IMG/VR virus record: IMGVR_UViG_3300022666_000141
Span: 1,367-65,366 of that record
DNA length: 64,000 bases
Origin: a virus
Lineage: Duplodnaviria; Caudoviricetes
Reading direction: 5' to 3' (one strand)
The notes beneath the pieces are model-generated. The model did not search any database. It saw only the letters and a list, made by a program, of their open reading frames with translations, and was not told where the DNA came from. The translations under genes and the position numbers were made by a program. Positions 1 to 64,000 of the stretch are shown here, piece by piece. Position 1 is the first letter of the stretch. Every line of letters begins with the position of its first letter.

Positions 1-34
1 GCGATGAAACCCACCATGAACCACAGAAAATTCT

Positions 35-178
35 TCATTTCTCTTTCCTTTCTTTGATTAATGGACAATCTGTTGCAATGCAATTGAAAACATCAACTGC
101 ACCTGGACATTCAGCGTCAACACAATCGGAAGTGGTAATTCTCCAGATGATGTCGTCATCGCCTTCGTAGTCGTCCAT
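35..178 (-). CDS. Small acidic/Cys-rich hypothetical protein (47 aa, below ORF-track cutoff)
   Basis: Read by hand: MDDYEGDDDIIWRITTSDCVDAECPGAVDVFNCIATDCPLIKERKEK. GAGG precedes the ATG, and the stop overlaps (ATGA) a further ORF that runs off the left edge. Confidence 0.4.
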   Translation of the reverse strand: MDDYEGDDDIIWRITTSDCVDAECPGAVDVFNCIATDCPLIKERKEK

Positions 179-185
179 AAGAACC

Positions 186-524
186 TCACCGAAATTTTGT
201 TAAGGGGTGGTCTTGATTTCTCTGCTCGATTAAGCGTTGGTTGATGTTTTCCAACAAGCTAACCCTCTTTTCCAAATTGACTATGTAGATGACAGAAGGT
301 AAGCCAAAAACTGTAATGAAAACACCAAGAACCCAGAGTAATGCTGTTAATTTAGTATTCAACGAAACCAATAACGCCTGGTTATTCTGGTGGTAATCGC
401 ATACTTCTTTTCCGGAATTAAGTTCGTTGATGATGTTGGTTACAATAGCCGAAAGTTCCTCTTTTGTCACCACCACGCCCTTACTATAATCAGGCCGGGT
501 AAATTCATCAGCCATAAGCATCAC
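186..524 (-). CDS. Membrane protein with one TM helix plus coiled coil (holin- or spanin-like candidate)
   Basis: Hydrophobic stretch LLWVLGVFITVFGLPSVIYIV followed by the heptad-like NLEKRVSLLE; located in the lysis cassette. Confidence 0.5.
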   Translation of the reverse strand: MMLMADEFTRPDYSKGVVVTKEELSAIVTNIINELNSGKEVCDYHQNNQALLVSLNTKLTALLWVLGVFITVFGLPSVIYIVNLEKRVSLLENINQRLIEQRNQDHPLTKFR

Positions 525-542
525 CCCTTTCTTTTAGGTTGG

Positions 543-881
543 TTATTGAATAGGCTGAATTAGAGTGAAAATCAGCGGGGGGTACCCGTCAGATATTAAT
601 TTCTGCACCCTCTCGGACAAAACCGGGTCAGAGCAATTCATGAGCAACAAATTGAGTTTGGACGAGTTCAGAAGTTGCCATGCAAGGTACGCTTGGGACG
701 CAGCAAGGCATTGATCTTGTTGCATCAACCCTGTTCTACAGGCGATAGAAACGTCAGTTGCCGCAACGATCTTTACTTGCTGCGTCTTTTCGGCCAAAGA
801 CACCATCTCATCTGTAGTCTGAATTTGCCCACCAGTACACCCGACGACTAACAATGCAAACAACAGGATAAAACTTTTCAT
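543..881 (-). CDS. Lipoprotein (possible spanin component)
   Basis: Start reassigned to MKSFILLFALLVVGC (ATGA overlap with the upstream stop at 878-881); signal peptide ends in a lipobox VVG-C. Confidence 0.6.
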   Translation of the reverse strand: MKSFILLFALLVVGCTGGQIQTTDEMVSLAEKTQQVKIVAATDVSIACRTGLMQQDQCLAASQAYLAWQLLNSSKLNLLLMNCSDPVLSERVQKLISDGYPPLIFTLIQPIQ

Positions 882-1246
882 TTCTGCCCTCCTTTCCAAT
901 GTGACCCACCAAAGATTCGTACTGCCCGATATGCGATGGTCCTTCTCCACCAAGAAACATATTCTTCTTTCATTAACTGCAAAAAAATTTGGTCAACGTC
1001 TTTCCTACTGTATATGCCGCAACCAGCATACTGGTAGAAAAAATCATGTACCAATGGTGCTGTTATGCTCAGTTCAAATGGTGCAATAACCCTCCATAAC
1101 AAACGCGGTATTGATGCAAGGTCTGTGATATAACCTTCTGCAATCAATATATCAATACCCGGTGGACGCGTTATCTTAATATCGAAATCTTTCGTAACAA
1201 TCCACCGTGCCATTTCAACATCGTATGTTACAGAAGGTCGTTTCAT
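878..1246 (-). CDS. DUF1353 family protein
   Basis: Family motifs TDLASIP, APLVHDFFY, R..VDQIF, YRAVRIFG. Confidence 0.85.
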   Translation of the reverse strand: MKRPSVTYDVEMARWIVTKDFDIKITRPPGIDILIAEGYITDLASIPRLLWRVIAPFELSITAPLVHDFFYQYAGCGIYSRKDVDQIFLQLMKEEYVSWWRRTIAYRAVRIFGGSHWKGGQK

Positions 1247-1247
1247 A

Positions 1248-1709
1248 TCAAGCCTCCCAATTCTTATTTACTTTGTCGACATAAACCTGATTCATGTACC
1301 TCCCATTTTTTAACTTTATAGGGCTCCCTGCGTTATACGCAGCGATGACCCCAGGCCAACCATACTTGGTGTAATACTTGTTCATCAACCGAGCAAGGTA
1401 CTTACACCCATATTTTATACCGGTGTCAACAGTGTGTAAAACCGAATACGGGCCGGTAAAGCCAAGTTCTCGAGCCGTCTGACCAAGAACTTGCATTGGA
1501 CCATATGAGGTAGAACGAGCAGTGTACTCTGCCTTCGACAATCTGATGCGGTCCACCAACCACTTAAAGAAACCTGGCTCATACCTAGTTCTTTTATCTG
1601 CCCAACCAGAGGATTCAGTTTGGACTATGGCGCGAACCAATTCGACAGGAACACCATACTGTTTAGAATAGGTTTGAACAGCCTGTTCAACCTCCGTTAC
1701 GAATTTCAT
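1248..1709 (-). CDS. Endolysin, SLT-type lytic transglycosylase
   Basis: AIVQTES (catalytic E), YGPMQV, IKYGCKYL, AAYNAG. Start reassigned to MKFVTE after an AGGAGG RBS. Confidence 0.88.
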   Translation of the reverse strand: MKFVTEVEQAVQTYSKQYGVPVELVRAIVQTESSGWADKRTRYEPGFFKWLVDRIRLSKAEYTARSTSYGPMQVLGQTARELGFTGPYSVLHTVDTGIKYGCKYLARLMNKYYTKYGWPGVIAAYNAGSPIKLKNGRYMNQVYVDKVNKNWEA

Positions 1710-1719
1710 GTCTTCCTCC

Positions 1720-4479
1720 TTATATGGCAAGAGATAAGTACGGGACTGTGGATAAGTCCTCGGAAACGCCAGCTCTATTGAAGGATGCAACTTTGAAATA
1801 AAGGGTTGCACCAGCATCAACAGGCAAGATTGAGTAAGCAACAAAACCACCATCATATACAGCGAAGAGATCTCCTGCTTCAATATCCCCTGTTTCATGA
1901 TATAACACCGTTCCGGCTTCATCATAAATGAAGTCTGTCAATTTCCATATTCTAGGTGAAAGTAACGTTGCTGTCATGAACCGACAGAACTTATCTCCGG
2001 AGTTAGTCCGCACCACAAACAAATTCATTAGTGGTGTGGCAAGTAATTCAGCAAATGTAAGAGCCGAATTTAGCGTATCGTCCGTATCCAAGGCTACGAT
2101 GATATAAGGAGGCTCAGAAGTAGCGGAAGGCGAGCTAGAAGGCGAAGTTGAAGGACTATTTGAAGGTGATGAATCCAAACTTGGGCTGCTTGACGGCGAA
2201 CTACTAACCGATGGGCTGCCAGAAGGGGACGAGCTAGCGGAAGGACTTCCAGAAGGGGAACTAGACGCACTAGGAGAAGATGATGGAGAATCACTGGGAC
2301 TTGAACTTGCCGTCACCGACGGAGAGGAGCTCGGTGATGAATCCAAACTTGGACTACTTGAAGGCGAAGAACTCACACTTGGTGATGCAGAAGGACTGTT
2401 AGAGGGGCTTGCGCTGTTACTCACCTCCATGTTCACACTCAATACGGTACCAGTGATGCCCGATCCGTTCCTTGACGCGACAGATTCGTAAGTACCACCA
2501 GCGGAATATGACCTATAAAGTTCAACCCCATCCCAAGCTTCATTGCCAGATTCAGAGTAAGCAACACCAACTAGATTTCTATCAGTGTACATATTAGGCA
2601 CTCGAAACGCTATCGGGTGTATTACAGAACCAGCAGGATCATTATACGCTGGTGCAACAGGTTGTGAAGCTGGAAGGTAGCTTATCACCCAGCTATTGAA
2701 TGTTCCAGATCCCCCAATAGAAGTTATATTGACAGTTAGTGTATTAACAAAATACCCGAGAACAGTTCCATCCATATAGTTAGAACTACTTCCAGAAGCA
2801 GAGATATGAATCCTGCCACCCTCAACGAAATCAATACCAGCAGCGACCTGAAATGATTTCTCACCAAGTCCTATGGTGATGGATGAACTAGATGCGCATG
2901 TGATTCCAGGTGCGTAAACGAAAGTGTTTACATATGGACTATCATCCATAGCATCAACAACAATCTGATAGTCTGGTTGTTCTTTGATAGCACCTATCCT
3001 TAGATTAGCTGCATTCATTTCAAGATCAGCCTCAGTGAACTCTATCACTTGGCCGGGTCGTAAATCCAAATTCTTCAACCCCAACTTGAATGAGTATGTT
3101 TGTACATCAATCAAGGATTTGCGTAACATTCTGTATGCCATCCTGATAGCTCGCACCCAAGTACAGAAACCTTCAAGGTTGGTCGTTACGTCAAGCAAAC
3201 CATTCTTATCTATATCAACGACATCATCAGCAGTAACAACACCAGTTACATATTCATCTGACCTCTTAGTATATTGAACATTGACTCTATTCTTGTAATC
3301 CTTGCCAGCTTTAGAAGTACCAGCCATAGGAAGTTGGTTTATAATCTTCACTAGATCAGACGTTCCTAACCGTGTCACTGGTGTTTCTACCTTCAACTGA
3401 TGGTGCGAAATGACACCATTCAAATACGTCATGTATCCATCATGATGATTTATTACCGCTTGTAAAGCATCGAGTACGCTAACTTGTGAATCGAATACTA
3501 ATGATATGTAAAGATCATTATCTTCACAATATTTTTGTGATACGGTTGCAGCAGCATAATCCCATACGGAGTCATCAAGACCAAGACCATAAAAATCATT
3601 AGTCAATATGTCCCAGGTTATCGCCTGAGGTAGTACATCTTGTGGGTTGCTTGTTAAATTTATATAAATATTAAATAACTGTACACGCTCATTTAGAGCA
3701 TCAGCAACCCATATTATAGCACTAGTGCCTGTTCCATGAGCACTTAACAAATGAGCCCCATTAAACAACCCAGCACCAACACCCTGGCCACCGGAATGGT
3801 ATGCAAAAGTTCCAGAATTAGTCCACACAGACAACCGATTATTCCCAGAGTCCATAACACAAACATGGTTTTCAACTGAATATGTAATGGACGTTGGATT
3901 GTCCAGCTCCCCATCACCTTGCCCATACAAACCGAATTGGCTAACATAAGACAAGTTGGTGTTCAATCTCTGTATTCTGTTATTTCCAGAATCAACAACA
4001 TAACAATAGTCTTGAGTGGAATTCCAAAACACATCGTTTGGGCTGTTGAATTGAAGATTTCCAGTTCCAGTACTTCCCACAGACTGAATGTAGTTTGCAT
4101 CTAAATCATACACATCAATACAATCATTTTCTTTATCAACCACTAATATGAATTCATCATTAATACAAATACCACCACATCTTCCATCAGAATGACTTAA
4201 AGCGAAACGTGAAACAAAAATTCCGGCGGTTGTGAATATTGATATATACTGTGACCCAGCATCAGTCACGTATATGTGATCTTCTTCAGCACTGTTGGAG
4301 CCAGCTTTAACACCATAAGGATTTACGAACTCCCCTTCCGCAGGATTTGTTGGATTAACTGCAGGAGTTCCAAATTCAGTAGTTTCTCCACCGGCATCTG
4401 GGTATATCTTGCAAATCCCATCCTCATAGAATGAAACGTAGGTGTTATATCCAAAATGATCTACTCCATATGGTCTCAT
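1720..4479 (-). CDS. Tail tip/host-specificity protein: NHL beta-propeller + phage-tail hub domain + Ser/Pro-rich insert
   Basis: NHL repeats (FNSPNDV, LDNPTSI, VMDSGNNR, ADALNERVQLF); hub motif WDILTNDFYGLG; NRVNVQY; ~100-aa SPSS tract; last gene of the tail operon. Confidence 0.8.
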   Translation of the reverse strand: MRPYGVDHFGYNTYVSFYEDGICKIYPDAGGETTEFGTPAVNPTNPAEGEFVNPYGVKAGSNSAEEDHIYVTDAGSQYISIFTTAGIFVSRFALSHSDGRCGGICINDEFILVVDKENDCIDVYDLDANYIQSVGSTGTGNLQFNSPNDVFWNSTQDYCYVVDSGNNRIQRLNTNLSYVSQFGLYGQGDGELDNPTSITYSVENHVCVMDSGNNRLSVWTNSGTFAYHSGGQGVGAGLFNGAHLLSAHGTGTSAIIWVADALNERVQLFNIYINLTSNPQDVLPQAITWDILTNDFYGLGLDDSVWDYAAATVSQKYCEDNDLYISLVFDSQVSVLDALQAVINHHDGYMTYLNGVISHHQLKVETPVTRLGTSDLVKIINQLPMAGTSKAGKDYKNRVNVQYTKRSDEYVTGVVTADDVVDIDKNGLLDVTTNLEGFCTWVRAIRMAYRMLRKSLIDVQTYSFKLGLKNLDLRPGQVIEFTEADLEMNAANLRIGAIKEQPDYQIVVDAMDDSPYVNTFVYAPGITCASSSSITIGLGEKSFQVAAGIDFVEGGRIHISASGSSSNYMDGTVLGYFVNTLTVNITSIGGSGTFNSWVISYLPASQPVAPAYNDPAGSVIHPIAFRVPNMYTDRNLVGVAYSESGNEAWDGVELYRSYSAGGTYESVASRNGSGITGTVLSVNMEVSNSASPSNSPSASPSVSSSPSSSPSLDSSPSSSPSVTASSSPSDSPSSSPSASSSPSGSPSASSSPSGSPSVSSSPSSSPSLDSSPSNSPSTSPSSSPSATSEPPYIIVALDTDDTLNSALTFAELLATPLMNLFVVRTNSGDKFCRFMTATLLSPRIWKLTDFIYDEAGTVLYHETGDIEAGDLFAVYDGGFVAYSILPVDAGATLYFKVASFNRAGVSEDLSTVPYLSLAI
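2113..2420 (-). repeat. Low-complexity Ser/Pro coding tract (SPSSSPS) within the tail tip gene
   Basis: Translates to SASPSNSPSASPSVSSSPSSSPSLD...SPSATSEP with synonymously degenerate codons. Confidence 0.9.
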
Positions 4480-5162
4480 GCTGGTACCCCTTCACTTATT
4501 GGTTCTGAAGTCAAGAAATGCGATCTGTAACTTGTAACAGTGTCTATTAACAAACACCCACTAACTTCAAACGTAAAATTAGGAATATATGGTGATTTAC
4601 CTAGATCATAGTTCGGGAATACAACCCAACATAAACCTTTGTAAGTAGGGGCTCGATCAAGAAATGACGCCATGTGTGAATCCGGCTCAGTTTGAAGTCC
4701 GTTATAAATGCGTATTTCATCATCAGCAATCATTTGATTAAGATCCTGTTCATTCTTACCAACCCACAATCTAGTAACTTCCATTCCGGCATAAGCACCA
4801 TTGGAAGCAGCAGTATTCAGGCACAACCCCCATGCCATAGAAACAGAATAGGTGTAAACCTTGACTTTCTGCTTTCCAACACGTTCCTTTTTAACATGAA
4901 CAACATAGTTTCCATACCAGAGACAATTCCCTGAAACCTTTCTTGTTCCATATATAGCAGGCACTACTCCACCATACTGAGAAGATTGGAATTTAAGAGT
5001 GTCCGGCCTTGGGCTTGCTGCTGTAGTTGGAAACAGTGCAGTACCTATTCCAGCTATAACAGCAAACGCAAACGGAGCCGCATAATACTGTTGAAAAATA
5101 CACAGTACTATGGCAACAATCGCTGCTACAACAAATGAGAATATCTGACCAAGGTTACTCAT
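4476..5162 (-). CDS. Tail hub N-terminal module, copy 2 (228 aa)
   Basis: Hydrophobic N-terminus, YGGVVPAIYGTRKVSGNCLWY and PYIPNFTFEV; paralogue of 5155-6570. Confidence 0.75.
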   Translation of the reverse strand: MSNLGQIFSFVVAAIVAIVLCIFQQYYAAPFAFAVIAGIGTALFPTTAASPRPDTLKFQSSQYGGVVPAIYGTRKVSGNCLWYGNYVVHVKKERVGKQKVKVYTYSVSMAWGLCLNTAASNGAYAGMEVTRLWVGKNEQDLNQMIADDEIRIYNGLQTEPDSHMASFLDRAPTYKGLCWVVFPNYDLGKSPYIPNFTFEVSGCLLIDTVTSYRSHFLTSEPISEGVPA

Positions 5163-6570
5163 AGTAATGTTGCTCGAATACTGTTATAACAGGAACACCA
5201 TCTATAATTCTAAATAGGAACCCTGTGGTATCCAACGGGTAGGTTTCTCCCATACGCAACACCCGATGTTCCATGTCTTTAGTAAGGTCCCATGTAGTTG
5301 GAAGGTATATGCTTCTTCCTTCGATAGTTCTGGCAGTATAACCTGAAAACGAAGTGTCCTCATACCAGCTTATACTTCCTGCAGCATCGCTATACGCAGG
5401 TTGGTACGTGATAGGTGGACCTTCATCAAACCATGGATAAGTATCGATGTATGTTTCTGTGTCTGAATACGGAGCCTCTTCCACCCAAATGTCCGGCGGT
5501 GCCCCTAAATCCGTATATGAACCATCAGTTGCCATCTGCCAGAAATCGTTCAAACTATCAGTGAAGTACATATGAACCATGTCGGTTATGAAACCATTCG
5601 CCATCATATATTCACCAACAGTCTCGTACGGCCAATCGTTATCCTCAAACACAGACAAACCGGTTAGAACCGACAGAATAGTTAAACCAGCAGGTGGTCC
5701 GGACCATCCAATAAACACATAATTGCTGTCAACAATAATAAGCGGCCCGTCAGCACCTGTAGGCCGATTTATCACCGTTGTCCAAGCTGTTGAATAATCG
5801 GTGTTTATGCGAGTCACCCTGTATGTGGAAGAGTCTACCAACCCACCAACAATGATTATTGCCTCTTCAGTAGTAGAAGATTCCTCATCAACAACAGGGT
5901 CTGAGGTCAAGAAATGTGATCTGTAACTTGTCACTGTATTTATGTCTAAAGTTCCACCAACCTCGAAAGTCAGGTTAGGAATATATGGAGAATTGCCAAG
6001 ATCAAAATTGGGCAAGACTACCCAAACCAACCCTTTGTATACAGGAGCTCGATCAAGAAAGGATGACATATGAGAATCAGGTTCAGTTTGCAATCCATTG
6101 TAAATTCTAATATCATCATTGGCCAGCATATCTGCAAGATCAAGCTCATTCTTCCCAGACCACATTCTTGTTATTTCTAATCCTGAATAATCCCCGTTGG
6201 CATTGGCTGTGTTCATGCAGATGCCCCAAGCTAACGAAACTGTATAGGTATAACCAGTAGTTGAACTTCCACCACCTTTACCTCCAGAAGATTTCTGCTT
6301 ATGTGACTGGTAATTATCATACCATAGACAGTTCCCCGACATCTTTCTAGTACCATATACCACTGGTATGGCCGTACCATAATTGGAAGTCTGGAACTGA
6401 AGCTCTGCTGGTCTGGGTTGTGCCACTTTCGCAGGAAAAAGAGCCGACCCAACACTGGCTATGGTTGAAAATACGGCAAAACCCAGAGCTGGGTTCTGGG
6501 TAATATATCCTACGACGATACCCACAATAGCGGCAACAACAAATGTTATTATCCTACCTGCGTTGCTCAT
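5155..6570 (-). CDS. Tail hub N-terminal module, copy 1, with ~240-aa extra C-terminal region
   Basis: YGTAIPVVYGTRKMSGNCLWY and PYIPNLTFEV; follows the NlpC/P60 gene as in GTA/lambda-like tail tips. Confidence 0.75.
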   Translation of the reverse strand: MSNAGRIITFVVAAIVGIVVGYITQNPALGFAVFSTIASVGSALFPAKVAQPRPAELQFQTSNYGTAIPVVYGTRKMSGNCLWYDNYQSHKQKSSGGKGGGSSTTGYTYTVSLAWGICMNTANANGDYSGLEITRMWSGKNELDLADMLANDDIRIYNGLQTEPDSHMSSFLDRAPVYKGLVWVVLPNFDLGNSPYIPNLTFEVGGTLDINTVTSYRSHFLTSDPVVDEESSTTEEAIIIVGGLVDSSTYRVTRINTDYSTAWTTVINRPTGADGPLIIVDSNYVFIGWSGPPAGLTILSVLTGLSVFEDNDWPYETVGEYMMANGFITDMVHMYFTDSLNDFWQMATDGSYTDLGAPPDIWVEEAPYSDTETYIDTYPWFDEGPPITYQPAYSDAAGSISWYEDTSFSGYTARTIEGRSIYLPTTWDLTKDMEHRVLRMGETYPLDTTGFLFRIIDGVPVITVFEQHYYE

Positions 6571-6985
6571 TGAATCTCCAAGCAGAATCGAATTTCTCTG
6601 TCAGGTTGCCTACGTTGACAATAACAACACCATTCTGAATATGGCTGTGCACTAACTTTCCATCACCTAGGTACATACCAGCATGGTTTGCACAACGACC
6701 ATACGTATATATCAGTATGTCCCCAACTTCGATATCCTCAAACTTGACTTCAGTGCAATAATCAGAAAGACCTTGCTTCAGGATGCTGATATCGTTATGC
6801 AAAGCATAGTCAGCAGCATATTTAGTGGTTTTGAAATCTTTAGGCAACCAACCGAAAGCAATCGCCAAGGCAACGATGAATTGAAGACAGTCAGTACCAT
6901 ACCCTTTCACAGCAATTCCATGTTTCCAGGGAGTAAACGGCTTCAACCATGAATTGACTTCTTGCATAATCTGTTCTTGTGTCAT
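6554..6985 (-). CDS. NlpC/P60 tail assembly peptidase (lambda gpK-like)
   Basis: DCLQF (catalytic C), GDILIY, HAGMYLGDGKLVHS. Confidence 0.85.
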   Translation of the reverse strand: MTQEQIMQEVNSWLKPFTPWKHGIAVKGYGTDCLQFIVALAIAFGWLPKDFKTTKYAADYALHNDISILKQGLSDYCTEVKFEDIEVGDILIYTYGRCANHAGMYLGDGKLVHSHIQNGVVIVNVGNLTEKFDSAWRFNEQRR

Positions 6986-6996
6986 AACAACCCCCA

Positions 6997-7824
6997 TTAG
7001 TATAAGATCATCTCTGGTTTCGGGATATATTCAAACCCAAAGAAATTAGCATAATTATTGAACTTGTTGGCACATGTTTGACCTGTTCTGTCACAGCCCC
7101 AATAGACTGTAAAAGTATCATCAGTTTCAACTTCCTCAGGAAATGGCGTTATCAACGTTACATAACCATCAAAATGCTCAACCACCATCCTTGAGATAGT
7201 GTCATTGTTGCCGGAAGTCATAAGCAACTCACCACGAACCCACCATCCCTGTCTCATATTAGAATACGCAAAGACAGTAGAGTATATGGTGACAACAGTG
7301 CTATTTGCCCCGACTACCCCGTTCTGACTGTAACTCGCTTTACTCAATCCACAACGAGTGTCAAATAGCTTGTGCTGGCAATACTCTGAATACACCAGCT
7401 TGGGAAACTTGTCATTCAACTTGTCCAATATCGAACCTACTGATATCGTCATAGTACCTTGGTCATATGATATGCCACCGGTCAGATACCCATCAAATCT
7501 AACGACAGCGTTGGTAAGAGCTACATAATCAAGAAGTAATATGCGAACTCTCATGTAGCGAAAATACCCACGCTTGATTATCTGCGGTATCGTGAGCTGG
7601 TTGCCGCCTATTATGACACCAACCACACCCATAGTGATGTCAACCTTGTCTGCTTGAAGATTTGAATGGTACGCAATGTTGCTGCGACTCATGGGAATTG
7701 ACTGATACGTTCTCCCAAGATACGTTATATTCGTACTGTGCGGTGTGAAATACGCAGTCAACCCATTCGTCAATTGCAACTCATAGATCTCGGTCAACGT
7801 ATTTCTAATGTTAGTTAAGTCCAT
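6997..7824 (-). CDS. Tail tip protein, DUF2163/BR0599 family (gpL-like)
   Basis: Cys pattern CQHKLFDTRCG ... GCDRTGQTC..F.NYANFFGFEYIP; synteny after the tape measure. Confidence 0.85.
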   Translation of the reverse strand: MDLTNIRNTLTEIYELQLTNGLTAYFTPHSTNITYLGRTYQSIPMSRSNIAYHSNLQADKVDITMGVVGVIIGGNQLTIPQIIKRGYFRYMRVRILLLDYVALTNAVVRFDGYLTGGISYDQGTMTISVGSILDKLNDKFPKLVYSEYCQHKLFDTRCGLSKASYSQNGVVGANSTVVTIYSTVFAYSNMRQGWWVRGELLMTSGNNDTISRMVVEHFDGYVTLITPFPEEVETDDTFTVYWGCDRTGQTCANKFNNYANFFGFEYIPKPEMILY

Positions 7825-8177
7825 TAGGTAACCACCTCATTCACTTGGATGAATGTCACTTCATTCAAACTGTACAGCTCGTACTCGAAATATTCAAAAT
7901 CATACGAATCTTTCTCGAACCGAACAACATACAAGGTACCGTCCTCATCATACAAGTTGAATGCCTCAAATGCCCCTTTTCTGGCAATGAAGAAATCAAG
8001 CACCAACTGGTATTGCGCTGCTGTCAAAGCCTCGAGGGACGCTTTTATCTTATATCTGGGGGTTGGCTCTAGGCTGATCCTTTGCTCTACCGCCGCACCA
8101 TAGTTAATGATGACAGTGCTGAATTGTGGGGTTTTTACTAAAGGAAAACTTATAGGTACATCAGGAAAGTCAGCCAT
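7824..8177 (-). CDS. Distal tail protein, DUF2460-like
   Basis: PQFSTVII...EQR...FFIARKGAFEAF...VRF motif; immediately downstream of the tape measure. Confidence 0.75.
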   Translation of the reverse strand: MADFPDVPISFPLVKTPQFSTVIINYGAAVEQRISLEPTPRYKIKASLEALTAAQYQLVLDFFIARKGAFEAFNLYDEDGTLYVVRFEKDSYDFEYFEYELYSLNEVTFIQVNEVVT

Positions 8178-11100
8178 TAACCCATCCTCCTAGCTGGCGA
8201 ATTATCAGATATTAAGCTTCCCATAGCACTTGCCACTGACTCTCTGTTCTGCATCAAGTAAGCGTGGAAACTTTGTGCGTCAAGGGCATGAACATTCCAA
8301 TGGTGAACGTGAGTAACCTTGTTTTTATCTTTGGTGTTACCCCTATCAGTTTTAACGCCAAGCTCACCTTTACTATTTCTAGATAATGGTAAGATTGCTT
8401 CAGGACCAGCTTCCCCCATGACACCGGCTCCAGATGCGAAGGCAAAGAACGTTGGTTTGGTAACAACGCTATTTGAATGAGCGGAAAGACTTGGACTATC
8501 GAATGTTCCACCCTTCCTCCAACCACTCATCAATCCACCGGCTATGCCACCCCAATTATTAACGTCAACCCCACTAGTCCCACCATAGTAGGAACTGATA
8601 CCACCTATAATTCCAGATATCACCGATCCCCATCCACTCCCACCCCCACCACTCCAACTATCTTTTCCCATCAACGAAGCCATAGTCATCTGAGCCATGA
8701 TATCTGCTATGATTTTCAGAACGGCCTGTCCAAACTGTGTAAACACATCCATCAAGCTATCTATCTTGCCTTGTAACAGTGCCCCGAATGCACTCGATAA
8801 TGCGTTCTCAGCAGCACTCATATAATCATTCAACGTCTTAGCACCGAGCTGGTACAGGGACAAGATCTTTTCTTGTTGGATTTTAACTGCATCAGAAAAA
8901 CCTTGCCCGAATGTTCCTCGAAGCTCCCTGACTATTCTGATCTGTTCCTGCAAACTGTTGTTAGTCTGTTGTATCTGGGAAGTAAGAGCCAAGTATGTCC
9001 GCATTCCTTCTGATGAACTTGTTTCTTGAGCAGCTCGTCTGGTTTCAAGAATAGCGAGTTCCTGAGCATATATATCTTGGCGTTTCTGCGCGGCATCTGC
9101 GTTAGAAATAGAATATGTTGTTTCAAGGGCTGAGATTTTTTGTAATTCAATCTCATACGCACTCAACTTATTAGTCATTGCTTCATCAAGGTCTTGTTGT
9201 CGTGCCTTAGCAATGGCGATCTTGTCCAGCATCTCAAGTTCTGCTTGTAATGCCTGGGCCTTGGTGTCTCCTCCGGACGCAGCAGAAACAACACTCATAC
9301 GTTCTGCACTTTTCTTGTCCTGCTCCACCTTCAGTTTTGCTGCTTCTTCATACTTTCCTTTGTACTCCAATATCTGAGCCGCAACGTCCGTGTAAGACTT
9401 TGCAAGCTCTTCATTCGACTTACGTATTTCATTATCATATTCGATCTTCTTCTGTGCCAACTGTGATTCAAGTTCGTTTATCTTGGCGAGGTCCTGTTCT
9501 ACCTTTGCGCGTTCTTGGAATGTTCCAGCGACCATACCCTTCTTACCAGACAATTTCTTAACTACGGCTTCACGTTCCACCATGCGAGCCTTGACTTGCT
9601 CAAGTTCTTTCTGTGTTCCAGCAGTTTCAAGTGCATATTTCTGATCAAGGTATGCTTTCGTGGATACCAGACCTTGTTCTTTTTGAGTATTAAGTAACGC
9701 CATTCTTACTGCATTAGCATTTCTAAGAATAGTAAGCTCTTTCTCCTGTGCCGCTTGGAGATAAGTCAATCGAGCATCTGCGTCAGTCTTTTCCGAACCA
9801 CCCTTGCCTTTCTTATCCTTTCCATCACCACCAGAACTCTTAATCTTAGGAGTTTTTGCCTCTACCTTAGATTTTCGAGGCCCAGCCATCTGTTCATCAG
9901 TCTGTTCAAAAAACATCTGACCATAAACGTCATCAATCTTCTTTACTTGTTCACGTCCTTCTTTCCAGGCCCCTGAAATATTTCCCCAAGTCTTCTTTAC
10001 ATTATCAACCATGCCCCCAAAGTCACCAGAAAACACACTCTTCAGATGGGTACCATAACCACTGGCCGCTTCCTTAACCATATTGAAACCTGTGATACAA
10101 TATTGAAACAACTGATGTAATGATGAAGCAAGAGCCACTCCAAACAATCGAATAGTCTCGAATTTCTCAGCAAGGACTTTTCCAATCTGCCATCCAGCAA
10201 AGAATGCAATCAATATCGACCCAGCTATCTTAACCTTGCCCAACGCATTGGCGGCAGCAAAACAAGCTGTAACAGTCTCGGTGCCCATAACTAAAGCATA
10301 CGTTCTGGCAATGAGTGTCGCCCCAACCATTTCTTTTGACGCAAGAGCCATCTGTATTTGATACCTAGCCAAAGCAATACTAGCTGCTGTATATACAGCA
10401 GGAGCCACCTTAAACACCAAAAAATATGCAATAGCAACCTTGGTGGCAGCAGCGATTATAGACGCACTCGTCTTAATCGCATTGGCTATTTGTTCACTGT
10501 TATTCTTGATGAAATCTACGAATTCACGTCCTTTCTCTGTTGCTTCTTTATATACATCTGCAAACACATTTCTCTTCAACTGCGTCATTGCAGTATCCCA
10601 CGACGATTTGACCGATTCCCATGAATTGGCGATATCAGGAGCCGCAGCTTTGACACCAGCAAGATATGGCTCAATTCGTGCCCAGAAATCACCGTGCTCT
10701 TTTCCAAGTTTTATGATATCTTTCAGACCATTCTTGTAATCCCCAGAAGACTTAGCCATCTGATCTATCTGCTGGGCCACTATCGCGCCCTGACGAGCTT
10801 CACCAGTCATCAAAGCTCGCATTTCTTGTCTGATCTGCATTCCTTGATTCTGTCCTTGAGTATACATAGCAACCATGTTGGACAAGGCTGCGAATGACTC
10901 CATCTCTTTCTTGTTATTGGTGTCAATGACCTGTCCCTGCATGATCATCGTCTCTGCCATCGCTTGCAAACCTTCTGCGTTGGCGAAGGAAATATCGTCA
11001 ATCTTCCTCAACTCTTCAGCCAAACCAACAGCATATTTCTTCGCTTCAGCGTATTTCTGAGCGATGTTATCTGGACCCTGCATCGTCGAAATCATCGAAG

Positions 11101-11350
11101 CCATCTTGATGGTAGAAAGATTCAAATTATCAATAGCTTCTATCCCAGCATTCACTTGACGAATGATATAATCAGCAGAAAAAGCAACCCCAAGGAGACC
11201 GAGTGCGGACCTTGCTACATTGGCCGCACCGGTCAACTTGGAATTAATACTGCCAGCAAGATCATTGATTATGCGTTCCGAATCTTTCGACCCGGACTTG
11301 AGCATGGAGTTATCTAAACCTATTTGTGCCCATAGGGTTCCGATATTCAT
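8177..11350 (-). CDS. Tape measure protein (1057 aa)
   Basis: Long Ala/Gly-rich helical protein after the chaperone genes; N-terminal IGTLWAQIGLD; C-terminal FASGAGVMGEAGPEAILPL. Confidence 0.92.
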   Translation of the reverse strand: MNIGTLWAQIGLDNSMLKSGSKDSERIINDLAGSINSKLTGAANVARSALGLLGVAFSADYIIRQVNAGIEAIDNLNLSTIKMASMISTMQGPDNIAQKYAEAKKYAVGLAEELRKIDDISFANAEGLQAMAETMIMQGQVIDTNNKKEMESFAALSNMVAMYTQGQNQGMQIRQEMRALMTGEARQGAIVAQQIDQMAKSSGDYKNGLKDIIKLGKEHGDFWARIEPYLAGVKAAAPDIANSWESVKSSWDTAMTQLKRNVFADVYKEATEKGREFVDFIKNNSEQIANAIKTSASIIAAATKVAIAYFLVFKVAPAVYTAASIALARYQIQMALASKEMVGATLIARTYALVMGTETVTACFAAANALGKVKIAGSILIAFFAGWQIGKVLAEKFETIRLFGVALASSLHQLFQYCITGFNMVKEAASGYGTHLKSVFSGDFGGMVDNVKKTWGNISGAWKEGREQVKKIDDVYGQMFFEQTDEQMAGPRKSKVEAKTPKIKSSGGDGKDKKGKGGSEKTDADARLTYLQAAQEKELTILRNANAVRMALLNTQKEQGLVSTKAYLDQKYALETAGTQKELEQVKARMVEREAVVKKLSGKKGMVAGTFQERAKVEQDLAKINELESQLAQKKIEYDNEIRKSNEELAKSYTDVAAQILEYKGKYEEAAKLKVEQDKKSAERMSVVSAASGGDTKAQALQAELEMLDKIAIAKARQQDLDEAMTNKLSAYEIELQKISALETTYSISNADAAQKRQDIYAQELAILETRRAAQETSSSEGMRTYLALTSQIQQTNNSLQEQIRIVRELRGTFGQGFSDAVKIQQEKILSLYQLGAKTLNDYMSAAENALSSAFGALLQGKIDSLMDVFTQFGQAVLKIIADIMAQMTMASLMGKDSWSGGGGSGWGSVISGIIGGISSYYGGTSGVDVNNWGGIAGGLMSGWRKGGTFDSPSLSAHSNSVVTKPTFFAFASGAGVMGEAGPEAILPLSRNSKGELGVKTDRGNTKDKNKVTHVHHWNVHALDAQSFHAYLMQNRESVASAMGSLISDNSPARRMG

Positions 11351-11626
11351 TCAACGCTCCTTCTTCTTGATCTTTCTGGCACCTAACGCACGTGCAATCA
11401 TCTGCACCTTGTCCAACATAGAAACGCTAGAATTTATTTCTTTCATCTTGAATTCCGGAACAAAATCATTCGGGGTATACGCATCCGTCTTCTTGGATCT
11501 GTTGACATTCGCTACCGTACTAGCAACAATCCCAGCTCGAATATCTTCTCTCCACGGACCGAACGGTTCTACCCGGTCATACGCAATCCATTCCAAGAAT
11601 AGACGGGATGACATGTTCGCCAACAT
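11351..11626 (-). CDS. Tail assembly chaperone, gpT-like frame (reached by -1 frameshift)
   Basis: The -1 frame is open from the slippery site: KKLRDRPERKFAFKLALAVG...MSSRLFLEWIAY..EPFG. Confidence 0.75.
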   Translation of the reverse strand: MLANMSSRLFLEWIAYDRVEPFGPWREDIRAGIVASTVANVNRSKKTDAYTPNDFVPEFKMKEINSSVSMLDKVQMIARALGARKIKKKER

Positions 11627-11658
11627 CCCGTCTACATCCCATGTACCAACCGCCAGAG

Positions 11659-12063
11659 CTAGTTTGAAGGCGAATTTTCGCTCTGGTCGGTCACGAAGTT
11701 TTTTTCCAGGAACTCAACTCCCCCACCGTTGAGTTTGGTGTCTGCAGCAAGTACACGTTGAAGGGCTTTCGAGCTTTTCTTGGCAAGGTCCGGGATATCA
11801 CCCGGTGTGAACAGAAGATTCCCCTCGTCGTCGCACATACAGAAAGCCGCTCTCTTCGCCCGGTAATTGGTCATATCCATGATTGGCTTGCCGGGGTTAC
11901 TGGCGTCCATGATCGTCTTGTCGAACTCGTCCTGTTGCTTGGCGGTCAGAGCTTTTACCATTACGTAGGCTTCAGGATCCCCATCAGCCCACTCAGGAAC
12001 GAAAACCTTCTCCATCAGGATATCATTCGTAGCCAAAATCTTTTCTTTTGTTAAGCACCCCAT
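11659..12063 (-). CDS. Tail assembly chaperone, gpG-like
   Basis: Lies between the tail tube and tape measure; VFVPEW..VMVKALTA motif; start set at MGCLTK after GGAGG. Confidence 0.8.
   Translation of the reverse strand: MGCLTKEKILATNDILMEKVFVPEWADGDPEAYVMVKALTAKQQDEFDKTIMDASNPGKPIMDMTNYRAKRAAFCMCDDEGNLLFTPGDIPDLAKKSSKALQRVLAADTKLNGGGVEFLEKNFVTDQSENSPSN
11698..11704 (-). other. -1 ribosomal frameshift slippery heptamer A AAA AAC
   Basis: Minus strand reads GAA AAA AAC (an X XXY YYZ heptamer) near the end of the gpG-like ORF; the -1 frame joins the 11351-11626 ORF without a stop. Confidence 0.8.
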
Positions 12064-12090
12064 GATAACACCCTCCATAGTGTTGAAGTT

Positions 12091-12115
12091 TGGAGGGGCC
12101 GTCAAGACCCCTCCA
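12091..12115 (-). terminator. Stem-loop after the tail tube gene
   Basis: TGGAGGGG-9nt-CCCCTCCA inverted repeat; no clear U-tract, so it may attenuate transcription or stabilise the RNA. Confidence 0.45.
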
Positions 12116-12121
12116 TTGTTG

Positions 12122-12535
12122 TTACGTCGACAGCGTTACTTCGCCAGAAATCTTGATGGTGCAGCTTGCGGTGACCTTGTCGTCGGTGGGAATCTTCAGT
12201 CCCAGTGCCGTAACAAGACCGGTGAATGCAAGCTCTGTGCTTCCCGCATCGGGGAGAACGATCTTGTAGTCCCTCGGATCAGAACTCTCGAAATCGAGCT
12301 TCAGATCGTCGTACCCGTCAATGGTGAAGTTCATTTCCAGCTGAAGTTCACCACCATCACGGAAACCACCGATGAACGTTCTGTAACCACCCTCAGTATC
12401 CAGGGCCGTTGTGTCAATGGTATTCCGGCTCATGTTCGGACCGGAAATATCATTGATCTCACCGATAGCGGTGAACGTTGGACTCGATGCCATGTTCGAC
12501 CGCTGCAGTTCTGCTCCAACTCCTGCAATAGCCAT
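12122..12535 (-). CDS. Major tail (tube) protein
   Basis: FTAIGEINDISGPNMSRNTIDTT.LD...RTFIGG.RDGGEL; lambda-gpV/Phage_tail_2 pattern. Confidence 0.88.
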   Translation of the reverse strand: MAIAGVGAELQRSNMASSPTFTAIGEINDISGPNMSRNTIDTTALDTEGGYRTFIGGFRDGGELQLEMNFTIDGYDDLKLDFESSDPRDYKIVLPDAGSTELAFTGLVTALGLKIPTDDKVTASCTIKISGEVTLST

Positions 12536-12550
12536 GATTTACACCTCCTT

Positions 12551-12940
12551 TTACGATGTTTTCGACCTGTGTATTCTCAGGTTCACAGTGAACAACCACC
12601 TGTTGCTGTCGTCTTTCCCGATACAATTCGGACCGTTCTGCACCCAAATAGCCAAATATCGATAAGACCCAACAACTTCTTCATACAACCCATTCAAAGC
12701 GTCAAATATTTCCTGCGCTAGATCAAAACCCTCCTCGTATGACTTGTTTCGAACCATAACTTGAACAGTTGGCCTCTCAAAACTATAATTCGGAGCCGGC
12801 TCGTACCCACCAGTATCAAAACAAGTTATGATATCATCGGGGCTTGGTGGCATTCCGCCAACAAATAAATCGGTTGCAAACGTCCCCAAAGAAATGGACG
12901 ATGTTTCCAACAAACTTGCTATGTCACGTGCCACACTCAT
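12551..12940 (-). CDS. Tail terminator / minor capsid-type neck protein
   Basis: FDTGG..P...ERPTVQVMVR, DDSNRWLFTVN; position in the neck cluster. Confidence 0.7.
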   Translation of the reverse strand: MSVARDIASLLETSSISLGTFATDLFVGGMPPSPDDIITCFDTGGYEPAPNYSFERPTVQVMVRNKSYEEGFDLAQEIFDALNGLYEEVVGSYRYLAIWVQNGPNCIGKDDSNRWLFTVNLRIHRSKTS

Positions 12941-12949
12941 AACCAGCTC

Positions 12950-13363
12950 CTAATCCAACTTGGTCTTTCTTGCAATGATAGCGAGTATCCTTTTTTCGTT
13001 TTCCTTCAATGGGTCCTCAAGGAACTTCGCCTTCGCTGTAGACTTGGCACCCTTCTTTCTTGCCTTGGATTGAGCTGAAGGTCTCGGGACTGTGAAATTC
13101 GCTCCTGTCATTTCATGTACGAATGGAGCATATGATGCTGTCAACCCCAATTCTGCAACGACACCATCAGGGTGTCTGAATATAGTAGGACCGTACCAAC
13201 TATTAACAAGGTTCGCTGTATCAACTGGGGTTTGCTTCTGCCCTTCCCTGCGAACAAGAGCCCCAGCTTCTATCAGCCCAGCTTGTCCATTAATACTGAT
13301 ACCGTTAATCGCCTTGTTCAGGTTGGCCAGGACTTTGTCCAGTCCGCTTATTCCTTTCTTCAT
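12950..13363 (-). CDS. HK97 gp10-like tail completion protein
   Basis: TPVDTANL..S, YAPFVHE, AKFLEDP motifs. Confidence 0.8.
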   Translation of the reverse strand: MKKGISGLDKVLANLNKAINGISINGQAGLIEAGALVRREGQKQTPVDTANLVNSWYGPTIFRHPDGVVAELGLTASYAPFVHEMTGANFTVPRPSAQSKARKKGAKSTAKAKFLEDPLKENEKRILAIIARKTKLD

Positions 13364-13701
13364 AACAACACCTTCCTGAATGTGAAGGTTCCTGACAAAT
13401 TCTGCGACGAATTGACGGAACGAATTTCTTTAGCACCTGCAACAGACCTCGGATCACCCTCATTGGCTGACGATAACGTGGCCAGAGTTCCAAGATATAC
13501 ATACCCGCCAAGAACCAATTCCGAAGCCGGGTATACCACCGAGGAAGAAGTATGTTCACTTCCGTCCCTCGATACGAAACGCTCTTGCTTATCCTCCCAT
13601 CGGACAGACACTTCAACAGGTTCCGCAAAGATTGGTTCACCATATCCGTTCACTCCAGTCAAGGCCCAATAAACGGCCGTTTGATTTCTTCGAATTTTCA
13701 T
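13360..13701 (-). CDS. Head closure/stopper protein
   Basis: QTAVYWA..GVNGYGEP.F..PVEVSVRWE; neck synteny. Confidence 0.7.
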   Translation of the reverse strand: MKIRRNQTAVYWALTGVNGYGEPIFAEPVEVSVRWEDKQERFVSRDGSEHTSSSVVYPASELVLGGYVYLGTLATLSSANEGDPRSVAGAKEIRSVNSSQNLSGTFTFRKVLL

Positions 13702-14075
13702 AAGATGTACCTTGGCGTTATCTGCGTTCTGAGCGTTTCGATGGTTGCTTTCGGTTTCTCAAGATTCGCCAGAAGGCCCGTGGTGTCCAACATTTTGACA
13801 TGTTGACCATATGTGGTGGCGTCAAGTCCTTTTCCACCGGCAGATGCTGTCTGATATGTATTGGACGCATCGCCCACACTCTCGTTCGTCAGTCTTGGAT
13901 CCATCGTACAAGCAAGGTGGGCTGACAGATAGAGTTCGATCTGCTTCAACCTTGCATCTGACAAACCTTGATCAGCCAACGTCTCATCCACAATCAAAGA
14001 CGCTGTTGCAATGAATGGCGTAGTCTCGATGGTAGTATCAAGAATCTTTTTTACCTCGTTATCAGTAACTCTCAT
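13698..14075 (-). CDS. Head-tail adaptor (DUF4054-like)
   Basis: IELYLSAH, SVGDASNTY, TTYGQ..MLD motifs. Confidence 0.7.
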   Translation of the reverse strand: MRVTDNEVKKILDTTIETTPFIATASLIVDETLADQGLSDARLKQIELYLSAHLACTMDPRLTNESVGDASNTYQTASAGGKGLDATTYGQHVKMLDTTGLLANLEKPKATIETLRTQITPRYIL

Positions 14076-14076
14076 G

Positions 14077-14349
14077 TTATACCACCTTTATAGCAAGAGT
14101 CTTGGAGTACACTGCTTCATCAGACGCTGTAATCGACACAGTGATTTCATATGATCGACCAACAGTTCCACCTTGAAACCAGATATACACGATAGAATCA
14201 TCATTCTGCAATCTGGCTGGGCTGGTAATTCCGTCATCATCGGTAACTACAACAGAATCAATGATTTCTTCCTGAAGATCCTCGGTGAAATCTATGCCAA
14301 TGTAGTACTGTTCGGATTGTTTCTTCGGATCAGCTACAAAATCACTCAT
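14077..14349 (-). CDS. Small acidic virion protein, fibre/collar adaptor-like (Gp77-like)
   Basis: K..EQYYIGIDF...WFQGGTVGRSYEITVSI pattern resembles phage fibre-adaptor proteins. Confidence 0.5.
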   Translation of the reverse strand: MSDFVADPKKQSEQYYIGIDFTEDLQEEIIDSVVVTDDDGITSPARLQNDDSIVYIWFQGGTVGRSYEITVSITASDEAVYSKTLAIKVV

Positions 14350-14361
14350 ATCGAACCTCAC

Positions 14362-16539
14362 TTATCTTGGCATGGATTCAAACAACCATGTTTTTGGTGG
14401 AACCTCAAACATCCTTGTCCTATGCGGAACTTCAAATATCTGTCTCGGATGACAATCAACAATTCCAGTAGATGCACTAGGACTGCGACTTGGTGATGCA
14501 CTTGGTGACCTACTTGGGCTCGAACTTGGTGATGCGCTCGGGGAGCCACTTGGACTGGTTGACGGTGTCTCCGATGGTGAGCTGCTTGGTGTCTCGCTTG
14601 GGCTGCTCGAAACTGAACTGCTTGGTGAAGCAGACGGTGACGAACTTGGTGTTTCGCTTGGACTGCTGCTTACGCTACTACTCGGACTTCCAGAAGGGCT
14701 ACTTGATTCAGAGCTACTCGGACTGCTTGATTCTGATGCGCTTGGTGATGCGCTTGGACTGCTGCTAACACTACTACTTGGCGACCCGCTAGGCGAGCTA
14801 GAAGGAGTCTCAGATGGACTTGCGCTCGCTGAAGCTGAAGGACTTGCAGACGGACTGCTTGACACCGACGAGCTTGGCGATGCTGACTCGGAACTGCTTG
14901 GTGACTCACTTGGCGACCCGCTAGGACTTGTACTTGCACTTCCACTTGGACTAGCAGAAGGTGTCTCGCTTGGTGATGCACTTGCTGAGCTTGAAGGACT
15001 AGCACTTGGTGACCCACTGGGAGAAGTGCTTGGGCTTCCACTCGGGGATGAACTTGCAGATGGACTACTACTTGGGCTTCCAGAGGGCGACCCACTCTCA
15101 GAAGCCGAAGGGCTGCTACTCACCGAAGAACTAGGAGAACCGCTCGGACTGCTTGAAGGTGACGAGGAAGGGGAAGAGCTTGGACTTCCCGATTCAGAAG
15201 CACTAGGCGAAGACGAGGGGCTTCCTGACGGTGTATTTGAAGGTGACGAACTCTCAGAAGGACTTGTAGACGGAGAGCTACTCGGACTACTTGAAACCGA
15301 CCCACTAGGTGAAGCCGATTCGCTTGATGACGGTGAAGAGCTTGGGCTCGCACTTTCTGAAGCCGATGGTGAACTGGACGGGCTTCCCGATGGTGAGCTA
15401 CTTACACTAGAACTTGGACTACTGCTAGGTGTGCTCGATTCGCTGGCAGAAGGCGAACTGGATTCTGAAGCCGAAGGGCTGCTTGATTCTGATGCTGATG
15501 GAGAAGATGATGGGCTACTTGATTCCGAAGCAGAAGGGCTGCTACTCGGACTTGAGCTTGGTGATGAACTTTCACTGGCAGACGGGGAACTGCTCGGGGA
15601 GCCCGAAGGCGAACTCGACACAGACGAGCTGGGAGAGGAACTCGTGCTGGACGATGGGCTCCCCGATGGTGATGAACTTGGACTTGAACTCTCACTCGGT
15701 GATGCTGAAGCAGACGCACTTGGGCTGGCGGACTCACTAGCCGAAGGACTACCGCTTTCTGAAGCAGATGGACTACTAATACCAGACGATGAAGGCGAAC
15801 TACTCGGACTCCCCTGTTCGGATGTCATCCCGCCCCATACTGGAATCGGCTCGAAAACTTGATAGGGATTATCGCTGATGCTTTTGATTTCGGCATCGGT
15901 CAATACTCTGTCGTAAACTCGCACGCAATGGGCTTCGCAATCAATTGGCGAATAGCTCCACTCATTGCCCCCATTGAATAGTGTCACATTGTAGGGAAGC
16001 CTTGTTCCTGAACCATCCCACTCAGTTGATAGGCTTGTGATGCGTTTGCCATCGTGATATAGTTTCGGAGCAGAAAGGCCATCCCAAGAGCCAGCCAATG
16101 ATTTAGCTGTGGTAAGAGCGTTTGCAGCCCTAGTCCACGGATAACCACTACTGGTAAATACTTGCATTTCGTATGAGCCATCATTTACCCAGAGAAATGG
16201 GCCACCACCACGGTAAAATCCTTGGTCACCACTGTTGAGCGAGCGGAAGTTGCCGCAGATAATCACGGTTCCCCGTTGTTCAATAATGTCTCCGGTATTT
16301 GTGACTATCCCATGCTGGCTGCCGCTCCCAGTGAACCTTATGCCATCTGGATGTCGCGGGCTACCTGCTTCATAAAGTGTTGCCCTACTGCCATCTACGG
16401 CATTAATAACTGCGCTGCCTGTTTCTTGGAAATCCCAACACCGGATAAGCCCCTGCGTACTCCAATGACCGTCACTTCTGAGCCTCGTTCCTGCTGGTGG
16501 CTTGCTCGTCCAATCAATTTTTATCGGTATCAGCGCCAT
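14362..16539 (-). CDS. LamG/ConA-like lectin domain + ~450-aa Ser-rich repeat stalk + short C-terminal tail
   Basis: LamG motifs WDFQE and LYHDG...VRVYDRVLTDAEI, then SxSx repeats and the C-terminus CHPRQIFEVPHRTRMFEVPPKTWLFE. Confidence 0.82.
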   Translation of the reverse strand: MALIPIKIDWTSKPPAGTRLRSDGHWSTQGLIRCWDFQETGSAVINAVDGSRATLYEAGSPRHPDGIRFTGSGSQHGIVTNTGDIIEQRGTVIICGNFRSLNSGDQGFYRGGGPFLWVNDGSYEMQVFTSSGYPWTRAANALTTAKSLAGSWDGLSAPKLYHDGKRITSLSTEWDGSGTRLPYNVTLFNGGNEWSYSPIDCEAHCVRVYDRVLTDAEIKSISDNPYQVFEPIPVWGGMTSEQGSPSSSPSSSGISSPSASESGSPSASESASPSASASASPSESSSPSSSPSGSPSSSTSSSPSSSVSSSPSGSPSSSPSASESSSPSSSPSSSPSASESSSPSSSPSASESSSPSASESSSPSASESSTPSSSPSSSVSSSPSGSPSSSPSASESASPSSSPSSSESASPSGSVSSSPSSSPSTSPSESSSPSNTPSGSPSSSPSASESGSPSSSPSSSPSSSPSGSPSSSVSSSPSASESGSPSGSPSSSPSASSSPSGSPSTSPSGSPSASPSSSASASPSETPSASPSGSASTSPSGSPSESPSSSESASPSSSVSSSPSASPSASASASPSETPSSSPSGSPSSSVSSSPSASPSASESSSPSSSESSSPSGSPSSSVSSSPSETPSSSPSASPSSSVSSSPSETPSSSPSETPSTSPSGSPSASPSSSPSRSPSASPSRSPSASTGIVDCHPRQIFEVPHRTRMFEVPPKTWLFESMPR
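14470..15812 (-). repeat. ~1.35-kb degenerate Ser-rich coding repeat (SPSS/SPSA/SESS tetrads)
   Basis: Ser occupies nearly every second residue over ~450 aa; the DNA units are not identical. Confidence 0.92.
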
Positions 16540-16548
16540 AATAACTCC

Positions 16549-16938
16549 CTATGCGCTTATCCCATTTTTCCTGACATAGGCGTTGACGGTAATGGTTTCC
16601 GATGCGGTTCCCAGCTTCCGACATTCAAGGCGGAAGGCGTAGCAGCCAGAGACGACGATGGACTTCTCGAAAGTCGTCGATGCCAGCCTGCCGATGGAGC
16701 CGGATACAAAAGCGATGTCATCGTAGACTTCGGTGGTATCGTCCAGTGTCGTTACAATGCGGAAGCCGAGGTCGTTGGCTGGAGTGGCTGGGAAGGCGGC
16801 AATGATTTGCACAGTTGCGCTCTCGCCAGGAAGCAGAGTGACTTTGCTCGATACGTTATCGAGATACGAGGCATCGCTATCGACGGTATCATCGACCGAC
16901 TGCCCACTCATAATTTGTGTTTTATTTCCCCAGGACAT
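16549..16938 (-). CDS. Hypothetical beta-rich protein, probably structural
   Basis: 129-aa ORF tightly packed between the glycosyltransferase gene and the Ser-rich gene. Confidence 0.6.
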   Translation of the reverse strand: MSWGNKTQIMSGQSVDDTVDSDASYLDNVSSKVTLLPGESATVQIIAAFPATPANDLGFRIVTTLDDTTEVYDDIAFVSGSIGRLASTTFEKSIVVSGCYAFRLECRKLGTASETITVNAYVRKNGISA

Positions 16939-17688
16939 TTATAGCTCCTTTCTGTATTCCTCCATTACGTTTACAAACTTGCCCCAAGGCTCAAGCTCAT
17001 ACCTTCTATTCTTGCCACGCCTTGGGCCGGTGAAATTGCTTCCGTGTCGAATGTCGAGGTTTGGTTGTTCTGTTCTGAACGTGGAACAAGTAAACCTCGC
17101 CAAATGCTTTTCAAGGTAAGGCTGCAAATATTTACATTCACCACTGACTGCAATACGAGCAGCTTCGACTACTTCAGGTGGAAACGCACCAGGCTCACCC
17201 AGTCGTTTCAATATCCTGAGCCCACCCTCAAGGAAGAACATCCTGTCTTCAATGGACTCTATCAAGAGTTTCCTATCACAAACCAATTGGGATAATGCCT
17301 TCCTGCCATCATTCCAGTAGGAGTACATCCCGTTCAGCTCTGGATGATTGCCTCCCCACTGAACAAACCAACAATTGGTGTTGTACCAGAAGGTCGTATT
17401 ATCTGGAGGAGTCCAAGCAACGTGCTCTTTTGTGTACATCACGTCATGTTCAGCAATCATGACGAATTCGGTTGTTGCTTGTTTCAAACCTTCAAGTTGC
17501 TGAACGTAAATGTTGTACCAATTCCTTCCAATATCACCAACATTTATGTTATGGCCAAAATCTAATGGCTTCTGGCTAACAGATATTATGGAACAATCGC
17601 CTGAAACTCTGCGAAGCTGATCCCTACAAACCTTCGCTATCGATTCTTCAAGCCGACTGTCGGTTATGTAGATGATTGTCTTATTCAT
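16939..17688 (-). CDS. Glycosyltransferase-like (GT-A fold), paralogue A
   Basis: TIIYIT...GLKQATTEFVMIAEHDVMY, a DxD-like motif after a hydrophobic strand. Confidence 0.65.
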   Translation of the reverse strand: MNKTIIYITDSRLEESIAKVCRDQLRRVSGDCSIISVSQKPLDFGHNINVGDIGRNWYNIYVQQLEGLKQATTEFVMIAEHDVMYTKEHVAWTPPDNTTFWYNTNCWFVQWGGNHPELNGMYSYWNDGRKALSQLVCDRKLLIESIEDRMFFLEGGLRILKRLGEPGAFPPEVVEAARIAVSGECKYLQPYLEKHLARFTCSTFRTEQPNLDIRHGSNFTGPRRGKNRRYELEPWGKFVNVMEEYRKEL

Positions 17689-18361
17689 AGTATTTCACGA
17701 TTTCTGTACCCCGTCCCCAATAAGGAATTTCAATGGCAAGGTACGAGCCAAGTTTTTTCCTATGACGTTTCTGCCGGTCCTCAGTACCATTGTCATGTGA
17801 CAATTGAACTATCGGTGTTCGAGAGTAGAACGTAACAGCTTTTCTCTGCGTTACACCAAGTCCCCTCTCTATGTTGTTCCTGCCACATTCCCCCATGAAC
17901 TGCATAGGAAAGTTATTGTTTGGGTGCTTGTCAAACCGTTCTTGCAACGCCTCAATCAACAATTCCCTCGGTGCTATCAACGAACAATTACTGATTCGCT
18001 GGCGAACTGAAAACAGTATCGGTGGCCATGTAAAAAGTGACCATCGACTGAAGTTATACGCAAACTCGCCATTCTGTGGGCGAAAGCAACGATAATGCTC
18101 CTCGGAGTACAACGTGTCATCTTCTGCAACCCCTATGAATGGGGTTTCTGCACGTTTCGCACCAACAAGTAATTGACGATATATGTTGGCATAATCCTTC
18201 TTATCGTTTTCCAATATGTTCAACCCGAAATCAACGGGCTTTCTTGATATCGTGATTACTGGGAAATCACCGACAGCCTTTTCTAGGACTTGTCGATGGA
18301 AAGACACCCACTTGCTGGGCACCTCATTCGCAGTAAGATATATGACAGTCAGATCTTTCAT
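17681..18361 (-). CDS. Glycosyltransferase-like (GT-A fold), paralogue B
   Basis: LTVIYLT...GAKRAETPFIGVAEDDTLY; aligns by eye with 16939-17688. Confidence 0.68.
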   Translation of the reverse strand: MKDLTVIYLTANEVPSKWVSFHRQVLEKAVGDFPVITISRKPVDFGLNILENDKKDYANIYRQLLVGAKRAETPFIGVAEDDTLYSEEHYRCFRPQNGEFAYNFSRWSLFTWPPILFSVRQRISNCSLIAPRELLIEALQERFDKHPNNNFPMQFMGECGRNNIERGLGVTQRKAVTFYSRTPIVQLSHDNGTEDRQKRHRKKLGSYLAIEIPYWGRGTEIVKYYE

Positions 18362-19854
18362 TTCTTCAGTAACCATCCCCCCTTGGTGAAGCCGAATACA
18401 AACCGCGCATCGAAATCAGTCAGTTTGTAATCTCTGTTTCTGGCAAGGAACCAATCCCGAGCCTCACCAGGCCCAACAAGTTCGCCTTGTCTACCGTAAC
18501 AATCTTCAACAACCATGAATTGTCCTGATGTTACGATATCGGCATATCTATGAAGCTCCCACTTGACCTGTTGACGAGCATGGTTACCATCTATGGACAA
18601 CATGACTTTCATCGGACGATCCTGCACATTGCTTTTTAATCGAATCATTTCTTTGATTTCAGCAATGATTTTTTCATCTTTGGAATCGCCTTGTAAATAA
18701 GTTATGCGTGGATGTTGGACCAATGGCCCTCTTGGAGTGGGGTCAATGGATACAACGCAGCCATTTCCCGCCATTTCAAGGAAATCGGCGAACATCAATG
18801 CCGATGCACAAAACGCCGTACCAATCTCAATGATAAAGTCCGGACGCCGTTCCCATATCGCCATCTGGTACAAAACTATGTCGGTTGGCATCTTGATCAT
18901 CTTGATACCACGCCAACGGGGATCATGTCCCTTGAGGTGTATGTTTTTGTAAAAGAACGACTGCAGTTCTGTGCGCTTTCCATCTTCCATATCAGGAACT
19001 CTCCCTTCCCATGTAGGGGGATTGAATTTGTCGACCAACCATTGAATATTTCGTTTCTGCTGTGGCCACTTGTTGTTCAGCCACAAATCCATAGAATATT
19101 TTCTGGCATTATCAACCTGTCGACCTGATATTGGATATGGGAATCCACCATCCCCTCCCCTAAACCAATGAGCAAACCAGGTATTCTTATTAACTTTGAG
19201 TGCTCCACCTGACAGCCACGCTTTGAGAGCAACCTCTATTCCCTGCTGTCCCCATGAACCGTGATTCTCATCACACCCACCAAGTTCAAGAAACCTGGCT
19301 TTGTGCATGAAAAAGCACGGTCCCATACAACACATCGTATCGTCTATCAGCTCAGTACGGTCGTGCCATCTGCGAAAATCCTTGCCCGTATAATACTGGG
19401 CACGCATTTCGTCTTTATCGTTCCAACCGATATACATATAATCGGTTCGTTTATGTAGTTTGGGTTGCCACCGAACAACATCTAAGTTGTACATTCGTGG
19501 GATGACAGTCCAATCATATTCACAGTCAGCAGCTAGCTTTACATCAAAACCTTTATCAACTGCACAATGCGCGTCCAACTTCATTATGAACTTGCCACGA
19601 GCGATGGACGCCGCTCTGTTTATAGATTGTCTTTGTCCTAATGATTCGGTGTGGTGAAGGAGTGTTACTCTCGGGTGATCCAATATAGGAGGATCGGGCC
19701 AGTACCCATCGCATATGGCAATTATCTCAGTATCACCCTCGATGTTTGCCAGAACATTTTCTATCGTCTTTTGCAAGAACTTTTCGTTTCTTGCGGGTAT
19801 TATTACTGTCAATAGCACGGTCAAAACCCCCCAGTTTCGCCTTTCTAATACCAC
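18358..19854 (-). CDS. GT2/GT27 (ppGalNAc-T-like) glycosyltransferase fused to a CmcI-type SAM O-methyltransferase
   Basis: TVIIPARNE, LDAHC (DxH), GGCDE..SWG..GIEVALKAWLSGG...AHWFR; C-terminal WRG...K.PTD...YQ..IWE.RPDFIIEIGT. The true start may be GTG at 19818. Confidence 0.8.
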   Translation of the reverse strand: MVLERRNWGVLTVLLTVIIPARNEKFLQKTIENVLANIEGDTEIIAICDGYWPDPPILDHPRVTLLHHTESLGQRQSINRAASIARGKFIMKLDAHCAVDKGFDVKLAADCEYDWTVIPRMYNLDVVRWQPKLHKRTDYMYIGWNDKDEMRAQYYTGKDFRRWHDRTELIDDTMCCMGPCFFMHKARFLELGGCDENHGSWGQQGIEVALKAWLSGGALKVNKNTWFAHWFRGGDGGFPYPISGRQVDNARKYSMDLWLNNKWPQQKRNIQWLVDKFNPPTWEGRVPDMEDGKRTELQSFFYKNIHLKGHDPRWRGIKMIKMPTDIVLYQMAIWERRPDFIIEIGTAFCASALMFADFLEMAGNGCVVSIDPTPRGPLVQHPRITYLQGDSKDEKIIAEIKEMIRLKSNVQDRPMKVMLSIDGNHARQQVKWELHRYADIVTSGQFMVVEDCYGRQGELVGPGEARDWFLARNRDYKLTDFDARFVFGFTKGGWLLKK

Positions 19855-19935
19855 ATCTGTCCTGCGCTAACATTTCTTCACACATATCAGGTCCATGCTT
19901 ATAGTAAGTTGGACAGAATTCAGTCATGTGACATT

Positions 19936-20556
19936 CTACCGACACGGCACCACATCCCCAAGGTTTACTGAAGGAAACATGGTCAACGCGCTGTCCGGCG
20001 TAGCATTTAATATCTCGAGCCCGAGCTTATTCGCATCGGATAAAATCTTTTCGAACGGTGGAAGAAACCGTTTTTCGTATATATCAATCCTTGGCCGATG
20101 CTTATGGTTGGTGTGCCAGTTGTGTTGACCTTCACGAACTTTCATATCGTACCCGATCAAAACTATTCGACTAGCACCAAGATGCATGGCAAGGTTTATC
20201 GCCGACCCACCTGAACTCTTGTTCCAAACAACCTTATTCCTGATAGAAGTCAATCCATAACCTTCGTTCCGATTAACATGTAACACCCTCGGCAACTTCT
20301 TACTTGTTGGAGGGCATCCAAACACAACCCCTTCATACGATCTGAGCAAAGTCTTGTTCCACGCATACCAACGCTCATCCCCGAACCATGTTACATCAAC
20401 CCAATTACCGAGCTTAAATGCGTCGTTGACTCCAACAACATGACATTTCATAATAGGTGACAAATCCATGTCTTTTACGCTTGGACCGCCACCTATTATG
20501 AAAACTGTCCCGTCCCAGAGTTTAGGGATGTTCGGTAGACGCTGAAACAAGTGCAT
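19936..20556 (-). CDS. Maf/MptE(DUF115)/sialyltransferase-like protein
   Basis: VFIIGGGPS, VVGVNDA, SSGGSAINLAMHLGASRIVLIGYDM, ILNATP. Confidence 0.65.
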   Translation of the reverse strand: MHLFQRLPNIPKLWDGTVFIIGGGPSVKDMDLSPIMKCHVVGVNDAFKLGNWVDVTWFGDERWYAWNKTLLRSYEGVVFGCPPTSKKLPRVLHVNRNEGYGLTSIRNKVVWNKSSGGSAINLAMHLGASRIVLIGYDMKVREGQHNWHTNHKHRPRIDIYEKRFLPPFEKILSDANKLGLEILNATPDSALTMFPSVNLGDVVPCR

Positions 20557-20899
20557 CCGCCTGTTCTTCAGTCAACGGTTCGGTGTTGACTGCTTCATTG
20601 GTTTTGGGGTTAATGACAAAGAAGCCGTCTTTCCGCTGTTCCTTCGTGAACCCCTCAAATGCGGGAGGAAGTTCCGGAGCAGCAACTTGTTCAGTACCAT
20701 CGACCGGGCCGAGACATTCCCACTGGTTCCCAACGTACGAACCTTCAGATGCTTCGAGTATGTCCCCCGGTTTTATGATAACAACGCCCTTGGGTGTACG
20801 AAGATGGTGCTTGCCGTACTTCCTCCGGAACTTGAAAAGGACCTCTTTCTGTTCCACCTGTTCCACCTGTTCCACAGGATCTACATTCTTACGTGCCAT
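20522..20899 (-). CDS. Hypothetical protein after the major capsid gene
   Basis: 125-aa ORF with GGAG RBS; N-terminal VEQ x3 micro-repeat. Confidence 0.6.
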   Translation of the reverse strand: MARKNVDPVEQVEQVEQKEVLFKFRRKYGKHHLRTPKGVVIIKPGDILEASEGSYVGNQWECLGPVDGTEQVAAPELPPAFEGFTKEQRKDGFFVINPKTNEAVNTEPLTEEQADALVSASTEHP

Positions 20900-20935
20900 G
20901 TCTAATCCCTCCCCTTGTTATTCAACCCCTCTGGA

Positions 20936-20961
20936 ATGTCCTCAAATCGCTTTGAGGACAT
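20936..20961 (-). terminator. Stem-loop downstream of the major capsid gene
   Basis: Perfect 11-bp stem ATGTCCTCAAA-TCGC-TTTGAGGACAT. Confidence 0.6.
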
Positions 20962-20991
20962 GCGCACAAAAGTCGAACTGTAAAATACCTG

Positions 20992-22086
20992 TTACGGCTC
21001 CTCGAAATGGACGATGCCACAACGACCGGCCTGCGTTGAACGAATCTGCGGAACCTTGATACCCATGACTTTGTAATGAAGAACCATACCGCCCTGTTCC
21101 GACCATTCGACAGGAGAGATTTCCATGCCGGAAACAAGCCGCACGACATCGGAAGTCATCTGGACCATGATAACCGATTCCTGGCCGGATGCATTCTGGC
21201 TCATCTTGTCGCTGACCTTGATGTCGCTGATTCCCTGGATCTGAAGGATACGCTGGCGAATGGTAATGTCGCCTTTGGCCGTACTGTAGTCCTCATCGAG
21301 TTTGGTTTCATACGCGGTCGGCACATATACGACGTACGGACCATAGAAACGGTCGCCGATAAGAACCTGCTTCATGGCGAGGATGTCATTGACGATATCG
21401 GCACCGGTGACGCCAGATGCGTCCCATGCTGCCCCGAGTTCGCCGGTATTGCGATTGGTGTAGTCCCGATAGCCATAGATCGTTCCGTCGCCGTATGCGT
21501 AGGAACTGGCACCGTTGAAGAGCATGTCTTCGATTTTCTCCGTAACAGCCCGAGCCGCCATTTCAGCGTTGGTGGTGTCGAGGGATTCGCCGGTGTTACG
21601 TGATGCGGCAAGAACGCGAGCATTGATGAAATAGTCGCAATGAACAAGGGGCAGCGGCAAGTAGCTGGCCACATAGTTTGCCCGGTCATTGGAACCCCTG
21701 GAAAGTCCGTCCATGCTCAGTTGTGCGGTGAGGAACTCATTCAGTGTTTCCGTCTCGAGGATCGTCTTGCCGAGGCCGTTGGCGATAGTGTAAACAAGGC
21801 CGCGAGAAGTAAGATCAGATACACCGGACAGCCGAATGCGTGCTTCACGTGTTATTGCTTCGTCGTATTGAAGCCACTCGTCCTTCCGAAGAGTCGCCGC
21901 ATTGGTTACGACAACCTGCGGCTTGCCATTGGAAATGACGGTCTGGTAGGCACGACCATCCTTTCCGATCCATGGTCTGAGCGCATGAACGCTCATTCCG
22001 TTTGCGAGCAAGCGAGCCGCCGCCGCTCCGCCTCCTGACAGACCCTGACCGTTTACGCTCAGGATGTCAACTTGTGCACCATTCAT
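20992..22086 (-). CDS. Major capsid protein (HK97 fold, Linocin-M18/encapsulin-like type)
   Basis: TLRKDEWLQYDEA, LPLPLVH.D..INAR.L.ASR, YGY...NRN, FYGPY; follows protease-scaffold-decoration genes; GC-rich codons. Confidence 0.85.
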   Translation of the reverse strand: MNGAQVDILSVNGQGLSGGGAAAARLLANGMSVHALRPWIGKDGRAYQTVISNGKPQVVVTNAATLRKDEWLQYDEAITREARIRLSGVSDLTSRGLVYTIANGLGKTILETETLNEFLTAQLSMDGLSRGSNDRANYVASYLPLPLVHCDYFINARVLAASRNTGESLDTTNAEMAARAVTEKIEDMLFNGASSYAYGDGTIYGYRDYTNRNTGELGAAWDASGVTGADIVNDILAMKQVLIGDRFYGPYVVYVPTAYETKLDEDYSTAKGDITIRQRILQIQGISDIKVSDKMSQNASGQESVIMVQMTSDVVRLVSGMEISPVEWSEQGGMVLHYKVMGIKVPQIRSTQAGRCGIVHFEEP

Positions 22087-22120
22087 GTGTTATTTCCTCC
22101 TTTTCGTATTTTGTCAGGGA

Positions 22121-22558
22121 TTAAACGACCATAACCCGGCAACGAGCCGTAGCACCGGTAGTGGTGACCGCTTCCATCGCGATGCCGAAGATGTTGGAAG
22201 TGTCGTCGACCGATGCAAGGGCATACTCACGCAGAGTACCGTCACCAGCAGATTCGAGACGGTCACCGATGGATATGGTCTGGCTTGTGGCGATGATAGC
22301 GTAAACCTCGTCGCCCGGGTCGAGGATTTCAGCCTGCACCCGATCTCCGGAAGAGTAATCATCCGTGATGGTGTTACCTTGAAGTTCGTCTTCGAAGGCA
22401 ATCATTTTGGGAGTCAGGAGCCCACCGGGGGTATTGTGTACAACAAGGGCGTCACTCGAATTCAGCATCACGAGGTGACCCGGGGTAATCGTTCCCCCTG
22501 CAGCCTTCTCGATTCGCTTACTTGCGAGCTTTTTCAACAGCGTGGTGTAGTAAGCCAT
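22121..22558 (-). CDS. Head decoration/cement protein
   Basis: ITPGHLV, GDRLESAGDGTL, GIAMEAV; directly precedes the capsid gene. Confidence 0.7.
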   Translation of the reverse strand: MAYYTTLLKKLASKRIEKAAGGTITPGHLVMLNSSDALVVHNTPGGLLTPKMIAFEDELQGNTITDDYSSGDRVQAEILDPGDEVYAIIATSQTISIGDRLESAGDGTLREYALASVDDTSNIFGIAMEAVTTTGATARCRVMVV

Positions 22559-22597
22559 TTCTAAACCTCCTTATTTTGATATATTCCTGGGGATCGA

Positions 22598-23071
22598 TTA
22601 CTTCTTGTCGTCTTTTTTCTCGTTGATAGTCGGAAGCATGAGCGGCTCTTCACCGTCTGCATTGGCAACCGAGGTGAACCCTCCGCCGGCGCCGGCATAG
22701 TTGGCAGCGGGTGCAACCGTATCGGCGGTGGCCTGGAGCAGTTCATCAGACATGGCGTTGAGCATATCGTCGGTGTACTTGTTGACCGAATTGGATTTGA
22801 TACGGGCGATAAGATCCGTGCGCTGCTTGGCGATCATGTTGTCGACGAAATCGAATCGTGCTTTTACGGTCGCCGGGGCTGCAGCAAGAAGCTCCTCAAA
22901 CGTTGCCTGTTTCGGCGATTCTGCGTTGTTTGTTACTTCCTTGGCCTCGGGGATGTTAACTGGCATCATGGACGAAAGCTGCTCCTCGTTCAGCACGGAC
23001 AGCCATTCACGGTCTGCTTCGGTGTACTGCGTGTGTTTGTTTGCAATGAGATCACATACTGTAACTTTCAT
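22598..23071 (-). CDS. Scaffold-like protein
   Basis: Helical 157-aa protein between the protease and decoration genes; strong AGGAGG RBS. Confidence 0.6.
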   Translation of the reverse strand: MKVTVCDLIANKHTQYTEADREWLSVLNEEQLSSMMPVNIPEAKEVTNNAESPKQATFEELLAAAPATVKARFDFVDNMIAKQRTDLIARIKSNSVNKYTDDMLNAMSDELLQATADTVAPAANYAGAGGGFTSVANADGEEPLMLPTINEKKDDKK

Positions 23072-23160
23072 TTGTGTTCCTCCTTCTGATTTGTTTGATT
23101 ATGACACTGCTTCTATCGTTACCGAGGTTGAACCCTGAGAAGCTGCCCACTCACGAGCTT

Positions 23161-24216
23161 TTATTTTAGCTTGGCATAAATCTTCGCGGCTCGTTGTGCA
23201 GCAAGAACACTGTTGGATTTTTTGATATTCACCGTCTTCAATTCACCACCTGTATTGATAATGACAGGTTTATTCTCTGTCGATTCTTCGTTCGATACAG
23301 GAACGTAACTGATCTCTTTACGAACCTCTGCAATCTCATTGGCAAGGGTAACGGTGCCATCCTCCCCGATAGTATACCCACGACGACATATCTTGGACTT
23401 TGTTCCCGGTGTGCTTTGAGGCCCGGGTCGCACCTCGTACACAACTTCGTTATCGTAAATGGCTTCCACCAAACAATCCATGGTGGGACCATCCATAGCA
23501 TAGATAGCTTTTCGAATATTGTCAACCTTCTCACCCATGGACATTTCGTTGCCCAAAACATGTTGAACGGCCGAATTAACCGTTGCAAGCATCTTCTGCA
23601 AGAAGTTCTTTTTCTCCATATCCATTCCTCCACTTTCTTTATTGGCTCGAACCCCGCAACCATCTTGCCAACTACAAGCACCTCGAGCCCCTGGAAGAAG
23701 GGCCAAATGATCAGGGCGAATATCTTTCACAATAGCTTGGTACGATTCTCCATTCCACGTACCTTGGGAGAGTTCATCTACACTGAAAAGCCCCGTGGAT
23801 ACTTCGAGAGGTTGATTATTGCTCAATGCATCAAGGACGGCTGGGCTGATTCTCTTCGCTTTGTTCACATCCACATAAATCTCACCCTTCAAACGAGGCT
23901 TGGGGGAAGATTCATATCTAACGTTCCAAAGACGCCCCACTGAACGAGATTCGATAACATCAGGAGAATTGCACGAAATCGCGGCGCCCCCAGCTTCCGG
24001 ATGATGTACTGGAACAGGCATTCCATTCCAGAACTGTGCCGATGTCTCGAGAACAGATGCTGGATAAAACAAAGCCCCTCCAGAACCCTGATGAACACCT
24101 TCCACCAGAATTATTACAGGGGCTGCGATATGATCACGTCCATCGAATTGAATTCGACGAGAAGCGTTGGTTTGTAAATCCGCTAGAACGTGAAAAATCG
24201 TGTTTTTCATATTCAA
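23161..24216 (-). CDS. DUF2213 prohead protease-like protein
   Basis: WNGMPVPVHHP, EVSTGLF, PDHLALLP..RGACS..DGCG. Confidence 0.82.
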   Translation of the reverse strand: MNMKNTIFHVLADLQTNASRRIQFDGRDHIAAPVIILVEGVHQGSGGALFYPASVLETSAQFWNGMPVPVHHPEAGGAAISCNSPDVIESRSVGRLWNVRYESSPKPRLKGEIYVDVNKAKRISPAVLDALSNNQPLEVSTGLFSVDELSQGTWNGESYQAIVKDIRPDHLALLPGARGACSWQDGCGVRANKESGGMDMEKKNFLQKMLATVNSAVQHVLGNEMSMGEKVDNIRKAIYAMDGPTMDCLVEAIYDNEVVYEVRPGPQSTPGTKSKICRRGYTIGEDGTVTLANEIAEVRKEISYVPVSNEESTENKPVIINTGGELKTVNIKKSNSVLAAQRAAKIYAKLK

Positions 24217-24301
24217 TTCCTTTAGAAGTTCGTGATACCGATGTCATTGTAATAACAAGGATGCGCATAATACAAGTATTTTTCGATTTTTACAATAAAA
24301 T

Positions 24302-24355
24302 CTATTGAACTATTTAGTCTATTTATTCTATAATAAAAAGTTTCGCTTATGACAA
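24302..24355 (-). promoter_or_regulatory. Putative late promoter with a conserved 17-bp box
   Basis: Minus strand TTGTCA-17-TATAGA followed by ACTAAATAGTTCAATAG, which is identical to 33683-33699. Confidence 0.55.
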
Positions 24356-25924
24356 CAAGTCAATGAAAAAATCATGGAGTTCTTTGGGCAGGTCCCCTTT
24401 GTATGTTGGGTCTGTAAATACCGTAAAACATGTAGCAAACAATTCCTTCTCGTTGGTCTTAGCATATGCACACACCTCATCAGCTATTCCCGAACGATAT
24501 AAATCAGCCATGGCACTGGTATACTTGTCAGGACCTAACCATTTGAAACCCTTTCCTTTAGCAATAATATCACAGTTGTAGTGGATATGATGTCCTAATT
24601 CATGTCGAATACTTCCCAAGAACGACGTTGCCGTATTGAATACACCCGGTCCCAATCGATACGTACTCTGAGTTTCTAGTAAACCAGCAATCTCAATGCT
24701 ATTATTCGTATTCAGATAAGTTCCCAACACTCTTCCATTCGGAACTTCTCGTATACTATCACTATTAATAACAAAAGTATCGAGTTTGGTTTGATGAAGA
24801 ACTCTCTTAATACCAGGATATCGGTTGGCAAGGTCTAAGTAGCAATCTTTGGCTTCATCAATCTTATCGTAGATATCATCACTCGGATTTCTCTTGGCAA
24901 AGAACTTAACATTATCTGGAAGTTTCTTCCATGTCTTCTGCCAACTCGGAACTCTCGGAGCACGAGGAGCTCGTGGCTCTTGAGAAGCTCGGGCCGCTTT
25001 CTGGGGATTAACTACGGGTAAAGCTACACATCGACAATTTGGGTGACGAGGTATCATTCCTCGTATTTCCTGAAGACTAAAAACTTTCCCTTGCAACGGA
25101 GCACATCTCGGACAAACACCGAAACCTGCGGTAAGCCATTCAGCCTGAACATCAACTCCCTGGACACCCCACTGTTCGTATTCATTAATTGTGGCCTGGT
25201 GATGTGCGCTAACAACTTCTGTACGAGCAAGTGTTTTGCCTCGATTAACACCAATTGCATCGATTCTATCCGATAATTCTCTCGCCATAGCATACGGATT
25301 TTTACCTTCGGCCATTCCTTGTGCAAGAACACGGCTCATTTGTTGTGACATCGCTCCTGTGATGCCCTTCAATTCATTAAATGTTCTTGTATAGATCATA
25401 GCAACCCGATCAGCATGGAATGGTTGATTGAAAGCTGCGGTGATACGAGCTCCTTCTATCTGTGTTGCACCAAACGCAGATGGAACATCATAACCTTTCC
25501 TACGTAATTCCGCTCTAGCTCTCGATATGCCCCGTTGATACGCACTCTGAATATAAAGGTTCGTCCAGGGCTTCTCTCCTACCCGAAAATCCGTCCTGGA
25601 AGTAACGGTCAGAATATGCTTCTTCGTCATTTCATCAAGCCACTTCATAAACTGGTCGATCTTCTGGTCTGAGTGTGCAAATTCGAATTGACGAGGCTCG
25701 AGGTTGGTTGTTAGAATATTAATATTCAACTGATGTGATCTTTCTCCCAGACCAAACACATCAAGAGTATCCACCGCATATATTACTTCTTTCTTCAATG
25801 CATCGAAGCGTCGTTGAATATCCGCCATGAATGAGCGTCGAAGAGACAGTGTTCTGGTTGGATCTGTCCGTAAGGCACCATTGAGTGTCGGTCTGGAGGA
25901 ATGATTACATGTACACGTTGTCAT
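24347..25924 (-). CDS. MuF (SPP1 gp7-like) head morphogenesis protein with a C-terminal HExxH metallopeptidase-like extension
   Basis: RGKTLARTE, CPRC, PRHPNCRC (MuF core); C-terminal RHELGHHIH ... YAKTNEKELFA. Confidence 0.85.
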   Translation of the reverse strand: MTTCTCNHSSRPTLNGALRTDPTRTLSLRRSFMADIQRRFDALKKEVIYAVDTLDVFGLGERSHQLNINILTTNLEPRQFEFAHSDQKIDQFMKWLDEMTKKHILTVTSRTDFRVGEKPWTNLYIQSAYQRGISRARAELRRKGYDVPSAFGATQIEGARITAAFNQPFHADRVAMIYTRTFNELKGITGAMSQQMSRVLAQGMAEGKNPYAMARELSDRIDAIGVNRGKTLARTEVVSAHHQATINEYEQWGVQGVDVQAEWLTAGFGVCPRCAPLQGKVFSLQEIRGMIPRHPNCRCVALPVVNPQKAARASQEPRAPRAPRVPSWQKTWKKLPDNVKFFAKRNPSDDIYDKIDEAKDCYLDLANRYPGIKRVLHQTKLDTFVINSDSIREVPNGRVLGTYLNTNNSIEIAGLLETQSTYRLGPGVFNTATSFLGSIRHELGHHIHYNCDIIAKGKGFKWLGPDKYTSAMADLYRSGIADEVCAYAKTNEKELFATCFTVFTDPTYKGDLPKELHDFFIDLLS

Positions 25925-26121
25925 CAGCTGGCCTCGAATCGTATTCCGTTGTCCCCAGGAAAAGGTTCCGTATGTGGATTATTTCCATAGGCAATCTCGT
26001 CAGGTATACCGTCAGGGAATGCAGAACAGAATACGACTTCAGTCATTTCTGTACCATCAGGTTGTTTAACTCCGAGAAAATGCTTGCAGCCTCTTTCCCA
26101 ACATTTCGGTTCCATTATCAT
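25924..26121 (-). CDS. Small Cys/His protein (C..C.H...CSAFPDGIP...H..PFPGDNGIRFE)
   Basis: Start reassigned to MIMEPKC after GGAGG; 65 aa; translationally coupled to MuF. Confidence 0.7.
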   Translation of the reverse strand: MIMEPKCWERGCKHFLGVKQPDGTEMTEVVFCSAFPDGIPDEIAYGNNPHTEPFPGDNGIRFEAS

Positions 26122-26125
26122 AGTT

Positions 26126-27595
26126 TTAATCCTCCCCCGGAGCAGAAGCAAACCTTCCACGTGCGTCGTGATATGGATTGAAATTGTCAATCGGCTCTTC
26201 TTTCGGAGCCGGGGACTTTTTTCCAGATTCCTCTCCTCCTGGTTCGATAGGCTCTTCGATTTCTTCAGGGGGATTCTCTTCAAGCAACTTCTCAATACGC
26301 TCCACCTGTTCCCTGGTGAACCCAACAACTTCTTCAAGGAAGAAGTTCTCGGGAACTACTGCTTCTATCCCTGGTGCATTGACATATGCTGCGATGGTTT
26401 CCGTGCGTGTCTTACTGACCGTCGCCTGTTCCTGATCACTCATGCTCCACAGATCAGGCCAATCTGCCTGATACCCATCCTTAGGTGTAGGAAGAATGCC
26501 AACCTCGATCAACCGATCAACAACAGGACGCAGGATGAACGGTTCTGCAAATTGAATACGTCGCTGCTCAATACGAGTCAACCAATTGCTCTCATCCTGC
26601 GTACTAGCCAACTCACCACGCTCAGAACCCACCAATATTCGCTTCGGGATGCCCGTATCCCCCGCTAACAAGTCAAGTTGAATATCAAGATAGTCCTTCG
26701 GACTGGAAATCAGATCAGGGGACAGATTCTGAACATCCATATTCTGAAGACGCATGTATCTTCTGAGCCCGTGAATATATTCGTCGATCTCTTCACCCAT
26801 AGCAATGGCTGTTTGAGAATCGAGTGTTGCCCCCTCTTTTGTACTGAACGCCTTGCCCCCCAATGCACCCTGCCAGAACATCTCGGCAGAACCACCAGCC
26901 AGTTTGTCAATATCTGACAAACGGTTGAAACATGATTCCATCCTGGGAAGGCCAAGTACATCGTTTTCAAGACATTCACCAGCAGTATGAATGACCCTGG
27001 TCCAATGCACCTTCGATTCCTTATACTCCCCAACTATACCGGGTCGAATGAGTTTGATGGAATACTTATTGGGACGGCCGTACCGAGGATTCTTCTCATC
27101 GATCTCCCACTCTACTATCTGACAATTCCCCTCATGATACGGTTGGAGATATATCAAATCACTCGCACGACCTTCGAGGGGTTCCGGCAAATTCTTGCCA
27201 TCGTTGAAACCCAACAATAGAATAGCATACTGTCCCATTCCCACCAACTTGTCGAACCTGTTGAGCTTGGCGATGATGTGGTGTTTCCTGTTAAGCTCTT
27301 TCCATTTCTTCTCGAACTCAGTCTCTTCATCCTCCTGATTTTCATAGACCGATACGTCACCGAACCACGTGGCATCGACCGGTGCATTAATAATTCGCTT
27401 GCCCAAACTGCCCCGACGATAAGTGAGCATGTAGTCCTGGAATATCAGATCTTTCTTGTAACCAAGAACAGAGTAAAGATCCCGATTACCTTGAAAAGTC
27501 TGTCCCAACAGTCCAGACAGCCTCATTCGAGATATTACTTCAGCGAGATTTCTCAATTGCAGAACGTTCAATTCACTCTTCTTGTCGTCACTCAT
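26126..27595 (-). CDS. Portal protein, DUF1073 family
   Basis: RIINAPVDATW, PRYGRP..Y, VHWTRVIH, GIPKRILVG..GELAS..DE.NW. Confidence 0.88.
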   Translation of the reverse strand: MSDDKKSELNVLQLRNLAEVISRMRLSGLLGQTFQGNRDLYSVLGYKKDLIFQDYMLTYRRGSLGKRIINAPVDATWFGDVSVYENQEDEETEFEKKWKELNRKHHIIAKLNRFDKLVGMGQYAILLLGFNDGKNLPEPLEGRASDLIYLQPYHEGNCQIVEWEIDEKNPRYGRPNKYSIKLIRPGIVGEYKESKVHWTRVIHTAGECLENDVLGLPRMESCFNRLSDIDKLAGGSAEMFWQGALGGKAFSTKEGATLDSQTAIAMGEEIDEYIHGLRRYMRLQNMDVQNLSPDLISSPKDYLDIQLDLLAGDTGIPKRILVGSERGELASTQDESNWLTRIEQRRIQFAEPFILRPVVDRLIEVGILPTPKDGYQADWPDLWSMSDQEQATVSKTRTETIAAYVNAPGIEAVVPENFFLEEVVGFTREQVERIEKLLEENPPEEIEEPIEPGGEESGKKSPAPKEEPIDNFNPYHDARGRFASAPGED

Positions 27596-27612
27596 ATGCG
27601 TTCTCCTTTAGT

Positions 27613-28353
27613 TTATCCTAACTTTGATTGAAATGGCTCGACAGTCAAACGTTCTGCACGAAAAGCCTTTGACCCCCACTTCCGATCGAAATACCGTTTA
27701 TTGACAACATGCAATTTTGCATAATCAGCGGGTTTGGACTTGGAATGAGCTTGGTGCATTACGACCAGATCGTCCCTTTCCACTATTCGAATGTCGTTAC
27801 TAAGTATTGTATTCCTGAAATCGTCGTCCTCGAAACAAACTCCTTTCGAATATTCTTCATCAAACCCACCAATCCTGTTATACGTTTCTTTCGAAAGGGC
27901 CGAACAAAAATGAACTTTCACAGACCGATGAACAGAGTGTTGATACCATTGTCTCGTTGGTATTCGACAAGCACATACAACGTACTGATCAGGATTCTGT
28001 TCAAACGCTTGGTCCAATCCTTCCAATACATTCGTCTCATGCAAACACTCAGGATTGGTGATTACCAAGAACTGTCCTTGTGCTCTACGAGCCAACTCAT
28101 TGAATGCTGTACTTGGGTTCCAACAATCCGATGTTCCCGTAATGATGGTTTGGATATTCAATACCGGAGAAAAGTTTCCAAGCACCTTCACCAAAGCAAG
28201 GTGTTCAATCTGATCCATCATATTCTTGTAATCTTCCCCGATAAGTATCTCATAGTCATTTCGACGATACAAATGCAAGAATGAGGAAAGAGTCACAGCT
28301 AGTTGTTGTGCTCGTTTATGAAAGGGCATAAGTAAACTATACTTCACAGACAT
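27613..28353 (-). CDS. Glycosyltransferase, GT2/GT7C-like
   Basis: YSLLMPF, IGGFDEEY..G..FEDDDF, HQAH. Confidence 0.8.
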   Translation of the reverse strand: MSVKYSLLMPFHKRAQQLAVTLSSFLHLYRRNDYEILIGEDYKNMMDQIEHLALVKVLGNFSPVLNIQTIITGTSDCWNPSTAFNELARRAQGQFLVITNPECLHETNVLEGLDQAFEQNPDQYVVCACRIPTRQWYQHSVHRSVKVHFCSALSKETYNRIGGFDEEYSKGVCFEDDDFRNTILSNDIRIVERDDLVVMHQAHSKSKPADYAKLHVVNKRYFDRKWGSKAFRAERLTVEPFQSKLG

Positions 28354-29153
28354 ATTTCAACCGCCTTTCGACAAATAGCATATTTATTCGCCATATCTTT
28401 GATATTGTCTTCGGTAACGTTTATTTCTCGTTTAGAACACTCAGGATTGCCGGCAAACCAATGATATCCTATACAATTAGGGTGTTTTGGCAATTCTATA
28501 TCGGTAAAATACTTCACCACATCCTGGTGTAAACGCCACGGGTAAACCAACGTATGATTGATGTATCCCGGTGCTATCCCATTCCACTTGAACAAGAACT
28601 TGTCAAGGAGATGGGCACCAAACGCTTGATAATCATTCTGAGGAATTCTGGAAAAACCGAAAGCAAACAACGAATGAAAAAACACCTTTCCCCAAGGCCC
28701 CCCACTTGTCAAAAACCCGATCGCCTGAAACAATTTGGTTCTATTGCCCGTTGCGGGGTACCTACAGAGCCCAATATCCGGCAATTCTTCCATCGTACTC
28801 TGCTTTACATGACTTGTATACAGGATGTCCATGTCTGACCATAGCCCACCGACTGTCCCTAGCAGATACCATCGAAGTAAATCAGACTTATGAACTTCGG
28901 GTGTGTTATTTGGAATTCCCAACATATCAAAATCAATTTCCTTGGTAACCAAACGTTCGAGATAATCAGGTCCCTGGTACGTATTTCCCTGTTCCCCACT
29001 CCCCCACGGCCGACGCCTGGAGATGACCTTCGGCACCCATACGTTTATCTCCCAATCAGGATTCAACATCTGAAAACTCTTGACCGTGAGATACCGCATG
29101 TATGACAGGGATTGGTTCTTTCCCCAGTAGAAGTGGACAATTTTAGGTATCAC
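28344..29153 (-). CDS. Glycosyltransferase, GT32-like (DxD sugar-binding)
   Basis: MIPKIVHFYW, SDLLRW..L...GGLWSDMD. Confidence 0.8.
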   Translation of the reverse strand: MIPKIVHFYWGKNQSLSYMRYLTVKSFQMLNPDWEINVWVPKVISRRRPWGSGEQGNTYQGPDYLERLVTKEIDFDMLGIPNNTPEVHKSDLLRWYLLGTVGGLWSDMDILYTSHVKQSTMEELPDIGLCRYPATGNRTKLFQAIGFLTSGGPWGKVFFHSLFAFGFSRIPQNDYQAFGAHLLDKFLFKWNGIAPGYINHTLVYPWRLHQDVVKYFTDIELPKHPNCIGYHWFAGNPECSKREINVTEDNIKDMANKYAICRKAVEICL

Positions 29154-29331
29154 GATTCAAGTCCTTAAGAATCTGTTTTTTGACTGCCAACGCTGAACAT
29201 TCCCAATTCGACTTAATCTTAACAGGCAATTCTTCCCATGTTGGCAGATACTCTCCTCGTATAGATACTCCTCCACACGATCTACAATAAGCTCTATATG
29301 CTGTTCTTGCCAGTTCTGTCACCGATGTCAT
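29143..29331 (-). CDS. Small hypothetical protein
   Basis: 62-aa ORF overlapping both neighbours (coupled). Confidence 0.55.
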   Translation of the reverse strand: MTSVTELARTAYRAYCRSCGGVSIRGEYLPTWEELPVKIKSNWECSALAVKKQILKDLNRDT

Positions 29332-30314
29332 ACGAACTCCTTATGATCAATATCAGACAACAGTCCCTTCAATACACGGTTATAAGCACCATAATAACAC
29401 GTTACACAAGCCTTGGCTCCTTGGAACGGTTTGTTTCTCTTGCCAGAGGTAAAATTCCAAATCGTCCCCAAACACAATTCTTTAGGGAAATTCTTGGTTG
29501 GGGAGGGTAAAGCATACTGAACACCACAACAAGCATAGACTTTCAGATCAGGTGTCACAACAGGTTTCAAATAACAGATATAACAGTCCTGTTCTTTCTC
29601 AGGATTCGCTCGAGCCTGAAAGATAACAGGAACTGTGCACAGTTCCAAGTAATCTTCAAGTTCTTTCTCAACTTCCTGCATCGGGACTTCATCGGCGCAC
29701 AGAAGATCGGCAACAAACCGTATATGCGTTGCCTTCAAAGCCATAGCAAGGGCAATCGTTTGTTTGATGCGTTCTATATTCGGATTCTTGGATACTACGT
29801 AGCTGATTGCCCACCCAATATGACGTGTTAAGGAAACCAGTTGTAGCAAATTAGCGACATGATCCTGGGAAAACTCATCCCGATCGTCTCCATAACTGAT
29901 ACGACACCAGGACAACGTATTAAGACTAAATGCCTTGTTAGGGTGCAGAAGCAGCCCATTCGTTACTAACCCAGTCTTGATTTCCTTCCAGTAAGCGAAT
30001 TCAAGAAGGTTTTGTAGATATGGGTACGTCATGGGTTCACCGCCACCCGTTATCGTCATTCCAACGGTGCCATGAGCAGCCAGGAGATCCACGGCTCGCA
30101 CCATATCACGAAGAGACATTTCCTGCGTACGATCTTCGTTTGCACAGGAACAGAACGAACAATTCAAATTACACTTGTTTGTAGGGATGAACTGAACGTG
30201 TCTCGGTGGTATACTCCTTGTTCTAACAATACTAGCAATCGTTTTATGATCCTGCAACAACTTATACGGGATCGAATCCGCAGAAGTATACGACGTAACC
30301 GCATCGGCCATCAC
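29328..30314 (-). CDS. Radical SAM enzyme with C-terminal SPASM/twitch-like Cys
   Basis: CNLNCSFC, TGGGEP, VTNG, C-terminal CYIC...CC...CVTCY. Confidence 0.85.
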   Translation of the reverse strand: MMADAVTSYTSADSIPYKLLQDHKTIASIVRTRSIPPRHVQFIPTNKCNLNCSFCSCANEDRTQEMSLRDMVRAVDLLAAHGTVGMTITGGGEPMTYPYLQNLLEFAYWKEIKTGLVTNGLLLHPNKAFSLNTLSWCRISYGDDRDEFSQDHVANLLQLVSLTRHIGWAISYVVSKNPNIERIKQTIALAMALKATHIRFVADLLCADEVPMQEVEKELEDYLELCTVPVIFQARANPEKEQDCYICYLKPVVTPDLKVYACCGVQYALPSPTKNFPKELCLGTIWNFTSGKRNKPFQGAKACVTCYYGAYNRVLKGLLSDIDHKEFV

Positions 30315-30877
30315 ACTCTCCTTTTATAACGTCGACTGGCTTGATAATGACAAATCACCGGTTCTATATTCCCATACACCCTTGGACTAAGATCGTATAT
30401 CCACGTAAACTGGGGTGGTAATCGACAAAAATTAATCAAGCCACGTCTTCTCTCCACCACAGACTGTAACGTTCTCTGATCCCACTTCTTTGAGTTCTTT
30501 CTGTTCTCATGGGCCCAATCCGCTAACAACAAAACAGTTCGAACCGTTGGGTTGACCCATAACGTACCCGATAACAGTTCCCGGCCTCTGAAATAGTGTG
30601 CAGCAAAATCAATATTCACGTAGTCTATCAGAACAGGAAACTGTTTGAACCGAGCATCAGAATCCACATACAAGAATGGCTTTCTGTTCAGATCAGCCAC
30701 GGCTCTCAGTAGGATTTGAGCTTTTTCCTGACAATTCGCTTCCCACGAACCTTTATTCTTGACAGGATACACAACGACTTCCCGAATACCAACTTCCCTG
30801 GCAGAGGCCGCCATCAACCGAACTTCGTCCTCGTAAGGAGTGTCAACGGTATAGAAACTCACCACAGGGACCATCAC
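30311..30877 (-). CDS. Nucleotide-diphospho-sugar transferase-like (GT77/GT8-like)
   Basis: K...L...FLYVDSDA, SGTLWV, WDQRTLQ. Confidence 0.7.
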   Translation of the reverse strand: MMVPVVSFYTVDTPYEDEVRLMAASAREVGIREVVVYPVKNKGSWEANCQEKAQILLRAVADLNRKPFLYVDSDARFKQFPVLIDYVNIDFAAHYFRGRELLSGTLWVNPTVRTVLLLADWAHENRKNSKKWDQRTLQSVVERRRGLINFCRLPPQFTWIYDLSPRVYGNIEPVICHYQASRRYKRRV

Positions 30878-31116
30878 CAGCCTCTTTCTGCATCAAGGTA
30901 TGGGCGACGCCACACATCCCAATTACTATCCTCAGCTATTTCAACCAAGTAATACTTTTTCAGCTCGAGTATGTCCCGTGACATTTCAGGATAGAACTCA
31001 CAACGGACTATGGCAATCTCGTTTACTTCAAGAATCAATTCCGCTTTCCTGCAATGTTTGGGGAGGCCAAGAGCCCTGATAAGCACTTGCGCCATACTGT
31101 CAGAAAAAACGGCCAT
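30874..31116 (-). CDS. Hypothetical protein
   Basis: Start reassigned to MAVFSDS after AGGAGG. Confidence 0.55.
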   Translation of the reverse strand: MAVFSDSMAQVLIRALGLPKHCRKAELILEVNEIAIVRCEFYPEMSRDILELKKYYLVEIAEDSNWDVWRRPYLDAERGW

Positions 31117-31127
31117 TACAATACCTC

Positions 31128-31289
31128 CTATCCAAAACAGTAAGAACAACGACGATATGTTTTCCCAACAAGGTCCGAAGATGTGATCTCTACTATCCCA
31201 TTAGTTTTAGTGACGACTGGACATTTCGCAGAATTATGTATTGTCATGTTGCCACGTTTGAAATTACGTATGCTAACATAATATGTCAT
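31128..31289 (-). CDS. Small putative Zn-binding protein (53 aa, not in ORF track)
   Basis: MTYYVSIRNFKRGNMTIHNSAKCP...RRCSYCFG; ATGA overlap with the terL stop. Confidence 0.55.
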   Translation of the reverse strand: MTYYVSIRNFKRGNMTIHNSAKCPVVTKTNGIVEITSSDLVGKTYRRCSYCFG

Positions 31290-32833
31290 GATCTCCCCCA
31301 CACCCCTGCTTTCTTACCACTAACGGCCATCTTGTTGAAACCACCAGCGGCCGCGTCAATTTGGTCTTTCCACTTACCGAATGGGAACAGTCGAGCTTCA
31401 TCGATAAAATCCTTATTCCAGGCACCCTCGAGCATCGCCACCCTGCCCCAGTTTACCTGAACAGAGAACGGGTCTGCTCGAACAACTTTATTACCCGTTG
31501 GGTTTTCTGCATATATTGAAAAACCGGATAAGTTGCGAATTGTACCTTGTGCAGACTCTTTGCCACCCGACCCTGGTTCTTGCTCTATCCATATCGTAAC
31601 ATCATGACCGTCAAGCTGGGCTGTTTGTTTGATGATCCGCTCACGTTCTTCAGCTTCCCACTGCCCTCTTACCACATCAAGAATGATATAATCCCAACAG
31701 TACCCGGGTTGCAACTTGGCAATCTTAACCCCAGCAGTATGTGCTGAGCCGGGGTTTGTATCCGTATCAGTTCCTGCTTTATCCCAATATCGAACTTGTT
31801 GTACAATTACACTGGAAGGGACCGAATCGACGATTTTAATCATGTCGACCTTGAACATACCACCTTCTGGTGGAGTGGGGTGTTGGCTGATTTGCCCAGC
31901 ATACCCATACTGCCCAAGGTCAGCTTCAAGTTCTTTCAATACTGTTGGTCCCATGCGTTTAGGATCAAGAAGATTGTTAGTATAACATAATTGCAAACAT
32001 GAAGGACTGACACGATCCCGGTTCTTAGGAGTATTCAACTCGCCAGGCAAACAGATATGCCGTATTCGTTTCTTTCCTGATTTTTTCTTCTCAAGTAGAA
32101 TTCCAGATGGATCTTCTTCGGCCAGTCTCTGCATAACAACAATGGTAGGGGTTATCTCTTTATTGATCTTACGAGTGGAAAGGGTTTGTTCCATCCAGTG
32201 ATTTGCTGATTTCAATTCAACGGTTGACGCCGCCTTCTTGGGATTGAGTGGGTCATCTATGATTATGATGTGAGCGTGCATACCTGTCACGGTTCCACCC
32301 ACCGATGTGCTGTATCGCGATCCTCGACTGTTGTTGTGATAACTACCTTTGGCATCTTTGTCAGGGCGAATTTGCATATCTGGGAAATAGTGTTTAAACT
32401 TCTGACATTTTATCAAATCTCTGGAAACGTCTGAATGTTCTAACGACAAGTCTCCAGAATATGAACCGTTGATGAATTTCAATGTGGGATCGTTGACCCA
32501 ACACCATACAGGGAACATGACAGTAAATATTCTCGATTTGGAAGTACCCGGAGGAACATTGGCAACGAGATCGTATTCTTTTGGCAATCGATTGAATACT
32601 CGTCTCGCAACCACTTCAAGCTCTATGCAGAATACAGTCAGGTGCCAGTTCCATATCAAAGGCTCAGTATCTATCTCATCCCAGAATGTTCTTACAAAGA
32701 ATGAGAAGTCCCGGCGACACTTTTCAGCCCTGACCAGTTCAGGATGCTGCATAGCGTATTGATACTGTTTTGGCAACTTCTGTGTTTTCTGAGGTGTAAT
32801 CTGCATATTCCTACGATCCAGTTCCTCATACAA
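31286..32833 (-). CDS. terL: Terminase large subunit
   Basis: NVPPGTSKS (Walker A), IIIIDDP (Walker B), VVMQRL, nuclease YWDKA and DQIDA. Confidence 0.93.
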   Translation of the reverse strand: MYEELDRRNMQITPQKTQKLPKQYQYAMQHPELVRAEKCRRDFSFFVRTFWDEIDTEPLIWNWHLTVFCIELEVVARRVFNRLPKEYDLVANVPPGTSKSRIFTVMFPVWCWVNDPTLKFINGSYSGDLSLEHSDVSRDLIKCQKFKHYFPDMQIRPDKDAKGSYHNNSRGSRYSTSVGGTVTGMHAHIIIIDDPLNPKKAASTVELKSANHWMEQTLSTRKINKEITPTIVVMQRLAEEDPSGILLEKKKSGKKRIRHICLPGELNTPKNRDRVSPSCLQLCYTNNLLDPKRMGPTVLKELEADLGQYGYAGQISQHPTPPEGGMFKVDMIKIVDSVPSSVIVQQVRYWDKAGTDTDTNPGSAHTAGVKIAKLQPGYCWDYIILDVVRGQWEAEERERIIKQTAQLDGHDVTIWIEQEPGSGGKESAQGTIRNLSGFSIYAENPTGNKVVRADPFSVQVNWGRVAMLEGAWNKDFIDEARLFPFGKWKDQIDAAAGGFNKMAVSGKKAGVWGRS

Positions 32834-32881
32834 TCGATTTTTGAAACCTTCCGAAGCCTAGTATATTCGGAAGGAAATGTC

Positions 32882-33586
32882 CTACTCAGAATCTTGTGCA
32901 GGTGTGTCTAAGTCTTCCGTCAATGTCAGGAGCGCATTCAATTTCTCTTCTGATAGATTACTTAAATCAAGATGGTGTGTTATTTCGGAAGGTATCAGGT
33001 TACTGCCATCGGGGTTGGAAAAGGTTTTCTTCTCAACTAAGAGACCTAGATACTTCATCAGGGTCTCAATACTACCCTTCTTGTCCCAGAGTCGAATTTT
33101 CTTGACCGTGTATGATTCAGCGTCTTCACCACGGCCCTCTTTTCTAATCTCTACTTCCAAACTACTTATCGCTGCAGCTACGTGTCTCGGTAATTCCTGT
33201 ATGGGAATGAGTCTACCGTCCTCATCGAACAGGTCCTGGGAATTAACCATCGCAATCTTTGCCATCTCCTGAACCATACTCTCAGCGTCGATATCCACCT
33301 TCTGCAACTTCTCTTCAAGGAGTAATTCTATCCTCGCCCTATGCTTCTCTAGAAGTCCGGGGCCAGTTACCTGAGCACTCCTCGGACTGTACCCGGCTCG
33401 TATGGCTGCTTGGGTTGCGTTACAGTCTTTCAGGTACTCACGGACGAACTTACGTTGTTTATAGTCAGGGCCACCGTCGAGTGTATTCTGAGCTCGACCT
33501 TTCACGGTACGTTTGGTTCGAACGTTGGCCATCCGTTCTTTCATTGGATCGTGGTCTGTATTGGGTAGTCCTGTTGTGCGTGTCAT
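32882..33586 (-). CDS. terS: Terminase small subunit
   Basis: QRKFVREYLKDCNATQAAIRAGYS (Terminase_2 HTH) and IRLWDK..SIETLMKYLG. Confidence 0.92.
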   Translation of the reverse strand: MTRTTGLPNTDHDPMKERMANVRTKRTVKGRAQNTLDGGPDYKQRKFVREYLKDCNATQAAIRAGYSPRSAQVTGPGLLEKHRARIELLLEEKLQKVDIDAESMVQEMAKIAMVNSQDLFDEDGRLIPIQELPRHVAAAISSLEVEIRKEGRGEDAESYTVKKIRLWDKKGSIETLMKYLGLLVEKKTFSNPDGSNLIPSEITHHLDLSNLSEEKLNALLTLTEDLDTPAQDSE

Positions 33587-33682
33587 GGTTTTCTATTCCT
33601 TATCGAATTGGACGTTGCGACTTTGTATTATATTGATGCGTTGAGGAAGGGGTCAAATTTTTTTTGAAATATTCGAAAAAAA

Positions 33683-33738
33683 CTATTGAACTATTTAGTA
33701 TATCTATTATATATAATGTATATAGATTTTTTAGACAA
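33683..33738 (-). promoter_or_regulatory. Putative promoter for the terminase operon with the same 17-bp box
   Basis: Minus strand TTGTCT-17-TATATA followed by ACTAAATAGTTCAATAG. On the plus strand the same box contains TTGAAC with a TATA(A/T) downstream. Confidence 0.55.
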
Positions 33739-34204
33739 AGAGGAGGACGATAAAATTCCTTCCTACGCCGGTTTTGAGGTAGGATGACAGAGACAGCAGA
33801 TGGCGGGAGCCCACAGCAGGGTTGTTTTTCGGGCTAGGGTATTTTTGGAGGTGCAAACTAGGGAGAGTAGGTCCCATGCCACCAACTAGAATTCCTCCAC
33901 CACTCCCAGGCAACCACCCACCAGTCAGTCGCAGATATTTTTGTAGATGTTGCAGGTCGATGGAATTCCTTCCTGTAAATTCTCCCTTCAGTATTCGTCA
34001 ACTAATCACATCGTAGTCAATCGTGATACGGCACCACGGAATAGGGTAAGAGACAGGAATGCAAATAAGTCGGTTTCAAGTAACACCGTCGAGAGACGGG
34101 GCCAATTAGAACTGGACGAAAGGAATGGATCGGCTGCATTGCACTACTTTTAGAGGATCGAATGTTCTTGCCAACGACCACAACGTGATAAAGGAGACAA
34201 GAAC

Positions 34205-34648
34205 ATGGAACGCAAAACATACGAAATTCGCATTGACACCTCGAACATGATAGAAGGCAATAAGAAGTATTATATTCGAGCTGGTCAACCTTTTCAGTAC
34301 CTCACGGACAATATGACATACAAGGAAGCTCAGAAGGTTGCCAAATCGATGCGGCAATTAGGTTTGACCGTGGTTGACAAGGTGCTTGAAACTCCCACCG
34401 TAACAAACCCGGCATTGCTGCTCACGGAACTCGAAAGAGATTGGCTGAACGCATTCGCAGAAGGTGACTGTATGTATGTTTGTCACATCGAGGCATACAC
34501 GAAAAAAAACAAGAGCCGGCAGATAAGCGGTGTCGTTAGTTCGTTAAGTAAGAAGAAGTTGTTGGTGGTTGAGAAATATGATGGACTGGAAATCAACACT
34601 CTTACAAACACTGGCATCGAGATCGTCAAACAGTTGCGCGGCAAATAA
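34205..34648 (+). CDS. Hypothetical early protein, possible C-terminal winged helix
   Basis: AAGGAG RBS; QISGVVSSLSKKKLL...LTNTG resembles a wHTH. Confidence 0.6.
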   Translation: MERKTYEIRIDTSNMIEGNKKYYIRAGQPFQYLTDNMTYKEAQKVAKSMRQLGLTVVDKVLETPTVTNPALLLTELERDWLNAFAEGDCMYVCHIEAYTKKNKSRQISGVVSSLSKKKLLVVEKYDGLEINTLTNTGIEIVKQLRGK

Positions 34649-34692
34649 TAATCAATGCAAAACATTCGATCCTGTAATGGTAGTGCAATCCA

Positions 34693-34713
34693 ACCCCATA
34701 GGGACAAAGGAGG
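34693..34713 (+). repeat. 21-bp leader repeat, copy 1 (ACCCCATAGGGACAAAGGAGG)
   Basis: Identical to 36958-36978; includes an SD sequence. Confidence 0.85.
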
Positions 34714-34721
34714 AACACATC

Positions 34722-34922
34722 ATGGCACATTATTGTCCAGTCTGCGGAGTTCAAGAAGCATCGTACGAAGAAGTTCAGGTTTTTGAGGATATGTTCGAAC
34801 TGTTTCCAATTCATTCTTGTGTTCACGATCTTCCACCCATGCCAATGCGTCTCTGCTCTAACGGTGACGTATTAACAGACACTTGGTACTCATCTTTACG
34901 ACGGGAAGGAGTAAACAAATGA
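34722..34922 (+). CDS. Small hypothetical protein with CPVC
   Basis: Start MAHYCPVCG directly after the repeat/RBS. Confidence 0.55.
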   Translation: MAHYCPVCGVQEASYEEVQVFEDMFELFPIHSCVHDLPPMPMRLCSNGDVLTDTWYSSLRREGVNK

Positions 34923-35092
34923 AATGTTCCTGTCACGACAAACCAATGAAAAAATGCCCAAGATGTGGAACATGGACTTGTATGGAACCGACAAGACTTG
35001 GATGGGGACCGGCCCTCTGTCCTGAATGCAATAATGATGTAGCCTGGAGTGACGCCGGAACTATTAACTTAGCAGAAATAGAGTTGGCCTGA
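34919..35092 (+). CDS. Small Cys-rich Zn-finger protein
   Basis: CSCH..CPRC..C...CPEC; ATGA-coupled. Confidence 0.55.
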   Translation: MKCSCHDKPMKKCPRCGTWTCMEPTRLGWGPALCPECNNDVAWSDAGTINLAEIELA

Positions 35093-35176
35093 AAGTGGTT
35101 GCATCGATATGACCTGTTCCCGTTGTGGTTATAACATACACCACACTCTTTACTAAACAAACAGAAAGGATGTGCG

Positions 35177-35527
35177 ATGAGAATGTGGATGGTTGATCCT
35201 CAATACTTATGCAAACAACACTTGCTAGGTGAGCACGTAGAATGTCATATGTTCGCCGGTACATTGAAAAAGAAGATTAAAATAGACGGATATATCAAGA
35301 ACAATCTTCTTGAACCGGCGGCATTGATTAACCGACACGCCCAGCTAGTAGCTGAAATGGAAAAGCGCGGAATGAGGCACGGCTCACCATTGGAAGAGGT
35401 GAGCATTTCGTATCTACCGAAAGCACAACAAGAATTCACAGTAAATCGGGAACGAGCACTCATTGATCTACACAAAAGATGCTCGAAGTGCATCGATCGA
35501 GGTTTTGGATTAGAAGAACAATCATAA
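35177..35527 (+). CDS. denV: Pyrimidine-dimer DNA glycosylase (T4 endonuclease V family)
   Basis: MRMWMVDPQYLCKQHLLGEHVECH, RHAQLVAEMEKRGMRH.SP. Confidence 0.8.
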   Translation: MRMWMVDPQYLCKQHLLGEHVECHMFAGTLKKKIKIDGYIKNNLLEPAALINRHAQLVAEMEKRGMRHGSPLEEVSISYLPKAQQEFTVNRERALIDLHKRCSKCIDRGFGLEEQS

Positions 35528-35595
35528 CACTCACTTGGGAGGGTTGAGGTTCTGCCATTTGCTCAGCCCTCCATTTTTTCAAAGGAGATACAACG

Positions 35596-35841
35596 ATGCC
35601 ACGGAAAACAAAAACGCAGGAAATGCTCGAAGCTCTTGAGACTCTCGAATACGTCGAAGTTACTAACAACCGCACCACAAAATATCGCACGTTCAAATGT
35701 AAACACATCAACGAACTTTTCCTGTTCGTAGGCAAGAACGGTTCGGTTCGCCAGGGAAGAAGCACAACAGAATCAAAAAGCATCGGAAATACAAACAAGG
35801 AATTGTTCATCAAGGCAGCAAAAAATCGCCAGCACCGGTAA
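35596..35841 (+). CDS. Hypothetical basic protein
   Basis: 81-aa ORF with AAGGAG RBS. Confidence 0.6.
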   Translation: MPRKTKTQEMLEALETLEYVEVTNNRTTKYRTFKCKHINELFLFVGKNGSVRQGRSTTESKSIGNTNKELFIKAAKNRQHR

Positions 35842-35869
35842 TCAATCAAATGCAATGGAGGAATTAAAA

Positions 35870-36586
35870 ATGGCTATCTCGAACGAAAGAATGAAACTGA
35901 TCGATAAAGTAATTAAACTTCTTGCCCTGGCAGATGGTACAAACCACACAGCAGAAGCCGAATCGGCAAAACGTATGGCCGCTGAACTGATGGCAAAGAA
36001 TAATTTGGAATTGTCAGACTTGGTACAGAAAGAAGGCACATTCACAGTAGATCGTCGGAAACACTCGCAAAACAGTCCTGCTCGGTTTGAAACCATGCTC
36101 ATCAACGTCATTGCTAAATTCAATAATGTTTGTTTGATTACCCAAGACAATTGGCGAGACAAAATGACGCTTTCATACATCGGCCGCTCCTGCGATATTG
36201 AAGCAACACTGTATATGATTGATATTGTTCTTCGACAAAGAATGGTTGCGTGGAAAAAATATCGCAAAGAATACGAAACTGCGTACGGAATTAAATTAAC
36301 AAAAGGCCCAACTTACACGGCGTGGCACAATGGTTTTTCAGTTGGTGTTAGATCCAAATTAGACGAACTCGCCGCAATGAGCACATCAAAAATTCAGGAA
36401 TGGGGTTTGGTTCCTGTTGATGGAAGTAAACAAGCCTTGGCTTGGTATCATCAACACCACGGGGAAACAAGACCTGGAAGAGCCACTAAAATGAAAGTAA
36501 GTGAAGCTGGCAAAAACGCTGGCAAAAACGTTTCCATTCACAAGGGCCTTGACACTGAAAAAACAGGCCACAAATACATCGCATAA
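35870..36586 (+). CDS. DUF2786 domain protein
   Basis: IDKVIKLLALA...EAESA...AAELMAK.NL. Confidence 0.8.
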   Translation: MAISNERMKLIDKVIKLLALADGTNHTAEAESAKRMAAELMAKNNLELSDLVQKEGTFTVDRRKHSQNSPARFETMLINVIAKFNNVCLITQDNWRDKMTLSYIGRSCDIEATLYMIDIVLRQRMVAWKKYRKEYETAYGIKLTKGPTYTAWHNGFSVGVRSKLDELAAMSTSKIQEWGLVPVDGSKQALAWYHQHHGETRPGRATKMKVSEAGKNAGKNVSIHKGLDTEKTGHKYIA

Positions 36587-36602
36587 TCAGAACGGAGGGA
36601 AC

Positions 36603-36824
36603 ATGAAAGTAGATCTCACATCCTTCATGCAGGCTGCAAAAGAAGGAGATATCACAATCGACTGGTTTACTCGTAAACAGGCAATGCTGGAGGAAATGGT
36701 GGAATTGGGATTTACTGCGTACTACATCAACCAACTTCGACAGGAACTGGAACTCATCAGAGCCGTAGTATTTCCCACTGAGAACGAAAAACAAGCATCC
36801 TGGACATTTCCCTTCAGGTGGTAA
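36603..36824 (+). CDS. Hypothetical protein
   Basis: GGAGG RBS then MKVDLTSF; followed by a hairpin. Confidence 0.55.
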   Translation: MKVDLTSFMQAAKEGDITIDWFTRKQAMLEEMVELGFTAYYINQLRQELELIRAVVFPTENEKQASWTFPFRW

Positions 36825-36833
36825 CCGCTGAGG

Positions 36834-36853
36834 ACAAGGCCTCCGGGCCTTGT
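36834..36853 (+). terminator. Stem-loop after the early cluster
   Basis: ACAAGGCC-TCCG-GGCCTTGT. Confidence 0.5.
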
Positions 36854-36913
36854 AAAGCGCAAGAACGGTTCCAAGCCCGTTCAATCAAAATAAGGAGGTT
36901 CTTAAAAAGTAGT

Positions 36914-36941
36914 TTGATTCAAAGTATTCTTATTTTATACT
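36914..36941 (+). promoter_or_regulatory. Sigma70-like promoter
   Basis: TTGATT-16-TATACT in an AT-rich gap before the SNF2 gene. Confidence 0.5.
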
Positions 36942-36957
36942 AACTTTAGACACCCCG

Positions 36958-36978
36958 ACCCCATAGGGACAAAGGAGG
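36958..36978 (+). repeat. 21-bp leader repeat, copy 2
   Basis: Identical to 34693-34713. Confidence 0.85.
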
Positions 36979-36983
36979 TTACG

Positions 36984-38978
36984 ATGAATCGCAAGGAAAT
37001 ATCACACCTCGTAGCAACTGACAATCGTTACACTGTAGCAGCTCTTCTGGCTATCAATGAATATCAGACGGAAGACGAGAAAATGATGGAATCAACACTT
37101 CACAACAACAGCCGAGGCTTCAATGGAGTAGACGTCCCATTCTTTACATCTCTCATTGATTTTTACCAATCACATGGATATTTATCCCCTCGCCAATTGT
37201 TCGCCATTCGAAAACAACTTCCCAAGTATCTCGGACAGATCGACGGCTGTGATCTGGAACCGGCTCTTTTCAAACAGATAGAAAAAGAACCCGAAAAGAA
37301 ACCGAACACCATATCAGCTCCTCCAGAAAATCCAAAAAAAGCTGTTCGAGATGGAGAACGTCTTATAATTTCCTTTCCATACAATCCTGACCTCGTTAAC
37401 AAAATCAAAACACTCACCGATCGTAAATGGAATGCTGAGAAAAAACATTGGACCGCTCCTATCTGCGTAGAAACGGTTCAAAAACTCAAAGAATGGGAAT
37501 TCAATGTCAGTTCTGAAATCCTCGAATGGCTTGAAAATCTCACCAAACCTGTTCCTGTAAACGATCTTAAAAATGCTCACAGCATTCCTGGATTGAAAAT
37601 GCAACTCTTCCCCTATCAAGTACAGGGTGTCCAGTTCATTGAATCAAGAAAAGGACGCACTCTTATCGGGGATGAGATGGGACTTGGTAAAACAGCACAA
37701 GCGCTGGGATGGTTACAATTACACCCTGAACTCCGCCCCGTCGTTGTAGTTGTTCCTGCCACACTGAAACTGAACTGGCTAAAGGAAATAAAGATGTGGA
37801 CTGATGGCAATAATGAGGTGCACATCGTATCCGGCAAATTCAAGGCAGGACAGGTACTTCCGAAAGCCGATATCTACATAATTAACTACGATATTCTTGC
37901 AGTAGGGGGCAGCAAAAAACACGAATGTAGAACAGATATTGCCAACCTCAATCCAAAGGTGCTTATAGCGGATGAATGTCATCAATTCAAGAACTCAGAT
38001 GCACAACGCACACAAGCAATCAAAGACCTTGCAAAAAAAGTTCCACACGTACTTGCTTTATCCGGCACTCCTATTGTCAATCGCCCAATAGAAATGTTCA
38101 ATGCGATTTCAGTTATTGAACCAAAACTTTTCCCCTCCTTCTTTCGATATGCACAGAAATACTGTGGAGCAGTGCACAATGGATACGGTTGGGATTTTAA
38201 AGGCGCAAGCAATACTGAAGAGCTGCATAAAATCCTCACCGAAACTATTATGGTTCGTCGTTTGAAAGCCGACGTGCTGAAAGAACTCCCCAGCAAAATC
38301 CGCACTGCGATTCCCATGGAACTGAAAAACCAGAAAGAATACAATCGCGCAGAACAAGATTTCATCAGTTGGGTGCGCGAAGCATTCGGAAAGAAGAAGG
38401 CAGATAAGGTCAAGAATGCAGAAGCACTTGTCAAGATTGGTGAATTAAAACGATTAGCCGTACGAGGGAAGTTAGATTCTTGCATCGAATGGATTCGAGA
38501 ATTTCTCGAGTCTGGAGAAAAATTGGTTATTTTTGCAGTTCATAAATTTGTCATTGATGCCCTAATGCAGGAATTCAATGGCATCGCAGTTAAAATCGAT
38601 GGAAGTATATCCCCCGACAAACGCCAGGCAGCTGTAGACGCTTTTCAAAACAACGACGATATCAGAGTATTCGTTGGAAACGTCAAAGCGGCTGGTGTGG
38701 GAATTACACTCACCAAAGCATCCAGCACCTGCTTCCTGGAATTAGAATGGACTCCTGGAATTCATGACCAGGCTGAAGACCGTGTACACCGAATTGGACA
38801 AGAAGCGGACAGCGTCAACGCTTATTACTTATTGGCAGCTGGAACGATGGAAGAAGAAATTGCACAACTCATCGACAAAAAACGACAAGTACTTTCCCAG
38901 GTTCTTGACGGTAAAGATGCCGACGCAGATTCGATGCTTTCCGAGTTGTTACAAAAATATTCAGGAGGAGGTGAATAA
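36984..38978 (+). CDS. SNF2/SWI2 (HARP/SMARCAL1-like) helicase
   Basis: GDEMGLGKT, ADECH, LSGTPIVNRP, QAEDRVHRIGQ. Confidence 0.92.
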   Translation: MNRKEISHLVATDNRYTVAALLAINEYQTEDEKMMESTLHNNSRGFNGVDVPFFTSLIDFYQSHGYLSPRQLFAIRKQLPKYLGQIDGCDLEPALFKQIEKEPEKKPNTISAPPENPKKAVRDGERLIISFPYNPDLVNKIKTLTDRKWNAEKKHWTAPICVETVQKLKEWEFNVSSEILEWLENLTKPVPVNDLKNAHSIPGLKMQLFPYQVQGVQFIESRKGRTLIGDEMGLGKTAQALGWLQLHPELRPVVVVVPATLKLNWLKEIKMWTDGNNEVHIVSGKFKAGQVLPKADIYIINYDILAVGGSKKHECRTDIANLNPKVLIADECHQFKNSDAQRTQAIKDLAKKVPHVLALSGTPIVNRPIEMFNAISVIEPKLFPSFFRYAQKYCGAVHNGYGWDFKGASNTEELHKILTETIMVRRLKADVLKELPSKIRTAIPMELKNQKEYNRAEQDFISWVREAFGKKKADKVKNAEALVKIGELKRLAVRGKLDSCIEWIREFLESGEKLVIFAVHKFVIDALMQEFNGIAVKIDGSISPDKRQAAVDAFQNNDDIRVFVGNVKAAGVGITLTKASSTCFLELEWTPGIHDQAEDRVHRIGQEADSVNAYYLLAAGTMEEEIAQLIDKKRQVLSQVLDGKDADADSMLSELLQKYSGGGE

Positions 38979-39283
38979 TGTCTAAACTCAAAAGAGGAGA
39001 TCGACAAATTGTCAGCTTCCACCACATGTATTTCAATGAAGGATACAAGGTAGAACACCACATGCACCGGCACAATGATGGAAAAGTGCACACTTTTATA
39101 ATTCATGACCACGGGGTGGAAGAACTTCCCAATCCCATCGATATCCTCAACACGTACGTTATGGATGAAAGAACATACCCGATTATATCACATAGTTCAA
39201 AAATCCTGGACCCCCACCACATCGAGCACGTATGGAAACTTGGCAGAAGTGAAAAACAAACTCCCAAGGAGGAAAGTTCATGA
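38978..39283 (+). CDS. His-rich hypothetical protein
   Basis: 101-aa ORF, coupled, GGAGG RBS. Confidence 0.55.
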   Translation: MSKLKRGDRQIVSFHHMYFNEGYKVEHHMHRHNDGKVHTFIIHDHGVEELPNPIDILNTYVMDERTYPIISHSSKILDPHHIEHVWKLGRSEKQTPKEESS

Positions 39284-39534
39284 AAATATACATACACACA
39301 TGCCCTTCATGTCAAGGGGAATATGGGGTCATCAAAAGCGAACTGGGAAAGCTTATTTCAATTCAATACTGTAAATGTCAAATAAGAAGAAAAATCATTC
39401 ATGCTGTTCTTGTATTCATCGCAGTTATCTTACTTTGTTGGATTATCCTTGGAGGAAAAAATGTCGCGAAAGATCCCGTCGGAGGAACCTCGATTGAGAA
39501 GACGTATACCAGAGAATTTGGAAACAACCATTAA
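39280..39534 (+). CDS. Small membrane protein with CPSC
   Basis: CxxC..CxC followed by a hydrophobic helix. Confidence 0.5.
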   Translation: MKIYIHTCPSCQGEYGVIKSELGKLISIQYCKCQIRRKIIHAVLVFIAVILLCWIILGGKNVAKDPVGGTSIEKTYTREFGNNH

Positions 39535-39799
39535 TCGTCGAATACCGGAATCATACGAAAGAGACACTCGTTGTTTCTGGACATGTCCCTGTGGAGGAAC
39601 AGTTCCCAACGCTCCAGAACATTGTGAATGGAAAAAGAAGAAAGGAAAGAACAACGAATGGTGTACGGACGCCATCCTATGTGTTACTCGTTGTTCCGAG
39701 AAAATAACCTGCACCGCTTTCAAGAACTTCCAACGATGGAATAAAGAACGGAAAAGAAACGACGAAGCGGAGCGGACTGAAAGAAAAAGAAACGAGTAA
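39461..39799 (+). CDS. Cys-rich hypothetical protein
   Basis: GGAGG RBS; CFWTCPC..C..C..C..C..C. Confidence 0.5.
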   Translation: MSRKIPSEEPRLRRRIPENLETTINRRIPESYERDTRCFWTCPCGGTVPNAPEHCEWKKKKGKNNEWCTDAILCVTRCSEKITCTAFKNFQRWNKERKRNDEAERTERKRNE

Positions 39800-39803
39800 C
39801 AAT

Positions 39804-40715
39804 ATGACAATTGACGTTCTAAAATTCCTGCACGATCACAATATCGATTACAAGATAACAAGACCTGGGTGGGTGCAAATTCATTGTCCATTCGGGTGTG
39901 GTTACCCTGATTACCATCTAGGAATAAACCTTGATGGATCCTACGGACATTGCTGGAGATGTCGTGGTAAGAGTATGCTGGGCATAATTCAGAAACTATT
40001 GAACTGTTCCTGGCCGGAAGCGGGAAAAATTCTCAGAGAATATGGAGGAATAAATCGACCTAAACTGAAAGAACCTGAAAAACCAATCGTTATGAAGCCG
40101 GGCCGACACCACCTACAACTTCCATTCGGAACAAACACAATGACAGAAAGGCATCGAGAATATCTAAGAAATAGAAATTTCGACCCAGAACTTCTAGAAC
40201 AAGTTTATGACCTTCGAGGAACTGGGCACCTGGGAGAATACGCTTTTCGAATAATTGCCCCAATCTATTTCAAAAGAAAAATCGTCAGTTTTCAAGGAAG
40301 AGATGTTACTGGAAAAGCGGAATTCAAATACCTCACATGTCCTCGAGAAAAAGAGATTGTTCACCATAAGCATATAGTCTATGGACTGGATCAGGCCAAA
40401 AACGAGACCTGCATCGTTGTAGAAGGAATTTTTGATGGGTGGCGCCTAGGGCCAGGTGCCTTAGGTACATTTGGAACTGGATACAAGGCAGAACAAACCC
40501 AATTATTAGCTCAACATTATCAAAGGGTTTTTCTTCTATTCGATTCCGAAGATGCCGCTCAAGAAACTGCTGATCGAATGACAGATTCACTTTGCAGACA
40601 AGGTATCGAAGCAGTCAACTTGGAACTTACTCAAGACAACGATCCTGGGGATATGAAACAGGACGACGCAAACGCCCTAATGCGAGAACTTGGGCTGAAA
40701 GGATGGAACAAATGA
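39804..40715 (+). CDS. DNA primase (Zn finger + TOPRIM)
   Basis: IHCPF...HLG...HCWRC; IVVEGIFD; LLFDSE; DPGD. Confidence 0.88.
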   Translation: MTIDVLKFLHDHNIDYKITRPGWVQIHCPFGCGYPDYHLGINLDGSYGHCWRCRGKSMLGIIQKLLNCSWPEAGKILREYGGINRPKLKEPEKPIVMKPGRHHLQLPFGTNTMTERHREYLRNRNFDPELLEQVYDLRGTGHLGEYAFRIIAPIYFKRKIVSFQGRDVTGKAEFKYLTCPREKEIVHHKHIVYGLDQAKNETCIVVEGIFDGWRLGPGALGTFGTGYKAEQTQLLAQHYQRVFLLFDSEDAAQETADRMTDSLCRQGIEAVNLELTQDNDPGDMKQDDANALMRELGLKGWNK

Positions 40716-40933
40716 AACTGAGGGAATCAAGAACCCCAACCCCATATGGAGTTCACTGTTGTGGTGATCTCTTTCACGCCTGTAACGATGGTGAGATTAT
40801 CTACCTGACCGAAGACGAGTACATGAAACAAATGGACAGACCTGACGCTCTATGGAAATGCCCGAGATGTGGGCACGAGGCGTGGTGGGATGGCGATAAT
40901 TACGATACCAAGATCGGACAAACTGTCACCTAG
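40712..40933 (+). CDS. Small Zn-finger protein
   Basis: HC..C...WKCPRCG; ATGA-coupled to the primase. Confidence 0.55.
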   Translation: MKLRESRTPTPYGVHCCGDLFHACNDGEIIYLTEDEYMKQMDRPDALWKCPRCGHEAWWDGDNYDTKIGQTVT

Positions 40934-40967
40934 AAGTTCTTGAAATACAACATAAAATAAAAAACCT

Positions 40968-40996
40968 TGACTCACTTTAGAAGTATCTTATATATT
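40968..40996 (+). promoter_or_regulatory. Sigma70-like promoter before the replication initiator
   Basis: TTGACT-16-TATATT in an AT-rich gap. Confidence 0.5.
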
Positions 40997-41126
40997 AGAC
41001 TTCTGCTTGCTGGAAGTTTTCCCATCAAGAGGGTGCTTGGAAGTCGCGATCCAAGTGGGAACGAAATCGAGACCGACAACTCGAGAGTAGCACCCTCCCA
41101 ATATTTTCCTTGTCGGAGGAACGCTT

Positions 41127-41960
41127 ATGGTTGATTTCGATATCAACGAAGAACCTGTCGTTATTTCTAAAGCAACAATTGACATCCTACTGCAACAAGA
41201 TAAATTCTCATCCGATGCGATCGCCTTGTACGTGTTTTACTACTACACCGCGAAATGGCAAAAAACCAACTGTCCCAGATGCACTACAGGGTACGTTGGA
41301 AAAGCACTGTCATGGGGTGGCGATAAAATTCAAAGAGCTAAAAAAATCTTACTGACGAATGGGCTTATTGAGGATGTGGTCGCTAAAGATGACAACAATA
41401 AGATTATTGGCCACTATATTAAAGTCAATTTCATTTGGAAAAGAGGGACTGTAGAACAAAGTCCCACCCACCCGGTTTTTCCCACCCACCCGATTTCCCA
41501 GGCCCTGGAAAACAAGGTGACAAATGCTTTAAGTACTAATAATAAAAATACTTACTGCAATAAGAATAATCCTCTTCCAAGTCCCGATGATGTGTTTCGA
41601 CTTTGGAACAATTATGTTAAAGATACACCCCTTCCAATTGCACATCGACTTACCAGTACCCGAATAAAACATCTCAATGCCCGAATAAAAGAATACCCCA
41701 CCTTACGAGAATGGCGAGAAATATTTTCCAAGGTGCTGCAATCCTCTTTCCTTGTAGGGAATAATAATCGGGGTTGGAAAGCAACTCTTGATTGGTTGAT
41801 AAGTAACGATGATAAAATTGTAAGGGTTCTGGAAGGTAAATATAATTCCCAACATCTAAAAGAATCAGCAACTAGACATCTCAAGGATGGAAAACAACCA
41901 AAAGGATGTGCTCCTGATGGAAGTCCTTGGCTGTCATTGCCTGATTGTTATTACGAATGA
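41127..41960 (+). CDS. Replication initiator-like protein (N-terminal HTH, C-terminal W.ATLDWL domain)
   Basis: LYVFYYY.AKWQ, FLVGNNNRGWKATLDWLI...VLEGKY; precedes the DnaB-like helicase. Confidence 0.75.
   Translation: MVDFDINEEPVVISKATIDILLQQDKFSSDAIALYVFYYYTAKWQKTNCPRCTTGYVGKALSWGGDKIQRAKKILLTNGLIEDVVAKDDNNKIIGHYIKVNFIWKRGTVEQSPTHPVFPTHPISQALENKVTNALSTNNKNTYCNKNNPLPSPDDVFRLWNNYVKDTPLPIAHRLTSTRIKHLNARIKEYPTLREWREIFSKVLQSSFLVGNNNRGWKATLDWLISNDDKIVRVLEGKYNSQHLKESATRHLKDGKQPKGCAPDGSPWLSLPDCYYE
41462..41560 (+). other. Putative replication origin: two 13-bp iterons plus an AT-rich stretch
   Basis: TCCCACCCACCCG at 41462 and 41480 (period 18), then AT-rich 41520-41570, inside the initiator gene. 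Confidence 0.45.
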
Positions 41961-41978
41961 TATACTCCCAGGAGGGAA

Positions 41979-43574
41979 ATGATGTCGAGTCTAGTTCGAA
42001 GTCGACGTCCCAAGGTGGATATCGATTTAAAAATATTGACAGGTTTGATTGTAAATGACGACTTCCTTAAACGCATACAAGATATCATACAACCAAATTT
42101 ATTAAGGGATCCATCATCAATTCTAATCACGAGGTGGTGTCAGGACTATCTAGCGAAGTATAGCAAAGCACCCAAGGACATAATTTGGAATATCTTCGAA
42201 TCCAAACAAGCAACATTGTCTTCTACACAAATCGATGCAATCAATAATATCTTGGAAAACTTGGAATTGGATACATATTTCCAGGATATGTTGTCTTTCA
42301 ATGTTGACTACTACTTGGAACAAGCACAGCTTCTGTTCCGAGAGCGTGCTATAGAGGAAACAGTCAAGGACATCAAAGCATATCTGAGCCAAAGTGAGGT
42401 GGATGAGGCAGAGAATAGGCTTATCAAATACAAAAAAATCGAACACAATGTCAGTAATGTTATAAACCCATTCGAAGAAAAGCAAGCGTTCAAAACAGCA
42501 TTCGAATCTAAAGAAGAACCTTTATTCCTACTACCAGGACCATACGGTGAAATAATCAATCCACATCTAGTCAGAGAAGGTTTCATTGCTTTTCTTGGAA
42601 GAGAAAAAATAGGCAAAACTTGGAGGATGATGGATTTAGCAACTTGGGCTTTGAAAGCACGAAGAAACGTTGCCATCTTTCAACTCGGAGACTTGTCTCA
42701 GAACGATTATTTAGTACGTCTTGGTGTACAGTTATCAGGAAAAAGTAATTTGAAAAGATATTGTCAAGCACAGAATGTTCCTATCCTGGATTGTTATATC
42801 AATCAAACGGCCGGGGATTGCCCATTCAATAAAGCATCAAAGACTGCGGTAATTGATTCTTATACAGGAATACCGTATGATTTAGAAACAGATATCAAGA
42901 TGCACACACCATGTTCGAAATGTTATCGAAAGAATCCACAAAAATTCAAAGGTTCTGTCTGGTGGACATTGCAAGAGGAACGCGAACCGTTACACTGGAA
43001 CGAGGCGTATGATAAAGCTGTTCGATGGGCTCGACGACACAAGGCAACGAAACGATTTCGATTAGCAACATACCCAAACTCAACTCTTAACGTACGTGGT
43101 GTTGAGCGTGTCTTGGATCGATGGGAAGAGATGGAAAGTTTTGTCCCAGACGTTGTTCTTCTTGATTATGCAGATATCATGGCAGTAGAAGATAACGGCC
43201 AACGAGACGCCCGGCACCAAGAAAACGATAGATGGAAGGCATTACGGCGTTTGAGTCAGGAACGCAAATGCCTCCTCATTACCGTGACTCAAAGCACGAG
43301 AACAGGGCACAAGGACAACGTGACCCTTACAGCTCAAGATGTGAGCGAAGAGAAACGAAAATTATCGCATGTAACCGCCTTTTTTGCCTTAAATCAGAAC
43401 GACGCCGAGAAACAAAAGAATCTTATCCGAGTGGCACCGATCATGGTTCGAGAAGGTGCGTACAGCGTTCACCAACAAGTTTGTGTTATTCAACATCTGG
43501 AATCAGGTTCTCCTTACGTAGCGAGTTTTTGGCACCATAAATATCCTAAGAAAAAGAAGGAGGAAACAGAATGA
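41979..43574 (+). CDS. Replicative DnaB-like helicase
   Basis: GREKIGKT (Walker A), VLLDYAD (Walker B), TVTQS.R, SEEKRK. Confidence 0.85.
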   Translation: MMSSLVRSRRPKVDIDLKILTGLIVNDDFLKRIQDIIQPNLLRDPSSILITRWCQDYLAKYSKAPKDIIWNIFESKQATLSSTQIDAINNILENLELDTYFQDMLSFNVDYYLEQAQLLFRERAIEETVKDIKAYLSQSEVDEAENRLIKYKKIEHNVSNVINPFEEKQAFKTAFESKEEPLFLLPGPYGEIINPHLVREGFIAFLGREKIGKTWRMMDLATWALKARRNVAIFQLGDLSQNDYLVRLGVQLSGKSNLKRYCQAQNVPILDCYINQTAGDCPFNKASKTAVIDSYTGIPYDLETDIKMHTPCSKCYRKNPQKFKGSVWWTLQEEREPLHWNEAYDKAVRWARRHKATKRFRLATYPNSTLNVRGVERVLDRWEEMESFVPDVVLLDYADIMAVEDNGQRDARHQENDRWKALRRLSQERKCLLITVTQSTRTGHKDNVTLTAQDVSEEKRKLSHVTAFFALNQNDAEKQKNLIRVAPIMVREGAYSVHQQVCVIQHLESGSPYVASFWHHKYPKKKKEETE

Positions 43575-43975
43575 TACTCATAACCAAAGAATACACAGCA
43601 GAAATCGCTCATCGTCTTCCCAGACATCCCGGTGCCTGCAAATATGTACACGGCCACAGTTACCGATTCGAAATAACTCTGGAAGGGGAAACCAACGAGA
43701 CTGGAATGATCATGGATTTTAAGGAGGTGAAACAATACATTGAAGAAGTTATCGGGGACTGGGATCACGCCTTAATTCTGTATGAAGGTGATCCTCTCAC
43801 CAGGTACGTTGATGGGTACGCAAAAATAATCAAGTTCCCATGGTATCCAACAGCAGAAAACATGGCCGTTTACATCGGCTCCCAACTTGTACAGATGCTT
43901 GCGTTTTCTTTTGTTTCAGTGCATTCAGTTCGGGTCTGGGAAACAGCAACCAGTGTTGCAGAATGGAGGAGATAA
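43571..43975 (+). CDS. queD: 6-carboxy-5,6,7,8-tetrahydropterin synthase
   Basis: AHRLP.H.G.C..VHGHSY, MDF, WDH, PTAENMA, VRVWET. Confidence 0.93.
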   Translation: MILITKEYTAEIAHRLPRHPGACKYVHGHSYRFEITLEGETNETGMIMDFKEVKQYIEEVIGDWDHALILYEGDPLTRYVDGYAKIIKFPWYPTAENMAVYIGSQLVQMLAFSFVSVHSVRVWETATSVAEWRR

Positions 43976-44595
43976 TGTTGTTGAGAGTTCGAGAGGTATT
44001 TACATCTATTCAAGGAGAAGGTCCTTATTCAGGAACACCGGCGGTGTTTGTTCGTTTTGCTGGTTGTAATCTACATTGCTCCTTCTGTGACACAGATCAT
44101 GATTCCATAGTATGTACGATGACTCCTAAAGAATTAGCTCGTAGAATTTTGAATGAGTTAGAAGACTATCCGGAAATCAGATTGATTGTGTTCACAGGTG
44201 GGGAACCGTTTCTACAAGATTTTAGTTTGGTCATGAGCGCCTTGAATTCGGAATCCAAACGATACCTGAAATATCAGGTAGAAACGAATGGAACAATAGA
44301 CCCATTCGACGGATCTTTTCAATTTTCCGGGCTGTTGCACGAAACGACCATCGTTGTTTCTCCTAAAGAGGGGCATCAAGTAAAAATCAAAAAAATCGAT
44401 GCTCTGAAAATGCTTGTAAAAGAAGGAAAAGAACTTCGGATGGAAGGGCACAGTAATAAAGTTTGGTTACAACCAATATGTGTAGATGGGAGTACAGAAG
44501 ATACTGCAAGAAATATGGCGTATGCGGTGGAACTTTGCAAGAAGCATGGATATAAACTCAGTTTGCAACTCCATAAGATCTTGGGAATACGATAA
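43975..44595 (+). CDS. queE: 7-carboxy-7-deazaguanine synthase (radical SAM)
   Basis: EVFTSIQGEG..SGTPAVFVRFAGCNLHCSFCDT, TGGEP, VETNG, SLQLHK. Confidence 0.93.
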   Translation: MLLRVREVFTSIQGEGPYSGTPAVFVRFAGCNLHCSFCDTDHDSIVCTMTPKELARRILNELEDYPEIRLIVFTGGEPFLQDFSLVMSALNSESKRYLKYQVETNGTIDPFDGSFQFSGLLHETTIVVSPKEGHQVKIKKIDALKMLVKEGKELRMEGHSNKVWLQPICVDGSTEDTARNMAYAVELCKKHGYKLSLQLHKILGIR

Positions 44596-44618
44596 GAAAA
44601 GAAATAACTTGATTTTAG

Positions 44619-44647
44619 ACTTGTTCTATTTTATAACTTAAATTCTA
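44619..44647 (+). promoter_or_regulatory. Sigma70-like promoter
   Basis: TTGATT-17-TATAAC between queE and the 44717 gene. Confidence 0.6.
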
Positions 44648-44716
44648 CAAGATGTACTAAATTCTGAGCTCTCGGAAAAGCTCATAAAACCCCCGAGGGA
44701 AAATGGAGGAATTACC

Positions 44717-45355
44717 ATGGCAAAGAAGAATGAGGTAAAAGAAGAAGTAAAAGAAACCGGTCCCGAGTTTGTTCGGGAAGACGCCGTCAAGGTTGCCGAA
44801 GTTCTCAACGAAATCCTGGGCCTCGAAGATGATGACGTGATTGACGTCGAAGCTGAAGACACCGTTCTCCAGGAAGCAATCGGCAAAGCCGCTGGGCTGA
44901 TCGGAATGGATCCCAAAACCAATGCATTCAGCTCCAAACTCGCCGCCAAAGATAAGGAAGACCTCGGCGCCGAGACGTGGGAATATCTGGAGAAGTTCGA
45001 ACTTCTCGGACACATCCCCGAAGAAAAAGAAGACAAGCCGGCCGAGAAAAGCAAGAAGGACAAGCCCAAGAAAGAAAAAGATCCCAACGCTCCGAAACGC
45101 CAGGCTCCGAAACGCGAAGGTCCTCGAACGGCTCTCGGTTGTTTCGAAGGCACCCAGGCCGGTTTCATGGACGAACTGTTCCTGAAAGGAACCACGGAAG
45201 ACGCCGCCATCGCGGCATTCGACAAAGAATTCTCCAGCGGCGCCGCGAAAGCGAAAGCTCGTTTCAAATCCCACCTCAAACACCTGGAAGACAAGAACGG
45301 TGTTGAAATCGTCCAGGACAAGAAGGGCGTATACACCGCCAAAGTAACCAAGTAA
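44717..45355 (+). CDS. Highly charged hypothetical protein, probably highly expressed (acidic N-terminus, Lys-rich linker, helical C-domain)
   Basis: GGAGG RBS, GC-rich codons, own promoter and terminator. Confidence 0.75.
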   Translation: MAKKNEVKEEVKETGPEFVREDAVKVAEVLNEILGLEDDDVIDVEAEDTVLQEAIGKAAGLIGMDPKTNAFSSKLAAKDKEDLGAETWEYLEKFELLGHIPEEKEDKPAEKSKKDKPKKEKDPNAPKRQAPKREGPRTALGCFEGTQAGFMDELFLKGTTEDAAIAAFDKEFSSGAAKAKARFKSHLKHLEDKNGVEIVQDKKGVYTAKVTK

Positions 45356-45387
45356 TTTCATCGAAGCCGGTTTCGGCAGCGTCAATG

Positions 45388-45419
45388 AGTGCGGGGTGTC
45401 AATACCCCGCACTGTTTCC
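45388..45419 (+). terminator. Rho-independent terminator
   Basis: AGTGCGGGGT-GTCAAT-ACCCCGCACT followed by GTTTCCT. Confidence 0.7.
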
Positions 45420-45469
45420 TTACCACAAGAAACTTGTATTTACAAAAACGAATGTGAAAGGACCTTTTT

Positions 45470-45658
45470 ATGCCAAGGACAAGATTTCCAGTGAAATTGA
45501 ATGGAAAATACCTGTCGTTCAAGGAATCCAGGGAATTCGAGAAACTCTACCCGCCACCCCCCTTACTAACTCCTGCACAGCTTGAAGAAAAACGCAGCCG
45601 AGAATATAATGTTCCTGATACGTCCCACGTAAAAAGTCGGGCGGAATTCGGTCATTGA
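45470..45658 (+). CDS. Small hypothetical protein
   Basis: 62-aa ORF with AAGGA RBS. Confidence 0.5.
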   Translation: MPRTRFPVKLNGKYLSFKESREFEKLYPPPPLLTPAQLEEKRSREYNVPDTSHVKSRAEFGH

Positions 45659-45673
45659 CCAGGAAGGATTTCC

Positions 45674-46606
45674 ATGCAAAAACCTATGCAAGATTGCGTC
45701 TATTTGACGCATGATGAAGTATACGCCGTTGCGAAAGACCTTGCATCTAGGTTGCCGGATAAAGCGCGTCTTTATCCAGTTCCTCGAGGAGGTGTACCTG
45801 TTGCATATCTTTTAAAAAGTTTCCGTCCCGATTGCATTATTATGGATTATCCAGAGAACGCTAACGTAATTGTTGACGACATCATTGATTCTGGAACTAC
45901 CCGAAAATTATACCCCAATCAAACGTTCTTTGCGTTGTATGCGAAACCTTTTACCCCCTCATTCAAAAATTATCTCATGCTCTGTTCAGGAACTTCTTTT
46001 GGAAGAGGTCTTCTTAATGAATGGGTCGTTTTTCCATGGGAGGGTACGGAAGAGAAATCCGCCGAGGATATTGTCACACGGCTTCTACAGTTCATAGGAG
46101 AAGATCCTTCCAGGGAAGGCCTCCAAGAGACACCAAAACGATTTCTGAAAGCATGGAAATTCTGGACGAAAGGATATCGGGAAGATCCTGCGGAGATCAT
46201 GAAAGTGTTTGAAGACGGTGGAGAAGCCTATGATGAAATGGTGATCGTGAAAGATATTCCATTCTATTCTTTCTGTGAGCACCACCTTGCAGCCATCATC
46301 GGAACGGCGTCCATCGCGTATATCCCAAATGGAAAGATTCTCGGTCTCAGTAAGATGCCTCGAGTTGTAGAAATCTTTGCCAGAAGACTTCAGGTACAAG
46401 AGCGTCTTACTGCACAAATTGCTGATTGTCTTATGGAACACCTCAATCCTAAAGGCGTTGGAGTTTTCATGCGGGCTCGACATCTTTGTATGGAAAGCCG
46501 GGGTGTCGAGAAACCCGGATCAGAAACCGTAACGATTGCCGTCAGGGGCGGATTCAAAACAAACCCAGAGACCAGGGCTGAATTCATGTCCATGGTCTCG
46601 AAATGA
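45674..46606 (+). CDS. folE: Purine phosphoribosyltransferase-GTP cyclohydrolase I fusion
   Basis: N-terminal [15 protein letters not shown] (PRPP loop) and WVVFPWE; C-terminal [33 protein letters not shown]. Confidence 0.92.
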
Positions 46607-46613
46607 GCAATTC

Positions 46614-47612
46614 ATGAAAATAGTTAAGGCTGAGATATTATGGTCACGCAGATGTCCCTTACAATGTGATTACTGCGCGATGGCGACAGGAATAAAGAAC
46701 AGTCTCCCAACGTGGGCCTGGAAACAAGGAATGCGGGAACTCAAGAAATTGGGTTGTGAATTCGCAGCGTTCTATGGCGCCGAACCATTGGTGGAATTCA
46801 ATAAACTTCCAGACATCGTTGGATTTACCGAAAGCATCGGAATTAATACAACCATCATTACTTCTGGTTGTGTTCCATCATTTCACGAAAAGTTGCGAAT
46901 ACTGTATAACAACGGAGCTCGTAGCATTAGCATGTCCCATGATATGGTTCCGATTGGAAGTGATAGTGAAAGAAAGATGTCTAGGACAGTCGAATCTCTC
47001 CAGTATTTCCAATCCTTGGGAAGTAATGTTCGGGATGTTGCTGCCATTGCAACGTTGACGAGGGAGAATTTCCAGGAACTTCCTGATTTTATCAGACGCA
47101 TGACTTCTAGGGGAATTTGGGTGTTCTTCGATTTCATTCACCCATATCGACACCAACCAGGAGCAAAGACTCGTTCCAATACAAGGACAGATCAATTGAT
47201 CTTTCGTTGCATCGATTATCCCGCATTACAAGAAATACTGGAGGAAGTCCTGGATTTGAAAAATCGAGGGTATCTGTGCCATTCCAGTCGACCTTTCCTG
47301 GACATCGTCTCCAGACATGATTTCAGTATCTTAAAAAACATGTCTTGGAACTGTGCGTTGGAAGAAAACTTTCCAGCATGGTTGACCATCGACTGTGATG
47401 GAACAGTTCATGCCTGCGACGACTTCCAACTGTCACATCGATTCAAAATCACGGACATATCCCAAACATTTGAAGACTTCTCTAAAGAACACCAGGAACT
47501 CGTGACTGCACATTGTCCTGGTTGTTGTTGGAATACACATATCGATGCACATCTTGTTAAGGCAGGAAGACTGTCAATCAATGACTATGTGCACGGATTG
47601 GAGAAGAAATGA
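46614..47612 (+). CDS. Radical SAM protein with C-terminal SPASM/twitch-like Cys
   Basis: CPLQCDYC, GAEPL, later CH..C...DCDG..HACD...CPGCCWN; start set at MKIVKA. Confidence 0.85.
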   Translation: MKIVKAEILWSRRCPLQCDYCAMATGIKNSLPTWAWKQGMRELKKLGCEFAAFYGAEPLVEFNKLPDIVGFTESIGINTTIITSGCVPSFHEKLRILYNNGARSISMSHDMVPIGSDSERKMSRTVESLQYFQSLGSNVRDVAAIATLTRENFQELPDFIRRMTSRGIWVFFDFIHPYRHQPGAKTRSNTRTDQLIFRCIDYPALQEILEEVLDLKNRGYLCHSSRPFLDIVSRHDFSILKNMSWNCALEENFPAWLTIDCDGTVHACDDFQLSHRFKITDISQTFEDFSKEHQELVTAHCPGCCWNTHIDAHLVKAGRLSINDYVHGLEKK

Positions 47613-48307
47613 AGACACCAATACTTCTATTCTCAGGCGGCATCGATTCCTACGTAGCCTGGCATTATCTTCACAAACCACAAACACTGTATTTCGATTT
47701 GGGCACACCGTATTCTGCCAAAGAACGGAAATTCGTGGAACAGCTTATTCCAGGAACCATCATCGATGAATCTCTTCGAATCGGGGACCGGCAAATTGGT
47801 GACAACGCCTACATTCCATTCCGCAACCTGATGTTATCCTGCCTGGCGTACAAATATGGCAACCCAATCATTATTGCCGGTGTCAAGGACGACGTTGTTA
47901 GCGACAAGAACGCTGTTGCATTCGATGCGTTCTCGAGGTTGTTGTCCATGTTGGAAGGACAGACTATACGGGTTGTCAGTCCTTTCTGGGAAATGACCAA
48001 AACACAAATAGTCAGATGGTACCTTCAACAAGGACTGTTAGAAGAAGATCTTCTCAAAACCATCTCTTGTTACAGTCCTATCGATACGAATTACTGCGGC
48101 ATGTGTCCCAGTTGTTTCCGCAAATGGTGTGCTCTTCGAGCGAACGGAATAAATATCACGTTCTATAATGATCAACTCATGGATGATTATGTAGAACGGG
48201 CAAGGGCAGGTGTCTATGATACTGAACGCAATGAAAATATTCTTGCGCAGGTGGAATATTACAAGAAGGAGCTCGAAACTGCAATTGAGAATAGCGGTCG
48301 ACATTGA
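47609..48307 (+). CDS. queC: 7-cyano-7-deazaguanine synthase
   Basis: LLFSGGIDS, YIPFRN, SPFWEMTK, TISCY, CGMCPSCFRK. Confidence 0.9.
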   Translation: MKTPILLFSGGIDSYVAWHYLHKPQTLYFDLGTPYSAKERKFVEQLIPGTIIDESLRIGDRQIGDNAYIPFRNLMLSCLAYKYGNPIIIAGVKDDVVSDKNAVAFDAFSRLLSMLEGQTIRVVSPFWEMTKTQIVRWYLQQGLLEEDLLKTISCYSPIDTNYCGMCPSCFRKWCALRANGINITFYNDQLMDDYVERARAGVYDTERNENILAQVEYYKKELETAIENSGRH

Positions 48308-48569
48308 TGGAGTGTTAACAAACGAGACGGAAGGGCACGACTACAAAACCCGAACTCCAAATTTCGATAACATCAACAAGGTTCGAAAAGCATATCATGA
48401 TGGACATGCAATCATTCTGTTCACGTCCAGATTCTCCCAGGATAGAAAAGTAACAATACAATGGCTGAAGAAGTATGGAGTTCCATTCCACAAACTCATT
48501 CTTGATAAACCTCAATATGATCATTTTGTGGACGACAAGGCATCATCAGATTTTCCGGAGGACTTATGA
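48285..48569 (+). CDS. Small HAD-superfamily phosphatase
   Basis: IAVDIDGVL, LFTSR, KP..D.FVDDK; probable TTG start. Confidence 0.75.
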   Translation: MRIAVDIDGVLTNETEGHDYKTRTPNFDNINKVRKAYHDGHAIILFTSRFSQDRKVTIQWLKKYGVPFHKLILDKPQYDHFVDDKASSDFPEDL

Positions 48570-49342
48570 TCATCCCATTTTTCCTTGATTCTGGTGCATT
48601 CTCAGCAAAGAATCAAGGTATTGAAATCGACCTGAGAAAATACATCAAGTTCATTAAAGAGAATGAAGATGTGATAACAACGTATGCAAACTTGGATGTA
48701 ATCGGGGATGCTGAGGCTTCTTGGAGAAACCAACGTCGCATGGAAAACGCAGGACTCAATCCCCTTCCAGTATTCCACGTAGAAGACGATATGAAATACT
48801 TGGATCGGTGTTTGGAATATGAGCATTTCTGTCTTGGAGGCATGGCCAAGGGTTACACGACTTCCCAACGAGAAGCTTTCTTGCATCGTTGTTGGTGTAG
48901 AATTTGTGACACTCCTGATCAAATGCCTAAGAGTAAAGTTCATGGTTTTGGAATGACTGCTCTTCCACTCATCAAACGTTATCCTTGGTATTCTGTCGAT
49001 TCCACTACATGGCTCATGTTAGCAGCAAATGGAAATGTGCTTGTTCCTAAATTCAGAAGGGGGGAATTCCAATACGGGGATGTGCCACATATCGTTGCCG
49101 TATCAAACAAATCCAAGGACGTGAACATCCCTGGAAGTATGCACGTTGATACGTTTCCTCCCATGGCGAAGAAACAGATTTTGGATTATTTTGAGATGCG
49201 AGGGTTTTCATACGAGGACATACAAACAAACTATATTACTCGGGGAGATGTTACCATGACATTCTTATATGAATTCAGTAGGCATCTCCCCGAATGGCCC
49301 TGGCCGTTTAAGGCAAGGAGAAGGGAAGGACTTCTGATATGA
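48566..49342 (+). CDS. dpdA: DNA 7-deazaguanine transglycosylase (TGT-like)
   Basis: FLDSGAFS, ANLDVIG, PLPVFH, CLGG, VHGFG, PWYSVDSTTW. Confidence 0.88.
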   Translation: MIIPFFLDSGAFSAKNQGIEIDLRKYIKFIKENEDVITTYANLDVIGDAEASWRNQRRMENAGLNPLPVFHVEDDMKYLDRCLEYEHFCLGGMAKGYTTSQREAFLHRCWCRICDTPDQMPKSKVHGFGMTALPLIKRYPWYSVDSTTWLMLAANGNVLVPKFRRGEFQYGDVPHIVAVSNKSKDVNIPGSMHVDTFPPMAKKQILDYFEMRGFSYEDIQTNYITRGDVTMTFLYEFSRHLPEWPWPFKARRREGLLI

Positions 49343-49557
49343 TATTCTATTTCGCTGGATCCCGCTCTGTATGTGAAATCGAGGATACTGGACACCTCAT
49401 GAACCTTCCTGATTTCACGAAACATTGCGGTGTGCTACAATCGTTCTTTGACGGAAGCTCCACGCGACGGAGAGTCAAGAACCTCAAGGAGAGAGGCAAT
49501 GGAAGAAAGTGTGAGACAGAAGGAACATTGGCCGGCAAAATGGATGACAACGGATAA
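49339..49557 (+). CDS. Small protein coupled to dpdA
   Basis: MIFYFAG...LQSFF; ATGA overlap with the dpdA stop. Confidence 0.45.
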   Translation: MIFYFAGSRSVCEIEDTGHLMNLPDFTKHCGVLQSFFDGSSTRRRVKNLKERGNGRKCETEGTLAGKMDDNG

Positions 49558-50017
49558 GGACATTCGCGCCATGTTGCACAAGTACCCGCATTTCGTGCCA
49601 ATACTTAATGTCATGATGCGCGAGCGAAACCATCTGAGTTATGGAGAATCGCTGATACTGGCGGAAAAAAGAGGTTTTGAAACACACAAAGATGCAAATG
49701 GGCAAGAGCGCCATGTTGCGCTGCTGCCCGAAACACTGACACCTAAGGTAATAGCGAAAGAAATCGGAAAGTCGGTTTCGCTTGTCCATAAGTACCTGAA
49801 AGCCATGATCGACATTGGGGTCTTGATGCGGAGTCGCCAAACAGGACCAAATGCGTATTCAGTGTATTCGATTGGCTACTGGGTCGAATGGGAGAATAGA
49901 TGTAGGATTATGCTTTATTTACAAGAAAAACTATATGGCAAGAAAGGCCCTCTGTATCAAGAACTCTTGAGTTTCAATATTGAATTTAATAAAAATTACA
50001 TCAGGAGGAGTTCATGA
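49499..50017 (+). CDS. HTH-containing hypothetical protein
   Basis: TPKVIAKEIGKSVSLVHKYLKAMIDIG, a wHTH pattern. Confidence 0.6.
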   Translation: MEESVRQKEHWPAKWMTTDKDIRAMLHKYPHFVPILNVMMRERNHLSYGESLILAEKRGFETHKDANGQERHVALLPETLTPKVIAKEIGKSVSLVHKYLKAMIDIGVLMRSRQTGPNAYSVYSIGYWVEWENRCRIMLYLQEKLYGKKGPLYQELLSFNIEFNKNYIRRSS

Positions 50018-51054
50018 AGGTAAATCGTAAACATCTTATCGACATTCTACAACTTGTTAAACCGGGACTTGCTTCCAGAGAAATCGTTGAACAAACAGCC
50101 AGTTTTGTTTTCTATGATGGTCAAATCATCACGTACAACGAGACTATCGGAATCCGGCACAAGTTGGCATCGGATTTGAAAGAACTGGATGGTATCGCTA
50201 TTCAAGCGAAAGAATTATACGATCTGGCCAGTAAACTCTCAGACGAAGAAATCAATTTCACGGTAAAAGAATCAGAACTCATCGTCTCCGGCAAGAAGTC
50301 AAAAGCTGGAATCAGGTTGCAGGAAGCAAACATCAAAGACTGGCTCAAAGATATGGGCAAGCCCAAAGACTGGGATGAACTTCCAGCGTCCTTCTGCAAC
50401 GCTCTCAGCTTCTGCGCATTCTCAACTACACGCAATTTGACTGAAGCCGTATTGACTTGTATCTACATGAATAAATCAACCGCGGTCTCTTCGGACAATA
50501 TCAGAGTCACAAGTTATGATCTGGGGAAAAAGACGAATCTCCCCGAGATGCTGCTTCCAGTAATATCAATCATGTCCGTTATCGATTACAACCCTCTGGA
50601 ATACTCCATGGATGAGGGGTGGATTCATTTCAGGAACGAACATGGCACAATTTACAGTTGCCGCAGGATAGAAGCAGATTATCCTGTCAACACAGCTCTG
50701 AAACATCTCAAAGAAATTGAAGGTCCAGTAATCAAATTGCCGGATAATCTGATTGATATCTTGTCACGTGCTGGAATTTTCTCGTCCCGTGACAGTAAGA
50801 TCTCGGTGGATAACCGAGTTCGAATAACCCTCTCGGATGGTATGTTGACAGTAAGGGGTGAAGGTTCGGGCGGATGGTTCGAGGAAACAAGTCGAATTCG
50901 ATATAAAGGTGATGAAATTGCCTTCGAAACCAATCCAGACCATCTCAACGCCATCTTACAACATACCAATGAAATGATCATCGGTTCTTCCGCTCTCAAA
51001 TTCGAGGGTGAGAATTTCCAGCATATGATATCCGGCATCGCAAGCATCGACTGA
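50014..51054 (+). CDS. Sliding clamp, DNA Pol III beta-like
   Basis: 346 aa; three-domain pattern with SSDNIR, RRIEADYP and NPDHL..IL. Confidence 0.75.
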   Translation: MKVNRKHLIDILQLVKPGLASREIVEQTASFVFYDGQIITYNETIGIRHKLASDLKELDGIAIQAKELYDLASKLSDEEINFTVKESELIVSGKKSKAGIRLQEANIKDWLKDMGKPKDWDELPASFCNALSFCAFSTTRNLTEAVLTCIYMNKSTAVSSDNIRVTSYDLGKKTNLPEMLLPVISIMSVIDYNPLEYSMDEGWIHFRNEHGTIYSCRRIEADYPVNTALKHLKEIEGPVIKLPDNLIDILSRAGIFSSRDSKISVDNRVRITLSDGMLTVRGEGSGGWFEETSRIRYKGDEIAFETNPDHLNAILQHTNEMIIGSSALKFEGENFQHMISGIASID

Positions 51055-51065
51055 AAGGGTATTTC

Positions 51066-52286
51066 ATGGGACTGTTCGAACATGCTGAAATAGCAACAAC
51101 AAAACAAATTTCTAAACTCCCTGGATGTGGGGCTTGTAAACTTCACAAGACGTGCCGTTCTCCAAAGATACCTGCTTCTGGTAAAGGTGAGAAGGGAATT
51201 CTAATCATTGCCGAAGCTCCAGGAGAAGATGAAGATCGACAAGGCACGCAGTTAGTTGGAGAACCCGGACAACTTCTACGGCGTCAACTAAGAAAGTTGG
51301 GAATTGAGCTTGACAGGGATTGCAGAAAAATCAATGTCATAGCGTGTCGGCCAATCGGTGACAGACCAATAACAAACCAAGAAATCGAGTACTGCCGGCC
51401 ACTGGTTTGGAAGGAAATCAATCAGTTCAAACCAAAACTTATCATTCTACTCGGAAATAGTGCCCTAGAGTCTTTTCTAGGACACCGTTGGAAGAAGGAT
51501 TTGGGCGGTATCTTGAAATGGAGAGGTTGGACAATCCCAGATCGAGAATTGGAAACATGGGTTTGTCCAACCCTGCACCCGGCTGCAGTGATAAAGAATA
51601 ATGATAAGTCCCCCGTCCTTGAACTTCTATGGTCCAGAGATATCGAAAGAGCTATCGATTTACTAGCTGTACGTGTCTACAAACCGATTATATCTGAGCA
51701 CAGCACCATAGAGATTATCCAGGATAAGAAATCCTTGCAAAACTTCCTTTCCGGAGTTTATGAATGGGAGAAATTCATTGCGATTGACTACGAAACGACG
51801 GGACTTAAACCTCATGCAGAAGGACATAGAATTGTATCATGCTCAATAACGTGTGAAAGTGACAGAACTTGTGCATTTATGATGCCCGAGGAAGGAAAGA
51901 ATAGGTCTCTTCTCCGTAAAATTCTGATGGAACCCAGGATTAAGAAAGCAGCCCATAACATGAAATTTGAAGACAACTGGTCCTGGGAGTATTTACGGTG
52001 TGAGGTAGAGGGTTGGGCATGGGATAGTATGCTTGCTGCGCACATAATTGATAACAGAGAAAATATAACGGGACTTAAATTTCAAGTTTATGTACACTTT
52101 GGAGTTCTTCCATACAATGAACACATTGAACCGTTCTTGAAAGGGGATGGTTCTGCGGGAGCAAACAGTCCCAATACTATACACAAGATACCTACGAAAG
52201 ATTTATTGCTTTACAATGGTTTAGATACATTATTCGAAAAACGTCTTGCTTTCATACAGATGTCTAAATTAGGATTTCAGATATAA
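51066..52286 (+). CDS. Family-4 UDG-like domain + 3'-5' exonuclease (N-terminal half of the phage PolA)
   Basis: CGAC, AEAPG, CRP, HPAA; exonuclease DYETTG, HNMKFE, DSMLAAH, YNGLD. Confidence 0.85.
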   Translation: MGLFEHAEIATTKQISKLPGCGACKLHKTCRSPKIPASGKGEKGILIIAEAPGEDEDRQGTQLVGEPGQLLRRQLRKLGIELDRDCRKINVIACRPIGDRPITNQEIEYCRPLVWKEINQFKPKLIILLGNSALESFLGHRWKKDLGGILKWRGWTIPDRELETWVCPTLHPAAVIKNNDKSPVLELLWSRDIERAIDLLAVRVYKPIISEHSTIEIIQDKKSLQNFLSGVYEWEKFIAIDYETTGLKPHAEGHRIVSCSITCESDRTCAFMMPEEGKNRSLLRKILMEPRIKKAAHNMKFEDNWSWEYLRCEVEGWAWDSMLAAHIIDNRENITGLKFQVYVHFGVLPYNEHIEPFLKGDGSAGANSPNTIHKIPTKDLLLYNGLDTLFEKRLAFIQMSKLGFQI

Positions 52287-52296
52287 GGAGGAGCAC

Positions 52297-52545
52297 GTGC
52301 ATCGTTGTTATCGGATGGTAAAATCAGCCTTGTTCGCTTTATACAGATACATTGTCTGGAGACGTTGCCAGAGAGTGAATCCTGAAATCAGATCTATTCG
52401 ATTTCGTGAATGTCTTCTGTGTAAATACATATCCCACAAGCCTCATATCTTTCAATTCATGCGATTTCGATGCATAGAATGTGGTTGTTATGTTAATCTT
52501 AAAACCTGGTGCATTGATGAGAAATGTCCGATGGGAAGGTGGTGA
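52297..52545 (+). CDS. Small Cys-rich protein (C..C...CIECGC..K...CP.GRW)
   Basis: AGGAGG RBS and GTG start; lies within the polymerase split. Confidence 0.6.
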   Translation: MHRCYRMVKSALFALYRYIVWRRCQRVNPEIRSIRFRECLLCKYISHKPHIFQFMRFRCIECGCYVNLKTWCIDEKCPMGRW

Positions 52546-52546
52546 C

Positions 52547-52966
52547 ATGAAAATCACAGATATCGAAGAACATGCAGATGTCGAAGAATACGAATTCAAT
52601 GAAACCCGAGAAGAATTCATCGCCCGTATGATAGATGAGGGTTTTATGGTCGTCGAACCAAAACCCAACGAATTATTCATTGATATCGATAACGACGAAC
52701 AGTATCGGATATTCAATAAGAATTTTGAAATCCTGCAACGGGAATACAAATCAGCATGTATCTCATACGACAAACCATCAAAGAGCGGTTTGCCCCGGCG
52801 CCATATCATAGTTTGCATGCCTTGGCGTCTCAGGGATATCGAACGCATCGCTTGGCAAGGGGCTCTTGGATCTGATCCTACAAGAGAATTGGTATCCTGC
52901 ATTAGATTAAAACGAGACACTGTCAAACCAACAATCTTCATTGAGAAACCGGAAGGACAGGTATGA
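52547..52966 (+). CDS. Small acidic protein with AEP/PrimPol-like motifs
   Basis: LFIDID and SKSG..RHII; ATGA-coupled to the polymerase domain. Confidence 0.5.
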   Translation: MKITDIEEHADVEEYEFNETREEFIARMIDEGFMVVEPKPNELFIDIDNDEQYRIFNKNFEILQREYKSACISYDKPSKSGLPRRHIIVCMPWRLRDIERIAWQGALGSDPTRELVSCIRLKRDTVKPTIFIEKPEGQV

Positions 52967-54351
52967 CACAATTCACTCCAAAAACAGTAGAAGCTTACAA
53001 CTTATTCCATGAAGGTATGTTAGCTCTTGCAAGAGCTGAACGAAATGGGATATGTTGTGACGTCGAATACTGCGAAAAAATGAAAGACCATCTTACAAGA
53101 CAAATTGCACGTCTCGAAAAACAAATGAGACAATCCAATCTCATGAAACGTTGGCGTGGTAAATATGGACCTCGCTTCAAACTGGGAAGTGGCCAACAAC
53201 TGGCAGACATTCTATTCAACGAGATGGGATTGGAATCTGTGAAAGATACAGAAGAAGGAGCTGCGAGCACCGATGAAGAAGCCCTGGATGCTTTAGCAGT
53301 ATCTGTACCTGAATTGTATGACTTTCTACGAATCAGAAAATTAACGAAAGCAAGAGATACATATCTTAATGGGTTCCTCACAGAACAAGTATATGGGGTA
53401 ATTCATACGAACTTCAATCTACATTTTGCACGTTCCTTTAGGCCGTCCACTGATTCGCCAAACCTGGCGAATGTTCCAAAACGAAATCCTGAAATCCAGA
53501 GAATAGTTAGAAGAGCGATACGCCCTCGACCAGGACACAAAATACTTAGCGCTGACTTTAAAGGAATTGAAGTTGGTATTTCTTGTTGTTATAACCTCGA
53601 TCCAGTTCTAATCTCTTATGTTAAAGACAAGACGAAGGACATGCACCGTGATATGGCAGGGCGTCTTTACCTTGTAGACATGCTTAAATTGCATGATGAC
53701 CTTCCCAAGTGGTATAAGATGCTTCGACATAGTGGAAAGAACGAATTCGTATTTCCTGAATTCTATGGAGATTGGTGGAAATCTTGTGCTGGGGCTTTAT
53801 GGACTAGTGCTCATAATTACGTCGTTTGGAATGACGAGCCACTCATCGAATATCTTCGCAGACAACACAATATTCGATCTCTGGAACAATTTGAACGCCA
53901 TGTAGAAGAAGTTGAGAACTGGTTCTGGAAAAAGAACTTCAAAGTCTACGATCAATGGAAGGCCGATTGGTGGGATGCATACTGCAAACAAGGATATTTT
54001 GACACACTTACAGGATTTCGTTGTTCCGCAATAATGGATCGAAAACAAGCGTGTAATTATCCAGTACAAGGCAGCGCATTTCATTGCATGCTTCAATGTA
54101 TTATTTGGATGGATGAGGATAGTATCAAAGAAAACTGGGATTCTTACATCTGTAATCAAATCTATGATGATCTCATGATGGACGTTCATCCCAAGGAAGA
54201 ACGAATGATTGTTGACAGAATGAAATTATACATGACAGAAAGACTTCCAGAACATTTCAAATGGATCAATGTGCCTATGGGAGTAGAAATAGAATCGACA
54301 AAAGTAGATGGAACTTGGTACGATAAATCGGAAGATTATCTTTTCCAGTGA
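52963..54351 (+). CDS. polA: Family A DNA polymerase, polymerase domain
   Basis: PNLANVP.R, motif A ADFKGIE, motif B R...KNEFVFPEFYG, NYPVQGSA, motif C QIYDD. Confidence 0.9.
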   Translation: MTQFTPKTVEAYNLFHEGMLALARAERNGICCDVEYCEKMKDHLTRQIARLEKQMRQSNLMKRWRGKYGPRFKLGSGQQLADILFNEMGLESVKDTEEGAASTDEEALDALAVSVPELYDFLRIRKLTKARDTYLNGFLTEQVYGVIHTNFNLHFARSFRPSTDSPNLANVPKRNPEIQRIVRRAIRPRPGHKILSADFKGIEVGISCCYNLDPVLISYVKDKTKDMHRDMAGRLYLVDMLKLHDDLPKWYKMLRHSGKNEFVFPEFYGDWWKSCAGALWTSAHNYVVWNDEPLIEYLRRQHNIRSLEQFERHVEEVENWFWKKNFKVYDQWKADWWDAYCKQGYFDTLTGFRCSAIMDRKQACNYPVQGSAFHCMLQCIIWMDEDSIKENWDSYICNQIYDDLMMDVHPKEERMIVDRMKLYMTERLPEHFKWINVPMGVEIESTKVDGTWYDKSEDYLFQ

Positions 54352-54356
54352 GGTGA

Positions 54357-54458
54357 ATGATGTCGTTGAAATATTGTCCTGAATGTGGAAACCTACTTCG
54401 TCATGAATGTGGGTGTTGTGTTTGTCCGTGTTGTGGTTGGTCCGAATGTTTCATGTGA
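54357..54458 (+). CDS. 33-aa Cys-rich zinc ribbon (not in ORF track)
   Basis: MMSLKYCPECGNLLRHECGCCVCPCCGWSECFM; GAGGTG RBS. Confidence 0.55.
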   Translation: MMSLKYCPECGNLLRHECGCCVCPCCGWSECFM

Positions 54459-54471
54459 AAGGGGAAATAGC

Positions 54472-54738
54472 ATGGTAGATTTCAATAAATTCAATGATCC
54501 TGTCGAAAAAGAAAAACGAAGAAATGCTCGATTAGAGAGAGAAAAACAGATGGAAGCCCATGAGAAAGCTTGTCGACTTATGGCGGCGAAGCTCTATGAA
54601 TTGGTGGAGAACGATCGCATCGATAACGATTTCGATGTTCGATTCATAACCAACGTGCATGCTCGAATCAACGCCGGCCTTCCACTTTCCGAAAAACAGG
54701 AGAATTACTTAGAAGAATGTTTCCATAACAAATACTAG
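54472..54738 (+). CDS. Hypothetical protein
   Basis: GGGG RBS then MVDFNKF. Confidence 0.55.
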   Translation: MVDFNKFNDPVEKEKRRNARLEREKQMEAHEKACRLMAAKLYELVENDRIDNDFDVRFITNVHARINAGLPLSEKQENYLEECFHNKY

Positions 54739-54752
54739 GAGGAATACTGACA

Positions 54753-55691
54753 ATGTCTCTCGCTATCAAACATCGACCGACGTCCTTAGAAGACGTCGCA
54801 GGCAATGAACAGACCGTCAAGTCGCTACAAGCGATTTTAGCACGGAAGAAAGGTGATATCCAGCACGCTTTCTTATTTGCAGGGCCTTCAGGGTGTGGCA
54901 AAACCACTTTGGCCAGAATAGTTGCGTCGGAATTGCAATGCGCCGGTCGAGACTACATAGAAGTTGACACTGGGCAATTCCGAGGCATTGATACGATCAG
55001 AGAAATTCGATCCAACATGATATACAAACCGTTGGAGAGTTCCTGTCGAATCTGGCTACTGGACGAATGCCATATGTTGGGTGCCGGTGGTGCTAGTGAG
55101 AAGAATGCAGCTCAGAATGCGCTTCTCAAAGCTCTGGAAGACTGTCCTCCCCACATATACTTTATTCTGGCCACAACGAACCCTGAAATGCTTCTGCCAA
55201 CCATACGAGGTCGTTGTGCAGAATTCGAAGTTGCCCCTCTCGATACGTCCGAAATGACCGATTTTCTTCAGAACATCTGTCGTGCCGAGAAACGTCGTGT
55301 GCCGCAAGACGTCATAAAGCTTATCGCAAGAGACAGTCTCGGCAGTTGTAGAAATGCATTACAAGTCCTGGACAAGGTTATTGATTTAGATCCTGATGAA
55401 ATGAAAGACGTTGCTGAACGCACAGCGGAAAAAGAAAATCAAGTAATCGATTTCTGTCGCAGTCTCATGAAAAGGGAGAAATGGCCGATCATCGCCGATA
55501 TCATCAAAGGACTTCAAAAAGAAGATCCCGAGAAAACACGTCTTGCAATCATGGGATATGCAAAAACAGTCGCATTGAACGAAAAAGATGCCAGTGCTGC
55601 GTACCTCATCCTGGATACCTTCAAAGATCCAACGTACTCCAATGGATGGGCTCAACTCGTTTGGGCAGCATATACTTGTATTGCAACTTAA
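54753..55691 (+). CDS. Clamp loader AAA+ (DnaX gamma/tau-like)
   Basis: KHRPTSLEDV.G, GPSGCGKTT, LLDECH, NALLKALE, TIRGRC, SCRNAL. Confidence 0.9.
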   Translation: MSLAIKHRPTSLEDVAGNEQTVKSLQAILARKKGDIQHAFLFAGPSGCGKTTLARIVASELQCAGRDYIEVDTGQFRGIDTIREIRSNMIYKPLESSCRIWLLDECHMLGAGGASEKNAAQNALLKALEDCPPHIYFILATTNPEMLLPTIRGRCAEFEVAPLDTSEMTDFLQNICRAEKRRVPQDVIKLIARDSLGSCRNALQVLDKVIDLDPDEMKDVAERTAEKENQVIDFCRSLMKREKWPIIADIIKGLQKEDPEKTRLAIMGYAKTVALNEKDASAAYLILDTFKDPTYSNGWAQLVWAAYTCIAT

Positions 55692-55705
55692 GCAATGAAG
55701 ATTTC

Positions 55706-55733
55706 TTGACTTTTGATTTAACATATTTAAAAT
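55706..55733 (+). promoter_or_regulatory. Sigma70-like promoter before the recombination operon
   Basis: TTGACT-16-TAAAAT in an AT-rich gap. Confidence 0.5.
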
Positions 55734-55778
55734 ATAAAGTCCAGTCAGGTTCTAAATCTATGTTTGGAAAGGAACATC

Positions 55779-56309
55779 ATGTCAGAATATGATTACAAGG
55801 AAGATGTAAATATTAACCCAGGGGAACTTGACGTCGAATGGTTGAAACAAGCCACCCTCTACGCTAAGTATTCTCAACTCGCCCCTGATGCCAACGATCG
55901 AGTTCGAAAACTCGAACAAAAATTGAAAGTGATTCGTTCCCAACTCATCCTGGAGGCATCTGAGAAAGGGGAAGAAATCCTCGGCAAAGGTGTCAAGCCA
56001 ACCGGCCAACCCATCGAAGCATATTACCGTACACACGAAAAACATATCGAGGCGAAAAAAGAATTATTCGAAGCGATGTACGAAGCCGAGATGATCAATA
56101 ACGCTTTATTCTCTCTACAACAAAAGAAAACAGCACTCGAGAATCTCACCAAGTTAGTTCTTTCGGGGTATTTTGCAGCCCCCTCAATTCCCAGAGAACT
56201 GGGCGAGCGTTGGAAAGAAGTCCTGGAAGTCGGGAAAGACAACCGACAAGAAACTGTCTCAGAACGCATGTTGTCCCGCAAAAGAAGAAGAAGTGAAACT
56301 ACCGAATAA
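55779..56309 (+). CDS. Helical UvsY-like recombination mediator
   Basis: ELDVEWLKQ..LY.KY..., coiled coil, L.QKKTALENL; lies with the SSB and RecA genes. Confidence 0.6.
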   Translation: MSEYDYKEDVNINPGELDVEWLKQATLYAKYSQLAPDANDRVRKLEQKLKVIRSQLILEASEKGEEILGKGVKPTGQPIEAYYRTHEKHIEAKKELFEAMYEAEMINNALFSLQQKKTALENLTKLVLSGYFAAPSIPRELGERWKEVLEVGKDNRQETVSERMLSRKRRRSETTE

Positions 56310-56482
56310 GAAAGGAGTGTGCATTGAAACTTCAGGACATCATTGCACGAATGAAACTCGTATCGGGCCGGAGTGTTGTGCGAAAAGCACACATCAGACA
56401 CCAGGGGGAGAAAGAAAAAGCACGGCGCCGGAAACAAATGGAAAAATTCATGACCACACCAACGAGAAAGGAGCAGTAATTC

Positions 56483-57601
56483 ATGGCAAGACGTGGAGAT
56501 GACAGAAGATCCAAGGCAAGGGAGATGGCCAAGAAACAGGCCGAAGAGAACAAGTACAGCGGAGGTTCCAATTACTTGAAACTTCCCGATGACTACACAT
56601 TCCTCAAAATCAAGAAAGGTACCATGGAACTTGATTTCATTCCTTTCGAGATTGCGAAATCGAAGACAGTGCCGGATACACCGAAACGGGATTTGCAGTT
56701 TGATGAAGGTGATCTGTGGTGGCATCGTTCCATCTTTGTTCACCGTAATGTAGGGCCGGAAAAGAAAACGGTCCTTTGCCCCAGGACATTCAAGAAACCG
56801 TGTCCTATTTGTGAAGAGCGACAAGCGCTCATGGACAGTGACTACGAGAGCAACAAGAAACTCATTGGGGATCTGAAACCCCAGCACAAAGATCTCATGT
56901 TTGCGATCGATCTCGGCGCCGAGAAAGAAGGCGTGAAAGTCGTGGAATTCTCGTATGCGAATCTTCGGGAAAAAATCGAGAACGAACTTCGAGAACAGAA
57001 TAAGGATGAATTCTACGATTTCTTTCAACTGGATCAGGGCTACACTCTTCGCATACGGTTCCTTGAAGAAACATTCAACAAAACCGTGTTCTTCAAAGCC
57101 GATCGCATTGACTTCGACAAGCGGAATGACTACAACGAAAACATTCTAAAAGAAACTTTCGATTTCGACGATTACCTGGTTCTTCTCCCTTACGAACAGC
57201 TCAACAAAATATTCCTGGGTATCGATGACGCCGACGACGAGCCGGCTGAGGAATCAAAATCGTCCCGGCGTCCTTCTCGGGACGAAAAAGAAGAAAGAAC
57301 ATCCAGGAGATCCAACCGAGAAGACGATCCTGAGCCCGAGAAAGAAACACGGTCTTCCAGACGCTCTAAACAAGACGATCCTGAACCCGAGAAAGAAACA
57401 CGGTCTTCTCGTCGGTCTTCCAGGGATGAGGATCCCGAACCTGAAAAAGAAGAAAAGAAGGGTGGCAGATGTCCTTCCGGCGGCGATTTCGGGTATGATT
57501 GCGACAAACTTGAAGCATGTCCTGACTGTCCGAAAGAAACCTGGGAAGCGTGCGCTGATGAATTCGACGATTTGAAGAAACAGGGCAAAATCAAGAAGTA
57601 A
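56483..57601 (+). CDS. Single-stranded DNA-binding protein (gp32-like) with a repetitive charged tail
   Basis: HRNVG....LCP.TF.KPCPICE, GYTL.IRF, FKADRIDF; DDPEPEKETRSSRR repeats. Confidence 0.72.
   Translation: MARRGDDRRSKAREMAKKQAEENKYSGGSNYLKLPDDYTFLKIKKGTMELDFIPFEIAKSKTVPDTPKRDLQFDEGDLWWHRSIFVHRNVGPEKKTVLCPRTFKKPCPICEERQALMDSDYESNKKLIGDLKPQHKDLMFAIDLGAEKEGVKVVEFSYANLREKIENELREQNKDEFYDFFQLDQGYTLRIRFLEETFNKTVFFKADRIDFDKRNDYNENILKETFDFDDYLVLLPYEQLNKIFLGIDDADDEPAEESKSSRRPSRDEKEERTSRRSNREDDPEPEKETRSSRRSKQDDPEPEKETRSSRRSSRDEDPEPEKEEKKGGRCPSGGDFGYDCDKLEACPDCPKETWEACADEFDDLKKQGKIKK
57321..57450 (+). repeat. 51-bp-period tandem repeat in the SSB tail
   Basis: AAGACGATCCTGA(G/A)CCCGAGAAAGAAACACGGTCTTC at 57321 and 57372, plus a degenerate third copy. 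Confidence 0.85.
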
Positions 57602-57635
57602 TCAATACGGCACCGAATATCAATTATTGAAGTTT

Positions 57636-57662
57636 AGGGGGGAAATCACAATTCCCCTCTAT
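57636..57662 (+). terminator. Probable terminator after SSB
   Basis: TAGGGGGGAA...TTCCCCTCTA followed by TTCTT. Confidence 0.5.
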
Positions 57663-57692
57663 TCTTGAATACTTGATTCCTGGGAGGGTGCT

Positions 57693-58088
57693 TTGAAACA
57701 ACATAAAAAACACCGCTCTATACTGACGGACCATGAAAAAGAGATATTAGAGGCATTGACAAAAAAAACACCACTATACATCATAGCAAAGAAACATGGA
57801 GTGCGCATACACTCTATTAAATATTGGTTACGACAACATGATAGAATAAAGGAGGTACTAAACTTGATACGAAGACGAGTAGCAGACGATGATCCTGTTT
57901 ATATGGATATTACTTCAGCAATGGATAAAGCAAAAGAAAAAGGCATGACAACAACAAGGGCAACAATGATACGATGGGTTGAGGAAAATCGACTTGGTTT
58001 CCAACCCGGCGGATCCAATTCCCCATGGTTTGTGGACAAGAAGAAGTTCCAAGATTTCATAGAAATGAAAAATCCAGGAGGGAATTAA
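57693..58088 (+). CDS. Double HTH protein
   Basis: LYIIAKKHGVRIHSIKYWL and TRATMIRWVE...WFVD (MerR/Xis-like). Confidence 0.6.
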   Translation: MKQHKKHRSILTDHEKEILEALTKKTPLYIIAKKHGVRIHSIKYWLRQHDRIKEVLNLIRRRVADDDPVYMDITSAMDKAKEKGMTTTRATMIRWVEENRLGFQPGGSNSPWFVDKKKFQDFIEMKNPGGN

Positions 58089-59188
58089 TGGCCAGATCTA
58101 TTCCCGCTGAAATAGCGGAACAAGTATCAGAAGAAGCAAAACAAAAGGTCTCTAAACGAGTTGTTAAAAAAATCAAAGAAGAAGATCTGGCGCCATCAGG
58201 ATCGACACTTCTCAATTTAGCTTGCAGCGATACTCCTCATGGTGCGTACGAATTGGGATCAATAGTTACAATTCCCGGCGCGTCCCAATCTGGGAAAACC
58301 ATTCTCAGTCTAACGTCATTAGCCGAAGCATCCTCGTTATCTCGATTCGATGAATATAAATTAATTCACGATGATGCGGAAGAGCGACGGGCGTTTGACC
58401 TTGTTTATCTTTTCGGGGAAAAAGTAGCAGACAGAATAGAAGAACCTCCCCTAGGAAATAGCCCAACTATACAAAAATTTCAGGCCAATGCACTCAATCT
58501 TTTGAAATCAAAAATTCCATTCATCTACGTCCTGGATAGTTTTGACAGCCTAAGCAGTGACGAAGAACTGGAAAAAGAAATGAGAAAAGCATTGGCCATG
58601 GCGAAAAGTGACGAGGCTGCAAAGAAGATTGCTGGCAGTTACAATACAGAAAAAGCAAAAATCGCTGGACAAATGTTGAGAATGGTGAATAATGATCTCA
58701 AGCATTCCAAATCTCTCATCATCATAATCCAACAACGTCGACAAAAAATCGGCGCCGGTCCTTTCGAGGAGAAATATACAACTTCTGGGGGAGAAGCCCC
58801 ATTCTTTTACAGCCAACATCAGGTATGGATATCTAAAACAAACTCAATAAAAGAACAAGGACAAGTCATCGGCAACACAGCATCTATCAAAATGAAGAAA
58901 AATTCTCTCACAGGAAAACTTCGGGACAATATTACATTCGATATATATTATGATTATGGGATTGACGACATCAGTTCCTGCGTTAATTTCTTACTTGAGA
59001 CTGGATACTGGAAAAAGAACGGCAACTACATCGTTGCCGAAGATCTGGACATTAAGGAAATGCGAACGAACTTGATCATAGAAATCGAAAAACGATCTTT
59101 GGAACGGCGCCTTATTAAGGCAACACATAATGCATGGAAACAACGTGAAGAACTCCTTAAATTAGACAGAAAACCAAGGTACGAATAA
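58088..59188 (+). CDS. recA: RecA/UvsX-like recombinase
   Basis: SGSTLLNLA, GASQSGKT, YVLDSFD, TTSGGEA..FY, YYDYGID. Confidence 0.85.
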   Translation: MARSIPAEIAEQVSEEAKQKVSKRVVKKIKEEDLAPSGSTLLNLACSDTPHGAYELGSIVTIPGASQSGKTILSLTSLAEASSLSRFDEYKLIHDDAEERRAFDLVYLFGEKVADRIEEPPLGNSPTIQKFQANALNLLKSKIPFIYVLDSFDSLSSDEELEKEMRKALAMAKSDEAAKKIAGSYNTEKAKIAGQMLRMVNNDLKHSKSLIIIIQQRRQKIGAGPFEEKYTTSGGEAPFFYSQHQVWISKTNSIKEQGQVIGNTASIKMKKNSLTGKLRDNITFDIYYDYGIDDISSCVNFLLETGYWKKNGNYIVAEDLDIKEMRTNLIIEIEKRSLERRLIKATHNAWKQREELLKLDRKPRYE

Positions 59189-59697
59189 TGAGACGGGTGC
59201 TCCGAGATTCAGCAAAAACTTACGTAGGCATCGATAATGGTGTATCGGGATCGGTAGGAGTAGTAGATTCTTCCGGTGTGTCTACAAACTTCTTAAGAAT
59301 TCCAATATTCGAATGTCAAGATTACAACAAGGAAAAGAAACGCATAAGCAGAATTGATACTGTTACTCTTGAGTACTGGCTTAAACAATTCTCGAATGTA
59401 ATGGTTCTTCTTGAACGCCCTATGAAAAATCCTGGCAGGTTCAATGCGTCTATCAGCGCACTACGAGCATTAGAAGCGACTCTGATTGTCCTAGAGCGTT
59501 TGGATTTTCCCCACATGTTTGTGGATAGTAAAGAATGGCAACAAGATTTGCTACCCAAGGGCGTCAAAGGTTCAGATGCCCTTAAAAAAGCGAGTTTAGA
59601 TATTGGGAAAAGACTATTCCCAGAATTCAAAGATTTGTATCATAATGATGCTGATGGAATACTCATCGCCGAATGGGGCCGGAGACAGAATTTCTAG
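59188..59697 (+). CDS. RuvC-like Holliday junction resolvase
   Basis: YVGIDNGVSG, LLERP, EWQ, DADGILIAE. Confidence 0.8.
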   Translation: MRRVLRDSAKTYVGIDNGVSGSVGVVDSSGVSTNFLRIPIFECQDYNKEKKRISRIDTVTLEYWLKQFSNVMVLLERPMKNPGRFNASISALRALEATLIVLERLDFPHMFVDSKEWQQDLLPKGVKGSDALKKASLDIGKRLFPEFKDLYHNDADGILIAEWGRRQNF

Positions 59698-60192
59698 ATG
59701 CAACTATACCACGTTGATACTAAATGGGGTTGTGGGGGGATTGTTGTTAACGAAGAACGAATTATACGATACCCACCCATCTTCTCTGCTCTTGTGCCAT
59801 TGCCACTAAAAACTTTAGTGAGGTACTATACCGTGACAAAAATAGTATTCGATGGTATAGAAAGAAAATGCTGGAACTGTTTTGAATCGATGGAACCAAC
59901 TGAAGAAATGTACTACTCTCATTGCCGGATGTACAAATGCCCAAGATGTGGAGCTAAATTCCTTTGGCATGAAGACCCAGCCATGGATGGAAGTTACGCT
60001 CAAAAACATAAGTATAAAGGGGAGCACTGTTTCGACTCGATATCTATGGAAAGTGACCCTGAATGCGGTGTATACGGTCCAAAGAAATATCCGGATCCTC
60101 CAGGTCCTGAAGGACCGTTCAGGAAAAGGATTGATGGTAAATCATTCCGCTGGCATAAGGGAAGGGGAAGGTGGGTGTTATGGGAGACCTAA
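59698..60192 (+). CDS. Hypothetical Zn-ribbon protein
   Basis: CWNC...CPRCG. Confidence 0.55.
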   Translation: MQLYHVDTKWGCGGIVVNEERIIRYPPIFSALVPLPLKTLVRYYTVTKIVFDGIERKCWNCFESMEPTEEMYYSHCRMYKCPRCGAKFLWHEDPAMDGSYAQKHKYKGEHCFDSISMESDPECGVYGPKKYPDPPGPEGPFRKRIDGKSFRWHKGRGRWVLWET

Positions 60193-60380
60193 GAAAAATA
60201 GACGGGGCCGGAAATAAGAACAGGTCCGCTGAAGCACTAAGGGAAATGCAAGCAAACATCTTACAAATGATTGAATACATGAAAATGACAGCTGTACTTC
60301 ATCGAACCAAGTACGATGCACTACTTGAACAAGGTTTTGATAAAAAACAGGCGTTGGAACTCTGTAAAACGCTATTCTAA
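60171..60380 (+). CDS. Small hypothetical protein
   Basis: 69-aa helical ORF. Confidence 0.5.
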   Translation: MGVMGDLRKIDGAGNKNRSAEALREMQANILQMIEYMKMTAVLHRTKYDALLEQGFDKKQALELCKTLF

Positions 60381-60392
60381 GGTGGGTTGCTT

Positions 60393-61466
60393 ATGATAAA
60401 ATCAATAACTCTTGAAAATTTTCAGTCGCACGAAAAAACCACCATCGATTTCAGTGAAGGAGTCAACGCCATCATTGGTCTATCTGATTCTGGAAAGACG
60501 GCCATACTCCGTGCAATTCGATGGGTTATGATCAATAAACCATCAGGGGAAGAATTCCGATCCTACTGGGGTGGGGATACCATCGCCAGCCTCAAATTTG
60601 ATAATGAGATAAAAGTGACCCGAGGCCGGTCCAACTCTGACAATTACTATATGTTAGACCTGCCTGGTAATGTTAAGAATGCACACCAAGAGTTTCGAGC
60701 CTTCGGACAGGACATGCCAGATGAAATCAAGAAAGTTATTGATATTTCTGACGTCAATATGGCCGCTCAGATGGACGCTCCTTTCTTGATCAGTTCCAAC
60801 CCCGGTGAAGTCGCCCAGACTTTGAACAGGATTGTCAACCTTGACGTTATTGACCGTGCCGTAAGTAGCGTCAGAAAAGAAAAGATGGAAGCCGATCGAA
60901 TGGTTCGCCAATGTGAGGAAACCCACGTTGACTTGCATGTTCAGTTAGAAGGATTCAATTACCTCGAACAGATGGAAAGTGACGTTGTGGTTCTTGAAAT
61001 GTTGACAAGTAGCAAGGAGAAAAAAGCCTCATCCTTGGCAACGCTCAAGCAAGTCATCTCACAGATTAAGAACTTGGATGACGAATTACACGACTGCTAT
61101 AGGTTACTCAAGGCTGAAAAAAGCGTTGCCCTCCTCTATGCCCACCAGGAATATGTTGAGAAAAAAAAGGTGGACCAGCGTGCCCTTTTGGACATGACTA
61201 CAACAATTCGTCGGAACCAACAAACCATCACCCAGTTTCACAAATATGAAAAGGCCCAAAAAATAGTTGACCAGTTACTATCATCTGTCGAAGACGCAGG
61301 TCGGTTGTGTACTACAGTCGATACACTTAACAACTTGATATGGGACGTTCGTGAAACTATCAAGAAAAAAGATAACTGGGTTGGGGAGTACGAACGGGTG
61401 AAAGAAGAATTCGACAAGATATTCCCCGACACGTGCCCGTTGTGCGGACAGGAGGTGAAACAATAA
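60393..61466 (+). CDS. SbcC/Rad50 N-terminal half (Walker A, Q-loop, coil, CxxC hook)
   Basis: ENFQSH, GLSDSGKT, AAQMD, C-terminal CPLCGQ. Confidence 0.88.
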   Translation: MIKSITLENFQSHEKTTIDFSEGVNAIIGLSDSGKTAILRAIRWVMINKPSGEEFRSYWGGDTIASLKFDNEIKVTRGRSNSDNYYMLDLPGNVKNAHQEFRAFGQDMPDEIKKVIDISDVNMAAQMDAPFLISSNPGEVAQTLNRIVNLDVIDRAVSSVRKEKMEADRMVRQCEETHVDLHVQLEGFNYLEQMESDVVVLEMLTSSKEKKASSLATLKQVISQIKNLDDELHDCYRLLKAEKSVALLYAHQEYVEKKKVDQRALLDMTTTIRRNQQTITQFHKYEKAQKIVDQLLSSVEDAGRLCTTVDTLNNLIWDVRETIKKKDNWVGEYERVKEEFDKIFPDTCPLCGQEVKQ

Positions 61467-61642
61467 TGAATAAACTGTTTTTCTTACTGAGTGAAGAGCT
61501 CGAAAAAGAAGCGAATTCGTGCAACTCGTATGCCCAGATTCCATCTGCACCGAAATTTCAGAGGAATGATTTGTATGTTCGTGCTGGATTGCTTTATTCC
61601 TTGAGCAAAGTCTGTAAGAATGTAGCAAAACAGTACGAATAA
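61466..61642 (+). CDS. Small hypothetical protein
   Basis: 58-aa ORF coupled to the upstream gene. Confidence 0.45.
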   Translation: MNKLFFLLSEELEKEANSCNSYAQIPSAPKFQRNDLYVRAGLLYSLSKVCKNVAKQYE

Positions 61643-61739
61643 TACAATCCAAAGAGGGTAGCAACGAATTGCCCAAGGCATAAGTTAGCAAAAAACCATT
61701 CGGGACTTTTCCATACGCACGTGATCAGAAGGAATCAAA

Positions 61740-62636
61740 ATGAAACCAACAGCCATAATCACCTCTGATATAGGTTTGCAGGAAGGACAACCGATTTGCC
61801 GGCTTGACGATTACTGGGCGGCACAAGGTTATAAACTTGCTTGGTTAAAAGCGTTACAAGAGGAATACGATGTCCCCATCCTTGATGCTGGTGACTTGTT
61901 CGAGCATTGGAAACCATCTCCGTACTTGCTCAAATGGGCGTTGGAAAATTTACCTGATGGGATCATTACTATTCCAGGCAACCATGACTTACCAGCTCAC
62001 AATCTAGATTTATACGAAAAGTCGGGCCTTGCCGTTCTTGAAGCGGCTGGGAAAATTGAAGTTCTAAAACAAGATGATGTTAAAGACATGAACCACGAAG
62101 TGTTCGTTTATTCTTTTCCTTGGGGCATGGAGACAACCGGACTTAGCGAATCTCGCAGACCAGACGTGTGCCATGTTGCCCTTGTCCACACCATGACCTA
62201 CATTGGACGGTCATATCCCGGTTGCAAGGACCCGGGTGCCTTGCAATTGTTAAAAAAGATGGAGGGATTTGACCTCATCATCGTCGGCCACAATCACCAA
62301 CACTTCATGGTCAATTACAAGGATAGAAAATTAATTAGTCCAGGTTCACTAACCAGAACAACAGCTGACCAGATTGACTATCAACCCAACGTGTTCTTAT
62401 GGTATGCCGACACCAACGATATCGTTCCAGTCCCAGTTCCCATCGAGAAGGGTGTCATCAGCCGGGAACATATCGACTCAGCTGCTCAGAAGGATGAACG
62501 AATTGAAGCTTTCGTGTCCAGGCTCAGCGACGAGATGGAAATCGGCCTATCATTCGAGCAAAACCTTGAGAATTATTTCAGTACGCATCGATCACGACAA
62601 GGTGTGAAAGACATTGTATGGGGGGCTGTAAGATGA
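61740..62636 (+). CDS. SbcD/Mre11 metallophosphoesterase nuclease
   Basis: TSDIG, AGDLF, PGNHD, GHNH, SPGS. Confidence 0.88.
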   Translation: MKPTAIITSDIGLQEGQPICRLDDYWAAQGYKLAWLKALQEEYDVPILDAGDLFEHWKPSPYLLKWALENLPDGIITIPGNHDLPAHNLDLYEKSGLAVLEAAGKIEVLKQDDVKDMNHEVFVYSFPWGMETTGLSESRRPDVCHVALVHTMTYIGRSYPGCKDPGALQLLKKMEGFDLIIVGHNHQHFMVNYKDRKLISPGSLTRTTADQIDYQPNVFLWYADTNDIVPVPVPIEKGVISREHIDSAAQKDERIEAFVSRLSDEMEIGLSFEQNLENYFSTHRSRQGVKDIVWGAVR

Positions 62637-62872
62637 GTGATTTGAAACAGAAGTTGATGAGCATGAAAGAAAAAATTGACTCGGCCAAGGCCAAGGCAGA
62701 CCAACTGACAGGGGCTGTTAACCAATTGACCAAACAACTGAAGGACCAGTTCAATGTCGACTTGGAGGGCGCTGAGGCTCTTGCCGAGCAATTAGAATCG
62801 GATATCAGCGAACTTGAACAGGACATCGCCAAAAAGATCAAAGAATTGGAAAATGCGTATGACTGGTCTTAG
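62633..62872 (+). CDS. Small coiled-coil protein
   Basis: Heptad pattern throughout; between sbcD and the C-half of sbcC. Confidence 0.65.
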   Translation: MSDLKQKLMSMKEKIDSAKAKADQLTGAVNQLTKQLKDQFNVDLEGAEALAEQLESDISELEQDIAKKIKELENAYDWS

Positions 62873-63080
62873 TCGTAAAGAACAAGTCCACATTGCCACG
62901 CTCCAGCGCCGAGTGCACCACCTGCACGAAAGGATAAAGTCCGCACCGGTTGGTCGATGCATGGACTGGGACCGCCGGGAGTTGAGTGCTCTTAGGTGGA
63001 TTATTGAGAGGTTATATGGAATTCAGGAAAGAATTGGAACGGAAAAAAGGTCGAAGAGACCAGATTCTGAAAAACCTTGA
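62859..63080 (+). CDS. Small hypothetical protein
   Basis: Overlaps both neighbours; basic. Confidence 0.45.
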   Translation: MTGLSRKEQVHIATLQRRVHHLHERIKSAPVGRCMDWDRRELSALRWIIERLYGIQERIGTEKRSKRPDSEKP

Positions 63081-63612
63081 AATATGCGAGCAGGATTTGA
63101 AAAAATGGCGACGCCAAGCGATGTACGGGGAGGAGGCCCAACTCATCATTCAAACGGTCGCCCAGCAAACGCAAGAACAACTCAATTACCACATATCGGA
63201 ATTAGTGACGTTGGCGTTAGCGTCTGTATTTGAAGACCCGTATGAATTCAAACCTGAATTTGTACAACGCAGGGGTCGGACAGAATGCGACTTGTGGTTC
63301 GTCAGGGATGGGGTTCGCATTGACCCGATGAGTGCTAGTGGAGGAGGGGCTGTTGATGTTGCCGCCTTCGCCCTGCAAGTTGCTATGTGGAGTTTAAGAA
63401 GACCACACACAAGAAATGTCCTGATACTTGATGAGCCGCTGAAATGGCTGAAGGGAGGGGACTTACCAGAAAAAGGTGCACTCATGATAAAAGAAATTAG
63501 CAACCGCCTCAACCTACAAATAATCATGGTATCACACATCCCTGACCAGATCGAGGGTTCTGACAAAATTATTAACGTGAAACTGAAACAAGGGAAAAGT
63601 ATTGTACAATGA
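63016..63612 (+). CDS. SbcC/Rad50 C-terminal half (signature, Walker B, H-loop)
   Basis: SASGGG, LILDEP, MVSH. Confidence 0.85.
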   Translation: MEFRKELERKKGRRDQILKNLEICEQDLKKWRRQAMYGEEAQLIIQTVAQQTQEQLNYHISELVTLALASVFEDPYEFKPEFVQRRGRTECDLWFVRDGVRIDPMSASGGGAVDVAAFALQVAMWSLRRPHTRNVLILDEPLKWLKGGDLPEKGALMIKEISNRLNLQIIMVSHIPDQIEGSDKIINVKLKQGKSIVQ

Positions 63613-63929
63613 AGCGCTATTTTCTTTACCACCTTAGATGGCAAGCATCGGCACTGGTTATGCAAGTCCCATTATTTATGTTCCAAAATATCAGCACCAA
63701 CCAGTATATGAACCTCCAACTTGTTCAATTCGTCGGGGCCGTAGTGTTCTGGCAGATTGACAAGTGGATATTTCAAAACAAAGAGGATGTTTCCTCGGCA
63801 AGGAGTGACTATGGAAGATGTGAGAATTCGGCAGATACGAATCAAACGGTCGTACCCTCTAAACACAAAAATAGAAGAAAAGGCGAGGGACGCAGAAGAA
63901 TTCCACGGGTGGACGGTTTTTCTGAATAA
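63609..63929 (+). CDS. Small membrane-associated hypothetical protein
   Basis: LYHLRWQ.S..V...QFVGAVVFW.IDKWIF; ATGA-coupled. Confidence 0.55.
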   Translation: MKRYFLYHLRWQASALVMQVPLFMFQNISTNQYMNLQLVQFVGAVVFWQIDKWIFQNKEDVSSARSDYGRCENSADTNQTVVPSKHKNRRKGEGRRRIPRVDGFSE

Positions 63930-64000
63930 CAGGCATAACATAGCACATGTCATGCACCATGAAGATTCGGACGGGTACTATCGATTGAAATGCCGGTCTA

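Follow-up and report, generated by a model that had tools for sequence, protein, structure and literature searches.

A predicted phage fiber with a ConA-like head, a long Ser-x stalk and a constant C-terminal tail, encoded beside a GT27-like enzyme in an uncultured siphophage

The closest described counterparts of the locus analyzed here are the serine-rich repeat glycoproteins (SRRPs) of Gram-positive bacteria (GspB, Fap1, SraP, PsrP) and the animal mucin-type O-glycosylation system. SRRPs resemble it in that Ser recurs at every other position of a long tract, a folded binding domain precedes this tract, attachment falls to a separate C-terminal element, and dedicated glycosyltransferases are encoded alongside. 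In the animal system, ppGalNAc-transferases of CAZy family GT27 initiate the glycosylation of tandem repeats of Pro, Thr and Ser. Among phages, virion glycosylation is reported for the mycobacteriophages Che8, Corndog and Myrna (Freeman et al. 2023 as cited in PMC11600133, PMC12619734), and the two citing papers describe glycosyltransferases and an O-methyltransferase, encoded in or beside the structural genes, that modify virion proteins, with capsid and tail-tube subunits as acceptors and a blunted antibody recognition of the particle. The mycobacteriophages were the only phages found in our literature search to glycosylate their own particles, and the search returned no paper on the pairing of a GT27-like enzyme with a Ser-x stalk. 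Structural reference points are the LamG/ConA-like minor tail and decoration proteins of phages (Laminin_G_3) and gp77 of podophage GP4, a 93-aa collar protein (PMC13730344) and fiber-tail adaptor (8JOU, PF23148) in a phage with conventional fibers.

The window, i.e. the whole 64,000-nucleotide stretch of DNA that was analyzed, comes from a virus record that is complete at 65,366 bp and carries direct terminal repeats, and the virus is an uncultured siphophage with no tRNA genes in its genome. The SLT domain of its endolysin and its RcGTA-like tail point to a Gram-negative host. A single open frame on the minus strand encodes a protein of 725 aa (Table 1) and lies in the morphogenesis operon, with capsid genes on one side and head-tail connector genes on the other. 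It belongs to a six-gene insert (the glycosyltransferase/methyltransferase fusion, the 231-aa and 249-aa paralogs, the 129-aa gene, the fiber gene and the gp77-like gene) that must be regarded as accessory, since all six genes are missing from the relative L005 (MCP 67% identical). By Pfam, the second sugar block of the genome comprises a GT2/GT7C-like enzyme, a DXD sugar-binding glycosyltransferase, a radical SAM enzyme and a nucleotide-diphospho-sugar transferase. The distal tail protein of 919 aa, which has Phage-tail_3 and NHL domains, bears a grafted-in tract of the same type as the fiber stalk. A 206-aa gene at 19936-20556 with the PHROG label 'alpha-2,3-sialyltransferase' was rejected as support for the cassette; its sole Pfam match is a weak MptE-like one, and the label was discounted because the gene belongs to the core shared by all relatives, the insert-less L005 included.

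Table 1. Positions of the fiber gene, its parts and associated features in the window
Feature	Position	Strand	Basis
Whole fiber protein: head, Ser-x stalk and proposed docking tail	14362..16539	-	Open frame including stop codon; purifying selection against L004
Head, residues 1-243, ConA/LamG jelly roll	15811..16539	-	Pfam, AF2, Foldseek against PDB and BFVD, homologs
Head core, residues 32-207, exchanged wholesale among sister phages	15919..16446	-	DNA and protein alignment
(S-P-S-x)n stalk, residues 244-690, proposed O-glycan acceptor	14470..15810	-	Composition, periodicity, degenerate DNA, codon differences, enzyme co-occurrence
C-terminal tail, residues 691-725, proposed docking peptide	14365..14469	-	Conservation in L004, presence in L075
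94-aa gp77-like gene, candidate docking partner	14077..14361	-	Pfam PF23148, PDB 8JOU_D
129-aa jelly-roll companion of the LamG head family	16549..16938	-	Directly upstream of the head gene in 10 loci
Paralogous gene pair (231 and 249 aa) of an uncharacterized family	16939..18376	-	Homologs, fusions to GT27-like domain
498-aa GT27-like glycosyltransferase/CmcI-type methyltransferase fusion, first insert gene	18358..19854	-	Pfam, PDB relatives
Second SPSx tract, about 100 aa, in the 919-aa distal tail protein (ORF 1720-4479)	2116..2418	-	Translation, six-frame scan
Second sugar block, between terminase and portal	27613..30877	-	Pfam

The stalk (447 aa) contains 268 Ser, 82 Pro, 33 Ala, 22 Glu and 18 Gly, i.e. 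60% Ser and 18% Pro, and is built of the units SPSS, SPSG, SPSA, SPSASESS and SPSSSVSS, with Ser filling 96% of the positions in one alternate register, against 23% in the other, and Pro recurring at a spacing of 4 (50 times) or 8 residues (28 times). A likeness of these repeats to those of SRRPs had been proposed in the sequence-only reading; the Ser-x alternation bears it out, while the regularly spaced Pro, absent from SRRP repeats, does not. All six Ser codons are in use (AGT 80, AGC 58, TCA 51, TCG 35, TCT 32, TCC 12), Tandem Repeats Finder returned three short weak arrays and no more in the stalk DNA, and direct-repeat copies are 60-76% identical at the DNA level. Comparison with the sister phage L004 over 393 aligned codons gave 304 identical, 78 synonymous and 11 non-synonymous ones, the residues at the x positions thus being conserved between sisters. 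Selection of the stalk at the protein level, earlier proposed from the degenerate repeat DNA, is supported by this register and codon pattern.

The length of the stalk is estimated at 112-161 nm, in keeping with the earlier expectation of a whisker on the order of 100-150 nm, and the phage tail at about 159 nm, as predicted from a tape measure of 1057 aa. The further proposal that whisker and tail are matched in length was not supported, as the stalk measures 447 aa in this phage, 389 aa and about 65 aa in its sisters, a variability that argues against a precise spacer role.

The head gave a match to Pfam Laminin_G_3 (PF13385) with an E value of 3.4e-5 and 24.5 bits, below the curated cut-off of 27.6 bits, and one of its homologs (P0001) bears PF13385. 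Its AlphaFold2 model (pLDDT 81.8, pTM 0.83) is an all-beta sandwich, a two-sheet jelly roll, for which Foldseek found ConA-like lectin domains in the PDB (the trans-sialidase lectin domain, clostridial neurotoxin Hc and the AbnA CBM) with probability 1.00 and E about 1e-7, at a TM of only 0.5-0.6, and phage 'Concanavalin A-like' proteins in BFVD, where LamG-like relatives carry virion or minor tail protein annotations. The ConA-like fold anticipated for the N-terminal domain from the sequence is borne out by these structural matches. At least 228 representative homologs share a family-specific N-terminal motif (consensus KPPxGTxLRxDGHWSxxGL), present in the fiber head as KPPxGT.LRSDGHWS.QGL and accompanied by the conserved closing strand NPYQVFEP (family consensus NP(W/Y)Q(I/V)(Y/F)EP). 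Many family members consist of the head alone (230-260 aa) and are encoded where a tail module ends. While the fold is common to phage LamG/ConA-like minor tail and decoration proteins, a Ser-rich extension was found in the fiber here and in none of the retrieved homologs (at most 17% Ser), whose tails consist of repeats rich in Ala, Thr and Gly.

In 10 loci the head gene has the companion gene as its immediate upstream neighbor; the companion is 129-131 aa long in the family, 39-46% identical to the copy in the window and conserved far better than the head. The AlphaFold2 model of the companion is a jelly roll as well (pLDDT 81), and its fold matches are tied and generic (Z 8-9.4: GOLD domains, CBMs, viral capsid jelly rolls, XepA and the BPP-1 cement protein) and point to no specific role. 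Head, companion and GT27-like domain were all without a tblastn match in 50,697 GenBank phage records.

It is the C-terminal tail that stays constant in this lineage. Described earlier as a unique stretch of 30 aa, it is in fact 35 aa long and itself made of three 9-aa FE(V/S)(P/M) repeats (IFEVPHRTR / MFEVPPKTW / LFESMPR). Against L004 (MCP 98%) the tail has 31 identical, 4 synonymous and 0 non-synonymous codons and is 100% conserved as protein; L004 also retains residues 1-31 and the stalk, whereas its head core is unrelated. DNA homology between the two phages is lost at 16448 and regained at 15916, the nucleotide identity falling to 39.5% in the head core between flanks of 89-99%. The third sister, L075 (MCP 97.8%, tail tube 100% and gp77-like 97.8% identical), was recovered only by a word-indexed protein search and lacks both the LamG head and the 129-aa gene. 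Its fiber slot is occupied by the gene of an unrelated 596-aa protein (P0274) with short SPSx linkers and the same tail in a two-repeat form; this protein has no Pfam and no PDB match and no significant hhalign match to the head family (probability 0.7%). Three sisters therefore carry three different heads on one tail, always just upstream of the gp77-like gene, which makes the tail the constant and probably the docking end and the head a swappable part; the C-terminal anchor of the sequence-only reading is supported as a functionally constant end. Outside the lineage, the tail was found neither in a peptide scan of viral contigs nor with a degenerate DNA pattern, which had no match in metagenome contigs and only the L004 contig among viral contigs.

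The gp77-like gene begins immediately after the fiber stop codon, with zero intergenic gap, is present in all three sisters and is absent from L005. Its product matches PF23148 with 43.1 bits (cut-off 27 bits) and 8JOU_D with an E value of 8e-8. The two homologs are nearly equal in size (94 aa here), while the one described here belongs to a siphophage and lies beside head-tail connector genes, and its partner would be the fiber. The pairing of tail and gp77-like product was observed in three phages of one lineage, so any conserved virion component could be the real partner.

A source of glycosylation for the stalk may be encoded in the same insert. The 498-aa enzyme matches Glycos_transf_2 and RMNT_CmcI in Pfam, and the best PDB relatives of its glycosyltransferase domain (residues 4-260, E 1e-10) are the GT27 enzymes ppGalNAc-T1 and T2. 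In the phmmer alignment of these residues to 1XHB and 2FFU, LDAHC, WG..G.E......W..GG and F-A-H-W-F-R are aligned, and the enzyme has the catalytic features of GT27, namely the DxH, the Gal/GalNAc-T motif (WG..E...W..GG) and the third metal-binding His (GH.FR). Its C-terminal half is a CmcI/RMNT methyltransferase in place of the ricin-B lectin domain, and its N-terminus leads directly into the first strand of the GT fold, the type II membrane anchor being absent. The 231-aa and 249-aa paralogs are 34% identical to each other. Their family counts 460 homologs, all devoid of Pfam domains, and accompanies the GT27-like domain, to which it is fused in three loci (L056, L058, L059). The family profile gave nothing significant against PDB sequences; a putative glycosyltransferase role is suggested by the fusions and an automatic atlas cluster name ('Glycosyltransferase').

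Ser-x/Pro tracts were found on the same strand in 11 of 15 viral loci with the GT27-like enzyme and in none of 50 control phage loci totaling 665 kb (Fisher p 1.5e-9; 3e-8 with three related loci merged); among the tract-less enzyme loci, two end at the enzyme and one about 2 kb beyond it. The pairing was also seen on two MAG contigs. In many of the other loci the tract proteins have a LamG-like head, the tract and a small C-terminal module, in that order. Glycosylation of the stalk, assumed beforehand, is thus given a plausible genetic basis by an enzyme of the same insert that co-occurs with such tracts elsewhere. The genome bins holding the GT27-like enzyme are of unrelated phyla and resemble binned viral contigs.

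The likeness to animal mucin-type O-glycosylation extends to the enzyme, which aligns over the catalytic domain, and to a repetitive tract rich in Ser and Pro. Unlike animal GT27 enzymes, the phage enzyme is soluble and cytoplasmic, without membrane anchor or ricin lectin, and is fused to a CmcI-type methyltransferase; mucin repeats are Thr-rich, whereas the phage tract is Ser-only. Compared with the mycobacteriophages, the gene content is analogous, while the enzyme family appears to differ and the proposed acceptors are a fiber stalk hundreds of residues long and the tract of a tail protein.

Taken together, the protein is best read, with a probability of about 0.55, as a virion fiber with C-terminal docking, a glycosylated stalk and a distal, exchangeable head. 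The 35-aa repeat peptide would dock the fiber on the particle, most likely at a collar formed by the gp77-like product at the head-tail junction. The (S-P-S-x)n stalk would accept phage-encoded O-glycosylation, initiated by the GT27-like/methyltransferase fusion, and the 231-aa and 249-aa paralogs and the second glycosyltransferase block may extend or tailor the glycans; the stalk would become a mucin-type bottle-brush, hydrated and stiffened, with a length of roughly 110-160 nm. At its far end, the ConA/LamG head and the 129-aa jelly-roll companion would form an exchangeable ligand-binding module that probably binds a surface glycan reversibly.

This model has to be weighed against other readings, of which a true Gram-positive SRRP acquired from a host is practically out of the question. 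Alternate Ser across hundreds of residues (447 aa) and a binding domain N-terminal to the repeats do recall SRRPs, whereas membership of that family, suggested by the order of parts in the sequence-only reading, is refuted on five of six defining features. The long atypical signal peptide with its KxYKxGKxW motif is absent from the fiber, whose longest AVLIFMW run is 4 and whose N-terminus is a jelly-roll strand; there is a single Pro-rich tract and a folded domain from residue 1 instead of a short SRR1 and a long SRR2 on either side of the binding region; the supposed wall-type anchor is the 35-aa repeat peptide, with no LPxT[GAS] and no hydrophobic run; and the complete 65-kb genome gave zero matches to PF07517 (SecA) and PF00534 (GT4), which control genomes do match, so that neither aSec export nor GtfA/B is represented. 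The phage virion context, the GT27-like glycosyltransferase and the probable Gram-negative host point the same way, and the fiber may function like an SRRP by analogy. Nor is it probable that the protein is a soluble or released late factor, e.g. a glycan-binding decoy or a matrix-binding factor freed at lysis. Such a role would suit an accessory insert; set against it are a gene within a structural operon, gapless to a homolog of a solved virion collar protein, the tract of the same type in the distal tail protein, and the annotation of the LamG-like relatives in BFVD.

Two further alternatives, each unlikely in our judgment, accept a virion protein and depart from the preferred model in the stalk or in the polarity. 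The stalk could be an unglycosylated flexible spacer or entropic bristle, with the neighboring glycosyltransferases acting on host polysaccharide, lipid carriers or other virion proteins. Unmodified Ser/Pro-rich low-complexity linkers exist, and the relative L011, in which different sugar-modifying genes occupy the insert site, lacks a Ser-x tract over the 21 kb that were examined. The tight association of enzyme and tract over diverse phage loci, the protein O-GalNAc transferases as closest solved relatives and the conserved x positions argue for glycosylation instead, as does the context of the acceptors: ppGalNAc-transferases favor Pro near the acceptor, and every Ser of S-P-S-x has Pro at -3, -1, +1 or +3. 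Alternatively, the polarity could be inverted, the LamG head and the 129-aa protein docking the fiber, the stalk forming an outward, free glycan brush and the C-terminal repeats serving as a distal binding or chaperone motif. Phage fibers usually attach by their N-terminus, the companion gene is tightly linked to and far more conserved than the head, and the head-only proteins in temperate-phage tail modules must attach without a C-terminal extension, via the head or the 129-aa protein, making N-terminal docking possible in the fiber too. Against an inverted polarity, L075 dispenses with head and companion and retains tail and gp77-like gene, the head core is swapped between near-identical phages, as is typical of an exposed ligand-binding part, and the conserved N-terminal motif forms a strand integral to the fold (pLDDT 92-97) and recurs within the tandem-LamG protein of L016.

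The fiber model with C-terminal docking may extend beyond this lineage. In a broader form, to which we give slightly less than even odds, many uncultured phages would use a GT27-like, mucin-type enzyme and its companion family to glycosylate (S-P-S-x)n stalks that act as a universal joint, through which unrelated heads (lectin folds, possibly enzymes) are mounted on a short, lineage-specific docking peptide, and recombination in or close to the stalk would let sister phages swap their heads. If true, the mucin-like stalk and its GT27-related enzyme would constitute a second, architecturally different route to glycosylation of the phage particle. The enzyme-stalk system appears to be widespread in environmental phages, yet its enzyme, like the head and the companion, is without a tblastn match in the GenBank phage records searched. 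The lineage offers a concrete model of a plug-in fiber, in which the docking peptide stays constant, the spacer would be coated with sugar and the head can be exchanged; the model bears on the evolution of host range, on the evolutionary origin of GT27 and on the engineering of display scaffolds on phage particles.

The Ser-rich stalk of about 450 residues described by the sequence-only reading was found at a length of 447 aa (Ser 268, Pro 82, Ala 33, Glu 22, Gly 18), with Ser occupying 96% of one alternate register. It is composed of the repeat units SPSS, SPSG, SPSA, SPSASESS and SPSSSVSS, and its Pro residues are spaced by 4 (50 times) or 8 residues (28 times). The distinct C-terminal tail was likewise present, at 35 aa rather than the 30 aa first stated, and is itself made up of three 9-aa repeats (IFEVPHRTR, MFEVPPKTW, LFESMPR). 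The stalk DNA is degenerate, Ser being encoded by all six codons; Tandem Repeats Finder returned just three short, weak arrays, and direct-repeat copies share 60-76% identity. Compared with the orthologue of a sister phage, 304 of the 393 aligned stalk codons were identical, 78 differed synonymously and 11 non-synonymously; for the 35 tail codons the figures were 31, 4 and 0, respectively. Because synonymous changes outnumber non-synonymous ones, the fibre reading frame is, by this codon comparison, real and under selection, and the earlier view that the degeneracy of the repeat DNA reflects selection on the protein holds.

Features of the fibre and its genomic surroundings (positions in the window unless stated)
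Feature	Position	Strand	Description
Fibre ORF	14362-16539	-	open for 725 codons
Head	fibre residues 1-243		folded
Stalk	fibre residues 244-690		447 aa
C-terminal tail	fibre residues 691-725		unique sequence
gp77-like gene	14077-14361	-	94 aa
129-aa gene	16549-16938	-	
GT27-like enzyme	18358-19854	-	498 aa
206-aa gene	19936-20556	-	PHROGs 'alpha-2,3-sialyltransferase'; weak MptE-like Pfam match
Sugar block	27613-30877	-	GT2/GT7C-like transferase, DXD sugar-binding GT, radical SAM enzyme, nucleotide-diphospho-sugar transferase; four genes between large terminase and portal
Second SPSx tract	2116-2418	-	~100 aa; residues 688-788 of ORF 1720-4479
P0274, slot protein of sister phage L075	L075 7789-9579		596 aa; directly upstream of gp77-like

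The N-terminal head had been read as a lectin-type (LamG/ConA-like) domain, and structure prediction bears this out. The AlphaFold2 model, built with 57 homologues, is an all-beta sandwich (mean pLDDT 81.8, pTM 0.83) matched in Foldseek by ConA-like lectin domains (E about 1e-7, TM 0.5-0.6); the matches include the trans-sialidase lectin domain, clostridial neurotoxin Hc-N, an arabinanase CBM and many phage proteins labelled ConA-like or LamG-like, virion and minor tail proteins among them. Pfam assigned Laminin_G_3 at E 3.4e-5, under the curated cut-off. An exhaustive HMMER search yielded 228 representative homologues with a highly conserved N-terminal motif (KPPxGTPLRSDGHWSVQGL), a closing strand (NPWQIYEPE) and a variable middle. 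Many are a head alone of 230-260 aa, others carry C-terminal Ala-, Thr- and Gly-rich repeats, and none of the retrieved homologues is Ser-rich (Ser maximum 17%). One 563-aa member (L016, 8004-9695) consists of two tandem LamG heads in which the "N-terminal" motif is repeated internally; the motif is thus an element of the fold and no separate attachment peptide.

In 10 loci, window included, the head gene has a gene of 129-131 aa as its immediate upstream neighbour. These companions show a mean column identity of 76%, each being 39-46% identical to the window's copy, and the predicted structure of the 129-aa protein is a generic eight-strand jelly roll without a specific relative. Head and companion close the tail module in two contigs of temperate phages, L001 and L002, where the integrase is their neighbour. 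Judged by gene content, the 129-aa protein tracks the LamG head and not the virion, because sister phage L075 is without both.

Two sister comparisons appear to settle most of the question of which fibre end is fixed. In L004 (capsid 98% identical), the orthologue has 667 aa; residues 1-31 are identical, stalk and tail are nearly identical with three in-frame indels, and residues 32-207, the core of the head, show no relationship. At the DNA level, homology ends at 16448 and restarts at 15916, the core sharing 39.5% nucleotide identity between flanks of 89-99%. L075, recovered solely through a search with the tail sequence, is 97.8% (capsid), 100% (tail tube), 97.8% (gp77-like) and 95% (GT27-like enzyme) identical to the window and has the same gene order, but carries neither the LamG head nor the 129-aa gene. 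In its slot protein, P0274, an unrelated N-terminal domain is joined by 55 aa of SPSx linker to a second domain, also unrelated, which a 10-aa SPSx linker connects to the same tail peptide, here with two of the three repeats. Neither domain has a Pfam or PDB sequence match, and the second (~300 aa) could be an enzyme. One C-terminal peptide is hence constant beneath three different heads in three sister phages. In mosaic phage fibres it is usually the constant end that attaches to the particle, with the variable end facing outside; by this logic, the constant peptide would place the C-terminal end on the particle and the head end outward.

The gp77-like gene begins right after the fibre stop codon. 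Its product is a homologue of gp77 of podophage GP4 (PF23148, 43.1 bits; PDB 8JOU_D, E 8e-8), which is labelled a fibre-tail adaptor in Pfam and has been compared with collar proteins of other phages (PMC13730344). In this one lineage, the C-terminal tail would dock on a putative gp77-like collar at the head-tail junction. Two otherwise different proteins with LamG head and SPSx stalk (L055, 13900-15441; L057, 6704-8236) have a similar ~55-aa end (...YNGSSWV...), possibly the docking element of a further lineage and a counterpart of the FEVP tail.

The computed stalk span is 112-161 nm (0.25-0.36 nm per residue), and the rule of 0.15 nm per residue from the lambda literature predicts a tail of ~159 nm from the 1057-aa tape measure. 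The initial estimate of 100-150 nm, near tail length, is reasonable on these figures. The sister stalks have 389 and about 65 aa, so a tail-matched length is no conserved requirement.

The virus genome is complete in a record of 65,366 bp and has direct terminal repeats. The minus strand carries the structural operon, which leads from small and large terminase through the sugar block (three GT families and a radical SAM enzyme), the portal with a Mu-F-like protein, the scaffold, decoration and major capsid proteins, the conserved 206-aa gene, a six-gene insert, DUF4054 and HK97-gp10-like connectors, tail terminator, tail tube and tape measure to the RcGTA-like distal tail and SLT-domain endolysin. 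The insert, defined by comparison with relatives retrieved via the capsid protein, is accessory and comprises the GT27-like/methyltransferase, 231-aa, 249-aa, 129-aa, fibre and gp77-like genes. In L005 (capsid 67% identical) the 206-aa gene directly adjoins the connector, without insert; in L011 (capsid 52% identical) the site holds a GT2, two methyltransferase-like genes, a sulfotransferase and a 520-aa unknown (12385-17829), with no Ser-x tract in the 21 kb examined. From its gene content, the capsid/connector site resembles a hot spot of virion-modification genes. Sugar block and insert together supply at least four Pfam-supported glycosyltransferase genes. The 206-aa gene is core, being found beside the capsid gene in every relative, insert-less ones included, and may be either a glycosyltransferase or a head-completion protein. 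The 231-aa gene (17681-18376, minus strand) has 100% nucleotide identity to L004 13737-14432 amid flanking genes at 73-96%, which suggests a very recent recombination patch within the insert.

The first insert gene joins a GT2-type domain to a CmcI/rhamnosyl-O-methyltransferase domain. Its nearest solved relatives are the polypeptide GalNAc-transferases T1 and T2 (E 1e-10 to 3e-8), aligned over residues 4-260 including DxH, the Gal/GalNAc-T motif and the third metal-binding His. Fifteen further viral loci with relatives of the GT27-like domain (35-69% identical) were scanned in six frames, and Ser-x/Pro tracts of 39-529 aa were found on the enzyme's strand in 11, mostly a few kb downstream. 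Of the other loci, two end at the enzyme, one ends ~2 kb beyond it and one holds a distant relative (35% identity). No such tract occurred in 50 control phage loci (665 kb; capsid relatives, 37 loci retrieved with the LamG-head profile, and L001-L003), giving a Fisher's exact p of 1.5e-9, or 3e-8 with three related loci merged. Two enzyme-bearing MAG contigs have tracts too. Several tract proteins elsewhere likewise have a LamG-like head before the tract and a small C-terminal module after it; one of them belongs to the same head family (profile E 9e-40). The family of the 231- and 249-aa paralogues is a constant companion of the enzyme, and Rosetta-stone fusions of the GT27-like domain to a domain of this family, replacing the CmcI methyltransferase (L056 9992-11839, L058 6634-9138, L059 10001-11428), suggest that both act in one pathway. 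The second SPSx tract interrupts the C-terminal part of a 919-aa distal tail protein (Phage-tail_3 and NHL repeats) and has its repeat vocabulary in common with the stalk. In S-P-S-x, each Ser has Pro at -3, -1, +1 or +3, the context favoured by ppGalNAc-transferases. Glycosylation of the stalk is a prediction of comparative genomics.

The observation behind the sequence-only reading is confirmed and its interpretation partly supported. Membership of the SRRP family falls, five of the six defining features being absent; the fibre would work like an SRRP or a mucin by analogy. The nearest known kinds are virion glycosylation, decoration fibres and neck fibres, and in the one documented case of phage virion glycosylation, that of mycobacteriophages, both acceptor and enzyme family differ from those in the window. 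Head, 129-aa protein and GT27-like enzyme gave zero tblastn matches in 50,697 GenBank phage records, and the literature searched contained no account of such a system. Somewhat better than even odds (about 0.55) are given to the best explanation, a mucin-type virion fibre docked by its C-terminus, with probable O-glycosylation and an exchangeable head of lectin fold. What is new here is the three-sister comparison, with its constant C-terminal peptide, its exchangeable head and a homologue of the gp77 collar protein as candidate partner.

Follow-up and report, generated by a model that had tools for sequence, protein, structure and literature searches.

Why does a bacteriophage carry, among the genes for its own particle, an enzyme that resembles the initiators of eukaryotic mucin-type O-glycosylation? 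The question is raised by a siphovirus-like phage with a genome of 65 kb, of which a stretch of 64,000 nucleotides was analyzed (the window, in whose coordinates all features are given). It encodes a GT27-like glycosyltransferase (GT) fused to a CmcI-like O-methyltransferase (MT). To our knowledge, GT27-initiated mucin-type O-glycosylation is regarded as a trait of eukaryotes (animals and protists), and among phages, virion protein glycosylation has been demonstrated in mycobacteriophages alone, where the enzymes are unrelated. A published description of a GT27-like GT-MT fusion system was not found. Based on sequence comparisons and predicted structures, it appears that the phage probably attaches sugars to proteins of its own particle, and the evidence for and against this answer is discussed below.

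The open reading frame of the fusion lies at 18358..19854 on the minus strand and encodes 498 aa when read from its GTG. Translation probably starts at another GTG, at residue 13 (nt 19818), which gives 486 aa. A GGGGGG run ends 8 nt before this codon, the alignment of homologues begins at residue ~14 in all of them, and P0001, a homologue that is 95% identical, is itself 486 aa long. The initial annotation had read the frame as an enzyme like the ppGalNAc-transferases (ppGalNAc-Ts) fused to an O-methyltransferase. The frame is real, with the strings KLDAHCAVD, MGPCFFMHKARFLELGGCDE, SWGQQGIEVALKAWLSGG, and FAHWFR all found in its translation, and the two-domain arrangement is conserved in more than 100 homologues. 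Pfam assigns Glycos_transf_2 (PF00535) to aa 16–153 (7.8e-14; 52.4 bits against a gathering threshold of 23.3) and RMNT_CmcI (PF04989) to aa 313–497 (1.2e-27; 97.5 bits against 23.2). The GT-A catalytic domain covers aa ~14–285 (19000..19815, minus strand) and a class I metal-dependent O-methyltransferase domain of the CmcI/rhamnosyl-O-MT family covers aa ~301–498 (18361..18954, minus strand). No membrane segment or signal peptide was found in the protein, and in the AF2 model (pLDDT 91.9) the N-terminus leads directly into strand beta-1.

Is the GT half specifically like GT27, or does it belong with GT2 enzymes at large? When the PDB was searched with this half by phmmer, all significant matches were GT27 enzymes (GalNAc-T1 at 1.1e-10, T2 at 2.4e-8, TgGalNAc-T3, T4, T7, T9, T10, and T12), and GT2 chains outside GT27 reached 0.02 or weaker. 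A profile built from 48 homologues covered GT27 at profile positions 3–249 (7e-13 to 1e-7), which is the whole catalytic domain, whereas it covered other GT2 chains only at positions 2–99, the N-terminal nucleotide-binding half. The comparison of structures, for which the AF2 model was used, gives the same order. The best 50 Foldseek matches are all ppGalNAc-Ts (E 3e-17 to 1e-13), and VIA-align places GT27 at Z 26.6 (267 aa, 3.2 Å) and 24.9, about 8 above WrtF, AvpGT, SpsA, and other GT-A enzymes (Z ≤18.3).

The motifs pointed out in the initial annotation (DxH, WG..., and FAHWFR) also hold. In the HMMER alignment, LDAHC stands opposite LDSHC of GalNAc-T1/T2, WGQQGIE opposite WGGENLE, and AHWFR opposite GHVFR; D94-x-H96 is aligned with D224-x-H226 of T2 and H229 with its H359. 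D94, H96, and H229, which form the predicted metal triad, are invariant in the 48 homologues together with W201, E207, and R232, and the triad is invariant in 157–158 of 158 aligned domain copies from 150 representatives of clusters at 50% identity. The motif match to GT27 is not a matter of chance. The alignments and the model together support a GT domain that is specifically GT27-like rather than generically GT2-like. They also show, at the level of a predicted structure, that its fold, its putative Mn-binding DxH...H triad, and its C-terminal half fit eukaryotic GT27 better than any other solved glycosyltransferase.

The same features could in principle arise by generic GT-A convergence in an ordinary GT2 enzyme unrelated to the mucin-type enzymes. 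Identity to GT27 is ~20%, and Pfam gives the GT half PF00535 (GT2) only, with no match to PF02709. However, PF00535 also spans the GT27 catalytic domain and therefore cannot discriminate between the two. Three independent measures, namely sequence, coverage of the acceptor half by the profile, and structural Z, put GT27 first with a clear gap, and the triad is strictly conserved, so that convergence is a very improbable account.

Likeness to GT27 does not by itself identify the substrates. The initial annotation had proposed a HexNAc donor, and the donor pocket lends it no support. W201, G202, and E207 of the Gal/GalNAc-T-like motif (W201..E207) are conserved; the positions of T2 G333-E334-N335, whose E-N contacts the sugar, are occupied by Q-Q-G, and position 204, opposite T2 E334, is Q, E, M, or V across the phage family. 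As a result, the donor is probably not recognized as it is in GT27. On the acceptor side, M150 and A152 stand opposite the groove residues F280 and W282 of T2 in the HMMER alignment, and thus the peptide groove is not visibly conserved. GT-A families can switch acceptor class, which counts against reading a peptide acceptor from the fold.

The C-terminal domain had been described as CmcI/rhamnosyl-O-methyltransferase-like, and besides the Pfam match, a profile search against the PDB (CmcI at 9e-15) and VIA-align (Z 17.9 to CmcI) agree with this description. The sugar O-MTs MeT1, SpnH, CalS11, and SpnK are among the listed VIA-align neighbours. G345, D371, D422, H425, E450, and D451 are invariant in the homologue alignment; the alignment to CmcI takes in the D..H and ED positions, and the residues of the SAM motif and the metal site are kept. 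Against the equivalog model of the mycobacterial rhamnosyl O-MT the domain scores 62 bits, with a cut-off of 400, and is thus no equivalog.

On what would such an enzyme act? The GT-MT gene belongs to an accessory cassette that also contains, all on the minus strand, p231 (17681..18376), a GT-A-fold protein of an unnamed family with a conserved ExD motif, whose gene overlaps the end of the fusion gene; its paralog p249 (16939..17688; 34% identity over 148 aa); the small ORF p129 (16549..16938); a fibre-like protein of 725 aa (14362..16539); and a fibre-tail adaptor-like protein of 94 aa (14077..14361; Pfam Gp77). The cassette is situated in the late structural operon, between the major capsid protein (MCP) gene (20992-22086) and the head-tail connector and tail genes. 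In a relative whose MCP is 67% identical (L022), GT-MT, p231, p249, p129, the fibre, and the adaptor are all missing as one block, and the genes flanking the missing cassette are still syntenic. A homologue of p129 comes after a p249-like gene in another locus (L036).

The fibre-like protein is a candidate acceptor. It consists of a LamG head (Pfam Laminin_G_3, aa 103–219), a Ser/Pro stalk, and a 31-aa C-terminal tail. The stalk is a tract of SPSx tetrads at aa 237–694 (458 residues; 14458..15831, minus strand), of which 59% is Ser and 18% Pro, with prolines spaced by 4 or 8. TRF found no DNA-level tandem repeat in the tract, which excludes recent slippage as its origin. A second SPSx tract of 102 aa, again with 59% Ser, is inserted in a J-like tail-tip protein (ORF 1720-4479; tract at 2116..2421, minus strand).

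Tracts of this kind are located in unrelated virion proteins, namely LamG fibres, a phrog_3287 structural protein, and the tail tip, and proteins with LamG and SPS parts are found again downstream of the GT in three further loci (L009, L011, and L012). Among 27 GT-bearing loci, 15 have an SPSx tract (11/19 viral, 4/8 from metagenome-assembled genomes, MAGs), versus 0/10 MCP-related loci without the GT (Fisher one-sided p = 0.002, a value that overstates the association since the loci are phylogenetically non-independent). A search of IMG/VR with the LamG head of the fibre found only a near-identical contig; this head varies too much for co-occurrence to be tested in the reverse direction. The proposal that SPSx serines serve as acceptor gains support from this pattern, in which enzyme and tracts are present together and absent together.

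There could be another target. The enzyme might instead modify a glycan of the host envelope (LPS, capsule, S-layer, or teichoic acid, in superinfection exclusion or receptor masking) or some other non-protein molecule, and the Ser/Pro tracts would then be simple flexible linkers that are frequent in these phages. Seroconversion is a common role of phage GT2 enzymes, and multi-GT architectures with a terminal methyltransferase resemble systems that polymerize and terminate O-antigen, such as WbdA/WbdD. Moreover, no Ser/Pro tract was seen in the available sequence of 12 of the 27 GT-bearing loci; many of these are short contigs, but L017, L018, and L036 have 13–18 kb. On the other hand, the gene is co-oriented with its neighbours in the structural operon and overlaps them, and it is gained and lost together with the tract-bearing fibre and the adaptor. 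The protein is without membrane segment or signal peptide, and the enzymes that it specifically resembles are polypeptide transferases rather than polysaccharide synthases. A target other than virion proteins is quite unlikely.

Peptide O-glycosylation of the SPSx tracts is the best reading, and a fairly probable one, because of the GT27 likeness, the loss of the cassette in L022, and the co-occurrence of SPSx tracts with the GT. The first step could be taken by more than one enzyme. Besides GT-MT, six or more GT-like proteins are encoded by the phage (~7 GT-like genes in all), and any of them could be the initiator. For p231, no Pfam, PHROG, or PDB sequence match was found, and for p249 none in the PDB sequence search. 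In its AF2 model (pLDDT 86), p231 matches SpsA/WrtF at ~1e-6 by Foldseek and GT-A and NDP-sugar transferases at Z 10–13 by VIA-align. It is thus placed by fold alone and its GT-A similarity is generic; a role as an elongating glycosyltransferase is probable. A DUF115/MptE-like protein (19936..20556, minus strand; phrog_4603 'alpha-2,3-sialyltransferase'; no match in the PDB sequence search) adjoins the cassette. A second sugar block between the terminase and portal genes (27613..30877, minus strand) holds GT2/7C-like, GT32-like, radical SAM, and Nucleotid_trans-like genes and may belong to the same pathway. Its GT2/7C-like gene (27613-28353) had no PDB match, and on comparison it proved not to be a close paralog of the GT27-like domain.

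The GT27-like domain might be a sugar-to-sugar elongator. The glycan would then be begun on serine by p231 or p249, by the DUF115/Maf-like protein, by a GT from the second block, or by an enzyme of the host, and the cassette would still glycosylate the tracts. Apart from the number of GT-like genes, p231-family domains are as constant a companion of the GT27-like domain as the tracts are, always next to it or fused with it. Mega-enzymes with 2–4 tandem GT27-like copies occur, which points to sugars as the acceptors of at least some of these copies. The DUF115 relatives known as Maf proteins are protein O-glycosyltransferases of flagellins. Yet the DUF115 protein is kept in relatives without the cassette and without tracts and hence is not tied to the tracts, p231 offers nothing beyond a generic fold similarity, and the characterized enzymes nearest to the GT27-like domain in sequence and structure all transfer to Ser/Thr of polypeptides. 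Elongation as the role of this domain is an unlikely reading.

With the GT27-like domain as initiator, the following mechanism may be proposed. The domain would start O-glycosylation on serines of the SPSx tracts in the LamG fibre and the tail-tip protein, with a nucleotide sugar of the host as donor, either before the virion is assembled or in the course of assembly. The downstream GT-A paralogs p231 and p249 would then extend the glycan, and the fused, metal- and SAM-dependent CmcI-like domain would O-methylate one of its sugars. The idea in the initial annotation that this methylation caps the glycan gained no support over a decoration of internal sugars. The virion would carry methylated, mucin-like glycans as a brush, both on the tail tip and on a fibre attached to the head or neck. 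In this scheme the fold, the motifs, the fusion, and the gene linkage are shown, and the acceptor, the donor, the sequence of steps, and the site of methylation are inferred. Taken as a whole, this explanation, in which GT-MT works in the cytoplasm as a soluble enzyme with two functions, within a 'glycosylated fibre' module carried by the phage, is one that we hold with reasonable though not strong confidence.

The GT27-like phage family comprises at least 308 clusters at 50% identity (E <= 1e-30), almost only from uncultured phage contigs, and the best 150 representatives from the homologue search are all of the phage type. In Rosetta-stone fusions, the longest of 1352 aa, the GT27-like domain shares a polypeptide with p231-like and methyltransferase domains. 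Among 50,697 GenBank phage records, tblastn with the whole protein and with the GT domain returned only short N-terminal GT2 similarity and no real relative, and no cultured model phage was identified among them. As to hosts, the phage TerL is ~40% identical to terminases of Flavobacteriia phages, and GT-bearing contigs have been binned into MAGs of many phyla. GT-domain matches occur in 5/301 genomes of the small-genome phylum of G001 and in 1/285 of the phylum of G003, a weak excess.

The broadest claim stands at even chances. It holds that the enzymes of these phages genuinely glycosylate Ser residues of polypeptides and form a large GT27 branch in prokaryotic viruses, soluble and lectin-less, which is fused with elongating GT-A and sugar MT domains and builds methylated mucin-like brushes on virion fibres. 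If it is true, mucin-type initiation chemistry exists outside eukaryotes, the origin of eukaryotic GT27 becomes testable with the phage family as outgroup, and O-glycosylation tools that are active in the cytoplasm become usable in bacteria. Members of the family occur alongside virion proteins with serine repeats. If the proposed activity exists, brushes of mucin-like glycans are displayed by many phages in the environment, which would bear on adsorption, particle stability, and recognition. Soluble catalysts that combine initiator and tailoring functions in a single polypeptide and act on a simple repeat acceptor would also be attractive for bacterial glycoengineering.

How does the system compare with those already known? 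With GT27 (GalNAc-T1/T2/T4/T7/T10/T12, Drosophila PGANT9, and Toxoplasma GalNAc-T3) it shares a GT-A domain alignable over ~260 residues (Z 25–27), the DxH and distal His metal triad, the W..G..E residues, the F and R of the GH(V)FR motif, and a pairing, here genomic, with Ser-rich, Pro-punctuated mucin-like tracts. GT27 enzymes are eukaryotic and act in the Golgi lumen, whereas this one is encoded by a bacteriophage and is predicted to act in the bacterial cytoplasm. Besides its low identity and altered donor pocket, the phage enzyme has neither the N-terminal type II membrane anchor nor the C-terminal ricin-type (CBM13) lectin domain, whose place is taken by the CmcI-like methyltransferase. 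That domain shares with the CmcI/rhamnosyl O-MT family (PF04989; 2bm8, 2br3) the class I SAM-dependent fold, the Gly-rich SAM motif, and the acidic residues D422, E450, and D451 at CmcI-aligned positions, but unlike CmcI it is fused to a glycosyltransferase.

In the mycobacteriophages Che8, Corndog, and Myrna, capsid and tail tube proteins are modified by the products of GT and O-MT genes that lie in the structural module (Freeman et al. 2023, as summarized in PMC11600133 and PMC12619734). The placement of such genes inside the virion structural module is common to both systems. The mycobacteriophage acceptors, as given in those summaries, are C-termini of capsid and tail tube subunits and the GT and MT are separate genes; here the candidate acceptors are long SPSx tracts of fibre and tail tip, and the gene is one fusion. 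Comparison with Corndog gp35/gp36 ruled out homology for the GT: gp36 had no PDB sequence match and reached 0.3% probability in hhalign against the GT27-like phage family, and the MT showed only marginal class I similarity. The glycosylation of serine-rich repeat proteins (SRRPs) in Gram-positive bacteria (GtfA/B on SRRPs; SdgA/SdgB on SD repeats, PMC3794999) is similar in that dedicated cytoplasmic GTs are encoded beside a protein whose long stalk of Ser repeats carries a binding head. The initiators in those systems are GT-B enzymes, whereas here the candidate initiator is a GT27-like GT-A enzyme and the carrier is a virion protein.

The glycosyltransferase (GT) domain of GT-MT, the fusion protein encoded at 18358-19854 on the minus strand, is GT27-like, as four tests agree. 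The initial annotation had likened it to the eukaryotic polypeptide GalNAc-transferases (ppGalNAc-Ts, family GT27) on the strength of motifs, all of which are present in the sequence. Pfam places Glycos_transf_2 at aa 16-153 (7.8e-14), and the resemblance to GT27 could be generic to GT2 enzymes, a reading to which we give hardly any weight given the following comparisons. In a phmmer search of all PDB sequences, the only significant GT matches are ppGalNAc-Ts (T1, 1.1e-10; T2, 2.4e-8; also TgGalNAc-T3, T4, T7, T9, T10, and T12), with no GT2 chain outside GT27 scoring better than 0.02. With a family profile of the domain, GT27 chains align over positions 3-249 of the profile (7e-13 to 1e-7), and non-GT27 GT2 chains (6p61, 5hea, 3bcv, SpsA) over positions 2-99 only, the nucleotide-binding half. 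ppGalNAc-Ts make up 50 of the 50 best Foldseek matches in the PDB. When the domain was compared with 48,161 representative chains by VIA-align, mouse GalNAc-T1 (Z 26.6; 267 residues, 3.2 Å) and TgGalNAc-T3 (8uhv, PMC11074326; Z 24.9) were followed, after a gap, by WrtF, AvpGT, SpsA, K4CP, TarS, and others at Z 18.3 and below.

The AlphaFold model of GT-MT, built with 48 homologues (mean pLDDT 91.9), has two well-defined domains separated by a low-confidence linker (aa ~286-300); its pTM of 0.63 means that their mutual orientation is not fixed. The annotated GTG probably lies 12 codons upstream of the true start, because an alternative GTG at residue 13 lies 8 nt after a GGGGGG run, the 95% identical homologue P0001 has 486 aa, and the homologues all begin to align at residue ~14.

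Several motif residues of GalNAc-T2 (T2) have counterparts in GT-MT. In the HMMER alignment, with T2 numbering verified against the chain offset, D94/H96 correspond to D224/H226, H229 to H359, W201 to W331, E207 to E337, and F231/R232 to F361/R362; these residues are invariant in 48/48 close homologues. Among 158 domain copies, taken from 150 representatives clustered at 50% identity, 157-158 keep the metal triad D94, H96, and H229. Opposite T2 G333-E334-N335, of which E334 and N335 contact the GalNAc, GT-MT has Q-Q-G, and position 204 is Q, E, M, or V across the family. Therefore, a HexNAc donor is not to be assumed, and the initial proposal that a HexNAc is transferred finds no support.

The C-terminal domain is CmcI/rhamnosyl-O-methyltransferase-like, as first annotated: RMNT_CmcI matches at aa 313-497 (Pfam, 1.2e-27), and CmcI is matched both by profile (9e-15) and by the predicted structure (VIA-align Z 17.9). 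Structural neighbours include the sugar O-methyltransferases MeT1, SpnH, CalS11, and SpnK. The Gly-rich SAM motif (G345) and acidic D371, D422, E450, and D451, aligned with CmcI in the profile alignment, are invariant in the 48 homologues. With 62 bits where the cut-off is 400, it is not an equivalog of the mycobacterial rhamnosyl O-methyltransferase.

The window covers nearly the whole 65,366-bp virus record and holds a siphovirus-like late operon on its minus strand: large terminase (31286-32833), portal (26126-27595), MuF-like head protein, protease/scaffold, cement-like protein, major capsid protein (MCP; 20992-22086), and then tape measure (8177-11350) and tail-tip genes. GT-MT is placed between MCP and the connector genes. 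The MuF/head-morphogenesis protein (24347-25924, minus strand; 525 aa) matches phrog_758 only at aa 17-307, leaving a ~200-aa C-terminal extension. A second sugar block (27613-30877, minus strand) separates terminase from portal; it encodes GT2/Glyco_transf_7C-like (246 aa), GT32-like Gly_transf_sug (269 aa), radical SAM (328 aa), and Nucleotid_trans-like (188 aa) proteins.

Downstream of GT-MT lie the paralogs p231 (17681-18376) and p249 (16939-17688), which share a conserved ExD motif and have no match in Pfam, PHROG, or PDB sequences. The predicted fold of p231 is that of a GT-A/NDP-sugar transferase (Foldseek, SpsA and WrtF ~1e-6; VIA-align Z 10-13). In most loci examined, a p231-family member comes after the GT27-like domain or forms part of the same polypeptide, and none of the loci with several kb of downstream DNA is without one. 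After p249 come p129, a 725-aa protein (14362-16539), and a Gp77-type fibre-tail adaptor (14077-14361), all on the minus strand. p129 (16549-16938; 129 aa) has no family match; a homologue with 37% identity accompanies the cassette in a distant locus (L036:13467-13820), and a role as chaperone or fibre accessory is conceivable. In the 725-aa protein, a 458-aa tract (aa 237-694) separates a LamG head from a tail of 31 aa. Ser accounts for 59% of this tract and Pro for 18%, the prolines being spaced 4 or 8 residues apart; all six Ser codons are in use, and no DNA tandem repeat was found in it. A J-like tail-tip protein carries a second, inserted tract of 102 aa with the same vocabulary.

Of the loci with the GT, 11 of 19 from IMG/VR and 4 of 8 from MAGs have such a tract, versus none of 10 loci of MCP-related phages that lack the GT (one-sided Fisher p = 0.002, the loci not being independent). 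Virion proteins of unrelated kinds carry the tracts: LamG fibres in L009, L011, and L012, and a phrog_3287 structural protein into which ~240 aa are inserted. The link is clearest in L022, a relative with a 67% identical MCP, in which MCP, p125, and DUF115 are followed directly by the DUF4054 connector; a single block comprising GT-MT, p231, p249, p129, the SPS fibre, and the adaptor is absent. Three more distant loci (L023, L026, L028) have no tract and carry other sugar-tailoring genes (GT2, methyltransferase, sulfotransferase, hexapeptide acetyltransferase) in the cassette slot. Alongside this association, action of GT-MT on a host glycan or other non-protein acceptor is a distinctly improbable alternative to modification of the tracts.

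In L023:11715-14156 and L028:12385-17829 the MCP-connector slot holds hexapeptide acetyltransferase, sulfotransferase, GT2, and methyltransferase genes; this slot appears to be a hot spot where cassettes for glycan modification can be exchanged. Just after MCP, a DUF115/MptE-like protein (19936-20556, minus strand) matches phrog_4603 'alpha-2,3-sialyltransferase' (1.4e-37). Since it is retained in L022, L023, L026, and L028, relatives without the GT27-like cassette and Ser/Pro tracts, it may serve a distinct and older sugar function associated with the capsid.

In the mechanism we propose, the GT27-like domain, soluble and cytoplasmic, would attach the first sugar to Ser residues of the SPSx tracts (Ser/Pro tetrad repeats). 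p231 and p249 would lengthen the glycan, and one of its sugars, terminal or internal, would be O-methylated by the fused methyltransferase. Structural neighbours of the methyltransferase such as MeT1 methylate internal residues. Each Ser that comes after a Pro in these tracts is flanked by Pro at -1 and +3, where ppGalNAc-Ts favour this residue. That the domain elongates rather than initiates is unlikely.

GT-MT is a common fusion, its architecture recurring in more than 120 clusters (90% identity), almost all from metagenomes, that are 54-95% identical to it. For the GT domain alone, the number of representatives falls from 1480 at E <= 1e-3 to 715 at E <= 1e-10 and 308 at E <= 1e-30. Architectures are shuffled, the GT27-like domain occurring with CmcI, with Methyltransf_24, or with a p231-like domain (with or without methyltransferase). 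The longest polypeptides reach 1352 aa, with 2-4 GT27-like copies and a terminal methyltransferase. Metagenome proteins P0122-P0131 (940-1350 aa; 2-4 tandem GT27-like domains, C-terminal Methyltransf_24) look like single-chain glycan assembly lines.

ESM Atlas neighbours are for the most part Uroviricota clusters. Among 185,579 species genomes the gene was found on only 8 contigs, all from MAGs of unrelated phyla. Of the genomes sampled, GT-domain matches turned up in 5 of 301 from the phylum of G001 (a MAG labelled Candidatus Parcubacteria), against 1 of 285 from that of G003. On contigs binned to the former phylum the order GT, p231-like gene, 1187-aa SPS protein is kept; L047 (G191:C15) and L050 (G034:C6), contigs in ~1-Mb genomes, carry GT27-like, p231-like, and 1187-aa SPS-repeat genes. 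These contigs may be a host lead or mis-binned phage DNA.

A search for literature on GT27 or ppGalNAc-T in connection with phage found nothing relevant. In mycobacteriophages, virion glycosylation by GT and O-methyltransferase genes of the structural module is established, according to the accounts of Freeman et al. (2023) in PMC11600133 and PMC12619734; in contrast to the present enzyme, Corndog gp36 is not GT27-like. GT-MT resembles GT27 enzymes in fold, metal triad, and best matches, but differs from them in its donor pocket and in having neither lectin domain nor membrane anchor. For these reasons we term the protein GT27-like, as its sequence and predicted structure suggest, rather than file it as a member of GT27.
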